64,000 bases of DNA, taken from contig NC_068982.1 of the NCBI RefSeq assembly GCF_001194135.2, positions 37,469,357 to 37,533,356 on the forward strand, in the 5' to 3' direction. The notes beneath the pieces are model-generated. The model made no database searches, had not been told where the DNA came from, and saw nothing but the letters and a program-made list of their open reading frames with translations. The stretch's first letter is position 1. Each line of letters opens with the position of its first letter. This stretch comes from Octopus bimaculoides (Eukaryota). The position numbers were made by a program, and so were the translations under genes. Below are positions 1-64,000 of this stretch, one piece after another.

Positions 1-90
1 AAAACGATGGGATGGTCAAGCTTAGCACACTTTAGATCAGAAATCTACTTGAGTAAAGTTGTGGGACTAAATTATCAGTAAATGATTTAA

Positions 91-315
91 CCCTTTAGCA
101 CTTAAAATAGAACCAGCCATATCCAGCCCAAATATTCTACCTGTTTTATGTTCAAACTGTCAAAATCTGGCCTCTCACATCTATGATACATGTCATTCAA
201 AAAATACTCAATCACATCATTGAAATCTGAAAGTTACAAGATAATGCATGATAAATTCAGAACAATGAAAATTAATAAGTATTAAATTTGACAGAGTAAT
301 CTGAATGCTAAAGGG
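91..315. mobile_element. piggyBac-like MITE, complete
   Basis: TIRs CCCTTTAGCA...TGCTAAAGGG flanked on both sides by TTAA (87-90, 316-319); related copies at 19055 and 32055. Confidence 0.85.
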
Positions 316-420
316 TTAAAATATTTCTATTTTTAATTGCTAATATTGTATCTGAAGGGAGAATTTTACTTTTGATTGGCAATTTGATTTTGATTTTTAT
401 AAACTATTTTAATAGTCAAT

Positions 421-1078
421 GTGAATACCCGTCAGAGTGTAAGTATCTTGAGAGAAAAGCTGAACATTAGAAGCATCAGTTGTGGTGTGCAAGAGAGACG
501 ATTGCGCTGGTATGGACATGTGGTGAGAATGGATGAGGATAGCTGCGTGAAAAAGTGCCACACCCTAACAGTTGAGGGAACCCGTGGAAGAGGTAGGCCC
601 AGGAAGACCTGGGCTGAGGTGGTGAGGCAAGACCTTCGTACATTGGGCCTCACCGAGGCGATGACTACTGACCGAGACCTTTGGAAATGTGCTGTGCGTG
701 NNNNNNNNNNNNNNNNNNNNNNNNNNNNNNNNNNNNNNNNNNNNNNNNNNNNNNNNNNNNNNNNNNNNNNNNNNNNNNNNNNNNNNNNNNNNNNNNNNNN
801 NNNNNNNNNNNNNNNNNNNNNNNNNNNNNNNNNNNNNNNNNNNNNNNNNNNNNNNNNNNNNNNNNNNNNNNNNNNNNNNTTTAGTGCGGGTGACACGTAA
901 AAGCACCCATTACACTCTCTGAGTGGTTGGCGTTAGGAAGGGCATCCAGCTGTAGAAACTCTGCCAAATTAGATTGGAGCCTGGTGTTGCCATCCGGTTT
1001 CACCAGTCCTCAGTCAAATCGTCCAACCCATGCTAGCATGGAAAGCGGACGTTAAACGATGATGATGATGATGATGAT
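421..1078 (+). mobile_element. RTE-clade LINE, 3' fragment with (GAT)n tail, split by an N gap
   Basis: Translation RRLRWYGHVVRMDEDSCVKKC...GRGRPRKTW is the RTE ORF C-terminus; 3' tail ends GGACGTTAAAC(GAT)n; near-identical to 5230-6093. Confidence 0.9.
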
Positions 1079-1766
1079 CTTTTCTAAAAATGAAAGAAAA
1101 AAAAAAAAAACGCAGCGAACCAAAAGATCACATATGACTCAGAGACATGTTTGTGTGTCTATTGATATGGGCATGGCTTTAAACTGCATCTGGTAGTGGG
1201 CCCTGATATAGGAGTTCCAGGGTTTTGAGTAGTGTGGAGTTACCACTCAGTCACTCTTGTACCCAAAGTAGTGAGCCAGAGTAGTAGTAGCTGTTAGGGT
1301 CCTAGCAATGGGCTAACTAGCATATGAACCACTGGGAGTGAAAGATCCCTAGTTCTCATCAGAATTTCCTTCTAGGAGAAGGTGAACTTGTATAAAAACC
1401 CTAAGTATAATTGGTTTCTGGTCATTTCAACCTTTAGTGTGTCATTGGTTTAATGGCTGATTGCACTGAAAAGTGAATTCAGTTCTGTGCAACACTCAAA
1501 ACAAATTCGCACATAGGAACTTCTGGGACTTTTGGAACATTTGCAGGGATTTACGAAGTTTAAGAAGGGGGTCTTACTCAGTCATGAGTTGACTTCCACT
1601 ATGTATTGTACATAAAGAGCTGAAATGATAACCAGAAAGCAATCTAGTGCAGCATTGTTAGTGACCAGATCAGTTTCAACAGTCTTTGTGTGTTTCTGGA
1701 TGGCTAATATATCTCCTCCACACTGTAATCTATCGAACATTCTACCAAACTCTGCCAGTTGAATGC

Positions 1767-1769
<3 letters not shown>

Positions 1770-1832
<63 letters not shown>

Positions 1833-1856
1833 TATATATATACATATATGTATATA
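1770..1856. repeat. (TA)n/(CA)n microsatellite
   Basis: Dinucleotide run seen directly; similar runs at about 19270, 19745, 24690, 33705, 33880 and elsewhere. Confidence 0.95.
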
Positions 1857-2368
1857 CAGAGCTGTGTGTAAGTCCGTTAATCTGTTAATTGTGAATTAAT
1901 GAAGTTATAGGAAAGTGGGTTATACATCATTAGATGTACACCACTTTCCTATATAAAATTAGAATATAATGGAACGCTGAACTCCAGACTATCAACTTAA
2001 ACAACATTTATTCAGGTGGTAAATATATACATCTTTAGCTCTTGTTTGTTGTTACAGCTTCTGTGTGTGTGAGCATTGTTGTTGGGACGTTGGTATGTAG
2101 ATGTAAGCGAGCTGTCGAGCGTAAGTTCGAAAGATGAAGAGAGACAGCTAAACACGTCCATGCTCAATCGCTGGCCAGCAAGAAAGAGACAGAATGAAGC
2201 GGGAAAGCTTGCTTGTTGAATTCCACGCATGCGTGAGACTACGCATGCGCACAGCGTTACTACAAAGTTATCATTTTCGTTAACAATTTAACTTTTAAGT
2301 TAACTTTGAAAATCATTATGAGACTAATTAGCTTCTGTTAACTCAAGTTCATTAACCCAAAACTCATC

Positions 2369-2578
2369 TACTGCAGCCCCTTGGTCAATGCAGTTTTGGC
2401 AGGCATCGACAAAAGATTTGCGACCCTCCTGGATGATGAGGAATGCCAACTGGCTGCTGCCTTCCACCCCAGGTTTCACCTCATTTGGTTGGATAGGTAT
2501 AATAGCACCAAGTTCACCAGGGTGAGGAGAAGCATGAGGGATAAGGTTGAGGAGGCCATGAACTCTAAGCAAAAATAA
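2369..2578 (+). mobile_element. hAT-type transposase relic (C-terminal half fragment)
   Basis: PLVNAVLAGIDKRF...CQLAAAFHPRF resembles the hAT 'AAxLdPRFK' region; no start or complete ORF. Confidence 0.55.
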
Positions 2579-2779
2579 TATACAGTTTTGGGTTCTAAAG
2601 CCCTCAAAAAGGCTTAAAAAGCTGATTTTATAGTTTGGGCACTTTTTAACCCTTTAGTGTTTAAACCAGCCAAAACCTGTTGTATCTAATTCCTCTACAA
2701 AATCTTCTGAAAAAATAAACAAATTATGGTAGTGAATTCTCGCAGCTTTGAGATTATGAGGGCTTTTCTTCCAAAAAGC

Positions 2780-3152
2780 ACAGAACTAGAAGAAAAGCAG
2801 AGCATGAACACACAGAACAACCATTGGCTTGCTGTGTCTCCAAAACATGTACCAGGAGTGATAAAAATCAAACATCCAGTCAACATCATGGTGTTTGGAG
2901 TGATCACTAGTGATGATGATGTTATGCTTCCATTCATCTTCCATACAGCCTCAGACTCAACACAGAGAGGCCTACATCAAGTGTCTGGAGGAGGTAGTGC
3001 TGCCCTCGGTCAAGTGGGTGGCTGCTGGAAGACCCTATGTCTGGCAACAGGGCTCTGTACCATACCACACAAGCAGGAGAATCCAGTCATGGCTGTCAGA
3101 CAATTTCTGCGATTACATCACCCCTAACATCTGGCCACCTAACTCCTTTTGA
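2780..3152 (+). mobile_element. Tc1/mariner-superfamily transposase relic, maT (DD37D)-like, frameshifted
   Basis: KHPVNIMVFGVITSD in one frame, then YIKCLEEVVLP...WQQGSVPYHTSRRIQSWLSDNFCDYITPNIWPPNS in another. The second catalytic D reads as G and the element breaks before the third D, so the DD37D spacing is inferred. Confidence 0.7.
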
Positions 3153-3374
3153 CTCTACACAAATCTTGATTTATTTATTTTCTCATTTATTTTATGTAGA
3201 AAAGTATAATTAATCAAATTAATTTCAATATGTTATAAATATCTATTTTATTGATCTGTAAGCTATTTGAATTCAGAATAATTGAACCAATTATAATTCA
3301 TCTGACATGACCTTATATTTTCTTTGTTATTTTGGCAACTCTAAGATTATTTCAAATTGAATGATATGTAATAA

Positions 3375-3575
3375 TGGTTTCGAATTTTAGCACAAAGCCA
3401 GCAGTTTTAGGGAAGGGTGTTAAGTTGATTACATCAATCCCAGTGCTCAACTGGTACTTATTTTACCAACATTAAAATGATGACATGCAAAATCAACCTC
3501 AGCAGAATTTGAACATAGAATGTAATGCTCAGCAGCATTTTGTGTGCTCATGATTCTGCCAGTTTGCCACCTTAG
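3375..3575 (-). mobile_element. tRNA-derived SINE, family B
   Basis: Reverse complement aligns to the + copy at 44476-44690 (AAGG..GC.AGCTGGCAGAATC...AATAAGTACCAGTTGA...AATT.GAAACCA). Confidence 0.7.
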
Positions 3576-3686
3576 AATGGTATGCAATAATATAACATAA
3601 TGAGGTTTAGTTTTGAATATTTTAGAGCAATGTTTTCCAAAGTGTGCTCTGCATTAAAAGAAGAAAAAAAACATTCTCAGGGAGCT

Positions 3687-3850
3687 GCAGGAGTGCCTGT
3701 GTGGTAAGAAGTTTGCTTCCCAACCACATGGTCCGGGTTCAGTCCAACTGCATGGCACCTTGAGCAAGTGTCTTCTACTATAGCCTAGGATTGACCAAAG
3801 CACTGTGAGTGGATTTGGTAGACGTAAACTAAAAGAAGCCTGTCATATAT
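3687..3850 (+). mobile_element. tRNA-derived SINE, family A, 5' head (tail resumes at 6094-6318)
   Basis: GCAGGAGTGCCTGTGTGGTAAGAAG...GGTTCAGTCC A/B-box-like head ending AAGAAGCC + (AT)n; same head at 19110, 20920, 33546. Confidence 0.85.
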
Positions 3851-3854
3851 ATAT

Positions 3855-6093
3855 TTTGCAGGGAACACTGATGGGGTTGGGGGCGTAGGAATACTTCTAG
3901 AAGAGAAATGGGTTGATAAGGTAATCGAGGTAGTCAGAGTATGTGACAGAGTACTTAAGATTAGACTAGTGCTTCATCATAGGTTAGCTACCGTCATCTT
4001 AGCCTATGCCCCTCAACCGGGGCTACTGGATGGGCTGAAAGACCAATTCTATGACACCCTCTTGCAAACTACCTCGTCAGCGAGTGACAGGGACCTTCTC
4101 TTTGTGGCTGGTGACTTCAATGGTCATGTCGGACCTCATGCTGGAGGCTTCCATGGCACACATGGAGGCTTCCATGGCATACATGGAGGCTATGGCTTCG
4201 GTTCCCGCAATGAGGAGGGGACCAGACTGCTGGAGTTCTGTGATGCAACCGATCTTATGGTTTGCAATACCAACTTCAGGTAATCTGCCTGTCACCTAGT
4301 TACCTACCGATCCGGCAGACACTCTAGCCAAATCGACTACATCCTCGCCAGAAATAGAGAAAGAGGGCGGCTTATAAATGCCAAAACCTTCCCTGGCGAA
4401 GAATGTACCCCTCAACACAGATTAGTNNNNNNNNNNNNNNNNNNNNNNNNNNNNNNNNNNNNNNNNNNNNNNNNNNNNNNNNNNNNNNNNNNNNNNNNNN
4501 NNNNNNNNNNNNNNNNNNNNNNNNNNNNNNNNNNNNNNNNNNNNNNNNNNNNNNNNNNNNNNNNNNNNNNNNNNNNNNNNNNNNNNNNNNNNNNNNNNNN
4601 NNNNNNNNNNNNNNNNNNNNNNNNNNNNNNNNNNNNNNNNNNNNNNNNNNNNNNNGTGGAAGCTTAAAGACCCTGCAAATGGACGGAGATTTAGAGACAT
4701 GTAGATAAAACACAAACCCCTTCAGGTAGATGGCCCTGCTCAATATGTAGAAAAGGTGTAGGTAGTAACTCTATAAGATGTACCCAGTGCAAGCTATGGA
4801 CACATAAGAGGTGCAGCAATATTAAAGGCAGGTTAACTAGGAAGTTAGTTTTTGTATGTGGCAGATGTTCAGGTGCAATAAACACTGTAAACAAACAGGA
4901 AACAACTTCTGTCTCATTCCAGGGAGAAAAACTAGAGGTAGTTGATAGCTTCCGCTATCTGGGTGACCAAGTTAGTAGTGGGGGTGGGTGCGCTGAAAGT
5001 GTAGCTGCTAGAATAAGAATAGCCTGGGCAAAGTTCAGAGTGCTCTCACTTCCGCTGGCGACAAAGGGATTCTCATTCAGAGTAAAAAGCAGACTGTATG
5101 ACGCATGTGTACGAGCAGCCATACTACATGGCAGTGAAACATGGGCTGTGACTGCTGAGGACATGCGTAAGCTCGCAAGGAATGAAGCCAGTATGCTCCG
5201 ATGGATGAGTAATGTCAGTATGCATAACCGACAGTGTGTAAGTATCTTGAGAGAAAAGTTGAACATAAGAAGCATCAGTTGTGGTGTGCAAGAGAGACGA
5301 TTGCGCTGGTATGGACATGTGGCGAGAATGGACAAGGATAGCTGCGTGAAAAAGTGCCACACCCTAACAGTTGAGGGAACCCGTGGAAGAGGTAGGCCCA
5401 GGAAGACCTGGGCTGAGGTGGTGAGGCAAGACCTTCGAACATTGGGCCTCACTGAGGCGATGACTTCTGACCGAGACCTTTGGAAATATGCTGTGCGTGA
5501 GAAGACCCGGCAAGCCAAGTGAGACCTAAATCCAAGGTTTCTGCCAGGGGTGTTGCCAGCCCACTTATGCGTAACTTTCCTTCATTGGACACTAAACTCC
5601 GCTGGCGAAGACCTGTTGAGGCAAGTGAAATCGAAACCGAACTAAATTCGACGACTGGCACCCATGCCAATGTCATCTCCTTCATTGGACACAAAACTCA
5701 GCTTGCGAAGACTTATTGGGGAAAGCAAAAGCGAAATCGGGATGGCACCTTTGCCCAGCGTCGCCTTTCTGGCACTTGTGCCATGGCATGTGTAAGGACT
5801 TTCGAGTGAGATCGTTGCCAGTGCCCTTGGACTGGCTCTTGTGCGGGTGGCACATAAAATACACCATTTTGAGCGTGGCCGTTGCCAGTACCACCTGACT
5901 GGCCTTTGTGCCGGTGGCACGTAAAAGCACCCACTACACTCTCAGAGTGGTTGGTGTTAGGAAGGGCATCCAGCTGTAGAAACTCTGCCAAATCAGATTG
6001 GAGCCTGGTGTATCCATCTGGTTTCACCAGTCCTCAGTCAAATCGTCCAACCCATGCTAGCATGGAAAGCGGACGTTAAACAATGATGATGAT
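3855..6093 (+). mobile_element. RTE LINE: AP endonuclease (3860-4426), post-RT region with C4HC3 finger and ORF end (about 4709-5522), 3' UTR and (GAT)n tail
   Basis: Endonuclease motifs AYAPQ, GDFNGHVG, SQIDY with one in-frame stop; downstream open frame DSFRYLG...LHGSETW...RRLRWYGHV. The RT core is absent or lies in the 229-N gap. Confidence 0.92.
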
Positions 6094-6318
6094 ATATGAA
6101 TGCATTTGTGTGTCAGTGTTTGTCTCCCCACCATCACTTGACAACTGATGTTGGTGTGTTTACCTCCCTGTAACTTAGCAGTTTGGCAAAATAAACCAAT
6201 AGAATAAGTATTAGGCTTACAAAGAATAAGTCCTGGGGTCAATTTGTTTGACTAAAGGCAGTGCTCCAGCATCGCTGCAGTCAAATGACTGAAACAAGTA
6301 TAAGAATAAGAATAAAAA
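6094..6318 (+). mobile_element. SINE family A 3' body/tail
   Basis: CTTGACAAC.GATGTTGGTG...GCTTACAAAGAATAAGTCCTG...GGCAGTGCTCCAGCAT.GC.GCAGTCAAATGACT + AATAAG repeats; matches 19830-20024. Confidence 0.8.
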
Positions 6319-7064
6319 AGTTATGAATTAGCTATTTTTTAATAAAATTTCAGAATTCTTTCTAAAACAAAAATGGAATATGCAATTTTCAAAATAGTAA
6401 GTTATTTTTTACATTTTTTTGTTGGTTTTGTTTGTTTTTTTCCTGTTAATAAATTCTTTCTCTGAAATAATTTTGGTTTCATTAAGGTGGCAGAGGTGTT
6501 TTGTAAGCATAGGTTTCATGACTTTGGGAAAATCATATCAGTTTCTGCAACAAAATAAATTTGAGAACCATTGCTTTGGAGTGCTACTATCACTTTCTAG
6601 GTTCACAGTTTTAAATGTTGTTGCAGATCTTTTACTATTATGTTAAATATATAAAATTTATATTTCTCAATTTGCCTCCATGTATCACACTGAAAAAACA
6701 ATTACCCCTGATTAGAGCTAGCAAAATAGAACACTTTATCCAAGACATAAATATACAAATGTGAATGCTGTCTTCAGTCTCTGCAACCTGGATGCAAGAG
6801 TCCAATGGCTTTACCAAAATTAGAAACATAGAGACAAAGTACTGAAGTTTAGTATCGTAGGGATTTTACTGTTTGCTAAACAAATAAACTTCATACGTTT
6901 TCAAATGAAAGGATTCAGTACATTTCGTCCCCTAAAGCATTATTGAGTCAATCAATGAGGAAGTCCAAACTTATTGCCCAGTTTCGCAAGCATTCCTCAA
7001 GACATTAAAGGAATTGTAATATCAAAGAGGAATAATCAAAACCAGCCCTTGTTCTCTTTACATT

Positions 7065-7130
7065 CTCACCTCTTATTCTAAATTCGCTGATGCATTATGG
7101 GATTCAATCGGGGAAGGTGACCGCCATAAC
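7065..7130. promoter_or_regulatory. Putative promoter of the THAP module: Staf/ZNF143-like site and YY1-like site
   Basis: TGCATTATGGGA at 7091-7102 (reverse TCCCATAATGCA, Staf-type core) and CCGCCATAAC at 7121-7130, 100-140 bp upstream of the ATG. Motif resemblance only. Confidence 0.4.
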
Positions 7131-7231
7131 TGTTTACACCTAAGTTCCATCAGTCCCCATGAAAACATTTCAATACATGAAAATTAAAAAAAAAAAGGTG
7201 GGAGACGTTTAAAAATCAATTAATAGCAATA

Positions 7232-7726
7232 ATGCCACATGTTAATTGTTGTATCCCTTTCTGTTCTGCCGACTCTAAAAGACATGCAAGAATTCGTTTC
7301 TATAGTCTCCCTAAGGAAGAAACCCGTCGTGCTACTTGGGTTGCACTCATAAGAAACAGTAACTTACGTATCGATTCTAAGTACACAAGTGTTTGTAGTC
7401 TACATTTTCCCAATGGCAAAAAAACCCACGACAAAAAAGACCCTTCTTTTTTTCCTTGGTCACAGGAATGGCCTGTAATTATCAACAATTACAACATGAT
7501 GCGAACCCAGTTGGGACTGGATAACATGTCGCCAGAACAACAACGTAAGAACCGGCCGATGACGCTAAGAATTCCTCCCATTTGTCCCTGGGCTAATAAA
7601 TATATTAATGTGACATCGCAAAAAAGTTTGAATGAGTTGTTTTCTCCGAAGATTTTGCAATGTGACATCGACTTCGAAGATATCACTAAGGTCTCGACTA
7701 ATCGGGATTTTCTCAATCAAATCGAA
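7232..7726 (+). CDS. THAP zinc-finger domain protein, coding exon 1 (165 codons, phase-0 donor)
   Basis: N-terminal THAP signature: CCIPFC, FYSLP, conserved W, VCSLHF, C-terminal DPSFF box. Donor GAA|GTGAGT at 7726/7727; the listed ORF runs on into the intron. Confidence 0.88.
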
Positions 7727-8462
7727 GTGAGTTCATCCAATTTTTATCTCATTTAATTTTCTTCAGGCTATTATTTATATACTACGGTCACTTGACACAC
7801 GTGTATGTATGTGTGTCGTTTATATTCTATTTATTTTCATATATAAAAATCATTGTTTCGCGTGTCTTGTTTCCCCAAATGAAACAAGAAGTGATTCCTT
7901 TAGTAAACTTCAACATGCATCAGTTTTGGAAACACCTGCGAATTTATTAATTCATTTATTTTTCCATAACTAAAAACTTACGTATCGTTTTTTCTTTTCC
8001 TTTTCTTGAAAGTTTATTCTTGACGAAATATTCAACTTTTGCACAGACTGTATACAGTATATTTAATTAACACTTGCTAAATGTTGACAATTTAACCACC
8101 AGTTTTTAGTCCTTCGAACTGTAGTAGCCAATGTAATCATAATTTTATTATTATTTGTTTTGTTAATATTATACCCAATATTTTAGAAATATCTCTTTAT
8201 TAAAATATGACAGTTAATCAATACAAACGTAAAATTTACAATACTGAAACATACAATATCGCCTCCTCGCTTCTCTCTGCTCGACCCCTTCTCGACTTCT
8301 CTCTCTCTCTCTCTCCTTTTCTTTGACATTCTTTCAGCTGGTTTTATTTATTGAATGTTAGTATAAAGCTAGCAAAATATTTCATAAAATGTTGATTGCA
8401 TTTTCTTATTTCGGTTTCATAAACTAAACCAAGTAGGTTGTAGTAGATACATTACCATTATC

Positions 8463-8806
8463 GACATGACTGTGTCGTTAAGTTCGCTTCGCAACCACGT
8501 AGTTGTGAGTTCAGTTCCACGGCGCGTCACCTTGGACATGTTTCTTCTCCTATAGTCCCGAGCCGACTAATTCCTTTTGAGTAAATTTGGTGGATGGAAA
8601 TTGTGTGGGAGCTTGTCGTACACACATATATATATCTGTCTTCACCGCTTGACAACCGGTGCTGGTTTGTTTATGTCCCATAAGTTACCCGTTCGGCATA
8701 AGCGATTGACCAAATAAGTTTCTGACTTAAAAAAAAAAAGTGAGTATTAGGGTTGATTTTTATCGACTAAAACCCTTCAAAGCGGTGCTCCAGCATGGCT
8801 GCAGTC
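8463..8806 (+). mobile_element. SINE family A, near full length
   Basis: Diverged head, central (AT)n and tail with GGTGCTCCAGCATGGCTGCAGTCA. Confidence 0.75.
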
Positions 8807-8818
8807 ACCTGATAAACA

Positions 8819-8855
<37 letters not shown>

Positions 8856-9637
8856 CACACACACAATGTTAAGTATTTAGGAGAGAATCATGTACTTAAA
8901 TGATAGGCTCCAAGTTGGGTCAAATTAACTTGTAATCACCACCTTTAGTCGAATAAATATACTAGGTACTGAAGTACATCCAGCGAAATATTCAGGTTAT
9001 GCATACAGAGAATTTAACCCTTACGAGTATGTAACGCCTAGGGGCTGGTCCAAAGCGCACATTGTATTGGTCGTATGGTGTTTGGTATACTCCAGGATGT
9101 CCGATGGGTCAGGAATCACTTTTGGTGTATTATAAGCAAATAAATAAAGAACAAACTATGGATAAATGTCAATTCATTACAGCTGTTTCTAATGCATTTT
9201 TTAATAGCAAAAAAACATTTTTATCAGATGATACATAGCATTTCAAACGATAGAAGAACAATCCATGAACACAGTGGGAATGCAACTTGACTCCAATCCA
9301 AAGATACATATACAATTAATTGTACTTGATCTTTAGGTTTTGATAATGAACCAGACTACTTGATTCCAATTTACTTCCAGTCACCTCTCCTCTGTCTGTC
9401 GTCAAGATTGTACAATCTTTATTCATCTAATTTGTACACATAAAAACCTGTAACATCTCTTTTGAGTACCTTTTATCATATGCTCTTAAATATTTTTCTT
9501 AAATATTAATCTAAATATTGACGATTATGAGATCACTAAAAAGAACTGCATTCTTTTTTTCATTTTACCAAGCAGAAGTTGCAGAGTGGCTCAAGGGCCA
9601 AGGGTTTTGACCATTTGCACTTATCAAACTTATTGGT

Positions 9638-10895
9638 TCATCATCATCATCACCATCGTTTAACGTCCGTTTTCCATGCTGGCATTGGTTGGACGGTTTG
9701 ACTGAGGTCTGGAGAGCCAGTAGCCGCACCAAGCTTCAGTCTGATCTGGCAATGTTTCTACAGCTGGATAACAACTCCAAGAGTGTAGTGGGTGCTTTTT
9801 ACGTGCTACTGGCACAGGAGCCAGTCAGGCAGGCCTGGCTTCGATCACGTTTGGACAGTGCTTTTTATGTGTCACTGGCACAGGGGCCAGTCAGTGGGTA
9901 CTGGCATTGGCCACATTTGGATGGTGCTTTTTATGTGCCACTGGCATGGGTGCCAGTCAGGGGGCACTGGTCACAGCTATGGTATTGGTTTTACTTGACT
10001 CAACAGGTCTTCTCATGCGTATCATATTTCAAGACGCATCAGGGTTACTCTTAACAGGGCTGGACATGTGTGGCTGCGATCTCACTTTAGTTGCCGGGTC
10101 TTCTCAATCACAGTATATCTCCAAAGGTCTCGGTCTCCTGTCATTGCCCCTGTGAGGCCCAGTGTTTGAAGGTCATGCTTCACCACCTTCATGCTTCACT
10201 ACTTCTTCCACATGTTCCTTCCACAGTTAGGGAGTGGCACTTCCTCACGCAGCTGTCTTCATCCATACATAACACATGACCATACCAGCGCATCACATTT
10301 GATGCTTCTTATGTCCAACTTTTCTCTCAGGGTGCTTACACTCTGTCATGTATGCACACTGACATTACACATCCAGCAAATCATACTAGCTTCATTTCTT
10401 TCAAGCCTATGCATGTTCTCAGCAGTCATGGCCCAAGTTTCACTGCCGTGTAGCATGACAGTTCACACACATGTATGATACAGTCTACCTTTCATCCTGA
10501 GCGAGAGGCCCTTAGTTGCCAGCAGAGGTAGGAGCTCCCTGAACTTTGCCCAGGCTAGTATTCTAGCCACTACATTCTCAGAGCAACCACCCCCACTACA
10601 GACTTGGTCACCTAGGTAGTGGAAGTTATTAAGTACTTCTAGTTTCTCCCCCTGGCATGTGATGGAATCTGTTTTCTGTACATCTTCAGTGTTTATTGCC
10701 CCTGTGCATCTGCCACACGCAAAAACTATTTTCCTTTGATATTGCTGCACCTTTTGTCTATAGCTTACACTGGGTACATCGTATGGAATTTCTACCTACG
10801 CCTTTTCTACAGATCGAGCAGGGACATCTACTTGGTTGAGTTTGATAAATACCAATCCACAAAACTCTTGACCCTTGAATCGCTCTGTGACTTCT
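9638..10895 (-). mobile_element. RTE LINE, 5'-truncated, decayed
   Basis: (CAT)n tail at left; reverse frames give FHYLGDQVCSGGGCSE...AWAKFRELLPLLATKG; 3' UTR carries three 66-bp units. Confidence 0.9.
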
Positions 10896-11548
10896 GCCAA
10901 GTAAAATAAAAACAATATATATATGCACTCATGTTTTGAGCTCTATTTTCCTGTTTGTATTACAAAACCTGTAAAAAGAATTGCATAAAGTTTTACCCTA
11001 CATGTCTCTTATATGGAATAATATATTCATTACATCGTTTAGATTTTACTTCTTGCTAAACCTTTTTTTTTTGGTGGGGGTGAGGTGCGGATTCCATTTT
11101 ACAAAGTTAATGATATCTTTGAAATTTGAGGGTAACAACTTGCAGACAGTAGTGAGTAAATAACTACCTTAGCTGGAGTAGTGGTCCATGCAAAAGCCAG
11201 TATAATACATACAAAGGCAATAAATAGTAGGGCTCATTCAGTAATGAGAAAATCTATTCATTATTGTCAGCATCATCATCATTGTTCTACATTTCTGTTT
11301 TATGTTTGAATGGTTTGGATGATTCTTGATTCTTGATCATATGGTATTTTATCTGGGAGGTCTAATATTCTTAGATTGACCCAACTACTTTCCAAGTCTT
11401 TTTTGCTCTACATCTACTGCTAATACTTTTGCTCTACATCTACTGCTAATGCCTCAGTGCATGGCATTTTTTCCTTTAAGTATGCATCATCCATAGAAAT
11501 ATTAATATTTCTAAATCTCTCTAAAGGAGATTACGGCAGCGGTACTGG

Positions 11549-11632
11549 ATATTAATAGTTATTGACAAGCTAACATGGCATTTGTCCTATTTTCCTGGAC
11601 TGCCATGTTAGCTTGGCAGTAACTATTAATAT
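11549..11632. other. 32-bp stem hairpin with 20-nt loop
   Basis: 11549-11580 and 11601-11632 are reverse complements at 30/32 positions. Confidence 0.9.
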
Positions 11633-12479
11633 GTATCATCCATTTATATTACATCCATTTGTCAGTAGCATCCACTCTTTTGCAGATATTATTTAGTGTC
11701 TGGTTGATTTTTCAATTTATTTGTACACTTTCCTAAATTAATATTGCAGACTCAGTGGCTTTTTAATCATTCCTTGTCAATTATTGCAAAATTAATTTGT
11801 TTAATGCTCTCATTTCACTACTATACAGCATCACATGCTCCAGCTAGAGACAAGATATGCAATTAGTTTTATACAGAATGAGACAGCGCACATGAATATT
11901 TAGAAGTTGTAGGTTTATATTTTCAGTTTGAGGAGATCTAATAATACCAAAACATGTCCAGAGTTGTCACTGTACTATTACAATCCACTCACTCTCCACT
12001 TCATTGCATGCATTCTATTTTTAAATATTCAACATTTTAGGGTTGTTTCCCCTATATTTCTTGAATAGAATTGATCATTGAGCTAATGATTCTTTCATCT
12101 AACTGTGGATGTAATTTTAATTAAAATTTCTGAGCTTGCTGCATTAAGTTATCACCAATATTATCATTGCTCAAATTGCATCTCACTCCTTGTTCAGCTC
12201 CAGAGAACTTTTTCTATTTTTAATATTCTTTGATTTCTATTTTCTGAGTACTATTTCCATCAGTTTCAAAACAGTTACTTGTTGAATAAAACATTGAGAA
12301 TTAGCTGAATTAATCTGCAATAAATTAGACAAAAATCAATAATTTAAAAAATTTGCCTCTTTAGTAATTTGGATATTTTATTTACAATGTTTTGGGTAGT
12401 GTTGCATTAAATTATATTTAAGTTGGACACATGTACAGGATATACTATTAATTCTTTTCTATATCTTTATTCACATTTT

Positions 12480-12880
12480 GCATCATCATCATCAACATTT
12501 ACCATCCATTTTCCTTACTGACATAGGTTGGAATGCTTGACAGGAACTGGCAAGGCCAGGGCTGCACCAGGTTCCATAGTCTGTTTTGGTTTGGTTTCTA
12601 TGACTGAATGCTCTTCCTAACGCCAAATCACTTTACAGAGTGTACTGGGTGCTTTTTGTGTGGCATCAGCACCACACCAATGCTTTTTATGTTGCACCTT
12701 GGTTTTAGGATCTCGATTCTGTTGTGGTGGGTGGGTGGGTATTCTTAAGTACAGGCAATGCACCACATATCTTGATCCTCTGTCATCTCCTTTGTAAGGT
12801 TCAGCGTTTTGAGATTGACCTTCAATACTTTGTCCTATGTCTTTCTGGGTCTCCTTCTTTCACAACTTCCATCCCCTTCA
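12480..12880 (-). mobile_element. RTE-type 3' tail fragment, decayed
   Basis: CATCATCATCAACATTT.. start, CTTCCTAACGCC core and ORF-end remnant GACCTTCA...CTTCC. Confidence 0.65.
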
Positions 12881-13845
12881 AGTGATTTATTCCTAAAATT
12901 AGTCATTTATATGTTAGTAAACCTTTTTGTTTTTCAACATTACAGTAAATTATTAACCATCTATTGTGTTGTGTTCTCTCTATCTTTTTTATGATCACTA
13001 TAAGTGTCTTTACTCTTTGTAAGCTGGTAATCATTTCTCCTTTGTCAAAACCCACTTCTTTAGACTTGTAAACAAGCTTAATTCTGCTTTCTCTGTATTA
13101 TAATCTTCTGGAACCCATTCTTTGCACATGTTTTCATTCAAAATATTAGCTAGAAGTGCAAACTGAATTTCAACAGCATAATCTCACCAGTCTGAGAAAG
13201 TTGACTAAGAATATGGGCGGTATTGCTGGTTTTCAAATGAACTGAAAGAAAAATTGTAAACCTTCAGCAGAATTTGTCAGCATAGCATATAATACACACC
13301 AATTATTTAAGATAATTCACCTTGATTTTAAAGTTAGGGAAACTAGGTAATTGAAAGTAGAATGCTTTGTCCATGAACCCATGCAATGCTGATAGTAGAC
13401 TCTTTAACAGGTAGTCTGGTACCTTCTCAAATTAATCATCATTTTGCTCACATCTATTGTAAGATTTATCATACTCCTAAAATTTTTTCTGTTTTTTATA
13501 TTTTTTGAAATATTTGATTGTTATATACATGTATATATACACGCATACAGGTGTAGGGTTTTTCATTTAGTGCTGCTCAATATCCAAAATGTCAAGGAAG
13601 TTTACTACTGAGACTAAATGTATGATACATAACACCTTTCACATCAGCTTCTTTTTCTGTTAGATCTTTTTACAGCCTCTGTGAATTAATTATAAGCTTA
13701 TGGGGAGTCATTGCTGTGTAACTGTTTTCAAATTTGTCAATGATGTGCTTCCATAAATGTTTTCTCATCTCTTTAGTGCTTTTAGCATTAACACTGTTCA
13801 TACATATTAAGCATCTGTTATGAGTAACTGCACAGCATTAGCAGT

Positions 13846-16115
13846 ATCATCATCATCGTCGTCGTTTAACGTCCGCTTTCTATGCTGGCATGGGTTGGAC
13901 AGTTTGACTGAGGACTGGCGAGCCAGAAGGCTGCACCAGGCTCCAATCTGATCTTGCAAAGTTTCTACAGCTGGATGCACTTGCTAACACCTACCACTCT
14001 GAGAGTATAGTGGGTGCTTTTACGTGCCACCGGCATGAGGGCCAGTCAGGTGGTACTGACAGTGACCATGCTCAAAAGGTATTTTCTAAGTGCCACCTGC
14101 ACGGGAGCCAGTCTGGCGACACTGGCAATGACCATGCTCAAATGTTATTTTTCACGTGCCATCGACACATGTGCCAGTAAGGCGACACTGGCAATGATCA
14201 CGCTCAAATGGTGCTTTTTATGTGCCACCGGCACGGGAGCCAGTCAGTGGCCCTGGCAACGATCATGCCCAGATGGTGCTTTTAATGGTGTTCCACTGGC
14301 ATGAGTGCCAATCAGGCAGTACTGTTATTGGTCACGTCAGCGATTTTGATTTCACTTACCTCAACAGGTCTTCGCAAGCAAAGTTTATTGTCCAATGAAT
14401 GAAGGGTACTCATAAGTGGGCTGGTTATACACCACTGGCATAGGCCACAGGTTATGGTCACACTTGGTTTGCAGGGTCTTCTCAAGCACAGCATATCTCC
14501 AAAGGTCTCGGTCACTAGTCATTGCCTTGGTGAGGTCCAATGTTCAAAGGTCATGCTTCACCACCTCATCCCAGGTCTTCCTGTGTCTACCTCTTCCACA
14601 GGTTCCCTCAACTGCTAGGGTGTGACACTTTTTGCACACAGCTGTCCTCATCCATTCACAGCACATGACCATACCAGCGCAGTCGTCTCTTTTATACACC
14701 ACATCTAATGCTTCTTAAGTCCAACTTTTCTCTCAGGACGCTTACACTCTGTCTTGTATGCACACTGTATTACACATCCAGCGGAACATACTGGCTTCAT
14801 TCCTTGCAAGCTTACGCATGTCCTCAGCAGTCACAGCCCGTGTTTCACTGCCATGTAGCATAGCTGTTCGTACACATGCGTCATACAGTTTACCTTTTAC
14901 TCTGAGCGAGAGACCCTTTGTCACTAACAGAGGTAGGAGCTCTCGGAACTTAGCCCAAGCTATTCTTATTCTAACAGCTACACTTTCAGAGCATCCACCC
15001 CCACTACTGACTCGGTCATCTAGGTAATGGAAGCTATCAACTACTTGTAGTTTTTCTCCTTGGAATGTGACAGAAGCTGTTCTCTGCACATTTTCAGTGT
15101 TTATTGCTCCTGAGGTATTTGCCACGTACAAAAACTATCTTTCCAGTTAGCCTTCCTTTGATATTGCTGCACCTCTTATGTGTTCATAGCTTACACTGAG
15201 TACTTCTTATGGAGTTTCTAGCAACGCCTTTTCTACAGATTGAGCAGGGCCATCTACCTTAAGGGATTTGTGGTTTGTCTGCCTTCCTACTTATTAAGAC
15301 TTTGGTTTTAACTAGGTTGACTCTAAGGCCCTTCAATTCTAATCCATGCTTCCACACCTGAAACTTCTTTAGTTCTAATAGTGATTCAGCAATTAGAGCA
15401 AGGTCATCAGCATAGAGGAGCTCCCTGGGGCATCCTGTCTTGAATTCCTCTGTTATTGCCTGGAGGACTATGATGAATAAGAGGAGGCTGAGTACTGATC
15501 CTTGGTGGACCCTACCCCTACCCGGAATTCTTCACTATACCCGTTGCCAACCCTTGCCTTACTGACAGCATCCCTGTACATGGCTTGCACAGCTCCCACT
15601 AACCAATCATCTATCCCTAGTTTCCTTATTGACCTCCAGATAAGAGATCAGGAGACCCTGTCAAAGGCTCTCTCCATGTCAATGAAAGCCAGGTACAGAG
15701 GTTTATCTTTGGCTAGGTATTTCTCCTGCAACTGTCTTACCAGAAATATAGCATCAGTGGTGCTTTTCCCTTGGTACAAACCCAAACTGCATCTCATCTA
15801 GGCTGACTCTCTCCCTAATTAGTTGGGTTATGACCCTCTCCGTGACTTTCATTACCTGATCCAACAACTTGATACCTCTGTAATTATTTGTATCTAATGC
15901 GTCACCTTTACCTTTGTAGCAGTTGGCTATGGTGCTGCTACACCAGTCATTGGGTATGACTCCTTCATGTATCACCTGGTTGACTATACAGGTGACTAGG
16001 CTATAGCTGACACTGCCAGATATTTTGAGCATCTCTGCAGTGATTCCTGATGGGCCAGGGACTTTCCTTGTCTTCATACCCTTAATTGCTTTATCTACCA
16101 AGGTAGTATGTATCA
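13846..16115 (-). mobile_element. RTE LINE with reverse-transcriptase core, frameshifted
   Basis: Reverse strand: NNYRGIKLL, MQFGFVP, VHQGSVLSPLLF, LLYADDLAL, then FHYL..RVSSGGG, LHGSET; five-unit 3' UTR repeat; (GAT)n tail. Confidence 0.93.
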
Positions 16116-16919
16116 ATAGAGTAAATCATCAATAAAAGACCTTATTGAGACTGTTGGTAAATATATTTTGACATTAAAAATATTTACTTAGAAATTATAC
16201 ACATGCACGCATATATAAATATGCATCAATAAGAAAGAAAAAAACTTGAGTAGGTGTACTTGTGTATGCATGTAACCAAACATAAAAACACTATTATAAA
16301 TACAAGGTAGATACATGTATTTGTATTTTTTATATACTTGTATTTACACTTTCACACATATTTATTATTACTATTTTATGTGTCCACATGCAATGTAATG
16401 TTTCATAAATTTTCAATAATTACAAGCAAATATACACTGTTACACAGATATGCATACTTACCACTCTGTATGCAGAATAATTTCTGCCTTTATGACTCTT
16501 TAATTCATTCTGCTGCTGAACTCACATCACATGAGTTTAAAAGCTTTTAAGTACTAGTATATATAATGATATTGAAAGACAGTGGAAATTGAACCTCACA
16601 TCAAAATAGTAATCATTTGTTGAATTATATACTGAATTCTAAGCATTAGCAGTTATAAGGAGAAATATACATTTTATATTTAATAACTTACGTTTGTAGT
16701 GTTTTTTGGGGTAGGTACTGTCCACCTTGCTTACCCAAACATCACATTTCTAATGTTCTTATAGTTATTACAAATATTTTACAACTCCCAGTTTCCAGAA
16801 CATTCTATTTCATAAACTTCTGGTCCCTAACTCACTTGAAATATAGTTTCTGCCCTCAAACATACCAAGGATATAGAGTGTTTGGACATACACACATACA
16901 TGTGTATATATGTGTGTAT

Positions 16920-17090
16920 ATATAATGGCCAAGTGGTTAAGAAGTTCACTTCACAATCATGAGGTCTTAGTTTCAATCCCACTGCATGACATGTTGGGTA
17001 ATTGTCTTTGACCATATCCTCAGGTCATCTCAAGCTTTGTGAATGAAATTGAGCAGATAAAGTCTGAGTGTATGGAAGCTTGTCAGATGG
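16920..17090 (+). mobile_element. SINE head, diverged
   Basis: GGCC.AGTGGTTAAGAAG...TTCAATCCC...AAGCTTTGTGAATGAAATT pattern. Confidence 0.55.
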
Positions 17091-19054
17091 ACTGTACCTG
17101 TAATTCAAAAGGCCATCTTGTCTGAGTATTATGTTAAGGTACATATGTGCATGGAATACTCTGCCACTTACTTGCTATATCAATGAGTAGGCAGTTCACT
17201 TGATTGAACAAAAAGAATATTCATTGTCAAAATTGAGTGATACATTTACTTCTCAATTTACTCTTATTTACCTACCTATCTCCCTAAACCTTCTTAACTT
17301 ACCTACTACTTCCTTCCTTTGTGGGTTATTTAGGTACACCCACATATATAGAGGAAACTGTTTATTGTGACAGGATGGAATCTTTTAGATAACAACCAGC
17401 TGATAACATTAACTAAAAGATATAAGAATGTTCTGAGCATGTTTGGGACCCTCTAATTTTGATAACAATAACCCTGAGTATGAAAGGTGACTCAGCTCTA
17501 CTTTCCCTAACAGATCAAGAAAATTGTATCACACTTTTATTTCATAGCTGAGAGTTAATAATATGAAAGCCATCTAAACATGAAAATAATTATCCCAACA
17601 AAAATACAAAAAATACACACAATATACATGCAAACCAAGGGTAAAAATGGATATAAATGCAAAAAGAATTGGATATAAAACTGTGTTTATGAAAGTAGAG
17701 TATAATTTGAGTGAGATTTGTCTGTAAATCATATTAAAGTCATATAAAAAATAATGTGATAAATATACATGTATATATTATTGTTTTACCGCTTCTAGGT
17801 ATTCAAATTATTCATATGTAAGAAAAAAAAAACATGATTAAATATCTGGAACAGAAAGTTGATATATGTAATGCATATGATAGAGATTTCTCTTAAGTCA
17901 TTCTGTTGTTAGAGTGGTAGCTAAGCAGAGCAGAAGAGGCAAGTAGTTGTGGGCTCTGTCTTTCCTACCTGATTAAACAGTAAAAAAAAAAAATCTATAA
18001 CAAAGAAGTCAATTTTCAAGGAAACTGAAAATGGACTCTTTGAATATACAAGATAGAAAAATAAAATGTGTGATGGTGTCTGCAAAAAGTTCTAAAAAAC
18101 CCATGGAAGATAGCATGAGAGTCCATAAAACTTTAGTACTTGTAAAAGTTATTCTGATAAACTTATGGAACAACCTACTAAGGGCAAAAGACCAAATTTA
18201 TGATTAGTACAAAGTCCTGGTCAGACTGAGGTGATATAGTGGGGAATTAGTCGAGATGAGATGCAGTTTGGTTTTGTGCCAGGGAGAGGCATTATAGATG
18301 CCATTTTTCTTGTAAGACAGCTGCAGAAGTATTTAACTAAAAGCAAGTCATTGTACTTGGCATTTGTTGGCCTGGTGAAAGCTTCTTCCTTACTCTCATT
18401 TGATGGCCTCTGAAGAAGCTAGGAGTAAACGAAAGGCTTGTGAGAACCATACAAGCCATGTATAGGAGTGCTGTTAGTAAGGTGTGAGTTAGTAACATGT
18501 AGAACAACAAATTTAGTGTACAGTTTGGAGTTTTCATAATCACATAAAAGAAGGTTAATTGGAAAGTAGACTTTGATTTTGGCAGATGTGGTTGGGCAAT
18601 AAACATTAAGAACACACAATAGATTCTCTCAAATGCCCAGGAAGTTTCCTAGAAGTAGTACATAATTTCTGTTACTTAGGGGGTCCTGATTAGCAGTGGA
18701 GGAAGAAATTCTGAAAGTATGGTTACTAGAATAAGAAGAGGATAGAGAAAATTCAAAGAGTTATTACCTCTTTAGGTAACAAAAGGTCTCTCCCTCAGAG
18801 TGAAAGGCATATTGAACAATGCTTGTGTATAATTAACAATGTCACATGATAGTGAGATGTGTGATCTGAAGCCAGAGGACATGTGAAGATGAGAAAAGAA
18901 TGAACCTAGTATATTCTGATGGGTGTGCAGGTACAACAAAGTATAAATGTGTTGAGGTTGAGATTTTGGACATAAGAAGAAACATATTGTGAGAGAAGAC
19001 TGCACTCATTGGTATGGATGATGACAATTGTATAAAGAAATGCTGATTACTTAA

Positions 19055-19265
19055 CCCTTTAGCATTCAGATTACCGTCAAATTTTTAATATATTTAAATT
19101 CACTTAGTCGCAGGAGTGATTGTGTGGTTAGAAGCTTGCTTCCCAACCACATAGTTCCGGGTTCAATCTCACTGTGTGGCACTTTGGGTAAGTGTCTTCT
19201 ACTATAACCTCAGACCGACCAAAGCCTTGTGGATTTGGTAGATGTAAACTGAAAGAAGCCCATCT

Positions 19266-19307
<42 letters not shown>

Positions 19308-19745
19308 NNNNNNNNNNNNNNNNNNNNNNNNNNNNNNNNNNNNNNNNNNNNNNNNNNNNNNNNNNNNNNNNNNNNNNNNNNNNNNNNNNNNNNNNNNNNN
19401 NNNNNNNNNNNNNNNNNNNNNNNNNNNNNNNNNNNNNNNNNNNNNNNNNNNNNNNNNNNNNNNNNNNNNNNNNNNNNNNNNNNNNNNNNNNNNNNNNNNN
19501 NNNNNNNNNNNNNNNNNNNNNNNNNNNNNNNNNNNNNNNNNNNNNNNNNNNNNNNNNNNNNNNNNNNNNNNNNNNNNNNNNNNNNNNNNNNNNNNNNNNN
19601 NNNNNNNNNNNNNNNNNNNNNNNNNNNNNNAACAACCCACATAAACACTAACATCTGTATCACTCTTAACCTTACACTGATACAGTGTAAGGTTAAGAGT
19701 GATACAGATGTTAGTGTTTATGTGGGTTGTTCTTCGGATAAGATT

Positions 19746-19782
<37 letters not shown>

Positions 19783-20196
19783 ATATATATATATATATGT
19801 GTATATATATGTATATATATGTATGTGTTTGTCCCCACCACCTTCACTTTGACAACTGATGTTGTTGTTTTTATGTTCCCGTAACTTAGCGGTTTGGCAA
19901 AAGAGACCGATAGAGTAAGTACTAGGCTTACAAAGAATAAGTCCTGAGGTTGATTTGTTTGACTAAAGGCAGTGCTCCAGTATGGCCGCAGTCAAATGAC
20001 TAAAACAAGTAAAAGAGTAAAGAGTATAATTTTGAATTAATGATACAGTATCTTGTAACTTTGAGATTTCAGTGAGTTGATTGTATATTTTTAGAATGAC
20101 ATTGTAGGGTAAGTACAAGAGGCCAAATTTTGACAGTTTGAACATAAAACTGGTAGAATATTCAGGTCGGATATGGCTAGTTTAAATGCTAAAGTG
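19055..20196. mobile_element. piggyBac-like MITE containing a SINE
   Basis: TTAA at 19051-19054 and 20197-20200; ends CCCTTTAGCA and TGCTAAAGTG; internal sequence is the reverse of the copy at 91-315. Confidence 0.85.
19110..20024 (+). mobile_element. SINE family A, full length with expanded microsatellite middle and N gap
   Basis: Head 19110-19265, (AT)n, gap 19308-19630, tail 19830-20024. Confidence 0.85.
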
Positions 20197-20919
20197 TTAA
20201 AGTGGCTAGAACTTGTATAAGAGGGAGACTCAGGAAGACATGGGATGAAGTAGTGAAGGCTGATCTCAAGATATTGAGTCTTATGGAAGAGGTAACAAAA
20301 GACTGAGATCATAGATGTTTTGCTGTGCTCAAGGAGACCTGTCCATCATAACAAAAGTGAACTTCTAAAAGTGTTATGTTAATGACTGCACTCATTGTCC
20401 CTGCTCTTGCAACCAATCTGTTCCTCTCAAGCTCTCTCCATCTCTCATATCATCCCTCCATCTCTCATATCATCCCTCCATCATGCTTCTAACAGTGACA
20501 CTATTCAGCTGCTGTAATCAGATGACAGCAGAATCAGCATATGTTTTATCCCTTTTTTTGAAGTTGTTACCTCTCTCAAAAAGACACCTTAGAAGTTAAA
20601 TGGGTGGTTAAGTAATTAGCTCAATGTAAGATTTGTTTTCTTTGCAAAAAATAAAGCAATTAGCTCATTGTAATTTTTTTAAATAAATTTTAGACTTTTC
20701 TTTCATACTACTACATGTTAGATATTATATGATAATGGGAAATCATTATAAGTGTTTTAACTTCAAAAGTGAAAACAAAACCATCATACCACTATGATAT
20801 CTGACAGATCTACACTTTCAGTATTACAGATAAGATTCTTAAAATAATACATAAACATTATGACCCTACATATGAAATGCTTCACTGACAAAAGTCTTTT
20901 AGAAATTTTTTAATATATA

Positions 20920-21086
20920 GGAGCAGGTGTGGCTGTGTGGTGAGAAGCTTGCTTTCCAACCACATGGCTCTAGGTTTAATCTCACTACGTGGCACCTTGG
21001 GCAAGTGTCTTCTTGTGTAGTCCTGGGCTGACTAAAGTTTTGTCAGTAGGTTTGGTAGACAGAAACTGAAAGAAACCTGTTGTGTA
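20920..21086 (+). mobile_element. SINE family A head
   Basis: GGAGCAGGTGTGGCTGTGTGG...GGCACCTTGGGCAAGTGTCTT...AAACTGAAAGAAACC. Confidence 0.85.
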
Positions 21087-22352
21087 TCATCATTGTTTAA
21101 CGTCTGTTTTCCATGCTGGCATGAGTTGGACGGTTTGACTGAGGTCTGGAGAGCCAGCGGCTGCACCAAGCTCCAATCTGATCCGGCAATGTTAGGATGC
21201 CCTTCCTAACACCAACCACTCCGAGAGTGTAGTGAGTTCTTTTTATGTGCTACCAGCACAGAAGCCAGTCAGGTGGGCCTGGCATCGATCATGTTCGGAT
21301 AGTGCTTTTTATGTGCTACCAGTATGGGGTACTAGCATAGGCCATGTTTGGATGGTGCTTTTTACATGTCACCGGCATGGGAGCCAATTGGCATCAGCCA
21401 CATTCAGATGGTGCTTTTTACATGTCACCAGCACAGGGACCAGTCAGGTGGTCCTGATGTTGATCACGTTTGGATAGTGCTTTTTATGTGCCACCAGCAT
21501 GGGAGCCAGTCAGGGGGTACTAGCATCGGCTACATTTGGATAGTGCTTTTTATGTGCCACCGGTATGGGAGCCAGTCAGGAGGCACTGGCCACAACTACA
21601 ATATTAGTTTTACTTGATTCAACAGGTCTTCTCAAGCATATCATATCGCCCAACGCATAAGGAGTATTCTTAACTGGGTTGGACATGCATAGCTGCAATC
21701 TGACTTTAGTTGCCGGGTCTTCTCAATCGCAGCATATTTCCAAAGGTCTTGGTCTCCTGTCATTGCTTCTGTGAGGCCCAATGTTTGAAGGTCATGCTTC
21801 ACCACCTTATTCCATCTCTTACTGGGTCTACCTCTTCCACAGGTTCGTTCCACACTAAGGAAGTGGCACTTCCTCACACAGCTGTCCTCATCTATACATA
21901 ACACATGACCATACCAGCGCAGTCGTCTTTCTTGCACACCACATTTGATGCTTCTTATGCCCAACTTTTCTATCAGGGCTCTTACACTCTGTAGTGTATG
22001 CACACTGACATTACACATCCAGCGAATCATACTAGCTTCATTTCTTTCAAGCCTACACATATCCTCTTTAGTCATGGCCCATGTTTCACTGCAATGTAGC
22101 ATGGCAGTTCACACACATGCATCATACAGTCTACCTTTCATCCTGAGCGAGAGGCCTTTTCCTGCCAGCAGAGGTAGGAGCTCCCTGAACTTTACCCAGG
22201 ATATTCTTATTCTAGCTGCTACATTCTCAGAGCAACCATGCCTAGGTAGTGGAAGCTATTGACTACTTCTAGTTTCTCCCCCTGGCATGTGATGGAATCT
22301 GTTTTCTGTACATCTTCAGTGTTTATTGCCCCTGTGCATCTGCCACACACAA
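21087..22352 (-). mobile_element. RTE LINE, 5'-truncated, with six-unit 3' UTR repeat
   Basis: ORF 21641-22102(-) MLHCSETW...RRLRWYGHV; tail (CAT)n. Confidence 0.92.
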
Positions 22353-22353
22353 A

Positions 22354-22397
22354 AACCCTAACTCTAAAACCCGAACCCTAACCCTAAAGCTAAAACC
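22354..22397 (+). repeat. Degenerate telomere-like (CCCTAA)n tract at the head of a dispersed repeat (to about 22860)
   Basis: AACCCTAACTCTAAAACCCGAACCCTAACCCTAAAGCTAAAACC. Confidence 0.7.
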
Positions 22398-22867
22398 AGT
22401 ACAAACGCACGAACGATGTCATTAATAACAGTACTGCCGATAGTTGTTGTTGACAAACAACGGCACTAATTTTATTCAAGGGAAAAGATCCCATTACACT
22501 GCCACAACGTGTTGTTTACAAACCACAGTAGTAATTGTTTTCACCTCAATAAATGTCAGTGATTGGTCGAAATTACCGAAATACGACAACTTTAACACGA
22601 AATAACTTAAAAAATTAAACTTTTCTCAACAACACTAAGAATAAAAGATGTTTTATTTGACACATTCTACCGGTGTCCCAAGTGTGAAAGTGTTTCATTA
22701 GAAAACAAATGGTGTCCGCCAAATCAGAAAGATCCGAAAAATAGTATGATAGATGTAAAACAACTTGCTCTGAATGAATATGAAAAAAAAAACACGCGCT
22801 CGCGAAAGTGGGTGGGGAGAGGTCTTGGAACATTCACATTGTCACACATCATCAGTTCATGGCCTCT

Positions 22868-23238
22868 AAACTATAGTGTTTGACTCGAGCTCAAAAATGA
22901 AAAAAAATTAGTGTAATAGGTGTAAAACAAATTGCTGGGAACGAATATGAAAAAAAATGCGCTCTTGCGAACGAGGAGGGGGCTTGAAACATTCTCATCC
23001 TGANNNNNNNNNNNNNNNNNNNNNNNNNNNNNNNNNNNNNNNNNNNNNNNNNNNNNNNNNNNNNNNNNNNNNNNNNNNNNNNNNNNNNNNNNNNNNNNNN
23101 NNNNNNNNNNNNNNNNNNNNNNNNNNNNNNNNNNNNNNNNNNNNNNNNNNNNNNNNNNTATTCGTTCCCAGCAAGTTGTTTTACACCTATTACACTAGTT
23201 TTTTTTCGTTTTTGAGCTCGGGTCAAACGCTTTAGTTT
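22868..23238. mobile_element. MITE-like element with about 80-bp terminal inverted repeats, centre in an N gap
   Basis: 22868-22947 versus 23159-23238 are reverse complements with few mismatches. Confidence 0.75.
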
Positions 23239-23239
23239 G

Positions 23240-23719
23240 ACCGATTTCATAAACCTGGCTCATCAATCATGGCCGAAGTATACTGCAGCCAACTGGACAA
23301 AATGATGCAGAAACTTACCAAAGAACAGCCTAGATTAGTCAATAGACCCACTCCTATTTTATTGCAAGACAAAAATGACATTGGCAAAACTACTGGAATT
23401 GGAGTTGGAAGTTCTCCATCATCTACCATACTCATCTGATTTTGCTCCCACTGACTACCACTTCTTCCAGAATGTGGATAACTTTTTAATAGGAAAAAAA
23501 TTTAATTTCAATGATGCTGCAAAACAGGCGTTCCAAGATTTTATTGACTCTAGATTGCCAGGCTTTTACAGTTCCAGGCTGGACAAGCTACCATTGAAAT
23601 GGCAAAAGTGTATTGACAATATGGGTGCATACTTTGATGAATAAAACTATTCCTTGTATTTATAAAAGATTAGCAAACTTTTTTTCTTTTCTACAAATTT
23701 CATACTTGACAACCTAATA
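23240..23719 (+). mobile_element. mariner transposase 3' relic with right TIR
   Basis: HHLPYSSDFAPTDYHFF...KWQKCIDNMGAYFDE; ends CATACTTGACAACCTAATA. Confidence 0.9.
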
Positions 23720-24347
23720 ACAGAAATTTTTGATTACCTTAAGTCAATCAATGCACTTCATTCATGGCTATTTCTACAACTATCTACTGCTATGTGTATA
23801 GACCCACATTGCCAAATATGCTGCCAGAAGAATTAGCTTCTGTTCCAATATAAAAAAACAAAAAAACTATGCACCCTAAATCAATTCCTATTCCTTATAT
23901 TTCCCCCAAATCATTCAATATATGGTGTTATATTGAGATTTTCAATCTGTGATTCTCTGAAGCTTTTTGCTATAAAAATTTTAGATTCCATTCTAAAACT
24001 AATCTACAAAACCTCTTTTATGTTTTCCTTACTTTTTTCCTGCTACTTGTAAAATTCTGTTTTATCAGTGTGAACAATTTGTGCTCATTCCATCATAAAA
24101 AGACTCTGTATATAAGCTCCTGTATTTGCACATAATGAATTCTTATATTTTGTTCATTTGATTTCATGTCTGTTTTTTCCAAACTATCATGGGTTACATA
24201 AGTATATTATTGAGGCAGTGTTTTATAGCCTAATGCCCTTCCTGTTGCTAACTCTTACTTGTTTTTCAAGTAAGAGATCTCTTATTCTGCACATTTTCAA
24301 AAGTGCTGCAAAGCCAGTAATTTTTGGAGAAGCACAAATGTAGACAC

Positions 24348-24379
<32 letters not shown>

Positions 24380-24381
<2 letters not shown>

Positions 24382-24520
24382 GGGCTGCTTTCAGTTTCAG
24401 TCTACCAAATCTACTGAAATCTAAGGTGCTATTTGGCCATGGGCTTACAGTTGAATACGCTTGCCCAAGGTGCTACACAATGGGACCATACCTGAAACTA
24501 TGTGGTTGGGAAGCAGACTT
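24380..24520 (-). mobile_element. SINE family A head
   Basis: GCTTTCAGTTTCAGTCTACCAAAT...CTTGCCCAAGGTGC...TGTGGTTGGGAAGCA is the reverse of the family A head. Confidence 0.75.
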
Positions 24521-24688
24521 ATGAATTAAACAAAAATCGTGGGCAGACAAATAGCTGTGTGAGTAAGATATTTACTCTAATCACATACTTGCTGGTCCAA
24601 TTACATTGCACAGAACATTCGGGAAAGTGTTTTTTCACCATAGCTTTAAAATTTGGTAGACTATGCAGTGTGTGTGTGCGTGTGTATG

Positions 24689-24736
<48 letters not shown>

Positions 24737-25404
24737 TACATACATACATATATATTCTCTTTGTAAACTGGTGAACTCTTCCTTCAAGTTTCTTGATAGA
24801 ACCAGATTTTCTTGGCTCTAAATTTTCAGGAAACTGAAATTCTGCTGAACTTCTCAACTAGATTTAAAGACAAATTTATAGCAGAATTGCAGGGTATTGG
24901 CCTGGCCTGTGTAGATAACTTAATGCTTAGTAACTTTCTTGTAAATTAGGTGGACAACTAAATGGTATTACAGACTAAGTATCATTCTAGCATAAGTGGT
25001 AAATATTATATTTCACTACAGAGTTTATGGGTATAATCAAATCTTTAGCTGGGTATTTCAGTGTTCCTAGATCTGTTTCATTTGAGTCAATTAATGTTAT
25101 TCAATAATTACACTGTAGATTTTTTTTACATAGGTATAAGGTATCAGACTTTTTAAAGGTAACTAATTGATACTGTAATGTTTTTCAAAAACATTAGAGA
25201 CAGAAGTGAAATGATTGCAACTAAGAATATGAGTTTACTTTATCCTTTCTTTCATTTAGTAAAGAAAAGGAGATATTGATTTCTCTTTTAGGTTTGATCC
25301 TCTTGATATTTTTAAAGGTTATTGAATTCAACCTATTACTTCATTTATCAATTTCATAAATGAAAGGCTAAGAAGTTAGTTTCCATCAGATTTCTATCTA
25401 CTGG

Positions 25405-25745
25405 CAATCTGGTTGAGAAGCTGGCTTCCCAACCATGGTCTTGGGTTCATTCCCACTGTGCAGCACCTTGGACAAATGTCTTCTACTATAGACCTATGCT
25501 GACCAAAGCCTTATGGGTTGATAGGAAAAGACTAAAAGGTGTGTGAGTGTGTGTATGTGCACGTGCATATCCTTGTCTAGATATCACATGATGGTTGTAA
25601 ATGAGCATGGAAAACATGTCTGGCCATGGGGATATATTAGCTTGCTTGGAAATATGAGAGTGGCTGAAAGGACATCTCATAGAAAGTCTACCTCAGATTC
25701 TATCTCACCCACGCAAGCATGGAAAGTGGACGTTAAATGATGACG
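25405..25745 (+). mobile_element. SINE head joined to an RTE-like 3' tail
   Basis: GCTTCCCAACCA..GGTTCATTCCCACTG head, (GT)n, then AGCATGGAAAGTGGACGTTAAATGATGA tail. Confidence 0.65.
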
Positions 25746-26821
25746 ATTGTATTATCATCATGAAATATGAGGTTGCAGATAAATTATTGTAAAAGTTCTA
25801 GTTCAGTTATAGACAACTTAGCTATACTCAGAAAATATTAACCATACTGATCTAATTCTACATTGGCTTTTTGCATCAGGAAGGGTTTACAAGCTTTTAT
25901 GAACTCAATTTGTATGGTATCATTCTATAATACTTAAAGCTCATTGCTTAGTTTATTGTAATGTCTAACAAAGTTGTAATTTATTAGAAAGCATCTCAAA
26001 CATAATGTTGGGAGAGGTTATAATGATGGAAAAATAACATCATTTTCAGTAATATTTTCTTTATCTTGTTTCAATATTTGGTTATTGAGCTAGAAACCAG
26101 CATTGTTTACTTTCCAAATTTCTAATACAATCAAAGACTAATTAAGTATTTTGTATTTATTTTAAACCAAAAAGAAATAAACATTGTGTGTTAATCTTTG
26201 TGTCAATATATGCAAAATTGCACTGTTTATACCTTTTATATCCTTAGTAATTGTGTGTGTGCATCTAAAACTAATTACTCTGTTGTTTACGGTTCACACT
26301 ATACTTTATTGACTATTAATGATTTTTAATTATACTAAATTAGAATTTCTAAAATCATTGATTGAAATAGCCTATCAATTTCCTGAATCTAATTTTTCAT
26401 CTAATATAGTTTGATATATTGTAATAATTTTCTGCATGAACTAGGTTTCTAAATGAATCTTAATATTTAAAAAAATATAATATGAAGAAATAATTCAAGT
26501 ATTAATTAAAAATTGTGTTTGTGTTTTTCTCTTGCATCAATTTAGCTGGAAAGTAGCTATGAATAATAATATAATTTATAATAGAATTGTTGTTGGTAAA
26601 ATGAGTGTTTTATTAAATAGTAGTATATACAAAACTTTTTTTAATGTTAAATACAAAAGCGTAATTCTTTCATTAACTAGTGTTTTTAATTAAGTGTTTA
26701 TTTATAATAATATATGAAGATTGCAATGTGCTTCACATCTTCAATATATAATAAATGTTATTAATGTTCTGAGAAAATCGACCTCTACTGTTCAATTGCT
26801 AACACAGCTTTTCCTTTCCAG

Positions 26822-27222
26822 GTTGATTGTCAGGTAATCAAACAAGAACCACTCTCTGAAAGAAATCTTCCATTATTTGGGACTAAAACTGATATATCAT
26901 CGAATTTAATTGATAAATTACCCTCAGATGTTAATGACAACTCTGGCCAGCTAATCATTCCTGCAGATTTGCAATCTCACATTAACTCTGAGAATTTAAC
27001 CACTCACTTTAATCTACCTGATATTACAAATTATTTTAGTCAAACTTCTTCATTAAATGATTGCATCCTAGCACAACCCACTGTTTACAACCAATCTACC
27101 ATGCTTAATAATGCACAGATTCCAAGAATACAGTCTAGGCTTTCACACATGACTGTAGATGCCCAACAAAATATGGAACTTCAAAACCAAATACAAAGAC
27201 AGAACAAAAGATCCTTATATGG
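26822..27222 (+). CDS. THAP module, coding exon 2 (phase 0 in, phase 2 out)
   Basis: Acceptor CTTTTCCTTTCCAG| and donor GG|GTAAGT; open frame VDCQVIKQEP...RSLY, in phase with exon 1; Q/N/S-rich with an IKQE SUMO-type motif. Linkage to exon 1 across 19 kb is inferred from phase and strand. Confidence 0.75.
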
Positions 27223-30200
27223 GTAAGTTAACTCTTCTAGCTCTTAGTTTATGTTCTTTCAAAGTAGAAGAAAGGCTTTGGAAAAATACTCAACTCAAAC
27301 TTTCATCAAATTCTAATAAAGACTTGTCAGTTGGCTGTATGTCTATCCTGTTGACATCTAAGAGCCTCCTTTCGAACACTTTTTGAAGTGGTGGATGAAT
27401 AACATAGGGGATATTTTTCAAGTCTGGATTCATTAATACAGAAAACTTTCATGATTACAGATCTCCTTGGACTGGGGCTCGTTTTAATCAAGGAGTCTAC
27501 TGCATATTGACTTTATCAACTATTTTACATTGTTATCACCTTATTAATGGACATAAAACATATCAGTGAAATCTGGATTGAAATCTAGAATTGAAACCAC
27601 TGCTTCTACTGTGAAGTTTGCTGTCTTACTGACTAGCTTGTACAACTGCCATTTAAGAGTTTCTAAACTGGAAATTATTTTATACACTATAAGGTTTGTT
27701 TTTATGAATTTTTAATTTTATATTGGATTATTTTATGTCAATAAATAAATTTCTCATAAAATTGCTGAACAACCAAAGGACAATTCATTTATCATCTTGA
27801 ATAATATATAATTATTTAATAATCATTGATAGATCACCACACATCTTCATGGTCTACTGCTTCACTACTAACATTTTTTATACACTGGACAAGACTAATT
27901 GTTACTTTGTTGTTTGTGTTTAGCTCATTTCTGTGCATCTTCTCTCAATTGTATCAAGTGTACATTAAAAAAAAATTTTTAATTATTGTAACCACTAGTT
28001 GGCTATAATTCAGAGTGATCAATAAAAGTCTATGTTTTTTATTTATATTTTCATCTGGAAATAGAAATAGATGTCACTTATCTCTTAATTCTTGTAGATA
28101 TTTATTTGATTCAGATAGATGGCCCTCTCAATGTTAAGCACTCACCATTTGACTATACAATCAGAATGGTAACTAATTCTTCAAATATCTTAAGTGAAAC
28201 AAAGTGAAGTGAATAACAGTTGAGCAATGTTTCTCTCCTAAAAGAAGATTAAAATACTTATGATAGGCTTTGAACCTATAATTTGTAGGTTTGTAGAATA
28301 TTATGTATGATGAAACTGAAATATTTTGTTCATATATTTTACTAAGTAAAAATTTCTGCAAGTACAGTCATCATCTTGCTGATTAACCCCATCGTCAGGT
28401 GTCAGGTCTAATCAAGCAAACCTATTATGACAAAAACGATTCCAGCCTTGAATGCCTAGTCCCTTTTTTTTTTTGTCTTTTCAATGCAGCCTTTCTTTTT
28501 CTTTTTTCTTTTTTTTTTCAGGCAATAGGATGAGATTTGATTACTGTTTTTGATTACATTGATTGATCATATAGAAGTTCTTTTGTTGGTTTGTTGGTCA
28601 TCTTGTTTATATATGTGATGATTAAATCTGCTGAATATCTGAGTTTACCCAAAACTATTTCACTCATTTGGAACTGAAATGAATATCTTTTAAGTCAATA
28701 TAAAATATTGAAACAAAGTAAAAAAAAAAATAATGATACACATCAAGAAGAACTATTTCAATATCAATCTAATATTTTAGTGATAAAGCATTTGTTATAT
28801 TTTAGAAGTTTGAGTTATACTATAGGAAAAAGGGCATGTTGCTTGTATATGTGATGAGAATAATTGTTTCAGATTAATGTGATGAAAATAATAAGAGTAA
28901 TAAATTGGATAAAAATGTTTTTGTTAACATATTGTAGCTGATATAGAATTAATTGTAAAAAATATTTAAGAATGTAATAGCTACAGTTTACAAAAATGAA
29001 CAAAAATAGGAAATAAATTATTAAGTGATGTATAGTATTTAAATAATGTAAAAATAAACACATTTTGATTGTCAGTGTTGAGAATTTTCAACATCCCACA
29101 GATGTCTGAACTGGAAGAGTAAACTGCAACAATCCAGATTGGTCCTCTTTATAATTGTAGTTGTCATAATGCTCATTTCAGTATTGGATTCCTGACTAAT
29201 TGGTTCATCATTAATGTCTAATTTCCATATTTGCTTTTACTACCTTAATGTTCTGCTACATACATTATCTTCATGCCATGCAATGCATTTGGAAATGTTG
29301 AGATTACAAATGTATCCTCTTTATGTTTATCTAGTTAGATAGGAGGTAGCCACAAAACAATTGCAATTAGAACCTTGAAAAATGTTCAAATTTAATCCAT
29401 TACACGACTGATAAAAGTATTAAAAATAGATTAAAAAAAAATAATAGTAATAATAAAAAGTGTGGAAAAAATGAAATATATGTTATTTATTGTTGACTCT
29501 AATTAAATGGATTGTACATTTTAAAGGCATTTAAAATAGAAGAATTATGTATATAATTTTGTTTTATATTCTAATGTATGAATACGTATGAATATATTTA
29601 CCTTGTTGAAACATGTTCCATAGAATATGTTATTTAAGCTAAATGTAATATAATTATATAAAATTTAGATAATGCATTTCTTGGCTTGTTATGAATTCAT
29701 CTGATAAATTTAGAACACTTCTGATATTGATTGCTTCTATTGATCTTTTAAAAGCTACTCGAGGTTTGGTGCTAGTTATTCATTAATTATTTTATATGCA
29801 TTTTTTTCTTCATCTCTTTGAATTCCCAAACAGAAGCTATTATAAAACTCCAGATATGCTTAGTCAACTGCTAGTTAATTATATTGTATATTTAGCTCTA
29901 GTCCAGTGTACAGTTAATTAGATTAGAAGACAAATCTAGCTACTTACAAGCTTTCTTTGTGTTCTTTGCCCCTTCTTCCTCCATTGCCAATTACTTCAAA
30001 TATTCCAACTCATTTTCAGAAGATTATTTCATTCTGTAGTTAAAATTTAACATTTAAAATTATTTCTGTTCTGTGTTTCTTTATTTGCATATATATTTAT
30101 CTAAAACCTACATCTACCATACTATTACAATCCAACAATACTAATAGAGAAAAATAGAACCAGAAATTTATTAAAATACTCTTTTTCTTTATTATAATTG

Positions 30201-32054
30201 TTTTCATTTAGTTTGATATTTTCTTGTGTGGGAGAGGTGAAGGCAGGTCTCAGTTTCAACTCAATATTTCAAGTTTCTAAACAAGTATTTAATCTTGTTA
30301 TTACATTCAACATTTTTTTATATACAATAAATATTTATTATTCACTAGCTTCAATGCTAAATGGAATGAAAGAAATTTAACTAAAAAGTGCTATCAATAG
30401 AATATTTCATTTTTTTCAAAATATTTGACAACTATTCTAATATTTGATATTAATTTCAGTTATGTTATCTTTGTTGCAAAAATATTTAATGTTATTGTGT
30501 TATCTTTATTATAAATTAATGTTTCCAACCTCAAATTGGATTATTTTGCACAAACTTAATTGACAATAAACACAGTAACATGCAGGCACAGTATTGACAA
30601 CATACATGCTTTAACCCAGAAACACATATATTCCCTGAGTCCTAAAGTATCTCAAGCTGCAGTTATCTAGTACCAGCTTTGCCATAAAGAGCAATATCAT
30701 AAGGAGTTCTGCAGGAGTTCTGTGAGTACATGCCATTGATAATACCCAATGAGACTGAAATGCATTTGGCATTCTCACTAGCTGCTGTTGAGACGATTAT
30801 GTATTATAAATACAGCATGTCCATAAGAAGTGTTATTTCAGGATGGATACCAGGTAAATTGCCTTTCAACAACATATTTACATTAAGTATGATACATAAA
30901 TGGTTATTTAAAAAAAAATTTATATTGCACTTTGTGAGTCATAGCTTCATAGGTTAGAGGATTCCAATGGGCTAATTATTGGTTTTACTCTATGTCTGAT
31001 AGCAAGAATGACAAATGAGCATCTGTAAATTTGTTGATTCTTTTGAAGAGCATTGGCTTTACACTGGTATTGACATCCTTTGTGTGTGTGTGTGTGTGTG
31101 TATGTTCAAAAATATAAACATGCACACATGTATATATGCATTATGTGAATGTGTGTATACAATAAATATTTATCATTCATTGCTGTATATAAAGTCCACA
31201 CATACACATGGAGTGGACTTCTGCAGAGTTTCTGTCTGCTACATTTTCTACTCAAAAGATATTGGTCAAACTGAAGCTATGGTAATAGATATTTTCCCAA
31301 GGTACCATAAAGTAGGCTCAAACCCAAGAACCATGGGGCTGTGAAATGAACTTCTTAACTATACAGTCATGCCTGTGCTTGCAAATCATCCCCCAATGTC
31401 TCTTTGTATTCACACTGGTAAAAACTCACGTAACTTGTTTATCAGTTCTTAGGTAGCAGCCAATAATACAAGAAGTGTTTACTATACCAGCTTTTACTCC
31501 ATCTTTTATATGGTTGCTCACAAAAAGTATACTGTTTTGTTAAGTTGACTTTAATGTTGGAATTAGTTGTTCCTTTGTGTGTTAACAGTCTTGAATGTAC
31601 ATGAAGTTGTGAAGAGGAACAACAATGATCTATATTAGGGTCAGTCATACTAATACCATTTCCAGCAGAAAAAATATACATAAAACATCTGGGAAAAAGT
31701 CTATGGTCAAAGCAGCAACAGGTTATGTCATAGTTTGAAGTAAGGACTATAGAAATGAGAAGCATACACACACACACACACACACAGAGCTGAATGTTGG
31801 CCTAACTTCTGGCCAGTGTGCATTAGTCAAGGACTCCTACCAAAAGAAGATGTCTAAGAAGCTAAATGCTAGAGCACTGTATGGGTGAAGCTTAGAGACT
31901 ATATTTACTAAAGAGTACAGGATCAGATTTCATATATCCAATTCAGTAGTTGCTGATGAATTTGATTGTATGGTAACCCCATCGGTAATGTACTGTCAAT
32001 AAACCAATTGCTTTAGTTTCTAGATAGTGTCCAGAAGAAGATTAAATTGCTTAA

Positions 32055-32219
32055 CTCCTTAGCACTCAGATTACTTTGTCAAATGTAATGCTTATTTTTT
32101 CACATTGCTTTGAATTATTCACAGCTTTGAGATTTTGATGATGTGATTGTTTATTTTTAGAATGAAATTGTTGGGTAGGTGTGAGAAGCTAGATCTGGCC
32201 AGTTTAAATGCTAAAAGGG
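32055..32219. mobile_element. piggyBac-like MITE, diverged
   Basis: TTAA at 32051-32054 and 32220-32223; ends CTCCTTAGCA and TGCTAAAAGGG. Confidence 0.75.
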
Positions 32220-33545
32220 TTAAAAATAGATGGAAACAAAACATTACCTATTATGAATACTCAAGAATCAGCATTAAATACCACCACCACCACCATCAAC
32301 ATAATCAAATTCATATACACAAATATATGCATGCCGTCATCAACATTATCAAATGTCTTTTAGAATTGGCAATTATAACCTTAATGTCATTGGTTGGTGT
32401 GCTTATCTTATCTACCACATTAGTTTGTCAATGCCTTTAGCCTGTATTTCTCTTCCTCCATCTAATTATCTCCGTAGCAACTAAGTATCCAGTTGATATT
32501 GCCTTCATATGTGTCTATTGGATGCTGCTGACATATGTTATGATTGTCTTTTTCAATCACTGATTTTCTTTCATTTTGTTTAATGTCCAAAGAATTTTCT
32601 GTATTCAATTCAGTACAAAACCCATTTCCATTGTTGTAGACACTTTATATATATGTGTGTGTGTGTGTGTGTATTTATTAAACTGCACATAAGGATACTT
32701 TTTATGTAGGCTTGGAGTATCTTCTGTCTTAAAAAAGAAAGATATTCCAAACCTCATCTCAACTCTTTTATTTCATCTTTGAAGTTGTTGCTTGCAGTGA
32801 CTTTAAAGCCCACAGTCCCATTTAAATTTCTCATTTTGCCTTTATCAATGACAATGGCAATGTGAGTTTCTCCACATTATCTTTCACTTGCAAAATATCA
32901 GCCAAATCTCCCTCAAATTTTTCCAATTTTTCAAAGACTAATTGAATAATGTTGTCTCTAGATGCTGTACTTCTAAATAAGTGACCAAATAGTTACAACT
33001 GAAGTGTCTTTGATAATAAACATATCTTATCACCTAATGACCTGAGGCTAAATGATAACTGATTGGCTTGCTAGCTTAATTATATTCTTAGAACAAAAAG
33101 TTTGACTGTTCTCCACTCATGTTAAACTAATTCAGGATCTAATCTACGTCTCTCTCATTTAAGATTAATGGACACACTAGAATGGTTAAAAGTCCAAAAT
33201 TACCTTTTAGCAAAGACAAAGAACTTTATTTTGAATTCTAATAAGAGAGAGCTGTTTCTCTAACTTGATGCGCACCCCTCAATGTTCATTTTTGAAGCAG
33301 TGTATAAAACCGTCAGTAATTCTCCTCACTGAACATGTGGTTTTAATTATGAAAAGAGTGTAAGAAAATCTCCAGAAAATTTCATGGACTTAGGGCTTTA
33401 TTTCAGGAATAGGATCCTCTTTGCAGAGATGTTTTTAATTTTGAAAAGAGTTTTCTAAAAAGAAATAGGTTTGACGTCTTTGTAAAAATAAATATTAAAT
33501 GCCTTTAACTTTTTCTCTTTTAATAATAATAATAATAATATATGT

Positions 33546-33704
33546 GCAGGCGTGGCTGTGTGGTAAGTAGTTTGCTTAGTAACTACATGGATCCAGGTTC
33601 AGTCCCACTGGGTAGTACCTTGGGCAAGTGTCTTCTACTATAGCTCCGAGCTGACCAAAACCTCGTGAGTGGATTTGGTGGACGGAAACTGAAAGAAGCC
33701 TGTC

Positions 33705-33741
<37 letters not shown>

Positions 33742-33868
33742 TATCTGTGTGTCTGTCCCCTCACCGTCGCTTGACAACCAATGATGTTGGTGTGTTTACG
33801 TTCCCATAATATAGCGGTTCAGGCAAAAAGAGAGCGATAGGATAAGTACTAGGTTTACAAAGAATAAG
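33546..33868 (+). mobile_element. SINE family A
   Basis: Well-preserved head, (AT)n(AC)n and tail running into a short gap. Confidence 0.88.
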
Positions 33869-33878
33869 NNNNNNNNNN

Positions 33879-33912
<34 letters not shown>

Positions 33913-34754
33913 GTTATTTCATTAAGATCACAGTCATTGTAATTACTGAAATTGATATTTATACATCAGATAATTTTAAGTTTATTTTTTAATGTTTCAC
34001 TTGATACCCTTTCCCACCCCTCTCCTATTTTCTTATATATATATATATATATATAAAAGAACTAGACAAAAATAATTGATAATTTCTTTTAAATAATGAA
34101 ATAATCTTTCATGTACAATGATTTATTTCTATTCAGCTTGTCTGTAGTTTACCGAAGAGATAGATTGAGAGAGAGAGAGAGAGAGACTGCAGATATTGCC
34201 AGAATTAATATATTGGCATATGCACAACGTGTATGTGTGTGTTTATATATAGAGAGAGATACACACATATACAACATGCGCACATACACTATCAGATTTG
34301 TTATCCTCCATTAAGTTGTTTTGTTTTAAGAGGAACAACAGTTACAAGTCGAGCGAACTGCTTTCTATTGCTGTATTATTGCTTGTTTTGCAGGACCGAT
34401 AGCCAGCTAGCAAGCTAACTGACAGCAGCGGGTCTGGTTTATAATCAGCTATTATTAGATTGGCTGGTCGACTTCTACCACGTACTACTACCCAGTCTTA
34501 AACAATTTATGTAACTTCTGTCGAAAATCTATCTATCCAAATTATCCTCAACTGTAACAGATCTTTGTAAATTATATTTTGAAAACGATTCAGCGTTTGT
34601 GTATCTTTGTAATTCTTTTGCTGGAAAAAAATATATAGAAAAAAAAGATACCTCTGAACCTGTACTATGGGAAATTTTCTGCACTATGAGAAAAAATCTA
34701 TTTTATTGAATATGTATTAACTGTCGTTAGCCAACCTGACAAAGCCTCAACAAG

Positions 34755-36295
34755 ATGGCGACTGAGTGGCATAAGGTGGTCCAACCTAGTAGTAATCTGA
34801 CTGTTGTCGATAATTCAAGTAAACAAACTACTGAAGATAAACACTGTCAGAAAACGAAAGATAGTACTCAATGGGGGGTACGAGTATTCACCGATTTTTG
34901 CAATGAAGTTGGTTATAATGTGGAGTCTGCGACCCAAGATGTGTCATTATTATGTCAGGTATTGAAGCGATTATATGCTGGAGCGCGAACAAAAAAATGT
35001 GAACTTTATCAGCTCACAGCTTTCCGTTCTCTTCGTTATGCACTCAAACGACACTTTGAGGAAACTCTCAATCTGGATATTATTAAAGGAGATGCTTTCG
35101 TCGAAGCGAACGAATCCTTTGTTTTTATGGAGAAGCGTATTAAAGCCGAGGGCAAAGGCCTGATACGACATTACCCCCCTGTCGAAGAGCAAGACATGGC
35201 TCGTTTAAAGGAATATTTTAAAGCAAACATGCAGAATCCAACTCCACGGGAACTTTTGGAGTATGTTTGGTTTATTTTGCAATATTACATGTGCAGACTG
35301 GGAAGAGATGGACAGACAGAATTGAAAATAACTTCATTTGTTATTCGGACTGATGCTCAGGGAGAGCGGAGCATTGTTCAAAATGAATCTGAACCTCTGG
35401 ATGGAAACGGGGAAAATGATGAGGAATTAGCTGGAGGGCTAATACCATCGTTGAAAGGAGATGTGCTCTGTCCGGTGAGGGCATACGAGTTGTATATTTC
35501 TAAGCTGCATCAGGATTTTGATAGACTTTTCCAAAAACCTAAAAAACTGGTTGATTCTAGTCAACCGTATTGGTTCGATCGCATTCCGTATGGTAAAACT
35601 CCTCTGGGTGGTATGATGCCTACTCTAAGCCACAAAGCAGGACTGTCCAAACGTTACACTAATCACAGTTTGAGAGCTACGGCTATAGAGAAATTACTGT
35701 GGGGTGGCATAAACAGAAAAGATGTTCGTGCCATCAGTCAGTTATTCGGACAGCCAACATCTGTTTCACAGAGAAAGAAGATGGCATCTATTCTTAGTAA
35801 CATTGCTGGAGAGCAAAGTACATCAGCAGTAGCAGCACCCTTCTTGGAAGAGGCTCGATTAAATTCTAAGATCACGTCTAACAAAAGGGTAAATAATTTC
35901 AGAAATGAATTTCAACAACTCTCAAATAATTCTGCTTCCTTATCGCAGAAAAAGAATATTAATCTCCTCACTCCATCAGCAATATCATCTCTAAATACTT
36001 CGTGTTTACCAAAATCTAACACTACGAGGCCGCCTCTTTCAACAACCGGAGATTCTAGCGAAAAATCTGTCAATTGGAGAGAACCAGTTACAAACAGAAG
36101 ACAACAAATAAGTTCCAGTGAGGCAAAACACAACTTACGGTGTTTACAAAGTTTACATTTTGGAAGAGGGAGAGAATCGAAAGAAAAAAGTTCTAGCAGA
36201 ATTGAAACTCAGGAAGAGAATCGTGTTGCCGACCAAAGTTCAGAGACATCCTCCTTTATGATTACAGATGTGCATTCTTGCGCCAACTCTTTCAC
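34755..36295 (+). CDS. Crypton-type tyrosine-recombinase-like (DUF3504) coding exon; unspliced ORF would end at 36299 (514 aa)
   Basis: Uninterrupted ORF with good start context (CAAGATGG). Motifs STQWGVRVF, SLRYALKRH, EGKG..HYPP, VWF..YMCRLGRD, CPVRAYELYISKL, LFQKP, YTNHSLRAT. Its stop codon lies inside a GTAAGC donor (AC|GTAAGC, phase 2). Confidence 0.9.
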
Positions 36296-36971
36296 GTAAG
36301 CATAACTTTTACACGATCGTCCCCAGTCTCAAGATTTTTGTTATACAGAACAATTCTTATATTTTAAAACAAGTCTTTTAATTATGCACACACGCATACA
36401 CCATACATGCAATAAACACACACACACATATAATGTTTGTATGTCAAACCAAAATTATCGCACGTGTTTTCTACGATGGATTCGGGTTGACCAATGTCAT
36501 GGAGTGGAGGTTGGTAGTCGGAAACTGCAGAGGTCCGTCCTGTGTGTGTGTGTGTGTGTGTAATGTAGTGTTTGTGTTTATGTACTAGTAATTCAGCCTT
36601 GTCACACGCTTATTTCGCTTGAGAAATACTTTAAAGATACATGTGTGTGTCTAATGTTTAGTGACTTTCACTCTAACAGTTGAATACACTTTGTTGCAAC
36701 TGACATATATATGTACGTGTGTGGTGGTGCTTTCTTAGAAGGGGTTCAATGTTCACTTCTCGCTTGTATGTTTCACTTTGGGCCGGAGGAGTGGGGTACC
36801 TACCCTTCTTGTTACCAACCACTTTACAGAATGCATTGTGTGCGTTTTTCGGGGCATCAGAACTAACGACATTGGCATGTCCTCTTGACCCTCCGTTGTT
36901 TTGACTGGATGCATTTTATGATGGTACAGTTAGTTTGCTTCGTACCCTATAAGTACTCACTACGGCACTGT

Positions 36972-37099
36972 CATGGTATTAGCTGTCAGAAGTGAAAGTA
37001 GAAAAATCTGACAAGGAACGTTACTGCTGGTTTGAGTTGATTCTTTGGCTACTGACAGCTAATACCATGACTGGCCGGAGCGAGCTATCTGTCTGTCTG

Positions 37100-37156
<57 letters not shown>

Positions 37157-37591
37157 TTATCTATCACTCGAAAGTTATTGGAACAAATTCGACACCTATA
37201 TCCATGCGTTTGAAAACACACAGAGTGGTCCCGAACGCGCAGTCGCGCGTCCGCGCTAGCTAGTCGTGAGTGGTCGATCCTATTATTTTTAAACTTCAAA
37301 CTTCATTTGTTTTCTATTTTGATAAATTCTCTCTGTTGAAAATTATATTTTTATATTTTAAATAATTTGCAATTTCAGAAAATATATTTTTATATTAAAT
37401 TTGCGTTTTCTAATTTGATAAATTCTACGGACACAGGTGAACGAGTGATAGATAGATAGATAGATATAGAGAGATAGTGAGATAGACAGACAGATAGATA
37501 GCTCCGGCTAGTCAGTAGCCAAAGAGTCAACTCAAACTAGCAGTAACGTTCCTTGTCAGTTCTACTTTCACTTCTGACAGCTAATACCATG
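36972..37591. repeat. Large inverted repeat (about 110-bp arms extending into CT/GA microsatellite) around a CpG-rich core
   Basis: 36972-37082 versus 37501-37591 are reverse complements apart from two insertions in the left arm and a few substitutions. Confidence 0.9.
37228..37280 (+). promoter_or_regulatory. CpG-dense promoter-like island with candidate non-coding exon donor
   Basis: 10 CpG in 37231-37280 in an otherwise CpG-poor window; GTGAGT at 37266-37271. Confidence 0.45.
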
Positions 37592-38620
37592 GTATTCATT
37601 CACTCAAGATGTAATGAAGGTGCACTACAAAGGGTAAATTTTGACAAACTTGTCCAAATTTACCTTTAAAAAGTGAAAGAGAAGGGGTACTGAGTGTCTG
37701 ATCAGTTGTCAATGTGTTCTTTATTTTTCTGTGTATAAAGAGAGCAGTCATCATCATGTTCATCAATATCTGTTGAAAAGTCCTACAGCAAAAACAAAAA
37801 AAGCCATCAAAAGCAGTGGTTAAACTACTTCAAATTTATCTCAAATTTCTCAGATATATACTTGGTTGTGTATGTATATATCTATTACTTCAACGTGCGG
37901 CTGACAATACAGTTCGTCTAGCCTTTACATATAAATTCTATTTGTGTTTAATTTAAATAGCAATTTACTGTAAGTTCTTTTTGTGGGCAGAAGAATAATA
38001 GAGTACTTGCCCATCAAATGAGTGGTTAACAAACTGTGGAACATGTCAGGATAATCTCCTTTATTATTCCGAGTACTTGAAGAATAAAAAAATATATTCA
38101 CCACAGCAAAAAGCTTAAAAAATGTAGTTTGTCTACTTGAAATTTATCTTAGGTTTTCTAATCATACACTGCTTAAATATTTATATCTACACCAACCATG
38201 CTGGTATGAATTGGTGGTCAGCATGGTTTAAGTTAGTACATTTGAGGGTGCTGCTATTGTAGATGGGTTGGAAGACTATATCTCACTTGTTGGTTTCATT
38301 CTCAGCTTGGTTTCTATGACCAAATGCCCTTCCTTGTCCCAACTACTTTTCAGAATGTATTGAGTACTTTTTTCAAAGCATCAGTGCTTCAGAGGTAGCT
38401 ATGTCCATGACATGACTGAAGAAACCTCTTGACTCCATGGTTTCTTGCTCATGAACCTGTTTGTAGAGTGGGAAGCATTAAGGATAAGGTAAACAGATAT
38501 GGATAATAGTCATAAGAAGGGTAAGTGAGAAGGGTACTCAGTATTCTGAAGCAAGTATGTACAATCAGTGTATTGTGAGCAAGAGAATAGAGCAGTAACA
38601 GTGGCAAGATGATCCATGTG

Positions 38621-38621
<1 letters not shown>

Positions 38622-38654
<33 letters not shown>
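38622..38654. repeat. (AG)n microsatellite
   Basis: Seen directly. Confidence 0.95.
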
Positions 38655-38655
<1 letters not shown>

Positions 38656-39192
38656 AAGGATATGTGGGTGAAAAGAAACAAGAGTATGGTGGCAGGCAGA
38701 GTGAATAAGAAGAGGGAAAGATGAAGGTTAGAGTAAAGTCTACTGGACATAATAGGTCCAATGTTGTGTGGTCTCCTAAAGATGGGTTAACAAATGGTGA
38801 GTATGGGGGCCTATACAAATAGGCAGATAAGGATGATGGGAAAAATGAAAGTGTACTAGGTAGAAGAGGTTGGGTGATAAGGATGGTGGGAGGGGTCCCA
38901 TACATATGAATGGCTAGGGGTGTCAGAGAAATGAAATAATGTCACAGTACAGAAGAAACAGTGATAGTCAACTAGGCAGTAAATATACCTACACACCCAT
39001 GCAAACAGATACACATAAAATATGTTATACCTCTCAGTCTGTATCATTACCATTATCCTTGTGAATTTCAATTTGCCAAGCTTACATTGCTGAATAGGTC
39101 TTCTCCAACACTGCATATCACCAATCAACACTGTCCTTTGTCGTCTCTTGCATAAGGTTTCACACAATTTCCATCTACAAAATATCACTCAA

Positions 39193-39546
39193 TCGTGGCA
39201 CTCCGTTGGTTACGACGACAAGAGTTCCAGTTGATCCGATCAATGGAACAGTCTGCTCATGAAACTAACATGTAAGTGGCTGAGCACTCCACAGACACGT
39301 AGTTCTTGGGGAGATTCAACGTGACACAGTGTGTGACAAGGCTGGCCCTTTGAAATATAGGTACAACAGAAACAGGTTGAAAGAGTGAGAGAAAGTTGTG
39401 GTGAAAGAGTACAGCAGGATCTCCCCCCCCCCCCGCTGGAACCTCGTGGAGATTTAGGTGTTTTTACTCAATAAACACTCACAACACCTGGTCTGGGAAT
39501 CAAAACCGCGAGTCTGCTACCCTAACCACTGGGCCATTGTGCCTCC
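39193..39546 (-). mobile_element. tRNA-derived SINE, family C
   Basis: Reverse strand starts GGAGGCACAATGGCCCAGTGGTTAGGG...TTGATTCCCAGACC (A/B boxes), followed by a non-tRNA body. Confidence 0.7.
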
Positions 39547-40249
39547 ACATCACTCAATAGACATTCAGTAAACCAAGACTGAGGTAAAAGACACCAACCT
39601 AAAAGTGTTGAACTCAAAATGACATGATTAAAAAGCAAATTTCTTAACCTAAAGGTTATATATATGTATAATTTTATACATGAATAATTTTATATGTCTG
39701 TTTTTAAGTTTATTTGTGTGCATATGTATAAGTGTGCTCAAAACATTTTGCTGGAGTTCTAGACTAGTAACATCAAATTTCTTGTAAGTTAGTGACCATG
39801 GAGAGGATGTGAACCTTAAGTTGTAGTGGGCAGGACATCACACATTTCTATGACAATGAAATACTGTCACTTGTGTAGTTTCCTCACTTGCCAAAGCACA
39901 TGGAAAGTATAGTTTATATATGTGACTATACTTCTATTTTTGTTTGTGTGTGTGTGTACTATTATTCTCAACCTTTATTACAATCTTTTCATCCTCCTGT
40001 GTTCCACACAATTCTATTTTTACCCTATTTGAATTAGTCTTTCCGAAGCAAGTAGTAGTTACTGGTTAGACATTTTATGTCCTTTAATAACTATTTATTA
40101 GCTAACCCTAATTCTAAAATATGTCTATCTTTGATCTCTGTTAAACTCTGTTGCACTTCCATTATTACCTATACTGTTTCTCTCTCTAAGTCATGTACAC
40201 TTTCACCCAGGTATATATATATATGTGTGTGTGTGTGGATTTTTTATGC

Positions 40250-40780
40250 TTCTTTTATTTTTCAAAATTAAGATAAAGTTCTTTTTTAATCTAAAATATA
40301 CTCTCCTTCATTTTTTACAATGCTCTTCCATCTATCTGGTAGATTTGCAAGGCCCTTCTTCCAAAATTCACTTGTCTGTGACAAAAAATACTCCTCCAGT
40401 ACTGTTCTAACCTCGTTTACAGAGTTCATATTTTTTCCATCCAAATGATTTTGAAAACTGTGGAATAAATGATAATCAGATGGAGCAATGTCCAGCAAAT
40501 ATGGTTGGTGGGGGATTGTTTCCCATTCAAACTGCTCCATCCTTTGGAATGTCATCCTTGCTGTTTGTGGCCGAGCATTATCCTGATGGAAGAACACATT
40601 TCATCTTGAAACCAAAGATGGTCGTTTTTCTTCTAGCGCTGGTCGTTTTTCTTCTAGTAGTTTTGTTCACTCAGAATTGTTTGTAACTGTTGCATAATTA
40701 AAGGCCCTGATTACAGTAAGTCAGCTTCTGTAATAGAACAACCAGACTTGTGCTAAAACATTTTTGGGGTCATAGGCTTA
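40250..40780 (-). mobile_element. mariner (DD34D) transposase 3' relic
   Basis: ORF 40286-40597(-) FFHQDNARP...PYLLDIAPSDYHLF...EGEYILD; same family as 60828-62000. Confidence 0.92.
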
Positions 40781-42094
40781 ATAAAAAGTACACTAGCTCT
40801 GAGTGCATTTAGTGTAGTTGTTTTTGTTGCAAAGTCCAGATCTTCAGGTTTGTGGATGGCACCAATATCTTGAGGTACAACTTCCAACTGCATCTGCCAT
40901 TGTGTAGTACTACTTCATTACTGCATGTGTACATGTTGAAAAGGTTTTCCAGTGGGCTTGTCACTAGATACCATAGGAAACTGAAAATTTGAGTATCATA
41001 TTGGGAAGCTGCCCTATCACATGGCACATAGTCGTATATTTTCTGGAACCTGTGCTCAACTAGTTAAGTAGTTTGAGTGACTTTCCTCATTGACCACTAA
41101 ATCAGTTCTTCAATCTTGCCAGTTGAGAAACCTCTGCAAATGTCCTAGGCAATGCTAATTCTCCTATGATTAGCTTATAGAAAAGTAACTGCAATATTCC
41201 ATCAGAATATACACGCTCAACTGATTTTCACAAAATTAGCTTTTACAAACCACACAAAAAACTTGCAGAATGTCAGGTATGTCTTCCATCTGAAACATGA
41301 CTCTGTTGCATTCCTTTTAAAAAACATACAAAGTATCTTGTTTGTCTCTCATTTTTCAAGATGATTTATACTTCACCTCTTAGACGCTATATCTCTACAT
41401 CATTGATAACCCTTTGTACTTCTTTTGCTTTTAATCCACGTAGCCATATGTAAGGATGGATTTTAGGCATATACCTAGGACTTTACCATCTTTTAAAAAG
41501 TTAAGAAAGGCACTTAAATAAAACAGCCCTAAATACATATGTCTGGAAAAGATGTGATGGTCACAATGGAGTGCTTTTAATCACAGATCTGCTGGATCAG
41601 AATTGACCCAGATAAACAACAATGATTATATAATGAATGCAAATCATGTCCAGTCTGTTTAAGCTTATCTTTCACCTGTTAACATTTATAGTCCTTAATA
41701 ATGCATTAGTAACGAGAAACTTTCCAAAATCTGCTGTCTTGGCCACTTTAGGCATATCTTCAGGACTAAACTAAATAGGTTGCAAAGGAATTACAGCTCT
41801 CTCACACTGATCAAGGTTACTTCACTCATACAATTCTCAACAAAATCTCTATACATACATAATTGGCATACTAGCAACAATATAACATGGGAAAATTTCT
41901 CAGAGTTGTCTTCTGTATGAAAAAACAAAGCATAACTAGGGATTAACATAATGTAGTGAACCTAAAAAAAATGTTACATCAATTAAAATTAAAAATTACG
42001 CTGAAGAAAATCATTAGTGTGAATAATAATAATTATTGTCAAAGCAAGGAAGACAACTCTGGAGTCCAAATTTGTTGAAAATTGTTGTATCATC

Positions 42095-42440
42095 TTGTAC
42101 TTGTTTCAGTCTTTGGACTATGGCCATGCTGGGGGTACTCCCTTGAAGGGTTTAGTCAAGCAAATCGACCCCAGTACTTATTTTAAGCCTGTTACTTATT
42201 CTGTTGACCCCTTTTTGCCAAACAGTCAAGTTATAGAAACATAAATAAACCAACACCAGTTGTCAAGCAGTGGTGGGGAACAAACAAAAACACAAAAGCA
42301 CACACATGTGCAATAGGGTTCGTTCAGTTTCCATTTATGAAATCCACTCACAAGGTTTTGGTCGGTCTGGAGTTATTGTGGAAGACACTTCCATAAGGTG
42401 CCACACAGTGGGATTGAACCCAAGACCTGCTACACCTGCA
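42095..42440 (-). mobile_element. SINE family A
   Basis: Reverse complement of tail (TTTCAGTC.TTGGACT.TGGCCATGCTGG) through head (AAGGTGCCACACAGTGGGATTGAACC). Confidence 0.8.
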
Positions 42441-43050
42441 CCTATACTTTGATCTTTGGTATATACAGTGACAACTCTAGAAATGTTTTGATCTTAACAG
42501 GTTTCTTTAGCTGACCGTAATCTTACAGGCCTTAAAATGAATGTGAAAATATATAGAAACAAACACTAATACGTAGTTCCTGAGTATACTCTGCATCATG
42601 CTCAAACATTTGAACAGATCTCTCAGTTATAATGCAGTTACTAGTGCTTCATAGAAATCTGCAATTACTGTCCAATTTTAACACCAACTTACAAATACCT
42701 AGGCTAATGTTTAAAGCACTTCACTTGGTTAATCCTTTTCAAGCAGGTTATTGAGTGTAGTTTGTTGTTCAACAGACCTTTAATCAAAGACATTGCAACT
42801 AATGCATTTTCAGACAGTAGAATATACTCTGACAGGAATCTACCTACTATACCTAGCAGGCTAAATTACTGTGTAGCTGTTCAGTTAGCTTATTGGTTGA
42901 ACAACTAGGTGCAATATAAAGACCTATTGCTCTAGATATCCTCACCTCTGCCTAAAAGATGACCACAGAGTGATCTCAGACATATGTGATTGTTGATGTT
43001 GTTTCACCTCAGGTCAGCCTTGATCATACATACTCATGTATGACTGGAAG

Positions 43051-43345
43051 TATTGCAGCCATGATTCATCATCATTATTTAACACCTGGCATGGATTGGA
43101 TGGTTTGACAGGATCTGACTAGCCTAAGAGCTGTATTGGTCTCCAATGTCATTTGCAGTCATGATTCATGGTCTCCAATGTCATATTGCAGCCATGATTC
43201 ATCATTATTTAACATGCTGGCATGGGTTGGATGGTTTGACAGGATCTGACTAGCCTGAGAGCTGCATTGGTCTCCAATGTCATCTTTGACAAGGTTTTTG
43301 TGACTGGATGCCCTTCCTAATACCAACCACTTTACAGAGTGCAAT
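43051..43345 (-). repeat. Tandemly duplicated RTE-type tail fragment
   Basis: Two copies of about 100 bp (43051-43151, 43184-43282) around a 32-bp unit made only of the copy's two ends. Confidence 0.8.
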
Positions 43346-44475
43346 GCCTCATCTTTTGCATATCTAAGACTGCATTATCCAATGTATCTGGAAGCTACTT
43401 TTGTAGCAGGTTGAAACAACCAAATAGTCACCCTTTAGTTGTATAGGATGTTCTGTGGGAGTCTTGGTCCAGTCTGTTATTTGTATATCTTTTATTGTTG
43501 TTTAACCCTAGGTCTGCTTTGACCAGGTAGATGTATCGTTGAAGGCATTCCAACTATGACTATCCCACCTTTTTTCATACATAGTATAGCTAAGACTCTA
43601 TTATCCAAATGTGTCATGTTTGTTAAGCTGATAAAGTATTTGTTGGATATGTGGCTACTATTTCTAGCAGGTCAAGGAATTGTGTAGAGGTTTCCTATTA
43701 ATCCAGTGTTTCTTGTTTCATGTTAGAGCCAGCATTTTAAAAGTTTCTTTTCTCATATAGAATTGAATTGTTTGTTAATGTGTGAATATAAAGAAATAAG
43801 TCAAATCCTTTGCTTCTATTGATAAGTTATATAGTGCCTGAAAGGACTCTTTCATTGCAGAAGCCATCATGTATTCCTTGAATAAGATTTGTGAATTATT
43901 GTGGTTGAGTGAAGTTATCTGAATTCTTTTTGCAAGTTTCAAAGAGGAATATGTGAGTTGGTGATATCAAACATAAGTCCTTTTCAGGGATTTTGAAGGC
44001 ATGTATGAGAGAGTGTTGAGTTCTTGTAATGCTGTTTTTTGGGGGGGGGTTTTGGTTGAATTTTTAATATAAATTTGCCCAGTTAACACATTCTTTGAAT
44101 TTAGTATTGTTAGTAAGAGAACTTGATGCTTTGTTTGCTTGAACCCCACTCTATCAAGCAGACTTCTTATCAAAGGTGTTCTAGACAAGATTATCCCATC
44201 ATGTCTGTAGATATAATGTATCTAGAACTACTTTATCCAATGTATCCATTTTGTTTATGATGGTATACTATTTTATGAGGGAGATATAGCAAGATGCATG
44301 ACCTTACAGAAGCTTTTCTGTTCATTCATGATATAAGTTGAGTGCAGTGTGTTCTTCAAGCTCTTGGTATCTCTGGTGTATGCATGGGATTTTGTTGGGT
44401 CCTGAGGTTTTTGAGTTTATTGTGTATTTTCTATTTCTGTCTTTGTATAACTTTTAGTTATTACTATTATTATTA

Positions 44476-44835
44476 AGGCAGCAAGCTGGTAGAATCGTTA
44501 GCGCACTGGACGAAATGCTTAGCAGTATTTTGCCCGTCACTACGTTCTGAATTCAAATTCTGCCAAGATCGACTTTACCTTTCATCCTTTCGAGGTCGAT
44601 AGAATAAGTACCAGTTGAACACTGGGGTCAATGTAATCAGCTCATCCCCTTCCCCCAAATTGCTGCTCTCGGGAGCAAAATTTGAAACCATTATTGGCGT
44701 AAGGAAGGGCATCTAGCTGTAGAAACTTTGCCAGATCAGATTGAACCTGGTGCAGCCTTCTGGCTCACCAGTCCTCAGTCAAACCATCCAACCCATGCTA
44801 GCATAGAAAGCGGACGTTAAATGATGATGATGGTA
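44476..44835 (+). mobile_element. SINE family B (44476-44690) followed by an RTE 3' tail (about 44696-44835)
   Basis: AAGGCAGCAAGCTGGTAGAATCGTTAGC head; then GGCGTAAGGAAGGGCATC...GGACGTTAAATGATGATGAT. Confidence 0.8.
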
Positions 44836-45715
44836 ATGATTATTTTTGTTTTTTTTTCTAAAGTGTTTGATAAGCAAGCTTGCTTGTTGGGGGTATGCAT
44901 ACGTAACTTAAAGCTGTTATGATGTGATATTGTGTAACTTACAGATTTTGCTAATTTGTGTCCTGTTTTACTGCTTGTTTTGTGATTTATCATAGATACA
45001 TATTTTTAACAGCTTTCTTTTCTCTGGTTCATTTTCTATTTAGTTTCTCAATGAAATTTAATTCTGTTATGTATGGTATTAGTGTTTTGTTTAAGGTGGT
45101 TGTTCCTGGTTTTTTATCAGGCTGACTATGTCACTTGGGTAATTTGGATTTTATATTTTTATGCATCTTTGTGGGATGAATGTATGGAATGAATTATCTA
45201 TGTTTATGTATCATTGTGTCTTGCAATGTGATTGCCATTCTATTTTAAGGAATTTTCTGTCAGGTATGGGCAACCTATTTTGAGAAGCAGACTGCATGAG
45301 ATGTTCATCATCAGGTGGGTCACACTACTAAAAAGACTGAAGGCAATTTTTCATTTAGGTGTGCCATTCAGAAAGTCCTGTAGGCTGCAGTTTACCCATG
45401 ACTACTCTATGATTACTTGACCTGGTAACAGCCTAATTTCTTCCAAACTACATCCTATTGTCTTTAAAAGTGGGTTACCCTGGATAATACAATCATGGAT
45501 TGTATTATCTACTGGAAAAAGAGATGGGTTGGTTTCAGCTGAAATACCTTCAGAATGATGGTCATGAAAGTAAAACTTAGTTGTGCCCTTAAAAGTCTAT
45601 GTATGTTCTAAAACTGTTATTTGGAATGGGTGTAATCTTTTTAGTTGTTACAATAACTAAATTAGGATGCGGCTAGTTTATTCTTTGCAAGCATTAGTTA
45701 CATTATCATCATTGT

Positions 45716-46150
45716 GCTGTGCGTGAGAAGACCCGGCAAGCCAAGTAAGATCGTTGCCAGTGCCCCGGGACTGGCTCTTGTGCGGGTGGCACATAAGATG
45801 CACCATTTTGAGCATGGCCATTGCCAGTACCGCCTGACTGGCTTCCGTAGGATTTTCGAGCGAGATCGTTGCCAGTGCCCCTGGACTGGCTTGTGCGGGT
45901 GGCACATAAAAGACACCATTTTGAGCGTGGCCATTGCCAGTATCGCCTGACTGGCCTTCGTGCAGGAGACACGTAAAAGCACCTACTACACTCTCTGAGT
46001 GGTTGGCGTTAGGAAGGGCATCCAGCTGTAGAAACTCTGCCAAATTTAGATTGGAGCCTGGTGTTGCCATCCGGTTTCACCAGTCCTCAGTCAAGTCGTC
46101 CAACCCATGCTAGCATGGAAAGCGCACGTTAAACGATGATGATGATCATC
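45716..46150 (+). mobile_element. RTE LINE 3' end (last codons, repeat-containing 3' UTR, tail)
   Basis: GCTGTGCGTGAGAAGACCCGGCAAGCCAAG matches 5490-5520; about four repeat units; (GAT)n tail. Confidence 0.9.
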
Positions 46151-48052
46151 ATCATCATCTCATTTAGGCAATTATACAGCTACTGGATAGTCTAGACAAA
46201 ACTAATTAAATGTCAGGTCCTGGCATTTGTATGCCTTAATTACTGGAATTAATAAATCTAGATTCAGGGTAATGTTAAGTGTCTGAAGTTGTTTTGTTGA
46301 GTTAAATAACTTTTTGTTTATTGAATTTGTGATAAGATTATTATAGACAGATTGCAATAAACTTTGTGTTGATTGAAATGCAGGGTCCATTCAGAAAGGT
46401 GAATAAATGTTGTTTTAACCCCAGATTAACCCTGAATGAGTAGATATCTATTCAAAGCTGTTCCATCTATGATCAACCTATTTTTATTCAGGCATAATGT
46501 ATCTAAATCTACATTGACCTGTGTCTTTCCTCTTTTTAAGATGTGAGAGATTTCACTGTCATTTCTTGTAGGCTCAGCAACAAATGGTAGTGAACAATTT
46601 TAAAGCTGATCTAAGTTATTGAGACAGGTTTGACAGTATGTTTATTAGATTATTCAATAATTTTCTTCTGTAGTTTACTTATATAACATTTGTTTATCGT
46701 ATTTTTTTTATTCACTTGCAAGATCTTTCATGTCCATGTATTTCTCATTTTCAAAATTGAAACAGTTGCATAAGATAATTATAAATGATACTTAAGTAAT
46801 CAGTTACTGTTACATAGCATTCGCAGAAATATGCAACCATGTTTTACTTCTGTTGACATAACATTTAAAAGTGAAATCAAAGCATTTTATTTCATACATC
46901 ATGAGCAGTATGGTCACTGCGAATCTATACATATTCTATCTATAAAAGTGAATGCAGTGTTTCTGTCTGGAATCCTAAGCTCTTACTTTATCTATTTCCC
47001 CCTATTTTTACTTGCTATTGGAGCAAGCTTTTGATTTATGGTAGCATTATGTTGTAAAATATTGTTGACAGAATTTTATATTAAATGTAAATTTCACTAT
47101 TCATGTATTATGTGCTTATATATGTGCATGCACACACACATCTATATTTACTGTTATGTCTCAAGCTACTGCTATCTAGCACCTTTGGATGATCTCTACT
47201 CAACCACTACACAACTGCTACTCGACTTCTACTCAACACTCCTACCATGGCCAGACTACCTCTATTTATATGTCTTGGGAGATCCTACTTCTTCGCCGGG
47301 GGGCATCGACACAACATTTACAGTTATACATATGTGTGTGTGTGTATATAAGTAAAAGAAAACATAGAAGTGATAGTTTCTTTATATAAAAGTCTTTGAA
47401 TTTTCTTAAAGAAATGAGATGAAATATTACTTAAATTCTTTTAGTATGTTTGTTTTGTCTAGCACTGGAGAGTCAGTTTCTGTTTTTATAACACACACAT
47501 ATGAGAGAGGAAGAGATTTCTGTGAATACATTTCATTAATGTTCTGTAACTTTAACATTTGTTTGAACATGGTATTGCTTTACACATTATATTATGTTTA
47601 TTTATTTCTCTGTGACCTATACACCAGAAAAAGGTATGAAAGATGTTGTTCTGCTCTGGGCTGATAAAGTTTGGTAGAATGTAGCAGAATAATGTATGAT
47701 ATAATTGTCTTTGGTGTGATGATTTTCAAATAAGTGGCTTAGCACTCATCTCATCTGAATTGTTTCTAAAGCTGGATAGATGAATAATGTTGCAATTGAG
47801 TTTTACTTCATGTTTTAAGCCTCTTCATTTTTATTTTGAGCATTTTGTGGTAGTTATTGTAAAAATGAGACCTGACTACAAAATAAGCTGGGTGAGGGTA
47901 ACAGTTACTACCCTTCAGCTATGTTTGGTGCAAATATTTGTGACTACTAAAATGTTGACAATTGAATTGCAATATTTTAGTTTATTTTTAATGTTTTTAT
48001 CAATTTATATCCAATATCCATCGTATTATATTTCATTTCTCTTTATATACAG

Positions 48053-48215
48053 TGAGCAGAATACGCCAACAACTTTTATGAAAACAGTTGAAAACCCTAC
48101 TCATTCATATGTTGTGCACAAACATCAAGGCCACATGCTCTCCAATATGGCCAATCTTTGGAAAAAAGGTAAACTCTGTGATGCTTCCATTGGAAATGGA
48201 ACAATGAAAATTATG
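48053..48215 (+). CDS. BTB/POZ module, exon A (own ATG at 48078; 25 nt upstream open in frame)
   Basis: Acceptor TTTCATTTCTCTTTATATACAG| and donor ATG|GTAAGT. HMLSNMANLWKKGKLCDASIG is the BTB N-terminal helix/CD motif and joins VHKVVL in the next exon. Confidence 0.88.
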
Positions 48216-48439
48216 GTAAGTATTAAATGTTAAATCATGATTATCTAACTCTGTATCTATTCATGCACACTTGTTTTTTTTTTTATTATTTAAGTATTTC
48301 CCTTTAGTATGTTAAGATCAGCTGCTAATCCAAATCATGAGTACAGACATTATAGCACATAACAATAAGTATTTTAAAGCCAAGTTTCCCTGCTAAATTA
48401 GGGATTAACTTTATGGTCCCACTGACAGTCTTCTTCATT

Positions 48440-49525
48440 ATTAATATGAGATAATAAATATGAGACAAATGACAGATCCTTTCAGGGTGAAGGCCCTGCT
48501 TGATATGTAGAAATGCTGTTGGAAGAAACTCCAAATGGTGTACTCAATACAAGTTATGGACGCATAAGAGGTGCAGTGATATCACTGGGAAATTAACAGA
48601 GAAAGTAGTCTTTACATGTGGCTGATGTGCAAGTACACTAAACACTAGGAATGTTAAAAAAAATAGACTCCTTCAAATGTCAGGAGGTGATCCTTAGAAG
48701 TAGTTGACAGTTTCCGTTACTTAGGTGAGGTTGTTCTGAAAATATAGCTGCTAGAATAAGAATGCGCTGGGTAAAGTTCAGAGATCTGCTACCTCTGTTA
48801 GTAATGAAGGGTCTCTCTCTCAGAGTAAAAGGCAGATTGTATGATGCCTGTGTATGAACATTTATGCTACGTGGCTGTGAGACATGAGCTGTGACTATTG
48901 AGGACATGTGAAGGCATGAAAGAAATGAAGCCAGATGGGTAATGTCAGTGTGCATATACGACTGAGTATAAGTGATTTGAGAGAAAAACTGGGTATACAA
49001 GGCATCACATGTAGTGTCCAAGAGAGAAGACTGCATTGGTATGGTCATGTAATGCTTATAAATGCAGGTAGATGCATCAAGAAATGCTGATCTCTTATTG
49101 TGAAGGGGTAGACCCAGGAAGACATGGGATAAAGTGGTGAAAAAGGATCTTCAAACCTTGTGCCTCACTGAGGGACGACAGGGAACTGAGACTTCTGGTG
49201 ATTTGCTGTGCTTGAGAAAACACATCAAGCTAAGTAAAATTGTGGTTGTCCTTGCATACAGGCATGACCTCTGCATCCCTTTTCAGCTGAGTGATCCTAA
49301 TCTTGCGGGCTCATGGGTGCTGGTGCCACATAAAAAGCACCTATGCCAGTACCATGTAAAAGCACCCAGTACACTCTGTGAAATGGTTGGCATTAGAAAG
49401 GGCATCCAGCTGTAGAAACCATACCACAACAGACATGGAGCTTGGGCAGCTCTTCAGCTGGCTAGCAACTGTTAAACCATCCAACCCATTGCCAGCAAAG
49501 AAAACAGATGTTAAAAGATGATGAT
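48440..49525 (+). mobile_element. RTE LINE, decayed, inside the BTB intron
   Basis: Remnants of SGRW...HKRCS, AWVKFRDLLPLL, RLHWYGHV and the tail. Confidence 0.8.
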
Positions 49526-50534
49526 AATATATCATATTGATACTTTGTAACATTGGAGTCCACAATGTGAAGTGGGTAAAAGAAAAATTAAATGTAATGA
49601 AAGCAATCAAAATTTAAAAATTGAAATTGATAATAATATTATTATTTTAAATCACTTGCATTTGCCAAACAAGCCAGTGAATTGTTTTCAGTGTAATCAA
49701 CAACGGATTTGTTTGAAATTATGAATAGTGTTTATGATATCTGAAATCCCATGGGCTCTTTGACTGGTTAAGAAAAAAAGAAAAAGAAAGGTAACTAAAA
49801 CTAAACCATGTAAACAAAGAGACAACTATGTATGTGTATATATTATCATTGTTTTAATGTCCACTTTTCCATGCTTTCATGGGTCAGACAGAGTTTATTG
49901 AGGTAGATTTTCTATGGCCAGATATCCTTCTTGCTGCCAACCCTTACCTGTTTCTAAGCTTGGTAATATTTCACCACAGCCAGACATGTTTCCACAGAAT
50001 ATTGAAAATAAAGGACATTCAATTACAGCAATCACGCAACGTCATGACATGAAGACACAAGTTTACACACATATGAAGACACAAGTTTACACACATATAC
50101 ATGTGTATGTAACATGCATGCACATACGTACATACATAAATACATAATTTTTATTATTTTTTGTGAGACAGATTCTCAACATACCTTGTATTAGAAGTAT
50201 ATAAAGTCCTATGTTTCTAGCCTATGTAAATTAAGAGCAAGTATCTGAAGACATGTAATATTGTGATTATTCATGATCATGCATTATTTATTGGAATACA
50301 AAGGATTATTCATCTCCTCTTTTCTTCCTTAATTCTAAAATAGTTTCCTAATTTCCTAAGTCAATAATGTGTTAATGTTTCCAATGAAAGAAATGTGTTA
50401 TGTCTCTGTACACAAAATATATTTTTAAATGATTTTTTTTGGAGGGGGGGGGGTTCAGTTAGGCTTTTAATGTGATTCTTTGAAATATTCTGCTTTTATT
50501 GTTTTTCTATAAATATGTGTTCTTTCTTTTCTAG

Positions 50535-51515
50535 GTTCACAAAGTTGTGTTGATTGCTCTTAGCCCACAACTTTTAACATTGCCAAATGCCACCGTAACA
50601 TCGGGTTGTTTCCAGTTGACATTTTCTCAGGATATTGGTGGTGATGCTTTATGGGCATTTGCTAAATATATGTACGAAGGTGTTGTCTCCCTTAATGAGG
50701 AGGTATTAGAGGATATGGAGCATATTGCGAAAATCCTTGGTTTAAGTGATCTATTAGATATGTGTAAACTTTATCGGAAGCAGGTTTTGAGTTCTATTGA
50801 CAATCCTGTCACAACTAAGGCCTTAATCTCTCAATCAACTGAATCTCCAGGCATTATAAGGGATGCCATTTCAACAGAGATTGTTAATACAATGGATACA
50901 ATGCCTAAAACTGATGGCCCATCTTTATCAACTGGTGTATCTTTCGTGGGTCTACCCAATAGTGATATTACTCCATCAATCTCGAAACCAGTGCAACAGT
51001 TACAGAACTTAGCTACAGAATCAATGACAAATCAAATACAATTCCAAACAAAACAATCAGTTCCTCCGGTGATCCTTTATTCAGCTGATAAAGACTCTTC
51101 AGTTTCAAGCTATGCCAATGATTCTGTAGGATTAAAACAAGAACCATCAAGTCCCTTGAAAAAAAGGTGCAGTAAAAAAGATTTCTTATCTTCTTTTCCT
51201 TCAAGACACTCAGACACACATATTGTTGTCCACGATGATTTATCAGAACCTTGGCAACCACATTCTTACTGTGATAATGAAGACCCAAAAAGTCCTCCAC
51301 CTCCAAAGCGTCTAAAATCTTCAGAACTACCTGAAGACTCTTTATCTAATTTATCTCACTCAAATACTGAAGATTTCAGTCCTCACACTAAAAGTGCCAA
51401 AGACTCTTATCCTATCAAAATTGAACTTGAACGAGACTGTAACAGTGATTTAGAAACTTCTGGGATTCCTTATGTTGTGTCGTTAATTCAAGCCAAAGGC
51501 CTGGACACGACTTGA
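50535..51515 (+). CDS. BTB/POZ module, exon B (apparent last coding exon, 326 aa + stop)
   Basis: Acceptor TTTCTTTTCTAG|GTT CAC AAA. VHKVVLIALSP...AFAKYMYEGVVSL...IAKILGLSDLLDMC completes the BTB domain; then an S/P-rich tail with LKQE, IKIE and PPPKRLK motifs; no zinc finger. Confidence 0.9.
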   Translation, partial: VHKVVLIALSPQLLTLPNATVTSGCFQLTFSQDIGGDALWAFAKYMYEGVVSLNEEVLEDMEHIAKILGLSDLLDMCKLYRKQVLSSIDNPVTTKALISQSTESPGIIRDAISTEIVNTMDTMPKTDGPSLSTGVSFVGLPNSDITPSISKPVQQLQNLATESMTNQIQFQTKQSVPPVILYSADKDSSVSSYANDSVGLKQEPSSPLKKRCSKKDFLSSFPSRHSDTHIVVHDDLSEPWQPHSYCDNEDPKSPPPPKRLKSSELPEDSLSNLSHSNTEDFSPHTKSAKDSYPIKIELERDCNSDLETSGIPYVVSLIQAKGLDTT

Positions 51516-53247
51516 ACTTGTTTAATTGGCAAAGGATTCAGAAAAGAATGTTATAAAGTCATATATCAAATAGTTATCAATGATCTCAATTCATCTCATT
51601 TTAATTGGAAGTTCCAAGTAATATCCAGTTTTGTTTTTTTCTCTTCCAAATGAGTTCAGTTAAGAAACCTTTTTCTACTTTTTCTTTCACCTTGAACTTT
51701 TTCTGCTAATAAATTAATGATCTGAGAAAAATATAATATCAAGAGATTGCAACTTTTCCTTACAATTAGAGATTAAAATGACGAAAGATTTTTTTCATCA
51801 TCTTAACATGGTTTCTTTCAAAACATTTAAACTGTCTGAACACCTCTTTTAAGGAGAAACAAGAGCTATATATTTTTCTTCTACTCAATTAGGTCACTTT
51901 AGCATTTGTGTCACCAGATGACAGACATGTCAAACAGATAATGATCAGCGTTAAAAATTGAACAATAATATTTTCAAAGTGGTAAAAGCTAGATAATGTA
52001 TGTGGCTACACAATGGAGTGCTATTATTTTATTTATAATTTCAGCTTTATCAACAGTTCCTCATTTAAATTCGTTGGAAGGTTGGTCTTAAATAGTATGA
52101 AGAGTTATGAAATATTTCAGTCTAAAGCCTCTGGATTCTTTTAACTTTCAATTTACTCTGCTTTTATCTTTTATTTTCCAAGCATTGTTTCCAATGATTG
52201 TAATTTAAGATTTTTAAAAGTGAATAACAAATATATTACTTATGTGATCAGCCTTTGGTTTGGAATTATATCTGGATATTTAGTTTCACAGCATACAAAA
52301 GTTAGCTCTCATATTGAAATTTTAATATTTTAATTTATTAAAGATTTTTAATTGTGTGCTATTATTGTTAACAATGGCTTTGTCTGGATTTTTTTTTCAG
52401 CAATCCACTGGTGCCTAGCAACTGATAAATAGATTAATATATAGTGTATTCCATAGTTTGTATGTTGAACTGTGGATAAAAAAATATAATTTTTTTTTTT
52501 TTTATTTGTATCGAAACCAGTGATGATATGCATGTAAAAATTGTTATGGTTAATTTAGCAAACATTCTGTAACTGGATCATTTCATTGAAGGAAACATGG
52601 CATAAATATATTACATTTTTTACATTATTGAAAAGTTTACTTTGGTAAAATAAACAAAATAATCCATTGTCGGAATTTGCTTGTATTTTATTTAAATGTT
52701 TGCAACATCTTGCAATTTAATTTGTCAAATAAAATCTGGAACATTTTTACTAATGAAAATTATAACCAACTTTATAACTAAATGGTTGCATGAAGATTGA
52801 GGACAAAATGTCTTGTTGCTGTTTTTGTTGGATTAATAATTCATACTTGTTACCTGAGGGTTATTGTACCAATCTATATTTTTTTCCTTTTGATAAATTC
52901 TAAGATGCAATCTTTAAAGTAACAAACCATCAAATTTGTCATTGAAACCAGTTCAATAAACTGCTTCATATCTGCAACAAATACATTTGAGGTCACACCA
53001 GAAGAGATTATTAAACTGAAGTTTGTACAATGCGACAAAAAGTCAGACAACACAATATAGATTTGTGCATGGAAATGTCATTATGAGAAATATAATCCTT
53101 TCTATTATAAGCACAAGGCCTGAAAAGTATGAGTAGTATAATGAAAGCCAGCCCTGTTAGGTCTGAGTGGAACTGAAAGAAAGATCAGCTATATGTATTA
53201 GTTTCAGCATAATTGTTGCATGACTCTGCTGAAACTAACCTGAGATT

Positions 53248-53490
53248 TCATCATCATCGTTTAACGTCCGTTTTCCATGCTGGCATGGGTTGGACGGTTT
53301 GACTGAAGTCTGGAGAGCCAGCGGCTGCACCAGGTTCCAATCTGATCTGGCAAAGTTTCTACAGCTGGATGCCCTTCCTAACGCCAACCATTCTGAGAGT
53401 GTAAGTGGGTGCTTTTTACATACCACCGGCACAGGAGCCAGTCAGGCGGGCCTGGCACCGATCATGTTCGGATAGTATTTTTTACGTGTC
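53248..53490 (-). mobile_element. RTE 3' tail fragment
   Basis: CATCATCATCGTTTAACGTCCG...GGATGCCCTTCCTAACGCC. Confidence 0.88.
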
Positions 53491-53977
53491 ACCTTAACAA
53501 GGTATCTTAATAATCTAAAGGAAGCTGTTCACCAGAGGTCTGTTCTCAGACCTGTATTTTGAGGTAACACAGGAGTCAGGAATTTTTATTGTGTGTGAGA
53601 TTATAAAATCATTGCAGAATCTATCAGAGATTCATAAAAATGTTCAAACCTGCAAGAATGGTTTGAAGTCTAGAGCTCATCATAGCAAAAGTCAAAAGTG
53701 CTAACTAATAAATGAAAAATAAACAAACATTAATGTTTTGTTGAAATACAAAATGATACCAATGTTGATTCTCCTAGTTAAGCTGTCTGCCTGTGGGATT
53801 CATCTATTTTAGATTGGAGGCTTCTTGTCAGATGATACCATATTTGGATGGACCACTATATAACCAACACTCCATCAACTACTGTGTGCACTCATGGTTT
53901 GTTTGTGGCTCATAGACTCCTTTAAGTCATGTACAGTAAAAAAATTTTTCACTATCAATGTCTACTTCTGTGTAGAT

Positions 53978-54300
53978 CAGTGGTTCTCAAACAGGGTCCA
54001 TATAAGATTTTTTGAGGTCCACACAACAAAACAGTAAATTGGGGATCCACAATAGATTTTTAAGGGCCCTGAAAAAATTTTGATTTTGATGTATATATTG
54101 GTATGTATTGCAAGAAACAGCCAGGTTTCTTTCTCTAACATTTTACATATTTCAACAAGTTAATGTGTGAAAAACAAAATAGGAATTTTGAAACATGTTT
54201 CTATAAAACTAGTTTTTAAACATTGAATGGTTGTGGGGGTCCACCAGAATAAAATAGCAATCAAAGGGGTTCATAAGTAAAAAGTGGTTGAGAATCTCCA
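53978..54300. mobile_element. hAT-type MITE with intact 8-bp TSD
   Basis: GTGTAGAT at 53970-53977 and 54301-54308; ends CAGTGGTTCTCAA and TTGAGAATCTCCA. Confidence 0.85.
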
Positions 54301-54309
54301 GTGTAGATT

Positions 54310-54600
54310 ATACCATTCTTCATCCCCTTCCTTTAATACAACGTGATTGCATCCAAAAGAAGGCCATCTGGCTGATTGGCAAAGATTTACTCACCAACAC
54401 ATTACAGTCTCTAGCCTCTGTTGCTCCCTTCATGGTCTCAGCTTCTCTGAACCAGCTAATTGCATACCACTGCCACCTGACACATTGGCCCCACTGTTTC
54501 TCAATTCCCTCTGGAATTCCCTTTTCATGTGAACACCAGCTTACATATTGTCAATTTGAATATCAGTTGAATCATTCTCTGAGGACCTGTGTAGTTTATG
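54310..54600 (+). mobile_element. Non-RTE LINE (CR1/L2/Jockey-type) 3' relic
   Basis: DCIQKKAIWLIGKDLLTNTLQSL resembles 'LDRIQKKAIRLI...LQSL.HRR'. Confidence 0.55.
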
Positions 54601-55599
54601 AGCATTGTCCCTTCCTCCTGGCTAGAAGGAAGAGGCAATGCACAAAAAAGAGTAAAAACAGAAAAAAACTATATAGGAGAGAGAAAAGGAAACTGGATGC
54701 TTCTATTACAAAAGGTCTTTCAGTATTATTGTATATATATTATTATATGGTCCTTTGAGAAAGGATATTGTTTTGAGTTCAGAATTTGTCATATTTCACT
54801 CCACAGTTAGCTGTCGGCCAATAATGTAAGAGGCAAAAAAATAACTTGTTAGCAGAGTACCCAATGAACAGCAAGCTACTAGCTCAGTTGTGCGGCGCCA
54901 AAATAAAAACCTCTCTCACAGAAAAGTCGAGTAAAAGATAACATTTTGTTTAGTGCTGCTCTTAAGAGTAGCCTCCCTTGTCCTATGCTTTAAAAAAAAA
55001 ACCGAAAAAAAAAAACCGAAAAAAAAAACCGACGCGTTTACATAGACTATATTTACATGATTTTGTAACATTTAATGTTAACGAACAATTGCAAAGGATT
55101 ATTTTGAAATCGAAATTCAAAATAGATGGATGGATTTACGAAAAGGGGGCGAAAGTAGATACATTACGTAAAAAATACTATAAAGTAACAATACTTAACA
55201 ATTACTAATAGTAGAAGTATCAGAGCTAATAACCTTATATTTCATATAAATTTTCTATATATTCATGGTTTTCGATACTTATGCCGGTGTTGAAACAATT
55301 TTCATTTTAAAAGGGTCATATATTCAAGTATGTTTTTTCTAATCTGAAGCATCCGCTTTCATTTTAGTCTTATTAGTGTTGATTAAAACACTCACACGTA
55401 TCAGGAACGTTTTATACATTGTAATTTTGAATATCAAAACTAAACGAATTCCACTTTGTAAAAATGACAATGCATAATTCAGTTAATGGCTAATATTTTA
55501 ATACTAGACACCATAATTTTCTTTGTGCCTTCCAATCTCAGTATTTATTCCTTTTTAAACTGACCGGTCTGAAGAAGTGGAGGTGCACAGCTTATGCAG

Positions 55600-55920
55600 G
55601 CTTTCCTAAATTGGCTTGACCGATGTCATTAGTATTCCTCCCGAACATTTGTAAACCAACACCTGTAGGGAAGGTATGAGCAGAGATGGCGGTGGTGGAT
55701 TCCGGAAGGTAAGACACTCTTGAAAGGAAGGACTGGATGTACTGATTAGGGCAAGACTAAATGAGGACTCACTCACTAAAAGACGGGAATGCCTGAGTGG
55801 AGGCAGTATGAGTCTAGCTAGATCTAAGGAACAGAAGCCATTATAATAGCAGTTGACAAAGCAGACAGCATGCCTGTTGACCAGAGACTGAATCGTGTCA
55901 ATAAGTTAGGTGGCTCTTAA
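55600..55920 (-). mobile_element. Non-RTE LINE (CR1/L2/Jockey-type) 3' relic
   Basis: Reverse frame DTIQSLVNRHAVCFVNCYYNGFCSLDLARLILPP resembles 'LQSL.HRR.VASL..FYRYYNG.CSSEL..LIPP'. Confidence 0.55.
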
Positions 55921-55989
55921 ATGGATGTAGTCGAGGATGTCTTGTGTCTAAATATGCTTTAAAACATAATGCGTCAAGTGAAGCATGAA

Positions 55990-56335
55990 ACTTTAAAGAA
56001 TATTTTGACAAAAAGAAAAACTTAAAGCAACATTATTTAAACCCAGAAAACAACTGCTTGATTTTTTATTTAAAGAATTTCCGCTAGATATTTAAAAAAA
56101 AAACCCGCTGATTAATGGCAGAGGAAAAGTATGACTGCTCATCAAAATAACAATAGAAGTCATCCCTTCTTAAACAAAGGTTTTTAGTGATGTAGTTTGA
56201 GGTGTAATAGCAATGCCATCCACCCAAATCAGTGCTGAAAGACTGTTTTCTGCATTATAAGTAATCAAACCACATTTGTGGGCGTCCATGAAGGATGATC
56301 TGGAAGAAATAATTTGGTTTCCGAGAGCAAGATAT
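55990..56335 (+). mobile_element. hAT transposase dimerisation-domain relic
   Basis: AMPSTQISAERLFSAL*VIKPHLWASMKDDL (ATG at 56213) matches the hAT C-terminal 'P.S....ER.FS' motif; several stops. Confidence 0.75.
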
Positions 56336-56675
56336 CACATTTTCGATATGAATTCTTGATTCTATAGAAATTTCAAATTCCATATTCTATAGAGATATGG
56401 TTTCTTTATAGGGGTTGTAAGGATAAAATTTTCAAATCAATCCTTGATGGTCATTGTTACGTCTACTTTTCCATAGATTGGACAAGATCTCTTGAGATAA
56501 TGGCTGGATGCCCTGCCTTGTTTTTCAGGTAAGGTGTTTCACTGGTCTTTGCATGTTGAACTACTGAGTTGCTGAATATAAACAAACGTAACTATTACCC
56601 AAGTGGTGTCAGTGGGAAGACACATGACGACAAACACATACACATATGCAAGATTGTAAGGTAATCTTTTTAAAA

Positions 56676-57700
56676 TATTAGGGTGCTATGTTAGCAGGTT
56701 GAGTGCCCAAACCCCCCGTTTTCGGATACGGAGGTCCCGCAAAATTGCCAAAAATTGGCATTGCAAAAAAATTGCCCATTTTTCTGAAAGTTATGAGTGA
56801 AGAAAGCTGATTAAAGTGAATTTTCCGAAACTTCTCACTCCACTCTCGGAAAAAAAAATTCCACCACAAATTGTAATATAATCGGAATCTACACCATTTG
56901 AGGAGTATTTGTAGAAAATTTCATTCCTGGAAGTTATGAGGCAACAGATTCGTGAGAGAGTATACGATTAGGAAAACCGAGTTTTCATAGAAAGAATTTA
57001 AAATCAGGTTTGAAAAACCAAAACAGACACACACACACATACCTACACTGCCCAAATTGTTGAAATTTTGGTTTCATAGGTATGAAGTCCGAAAAACAAA
57101 AGAACACTTTCATCACATTTGACCATCTTAACATCTGCTCAATCAGAAATTGTAACCTAAAGCCGAGTCTTGTTCCGAGTGCTCAACAATTAGGATGGAA
57201 ATGCTTTCTTCTCAAAGTAATAATAGACTTAATTTTAAAAAATTCTTTTGCCAAAACCCCTCGTTTTCGTATGTGGAGGTTCCGGAAAATTGCCGAAAAT
57301 CGGCATTGTTAAATTCCCCCACTCCCTTTCCCCACCAAATTCTTCAATTTTGACTTTTTCCCCCAACACTAACCCAAACCCTAACCCTAACCATAACCCT
57401 AAAACCCTAATCCCAACCCTAAAGCCTTATCCATAACTACAGAAATGTTTTGAAATTTTTGTCCGAATCATAATGTCCGTATTTTTCCGCATATTTAGAA
57501 GAAAAAAAAATTCTTAAAAACAAAATTTACAAAAATTTTTGGAAATTTTTTTCAGAATCATGATCTCCGTATTTTTCCGCATATTTTCGGAAAAAAAAAA
57601 ATTCTGAAAAAAGTTAAAAAATGAAGGAANNNNNNNNNNAGCCGAAAAGGCGGGCTTTGGGTCGAAAATTTTTTTTTAAGGGTTGGTTTCGGGGGTGGGG
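56676..57700. repeat. Composite dispersed repeat: two related 70-bp blocks, telomere-like tract, 90-bp tandem pair
   Basis: CCCC.CGTTTTCG.AT..GGAGGT.CCG.AAAATTGCC.AAAAT.GGCATTG at about 56708 and 57255; CCCTAA variants 57361-57425; GAATCAT.AT.TCCGTATTTTTCCGCATATTT at 57465 and 57555. Confidence 0.7.
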
Positions 57701-57724
57701 GAGGGGCGGAAGTCTTGCCAAAAA

Positions 57725-57828
57725 TTTGGAATAGACCTCGGTGGAATTTGAACTCAGAATGTAAAGATGGATGAAATGCTGCCGAGAATTTTGCCCGGCG
57801 TGCTAACGATTCTGCCAAGCTCGCCGAC
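57725..57828 (-). mobile_element. SINE family B head fragment
   Basis: GGAATTTGAACTCAGAA...GCTAACGATTCTGCCA.GCTCGCC is the reverse of the family B head. Confidence 0.65.
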
Positions 57829-60827
57829 TTACTCCACCCAAAGACTGTTACATCCAATGGGGCTTAGGCTCCAACTTGAGCAACACTGAGTAGAGGCTCT
57901 AGTTGGCTAGAACTCTTTGCAAAGTTGAGTAGCAAAATTACCAAATTCAGTATATTGCTGGCATTTTTTGTTGACTTGAAATAACTTGAGAAAAGATTTG
58001 AAACTGTCTAGATATAAAGGATATTTATTTCGACTATATAAAAGTTGTGGATAAAATTTACTATAGTAATATAAATAAACATGCACCGTCTTGATGGAAA
58101 TGTTTTCGTAATTGTAAATAATTGCTTTTAAACATTGCTTCAAGGTTTGTTAGAGAGCAGACTTTAGCAAGAATGCTTTAAATGTTACCTCGATACATTA
58201 AACAACTAAGCAGCATAATCATATCAACAATTATAAATCTAAAACCTTCTAATACTTCTACCATCAATAGAACTCTCTTATGTGGAGGTATAAATTGTAT
58301 AGTGTCATGTCTGTCTATTGCTTTTTCTGAGTTGCAGCGGAAGGTAAAAATAGTTTTATTGTGTACCTAAATTTTTCTGAAATATTGTTTACTTAAATTT
58401 TTTAGTTAAATATACATTTTATTAGCGTTCTTATTTTTAATGCATGGATTAGATAATTTGAATAACTCTAACGTTCATCTGAGATCTAGTTATCCTTTCT
58501 GTATACAAAATATAGTCACTTTACACTTTTAAATCGAATTTGTCAGTTTTGGTATGTCAGAATTGTTATATAAAAACTTATATTCATATTTATACACAAC
58601 AACTTTATCTGCCATTTCTGGTAGATTATTCATTAATAAAAATGCATTAGTTTTACTCAAGTATAGTACCTCGCTTAATACTAAGCCGGTTTCAATTCAG
58701 TTAAGCTGTTATTATCCTTGGAAAATCATTCTTTAAAATATCCCATTTCTTTTCACTAATACATTTAAAGTATTGTACTTTTAAAAGAATTATTTATTAC
58801 ACCGAATTCCCTTTTCTGTTTATTAATGCAAGGTATTCAGGTGGTAAATAACAAGTCGTTATTGTAACAAAGTAGACTCAGAACGATATTCTTGTATTTT
58901 CAGATTTCGTATTTTAGACAGCTATGTAATTTGTATTACTGTGCAGAGCTCCATGCAAAGCAAAAGTGATAATTTGAATTTTCCCGTTATGTGAGCAGCG
59001 AAGGAGCTTCCACGAAAGCCCGCTAGAAATAGTAAACAAATCCTTTTCTACTGTCATAAAGAAGGACCCAATAGATGATGTAGTTAACAATAAAAAGATG
59101 AGCGAGTACATGTAGTATACCTTTCAACATTAGTTTATCCAGAGTTGACCTAGAGGGTGTCTGCTGTTAAAAATAAATAATGAATAACGAACTACAGAAA
59201 ACGTAGTTCTATAAGTGGTAGTTATAGTTGTTTACTTATCTATGTAATAATTAGTTATATAATATATATGTCAATTAAAAGAGCCTTCTACTCTCAGTAA
59301 GTTTTGTAACACCTGATGACACAGCAATGGTTTTAAATATATCACCAGGAGGCCCAACTTCACTACCCATAGGGCTAAGCAATAATGATATATATATATA
59401 TTTTTTTATATACAGTGCATGGGACAAAATTATGATTACACACACATACACATTTATGAGAGAGGGAGAGAATAGATAGGGATATATCCTGGCAGGTACC
59501 GTTCAAACACTGAGTTATAATCTAAGTTATGGCTAACGATAACAAGTGGTAAGAAACACCTAGGATTATTTAAAGTAAGCAATCCAAATGTATTTCACAC
59601 AATGAGTAAATCCTGGGTTTGCTTCATTGGATTATTATAGTTAACAGAGTGTACAACCAAGAGAATTACAATGAATATGGAGATTAATACATTAGTACAT
59701 TTTCTATTTTTACAGATAATTACACAGCATATTCAATTTAAATCTATCTGAAATATGTTTCCACTGTACAGATGTCTAGCAATTGCATTTGCTCCCAGTT
59801 TCATTCATCTAGTTAATAGTCTATGCACCTTTATTCTAGGTTCAGCCACTGTCTTGGTTTGAAGTGAACTTAGGGTTTGTTGTTTTAGCTGGTATTATAT
59901 TTAATAGGGGACTATAGTGTTTGAGTGCAAAGAATGTAAGAGGAACATTTGGGAATCTGATCCAGCTATAAAAACATTTATTGGGTTGACCCTATAATGC
60001 CCCAGGTTTGAATTTTGAATCATGGATACTAGATCCTAAATTAGGTCAGAGTATATTTCAATTACTAGCCTTAGGTAAATTACAAATTAATGAGTTTCAG
60101 TGAGACATGTGTACAATTATGGGTCACTAAGTCAGATATATTTAGAGATATGAAATAGGTAGAACTTACTTGTAAGATCAATCCAAATCTTTATTTTATA
60201 AATCAAGTTTAAATCTACATGTAGATTTTGTCATCCAAGATATGTAGTAAGTTATTTCATATTTGGAGTTTTACATCTGGAGAATACTAATTACTACTAG
60301 GATATAGGCAAACTAGATATTTGCTATGTAACTCTAGTATCTCTGATGTACAGGGTGCTTACCTAATTAAAAACTCTTTCTCTGAAAGTTTTTGAATGCC
60401 TTTCTGTAAAGGTGCTGACACCTTAGGACTAGTTCCTTATTATTTAGTGTGTTGATGTGAAAATACAGAACATCTCTTCTCGGCAAAAATTGCATTTTTT
60501 CCCCTCTGATTACATAAGGCTCTACCTCGCCTATTATTTCTCATTCTATATTAAAGTTAGTGATTCTATCCTTTAGGGACCAGATAAACCCACTTAAGCT
60601 TATGTTCTATATTATGCTCTCTATCCTTAAATGAAGCTAAATGATTTGCTAGTCTCACCTTAAAATTCTATGCAGTAGAAACACATGTAGGACAGATTTA
60701 AGTTAAATATGTTGTAAAAATAAAAATGTGCAGATGTATTAATCTCTTATACACACACCCACACACATATATTTATACACATATATTCATACATATATAT
60801 ACATGTATATAAACACACACACACACA

Positions 60828-62000
60828 CCATAAATAATGTGGGGTTTTTTCAGTTGCATGAATTAAAAGTCAGAGGGGATGGGATAAACTACCTGCATCA
60901 CCTTGCTATAAGAGCAGGTAGTAATTTTACCTTGGGTTTATCCTTATTGCTTTATGAGTTCAGTAAAGGCAACAACGCAACAGAAAATACAAGGAATATT
61001 AATGCAGTATATGAGGATTGGACAGTAAGTGTAAGTCAGTGCCAACGGTGGTTCTAGAAATTCTGAGCTAGAAACTACAGCCTAGAAGATGAGCTTCATC
61101 CTGGAAGATCTGAAGAGCTCAACAATGACGTCCTGCAAACCCTAGTGGAACAAAATCCCATCATAACTGTTGAGGAACTAGCAGAGAAGCTTAGATTTGG
61201 TCATTCAACCATTCATGGACACCTATACACCATCGGAAAAGTCAGCAAATTGGGTCAGTGGGTTCCTCACAAACTTTTCGAGTCTAATCACATGCAGAGA
61301 GTGAATGTGTGCTCTTCTTTGCTGTCATGTCTCACGAATGAACCTTTTTTTGACTGAATAGTGACTGGTGACAAGAAATCGGTTCTTTATAAAACTGTCA
61401 AGTGCCAAAGATAGTGGGTAGGGAAAGGAGAAACACTGGCACCCCAAGCTAAAGAAGGTCTTCACCCATGTAAGGTGTTATCTGTTTANNNNNNNNNNNN
61501 NNNNNNNNNNNNNNNNNNNNNNNNNNNNNNNNNNNNNNNNNNNNNNNNNNNNNNNNNNNNNNNNNNNNNNNNNNNNNNNNNNNNNNNNNNNNNNNNNNNN
61601 NNNNNNNNNNNNNNNNNNNNNNNNNNNNNNNNNGAAAGGTGTTCTTCCATCAGGATAATGCTTGGCCACATACAGTGAGAATGACATTCCAAAGGCTGGA
61701 ACAGTTTGAATGGGAAACGATGCCCCACCCACCATATTTGCTGGACATTGCCCCATCTGATTATCATTTATTCTGCAGTCTTCAAAATCATTTGGATAGA
61801 AAAAGTATAAATTCTGTAGATGAGGTCAGAACAGTACTGGAGGAGTATTTTTTGTCACGAACAAGTGAATTTTGGAAGAAGGGCCTTGCAAGTCTACCAG
61901 ATAGATGGAAGAGCATTGTAAAAAATGAAGGAGAGTATATTTTAGATTAAAAAAGAACTTTATCTTAATTTTGACGCATTATTTATGGGATGACCCAATA
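60828..62000 (+). mobile_element. mariner (DD34D) element, near full length, pseudogenised
   Basis: HTH region (ENTRNINAVY...QRWF), WVPHKL, IVTGD, HQDNA, PSDYHLF with 34 residues between the second and third D; several stops and an N gap. Right TIR GCATTATTTATGGGATGACCCAATA; partial left TIR CCATAAATAATG. Confidence 0.93.
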
Positions 62001-62249
62001 TATATTCGAATACTAGAATACCCAAGAACATTGTGTGCAACACTGTGTTTGTATTCTACAGCATAGTTATATATTGTTAGATATATAAAGAATATCTCAC
62101 ATTTCTCATTTACTTCTGTACTGTAAAACTTGTTATTACATATACTACTTTAATTGTATATTTTCAATTCATTTTCTTTGTCTTATAAGTTTGTAAAAAT
62201 TTATGCCTTGTTGACTAGTTCAAATTTCTTTTTAAGTTTATAACTGAGA

Positions 62250-62379
62250 ATGTCTGCTGATGAAGAAGAGGAGGAAGAGAATGTTTTTTCATTTAAAGAT
62301 GATCGCCCAGTACCAGACTCTGTTTACACATATCCTTCAGGATTGAGAGAAAGTGCTATTCCATTGGTTATTGATAATG
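62250..62379 (+). CDS. ACTR5: Actin-related protein 5 (INO80 complex), first coding exon
   Basis: MSADEEEEEENVFSFKDDRPVPD...IPLVIDNG: the NVFxFxD..PD N-terminus is typical of Arp5, followed by the actin-fold phosphate-1 loop. Donor G|GTATGG (phase 1); acceptor at 62236 implies an upstream UTR exon. Confidence 0.85.
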
Positions 62380-63578
62380 GTATGGTTTCAATTTAATTTT
62401 ATAAACATTTCCTTTTATCTGGTTTGATATGAACTGAATTTTTCAAGTCAACCAATCCATTACATACTAGATGACTTGGTGTTTCTATGAATATTATCTC
62501 TCTGACAGTCCTTCAGTTAAACTTGTAAATGTTTATTCATTGTACACTCTTCCAGTTTTCCTTTTTGCAAAACCATAAATATACCGGGAGAAAAATAGGT
62601 CTCCATTGAAATGGTATGAACTCTAGATCTTTGAGGAATTGTTTAATGAATAAAGCAGACAACTAATCTCACTCAAAATAAGTTATATGGATTGCATCAT
62701 TCTCTGTGTTTTTCTTTTCACCATTATCTTCATTGTCAGTTTTTATATGTTTAACCATACTTACACAGGTCACAATGGCTTGTTGTGCGCATATTTATAA
62801 CACTAAATTTTGTAATCTCTGATCTAACATTGCTACTATACTTTCAATACTCTATTTCTAATTGTACTCTATCTTTAAAATAAATGAGCAATAAAGGACT
62901 GAACAGTGAAATATTTTTGTAGTAGTTGGAATCTACTCACCTGCTATGTTAAGATTTAATATAATGTATACTTTCTTTAATTCAATGATTTATTATAGAA
63001 ATTACTTCTGTTTAGCAGTGTTTTTTTTTTTAAAAAAAACTTGTGAGAGTGAACTGGTTGGTTTTATCATTGAAAAGTTACTTTCACAAAATGAAGAATC
63101 GTTTAAGTATGTTTTTTTTGCTGATTGTCTGTCTCTTTTTAAAAACAGAGTAAGGGTTCATATCCCACCTAGATCGAGACATTTATTTCTATAAACAACA
63201 TAAATTTCCTGAGCAGCTGCAGGAAATCACAACTTTTTAGAGAAATTTTCTATTGCTTGAATTGTCACACTATGTTTTGCTAAAATAGTTCCCTAAGTGG
63301 CAAGAATTATTCTTTAACTTCATGAATAGCTGTTTTGATTCATAAACTTTCAATTTACCGTATTTTGAGTCAATAAATTAGATACCTCAGATTTAGAAAA
63401 AGACTAATGTCGTTGACACTTTTCCTATCAGAGTGAAATAAATAATTATTGATTCATTCATTCATTATACAAAATTAGCAGTTTGTTAATACCTCTCAAG
63501 TATTAAGCTAAATGAAATTGTTTTGAAATTCAAAGAACAATCTAATAGAGAGTTGCATTTTTTTCATGTATATTTCAG

Positions 63579-63667
63579 GTTCTTATCAATGTCGTGCTGG
63601 CTGGGCTTCAATGGATAAACCTCAGTTAATATTCAAAAATGTGACTGCTAAACAGAGAGGGAAAAAG
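63579..63667 (+). CDS. ACTR5: Actin-related protein 5, second coding exon
   Basis: TATTTCAG|GT TCT TAT...: [30 protein letters not shown] completes DNGSxxxRAGW; donor AAG|GTATTT; the gene continues beyond the window. Confidence 0.87.
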
Positions 63668-63778
63668 GTATTTTTCATATAAAATATAATTTTTTTTTTT
63701 AAACCTCATTAAAATTCAAAAACTAAGACTTTATAGAAGACAAAATATCTTAGTATCTGTTCAAAGCAATAGTTTTTA

Positions 63779-64000
63779 TCATCATCATCATCGTTTAACG
63801 TCCACTTTCCATGCTAGCATGGGTTGGACGATTTGACTGAGGACTGGTGAAACCGGATGGCAACACCAGGCTCCAGTCTAATTTGGCAGAGTTTCTACAG
63901 CTGGATGCCCTTCCTAACGCCAACCACTCAGAGAGTGTAGTGGGTGCTTTTACGTGTCACCCGCACGAAAACGGCCACGCTTGAAATGGTGTCTTTTATG
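63779..64000 (-). mobile_element. RTE 3' tail, young copy, runs off the window
   Basis: Reverse complement of 881-1078 with very few differences. Confidence 0.92.

Follow-up and report, generated by a model that had tools for sequence, protein, structure and literature searches.

The locus considered here raises the question of whether a long open reading frame (ORF) that resembles the tyrosine recombinase of a Crypton transposon is a mobile element, an enzyme, or part of a host gene. The ORF lies in a 64,000-nucleotide stretch of Octopus bimaculoides DNA (the window, to which all positions refer). The original prediction described an intact ORF at 34755-36299 and a Crypton-derived host gene which has kept the recombinase fold and lost catalysis. 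The ORF was found at exactly these coordinates (514 aa, + strand), and homology, predicted fold, active-site substitutions and selection all support the proposed origin and fate. The host gene turned out to be larger than expected: the ORF is only coding exon 1 of LOC106873459, which has three coding exons and an 894-aa product (XP_014776313.1, 100% match); the spliced CDS yields the full 894 aa.

The ORF is very probably the first coding exon of a coleoid-cephalopod host gene, in which a whole CryptonA-type recombinase has been co-opted, its exon being spliced to others that encode a POZ-type BTB domain. The identity of the product as a domesticated, catalytically dead Crypton-BTB fusion is highly probable. 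The gene is organised as follows:

34265 to 34754, + strand: 5' UTR part of the first coding exon (RNA contigs run unjoined into the ORF)
34755 to 36295, + strand: coding exon 1, aa 1-514, Crypton-derived recombinase-like module and disordered linker (ORF, match to XP_014776313.1, CDS translation)
36296 to 36301, + strand: splice donor GTAAGC, containing an apparent TAA stop at 36297-36299 (RNA contigs end or join at 36295)
36296 to 48052, + strand: intron 1, 11.8 kb, repeat-rich (joint of 36295 to 48053 in RNA contigs of runs X1, X5 and X9)
48053 to 48214, + strand: coding exon 2, aa 514-568, pre-BTB extension and start of the BTB (RNA joints)
48215 to 50533, + strand: intron 2, between exons 2 and 3, splitting the BTB
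50534 to 51515, + strand: coding exon 3, aa 569-894 and TGA, rest of the BTB, then disordered acidic tail (RNA joints)

The product of exon 1 consists of two predicted recombinase-like domains and a linker:

34842 to 35147, + strand: N-terminal helical domain, aa 30-131, corresponding to the recombinase core-binding domain and to the Pfam 'QRICH1 domain' of relatives (AF2, Foldseek, PF25561)
35187 to 35801, + strand: catalytic-fold domain, aa 145-349, with the DUF3504/tyrosine-recombinase fold, now inactive (Pfam, AF2, Foldseek)
35802 to 36295, + strand: low-complexity disordered linker, aa 350-514, ending in the conserved FMITDVHSCAxxFT at 36255-36284 (pLDDT, composition)

Pfam finds DUF3504 at aa 161-291 of the ORF and a weak Phage_integrase match at aa 287-326. 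The DUF3504 (PF12012) score is marginal: the cut-off of 29.7 bits is passed by the ORF (30.5) but not by the full protein (28.9). The AF2 model of the N-terminal 350 aa has a two-domain Cre-like fold (pLDDT 86.5, and above 90 in the helices of aa 32-131). The best Foldseek match of the aa 1-350 model is QRICH1 in the Zincore complex (9hjt_H, E 6e-8), followed by Cre (about 30 chains, about 330 aligned columns over both domains); XerA, IntI, Flp, XerH and lambda Int are also matched. Structure prediction therefore agrees with a recombinase fold. The module has in common with Cre, XerA and lambda Int the overall C-shaped two-domain fold and the H-x-x-R box, but it is only 11-18% identical to them and its active site is incomplete, so it is not a recombinase.

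The closest sequence relatives are autonomous CryptonA elements (Crypton-1_SK, Crypton-1/2_SP, P0004 and P0005), with 35-38% identity in the core. Indeed, phmmer matches recombinases with intact motifs at E values of 1e-44 to 1e-20 (50-71% query coverage), and 153 representative proteins match at E<1e-30. Among 34 aligned relatives, PF12012 is found in 33, PF00589 in 31 and PF25561 in 19. The octopus gene falls inside CryptonA in a neighbour-joining tree of recombinases (numpy, 500 bootstraps), whose overall resolution is weak. Autonomous CryptonA proteins are laid out like the product of octopus exon 1, with two domains and then a long low-complexity tail; they differ in keeping the R-K-H-R-H-Y residues and a C-terminal 'NC.ITINYN' motif, and have no BTB. 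Crypton-type domains in other animals are also fused to SCAN, KRAB plus THAP, C2H2, zf-FCS and ATF7IP.

The catalytic columns were located in a 34-sequence alignment with Crypton-like recombinases, using MAFFT and HMMER alignments. The near-invariant R, K, H and Y columns correspond to L182, L215, L330 and F331 in octopus, so that four of the six catalytic residues are replaced, while H304 and R307 are kept:

35298 to 35300, + strand: Leu182 at catalytic Arg-I, where the xxRGxE box reads CRLGRD (alignment)
35397 to 35399, + strand: Leu215 at the conserved Lys of the 'KNHQ' hairpin motif (alignment)
35664 to 35675, + strand: retained H304-x-x-R307 box, YTNHSLRAT (in the alignment, H304 is invariant and R307 near-invariant)
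35742 to 35747, + strand: Leu330-Phe331 at the His/Trp-III and nucleophile Tyr columns, beside an 8-aa deletion (alignment)

Leu182 is placed opposite XerD R148 and Cre R173 in accordance with the register of an alignment given in PMC3212892 (Additional file 4). The 'KNHQ' motif is lost, and its loop has a low pLDDT in the AF2 model. The original prediction had pointed to Leu182, in CRLGRD where CRRGRE is usual, and to H304-S-L-R307 as a kept HxxR; both assignments hold in the computed alignment, which adds that none of Arg-I, Lys, His-III and Tyr is present in a protein that matches intact Crypton-like recombinases at 1e-44. It had also proposed that the GH...Y segment is missing. The segment is in fact present, shortened by eight residues compared to the decapodiform orthologues ('ISQRRSDSGLENYGHSTSV' in decapodiforms, 'ISQL--------FGQPTSV' in octopus), and the Tyr is replaced by Phe. 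The exon 1 region shows zero mismatches to RNA and DNA contigs of seven runs; the substitutions are therefore not assembly errors.

Proteins of the same architecture are found in O. sinensis (XP_029656788.1), a third octopus, a cuttlefish (transcript P0018) and another decapodiform. The O. sinensis gene model begins about 27 kb upstream of its own ATG. GAB1597306.1 of Argonauta hians has another N-terminus, and its match covers only the linker, BTB and tail (aa 389-894). The three-exon structure is common to the octopod and decapodiform loci, the exon 2 and 3 homologues sit downstream of exon 1 in a decapodiform genomic contig, and the GTAAGC donor is kept at both decapodiform loci; the assignment to the same locus rests on the gene's own structure. 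The gene is thus old enough to predate the octopod-decapodiform split. Among the three octopuses, 316 codons show 0 nonsynonymous changes against 13-17 synonymous ones (about 60 expected if neutral), and the dN/dS is 0.037 between Sepia and the second decapodiform. The BTB part (0.05-0.09) is also constrained, and the linker has a dN/dS of 0.24-0.46, except that its last 16 codons are unchanged at the amino-acid level both in the three octopuses and in the decapodiform pair. Values of dN/dS this far below 1, in a gene whose octopod and decapodiform orthologues share one exon structure, show that purifying selection is strong.

All species sampled in this gene's lineage carry other residues in place of Arg-I, Lys and His-III. 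The decapodiform orthologues (Sepia and the second decapodiform) retain the Tyr and the H-x-x-R box, and the Tyr loss appears to be specific to the Octopus species sampled, the Argonauta record being without the recombinase half. The protein is predicted to be unable to cleave strands by the tyrosine-recombinase mechanism because Arg-I, Lys and His/Trp are gone and, in Octopus, also the Tyr. The module might nevertheless still process DNA (nicking, topoisomerase-like relaxation, binding or resolution of junctions) by means of non-canonical residues, at least in the decapodiforms that keep the Tyr. The invariant H-x-x-R box, the Tyr of Sepia and of the second decapodiform, the extreme purifying selection on the former catalytic domain and the existence of a paralogue with an R-H-R-Y tetrad (lineage B, below) would be consistent with this. 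However, three catalytic residues are replaced throughout the lineage, selection is not relaxed in Octopus despite the Phe and the 8-aa deletion at the nucleophile, and the described animal DUF3504 genes are all non-catalytic (PMC3212892; PMC13465315), which makes residual activity quite improbable. The shortening of the Tyr segment in Octopus without relaxed selection argues that the nucleophile Tyr is dispensable for the conserved function.

The dead module is spliced to a BTB. Single contigs from three octopus RNA runs (X1, X5 and X9) join 34265-36295 to 48053-48214 and 50534-52500 with canonical GT-AG sites and equal depth across the exons, and the reading frame is unbroken over both junctions. 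The TAA lies inside the GTAAGC splice donor, which makes the 514-aa ORF an exon rather than a complete gene. The contigs extend exon 1 without a joint to 34265 (X1), 34323 (X16) and beyond 34300 (X17); the true transcript start is farther upstream or in an upstream exon. The 3' UTR extends to at least 52500.

It could be argued that the fusion is only apparent, created by annotation or read-through, and that the locus in reality makes two proteins, a recombinase-like one of 514 aa and a separate one with the BTB. A stop codon does follow exon 1 directly when the intron is retained, the database ORFs P0002 and P0016 end at exon 1, and contigs L002 and L011 continue into the intron. This reading is very improbable given the spliced octopus contigs and their even depth, the zero depth in the first intronic bin past the exon 1 donor in runs X16 and X17, and the full-length spliced fusion transcript present in at least three cuttlefish runs, in frame over both junctions. 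In addition, three further paralogous lineages have the identical architecture.

The rest of the fusion protein contains the following features:

48153 to 50780, + strand: BTB/POZ domain, aa 548-650, split by intron 2 (PF00651, AF2)
51132 to 51143, + strand: conserved psiKxE motif LKQE in the acidic tail
51468 to 51488, + strand: terminal PYVVSLI motif of the tail

The low-complexity extension of about 160 aa that had been noticed after the recombinase part is indeed predicted to be disordered (pLDDT below 50 over aa 351-528 in the AF2 model), and 46% of residues 350-514 are S, T, N, Q or P. The BTB had been expected to be of the ZBTB/Kelch type rather than of the KCTD/T1 type, and this is what is found: PF00651 scores 37.5-42.1 bits for a cut-off of 20.5, and it is the sole match, PF02214 (T1/KCTD) giving none in the BTB part even at E<=10. 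AF2 predicts a BTB fold over aa 529-656 with an N-terminal beta1/alpha1 extension (pLDDT 60-88). A word-indexed search with the BTB half returned cephalopod matches only, and no relatives of this half were detected outside its family. Pfam finds no zinc-finger families in the octopus (P0001) or cuttlefish (P0018) protein.

The 'PYPVxLV' tail of the fusions was also considered as a derivative of the Crypton 'PYPV..NC.ITINYN' terminus, with the BTB inserted inside the Crypton protein. The idea was rejected, the resemblance being put down to four residues that agree by chance: an HMM of 42 Crypton tails does not match the fusion termini, and in the reverse search, with an HMM of the fusion tails, Crypton tails scored no better than shuffled databases.

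The original prediction also suggested a fusion independent of that of vertebrate KCTD1. In KCTD1 isoform b, one upstream exon encodes a Crypton-derived domain and is spliced onto a BTB gene, as in octopus; this domain is predicted to adopt a two-domain Cre-like fold, lacks catalytic activity and has been strongly conserved (PMC3212892; bioRxiv 10.1101/2024.06.14.599007). The KCTD1 BTB is of the T1/KCTD type and forms pentamers, whereas the octopus one is of the POZ type (PF00651), which is usually a dimer. KCTD1 keeps Arg-I and His and has lost Arg-II and Tyr (PMC3212892), while the octopus gene shows the opposite pattern, Arg-I, Lys and His-III being lost and His and Arg-II kept. KCTD1 also has a known BTB-only short isoform, and none was seen for the octopus gene. 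A word-indexed search for vertebrate relatives returned only invertebrate Crypton-like proteins; the vertebrate sequences were taken from the supplement of PMC3212892, whose extracted PDF text is noisy. The core of the cephalopod protein is 28-30% identical to KCTD1, compared to 35-38% to autonomous Cryptons. In the weakly resolved tree, the cephalopod clade is the direct sister of KCTD1 in only 20 of the 500 bootstraps (4%), with intact Cryptons interspersed. The independence of the two fusions is thus backed by the different BTB type and the opposite residue loss, and the tree does not contradict it.

A common descent of the two genes, the octopus one being the cephalopod orthologue of KCTD1 isoform b and both deriving from one ancient bilaterian DUF3504-BTB fusion, would account for the matching domain order (Crypton domain, linker, BTB), for the Crypton part lying in one exon (PMC3212892), and for the placement of both in the same broad CryptonA subgroup with Saccoglossus CryA1_SK. 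It has a very remote chance of being correct in view of the differences in BTB type, residue loss, identity and tree position given above. Besides, Kojima and Jurka place the KCTD1b insertion after the vertebrate KCTD1/KCTD15 duplication (PMC3212892), and among the matches examined no fusion is assigned to a non-cephalopod, lineage D having no assigned source.

The idea that the ORF is an autonomous or recently active Crypton lying by chance upstream of an unrelated BTB gene, to which its intron-less coverage of a whole Crypton-type protein (both domains and a long tail) and the repeat-rich surroundings might point, has next to no chance of being right and is already refuted by copy number, splicing and selection: according to PMC3212892, Cryptons of this type occur in multiple copies, but exon 1 is single-copy (contig depth 12.4, equal to that of the unique flanks, with no variant letters in one DNA run), has no second copy within the 64-kb window and no terminal repeats around it beyond microsatellites in the flanks, has four of six catalytic residues replaced, is joined to the BTB exons in RNA contigs of three runs, the depth being zero directly after the donor, and has syntenic orthologues in both octopods and decapodiforms, the octopus sequences showing no nonsynonymous differences.

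The domesticated fusion gene is not alone. It belongs (as lineage A) to a small family of Crypton-BTB fusions, of which lineages A to C are attributed to cephalopods and lineage D comes from run SRR27666076; two members are on record in O. bimaculoides, about 25% identical to each other. Arg-I is replaced by Leu in lineage A and by Gln in lineage C, while lineage D keeps Arg-I and has lost the Tyr. Lineage B (cuttlefish and another decapodiform) keeps the full R-H-R-Y tetrad with a dN/dS of 0.027. Exon 1 ends 35 aa before the BTB in lineage A and about 160 aa before it in lineage B. Lineages A-D are united in 0 of 300 bootstraps of a neighbour-joining tree of the recombinase domain, and the recombinase part of each lineage is nearer to autonomous Cryptons than to the other lineages; the BTB cores are 29-50% alike. 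This non-union is compatible with repeated capture and is also expected from fast independent divergence. Paralogous BTB genes may have captured Cryptons repeatedly. Alternatively, a cephalopod-specific BTB-fused family could have arisen from a catalytically competent founder, and lineage B could be a domesticated recombinase which still cuts or rearranges DNA as a BTB-mediated dimer, a scenario that appears rather unlikely.

As for the role of LOC106873459, other systems offer guidance. The domesticated Crypton genes described so far are mainly KCTD1b, KIAA1958, ZMYM2-4 and QRICH1/WOC in vertebrates or bilaterians and some yeast genes. In QRICH1, ZMYM2-4 and WOC, the dead recombinase fold serves nuclear regulators, and the PF25561 'QRICH1 domain' also occurs at the N-terminus of the relatives of the octopus gene. 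These proteins are only 16-19% identical to the octopus one in the core, retain hardly any of the tetrad, lack the domain's C-terminal part, and have MYM zinc fingers or CARD as partners instead of BTB; they date to the bilaterian ancestor, whereas the octopus gene was found only in cephalopods. According to the title of PDB entry 9hjt, and to Bianchi et al. 2025 as cited in PMC13538652, the QRICH1-SEPHS1 'Zincore' binds zinc-finger factors on DNA.

Regulators that combine a BTB with a DNA-binding domain, such as the ZBTB proteins, have a POZ-type BTB with a beta1/alpha1 extension and psiKxE motifs, as does the octopus protein. ZBTB proteins carry C2H2 fingers after the BTB, whereas the octopus protein has no zinc fingers or other known DNA-binding domain, and its putative targeting module is N-terminal and its BTB central, the reverse of the ZBTB order. 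By analogy, the gene probably works like these regulators. The recombinase-derived module is basic (pI about 9), and the basic clamp could recognise DNA or DNA-bound factors, as QRICH1 does in Zincore. The BTB/POZ would dimerise the protein and recruit partners such as co-repressors or CUL3, and the disordered tail would bear short regulatory motifs (psiKxE SUMO-type sites and the hydrophobic P[YF]PVxL[IV] end). The net result would be a BTB-type regulator of chromatin or transcription in which a dead recombinase replaces the zinc fingers as targeting module. This specific role of a dimeric DNA- or chromatin-targeting regulator, based on fold, charge and analogy, is proposed tentatively.

No mention of a cephalopod or POZ-type Crypton-BTB case was found in the literature searched, and the fusion is apparently a so far undescribed parallel to vertebrate KCTD1. 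It represents an independent molluscan domestication of a Crypton, with the same class of partner (BTB) as KCTD1, another BTB subtype and the opposite decay of the active site. It is therefore a natural replicate for the question of why a dead recombinase fold is retained, for which the QRICH1 Zincore structure suggests the clamping of DNA-bound factors. The paralogous family, with one member whose tetrad is intact, provides, within a single clade, a gradation between proteins that may be active and ones that are clearly dead, in animals which are of interest for the lineage-specific innovation of regulatory genes.

The open reading frame (ORF) at 34755-36299 (+), 514 aa, exists as described in the original prediction, and its translation is 100% identical to residues 1-514 of XP_014776313.1, the 894 aa product of Octopus bimaculoides LOC106873459, annotated as a "BTB domain-containing protein". 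It had been taken for an intact host gene; the ORF is real but is an exon of a spliced gene, not the whole gene. The TAA that closes it falls within a consensus splice donor (CAC/GTAAGC), and the protein continues beyond. The coding exons of LOC106873459, located by tblastn of the annotated protein, are:

34755-36295, + strand, coding exon 1
48053-48214, + strand, coding exon 2
50534-51515, + strand, coding exon 3

The junctions are canonical GT-AG throughout, and the spliced coding sequence translates exactly into the 894 aa protein. Segments 34265-36295, 48053-48214 and 50534-52500 are joined without mismatch within single RNA contigs from three public runs (4315, 3607 and 3676 nt). No intron retention after 36295 was seen in two further RNA runs, where the contigs end at 36295 and the first intronic bin has a depth of zero. 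One contig from a DNA run spans the exon-intron boundary at a depth of 12.4, the same as that of unique flanks; adjacent microsatellite sequence reaches 460-3400 in this run. Exon 1 is therefore single-copy, and no second Crypton-like sequence was found elsewhere in the window. The repeats beside the ORF are microsatellites only.

Intron 1 contains a structure of ~620 bp (36972-37591) which looks MITE-like: its inverted arms (36972-37056 and 37511-37591) are 96-100% complementary and surround a CT/GA microsatellite. Intronic and flanking repeats (45546-46179, 33500-34133 and 36670-37303) have a word depth of up to 2.5e5 in RNA assemblies, and are therefore very high-copy and transcribed. A 174 aa ORF at 7232-7756 (+) has a clear THAP domain (PF05485, E 2.3e-11); it may represent either one exon of a THAP gene or the remnant of a P element. 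Three related ORF fragments, at 421-900 (+), 5040-5522 (+) and 21641-22102 (-), have "QERRLRWYGHV.RMDEDSCVKKC...GRGRPRKTW" in common and no Pfam match. They represent a dispersed repeat, possibly LINE-derived, since the tails of LINE ORFs are similar. Runs of N (assembly gaps) at ~650-800, ~19300-19640 and 33873-33878 give artificial "X" ORFs.

The predicted Crypton-derived DUF3504 fold is borne out. The Pfam DUF3504 score is marginal: against a cut-off of 29.7 bits, the ORF reaches 30.5 and the full protein 28.9. Phage_integrase matches the H-x-x-R region below threshold. Recombinases with intact motifs are matched by phmmer at E 1e-44 to 1e-20, and 153 proteins reached E<1e-30 when 1.84 billion representatives were searched exhaustively. 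The aligned relatives carry DUF3504 (33/34), Phage_integrase (31/34) and an N-terminal "QRICH1 domain" (19/34). Judged from these sequence matches, the homology of the N-terminal half to Crypton-type recombinases is unambiguous despite the marginal Pfam score. The AlphaFold2 model of residues 30-350, built from the alignment of relatives, is confident (mean pLDDT 86.5, pTM 0.72) and consists of a helical N-terminal domain and a mixed alpha/beta domain. Among PDB structures, Foldseek ranks QRICH1 of the Zincore-ZFP91-DNA complex first (9hjt_H, E 6e-8), followed by about 30 Cre chains over ~330 columns, then by XerA, IntI, Flp, XerH and lambda Int. The complete two-domain recombinase clamp is kept in the predicted structure.

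The relatives share the motifs xxRGxE, ExxKNHQ, YTNHSLRAT and SGHxSxxSLxxY in computed alignments. Where R, K, H and Y are nearly invariant among them, octopus has L182 (35298-35300), L215, L330 and F331, while H304 and R307 (35664-35675) are conserved; the loss of Arg-I, the retention of H-x-x-R and the coordinates of both had been correctly predicted. Arg-I falls in the same register as in an alignment published for Cryptons, XerD, Cre and lambda Int (PMC3212892, Additional file 4). In the orthologues from the cuttlefish and the second decapodiform, CRLGRD is present too, the Lys motif is missing and Q-R stands for G-H, but "LENY" is kept, so three of the six catalytic residues were gone before the octopod-decapodiform split. 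In the three Octopus species, eight residues are deleted and Phe stands in the Tyr column, so loss of the nucleophile came later, in those Octopus species that were sampled. The GH...Y segment, thought to be missing, has indeed lost its Tyr but is shortened and substituted rather than absent. With these residues gone, the product lacks the chemistry for strand cleavage.

Residues 548-650 match PF00651 (37.5-42.1 bits, cut-off 20.5), and no T1/KCTD-type BTB is matched even at E<=10, as the original prediction anticipated. In the full-length model, the second folded module (529-656) has a beta1/alpha1 extension, a feature of dimeric POZ domains, and is flanked by predicted disorder (351-528 and 657-894). 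A word-indexed search detected no relatives of the BTB half outside cephalopods.

Kojima and Jurka showed that KCTD1b arose when a Crypton inserted upstream of KCTD1, later than the KCTD1/KCTD15 duplication, and that neither the Tyr nor the second Arg survives in any vertebrate DUF3504 gene (PMC3212892). The cephalopod gene shows the opposite pattern, with the first Arg lost and the second kept, and its BTB is of a different subtype. A neighbor-joining tree (172 core columns, including their published sequences) gives the cephalopod clade 100% support and places it in the CryptonA subgroup, where KCTD1 and the Cryptons of Saccoglossus and sea urchins also fall; it is the direct sister of KCTD1 in only 4% of replicates. 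Identity in the core is highest with autonomous Cryptons (35-38%), lower with KCTD1 (28-30%) and lowest with ZMYM/QRICH1/WOC (16-19%). The tree alone is poorly resolved but, taken together with the identities, the residue losses, the BTB subtype and the taxonomic distributions, it supports the predicted fusion independent of KCTD1, hence convergence.

The full architecture is found in an 894 aa orthologue from O. sinensis and in a cuttlefish transcript encoding 903 aa, which clusters with Acanthosepion pharaonis fragments; a third octopus is represented by exon 1 alone. In a second decapodiform assembly, the same donor is followed 2-5 kb downstream by homologues of exons 2 and 3. For an Argonauta hians record of 697 aa, the match is confined to aa 389-894 (linker, BTB and tail); we read its different N-terminus as a mis-annotation, the recombinase half being unconfirmed there. 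Over 316 recombinase-domain codons, the Nei-Gojobori method counts 13-17 synonymous and 0 nonsynonymous changes among the three octopuses, where dN=dS would give ~60 nonsynonymous changes. dN/dS is 0.037 between the two decapodiforms; between octopus and decapodiform dN is 0.10 and dS is saturated. The linker evolves faster (0.24-0.46) than the BTB (0.05-0.09). These orthologue and selection tests rule out an active element, a pseudogene or a chance ORF. Together with the single copy and the substituted residues, they support domestication by the host with loss of catalysis, as proposed. Inside the fast-evolving linker, the 16 codons that end exon 1 (SSFMITDVHSCANSFT; 36255-36295 and the exon 2 start, 48053) encode identical residues in the three octopuses, and likewise in the two decapodiforms, with 4 differences between these groups; a short helix is predicted there with low confidence.

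The exhaustive search revealed three more lineages with the DUF3504 + PF00651 architecture, which share ~25-30% identity with lineage A, the window gene. Lineage B comprises the cuttlefish protein P0064 (loci L018 and L021), whose RNA run also yielded the transcript of lineage A; B occurs as well, on a different contig, in the decapodiform assembly that has A. Lineage C is found in O. bimaculoides (LOC106879774; proteins P0078/P0221), O. sinensis (LOC115220336) and O. vulgaris, and lineage D is represented by P0065/P0224 (locus L017). Lineage B (dN/dS 0.027) keeps the whole R-H-R-Y tetrad, with His-III replaced by Gln and an uncertain Lys; C has Gln for Arg-I and no Tyr; D keeps Arg-I and has no Tyr. 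The fusion lineages share a BTB-flanking LWKKGxLCDA...VHKxVL, a psiKxE motif and a C-terminal P[YF][PV][VI]xL[IV]. If there was a single fusion, the founding product had an intact tetrad, which then decayed independently in each lineage. Alternatively, paralogous BTB genes may have captured Cryptons repeatedly, since the recombinase halves of A-D form a clade in 0/300 bootstraps, each being nearer to autonomous Cryptons than to the other lineages, and the BTB cores are 29-50% alike.

Most autonomous Crypton-like proteins (for example P0004, P0049, P0089, P0103 and P0126) have a long disordered tail and then a conserved C-terminal motif, approximately P-x-F-x-N-C-x-[IV]-T-[IV]-N-[YF]-N, which is absent from the cephalopod fusion proteins and of which no mention was met in the Crypton literature searched.

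LOC106873459 thus encodes an expressed, conserved, single-copy protein that joins a Cre-like clamp to a POZ-type BTB and has conserved short motifs in its long disordered regions. If it works like QRICH1 in Zincore (Bianchi et al. 2025, as cited in PMC13538652), the clamp, which is basic (pI 9.0), would act as a recognition module for DNA or a DNA-bound factor. The BTB would dimerise the protein, bringing two clamps together much as in recombinase dimers on inverted repeats, and may also recruit effectors. Acidic runs follow the psiKxE motifs, which we take to be putative SUMO-type sites. BTB dimerisation, effector recruitment and SUMO-type psiKxE sites are established for those motif classes. 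Elsewhere in animals, Crypton-type domains are joined to SCAN, THAP+KRAB, C2H2 and MYM zinc fingers and ATF7IP, partners which all belong to transcription or chromatin regulators, and this supports the general logic of the proposed role. The predicted proteins concerned (P0201, P0114, P0097, P0071/P0090, P0119/P0177 and P0093/P0180) carry SCAN, THAP+KRAB, C2H2 (catfish Neoarius graeffei XP_060793158.1), MYM zf-FCS, the ATF7IP binding domain or a DDE_Tnp_4 transposase; some may be annotation chimeras, and the ATF7IP case agrees with a fusion predicted by Kojima and Jurka (PMC3212892).

Full-text literature searches found KCTD1 as the only DUF3504+BTB fusion discussed, and no DUF3504 fusion described from a cephalopod or with a POZ-type BTB. 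The window gene appears to be a hitherto undescribed, independent domestication of a Crypton in cephalopods, of interest for transposon domestication and for the evolution of cephalopod genomes.
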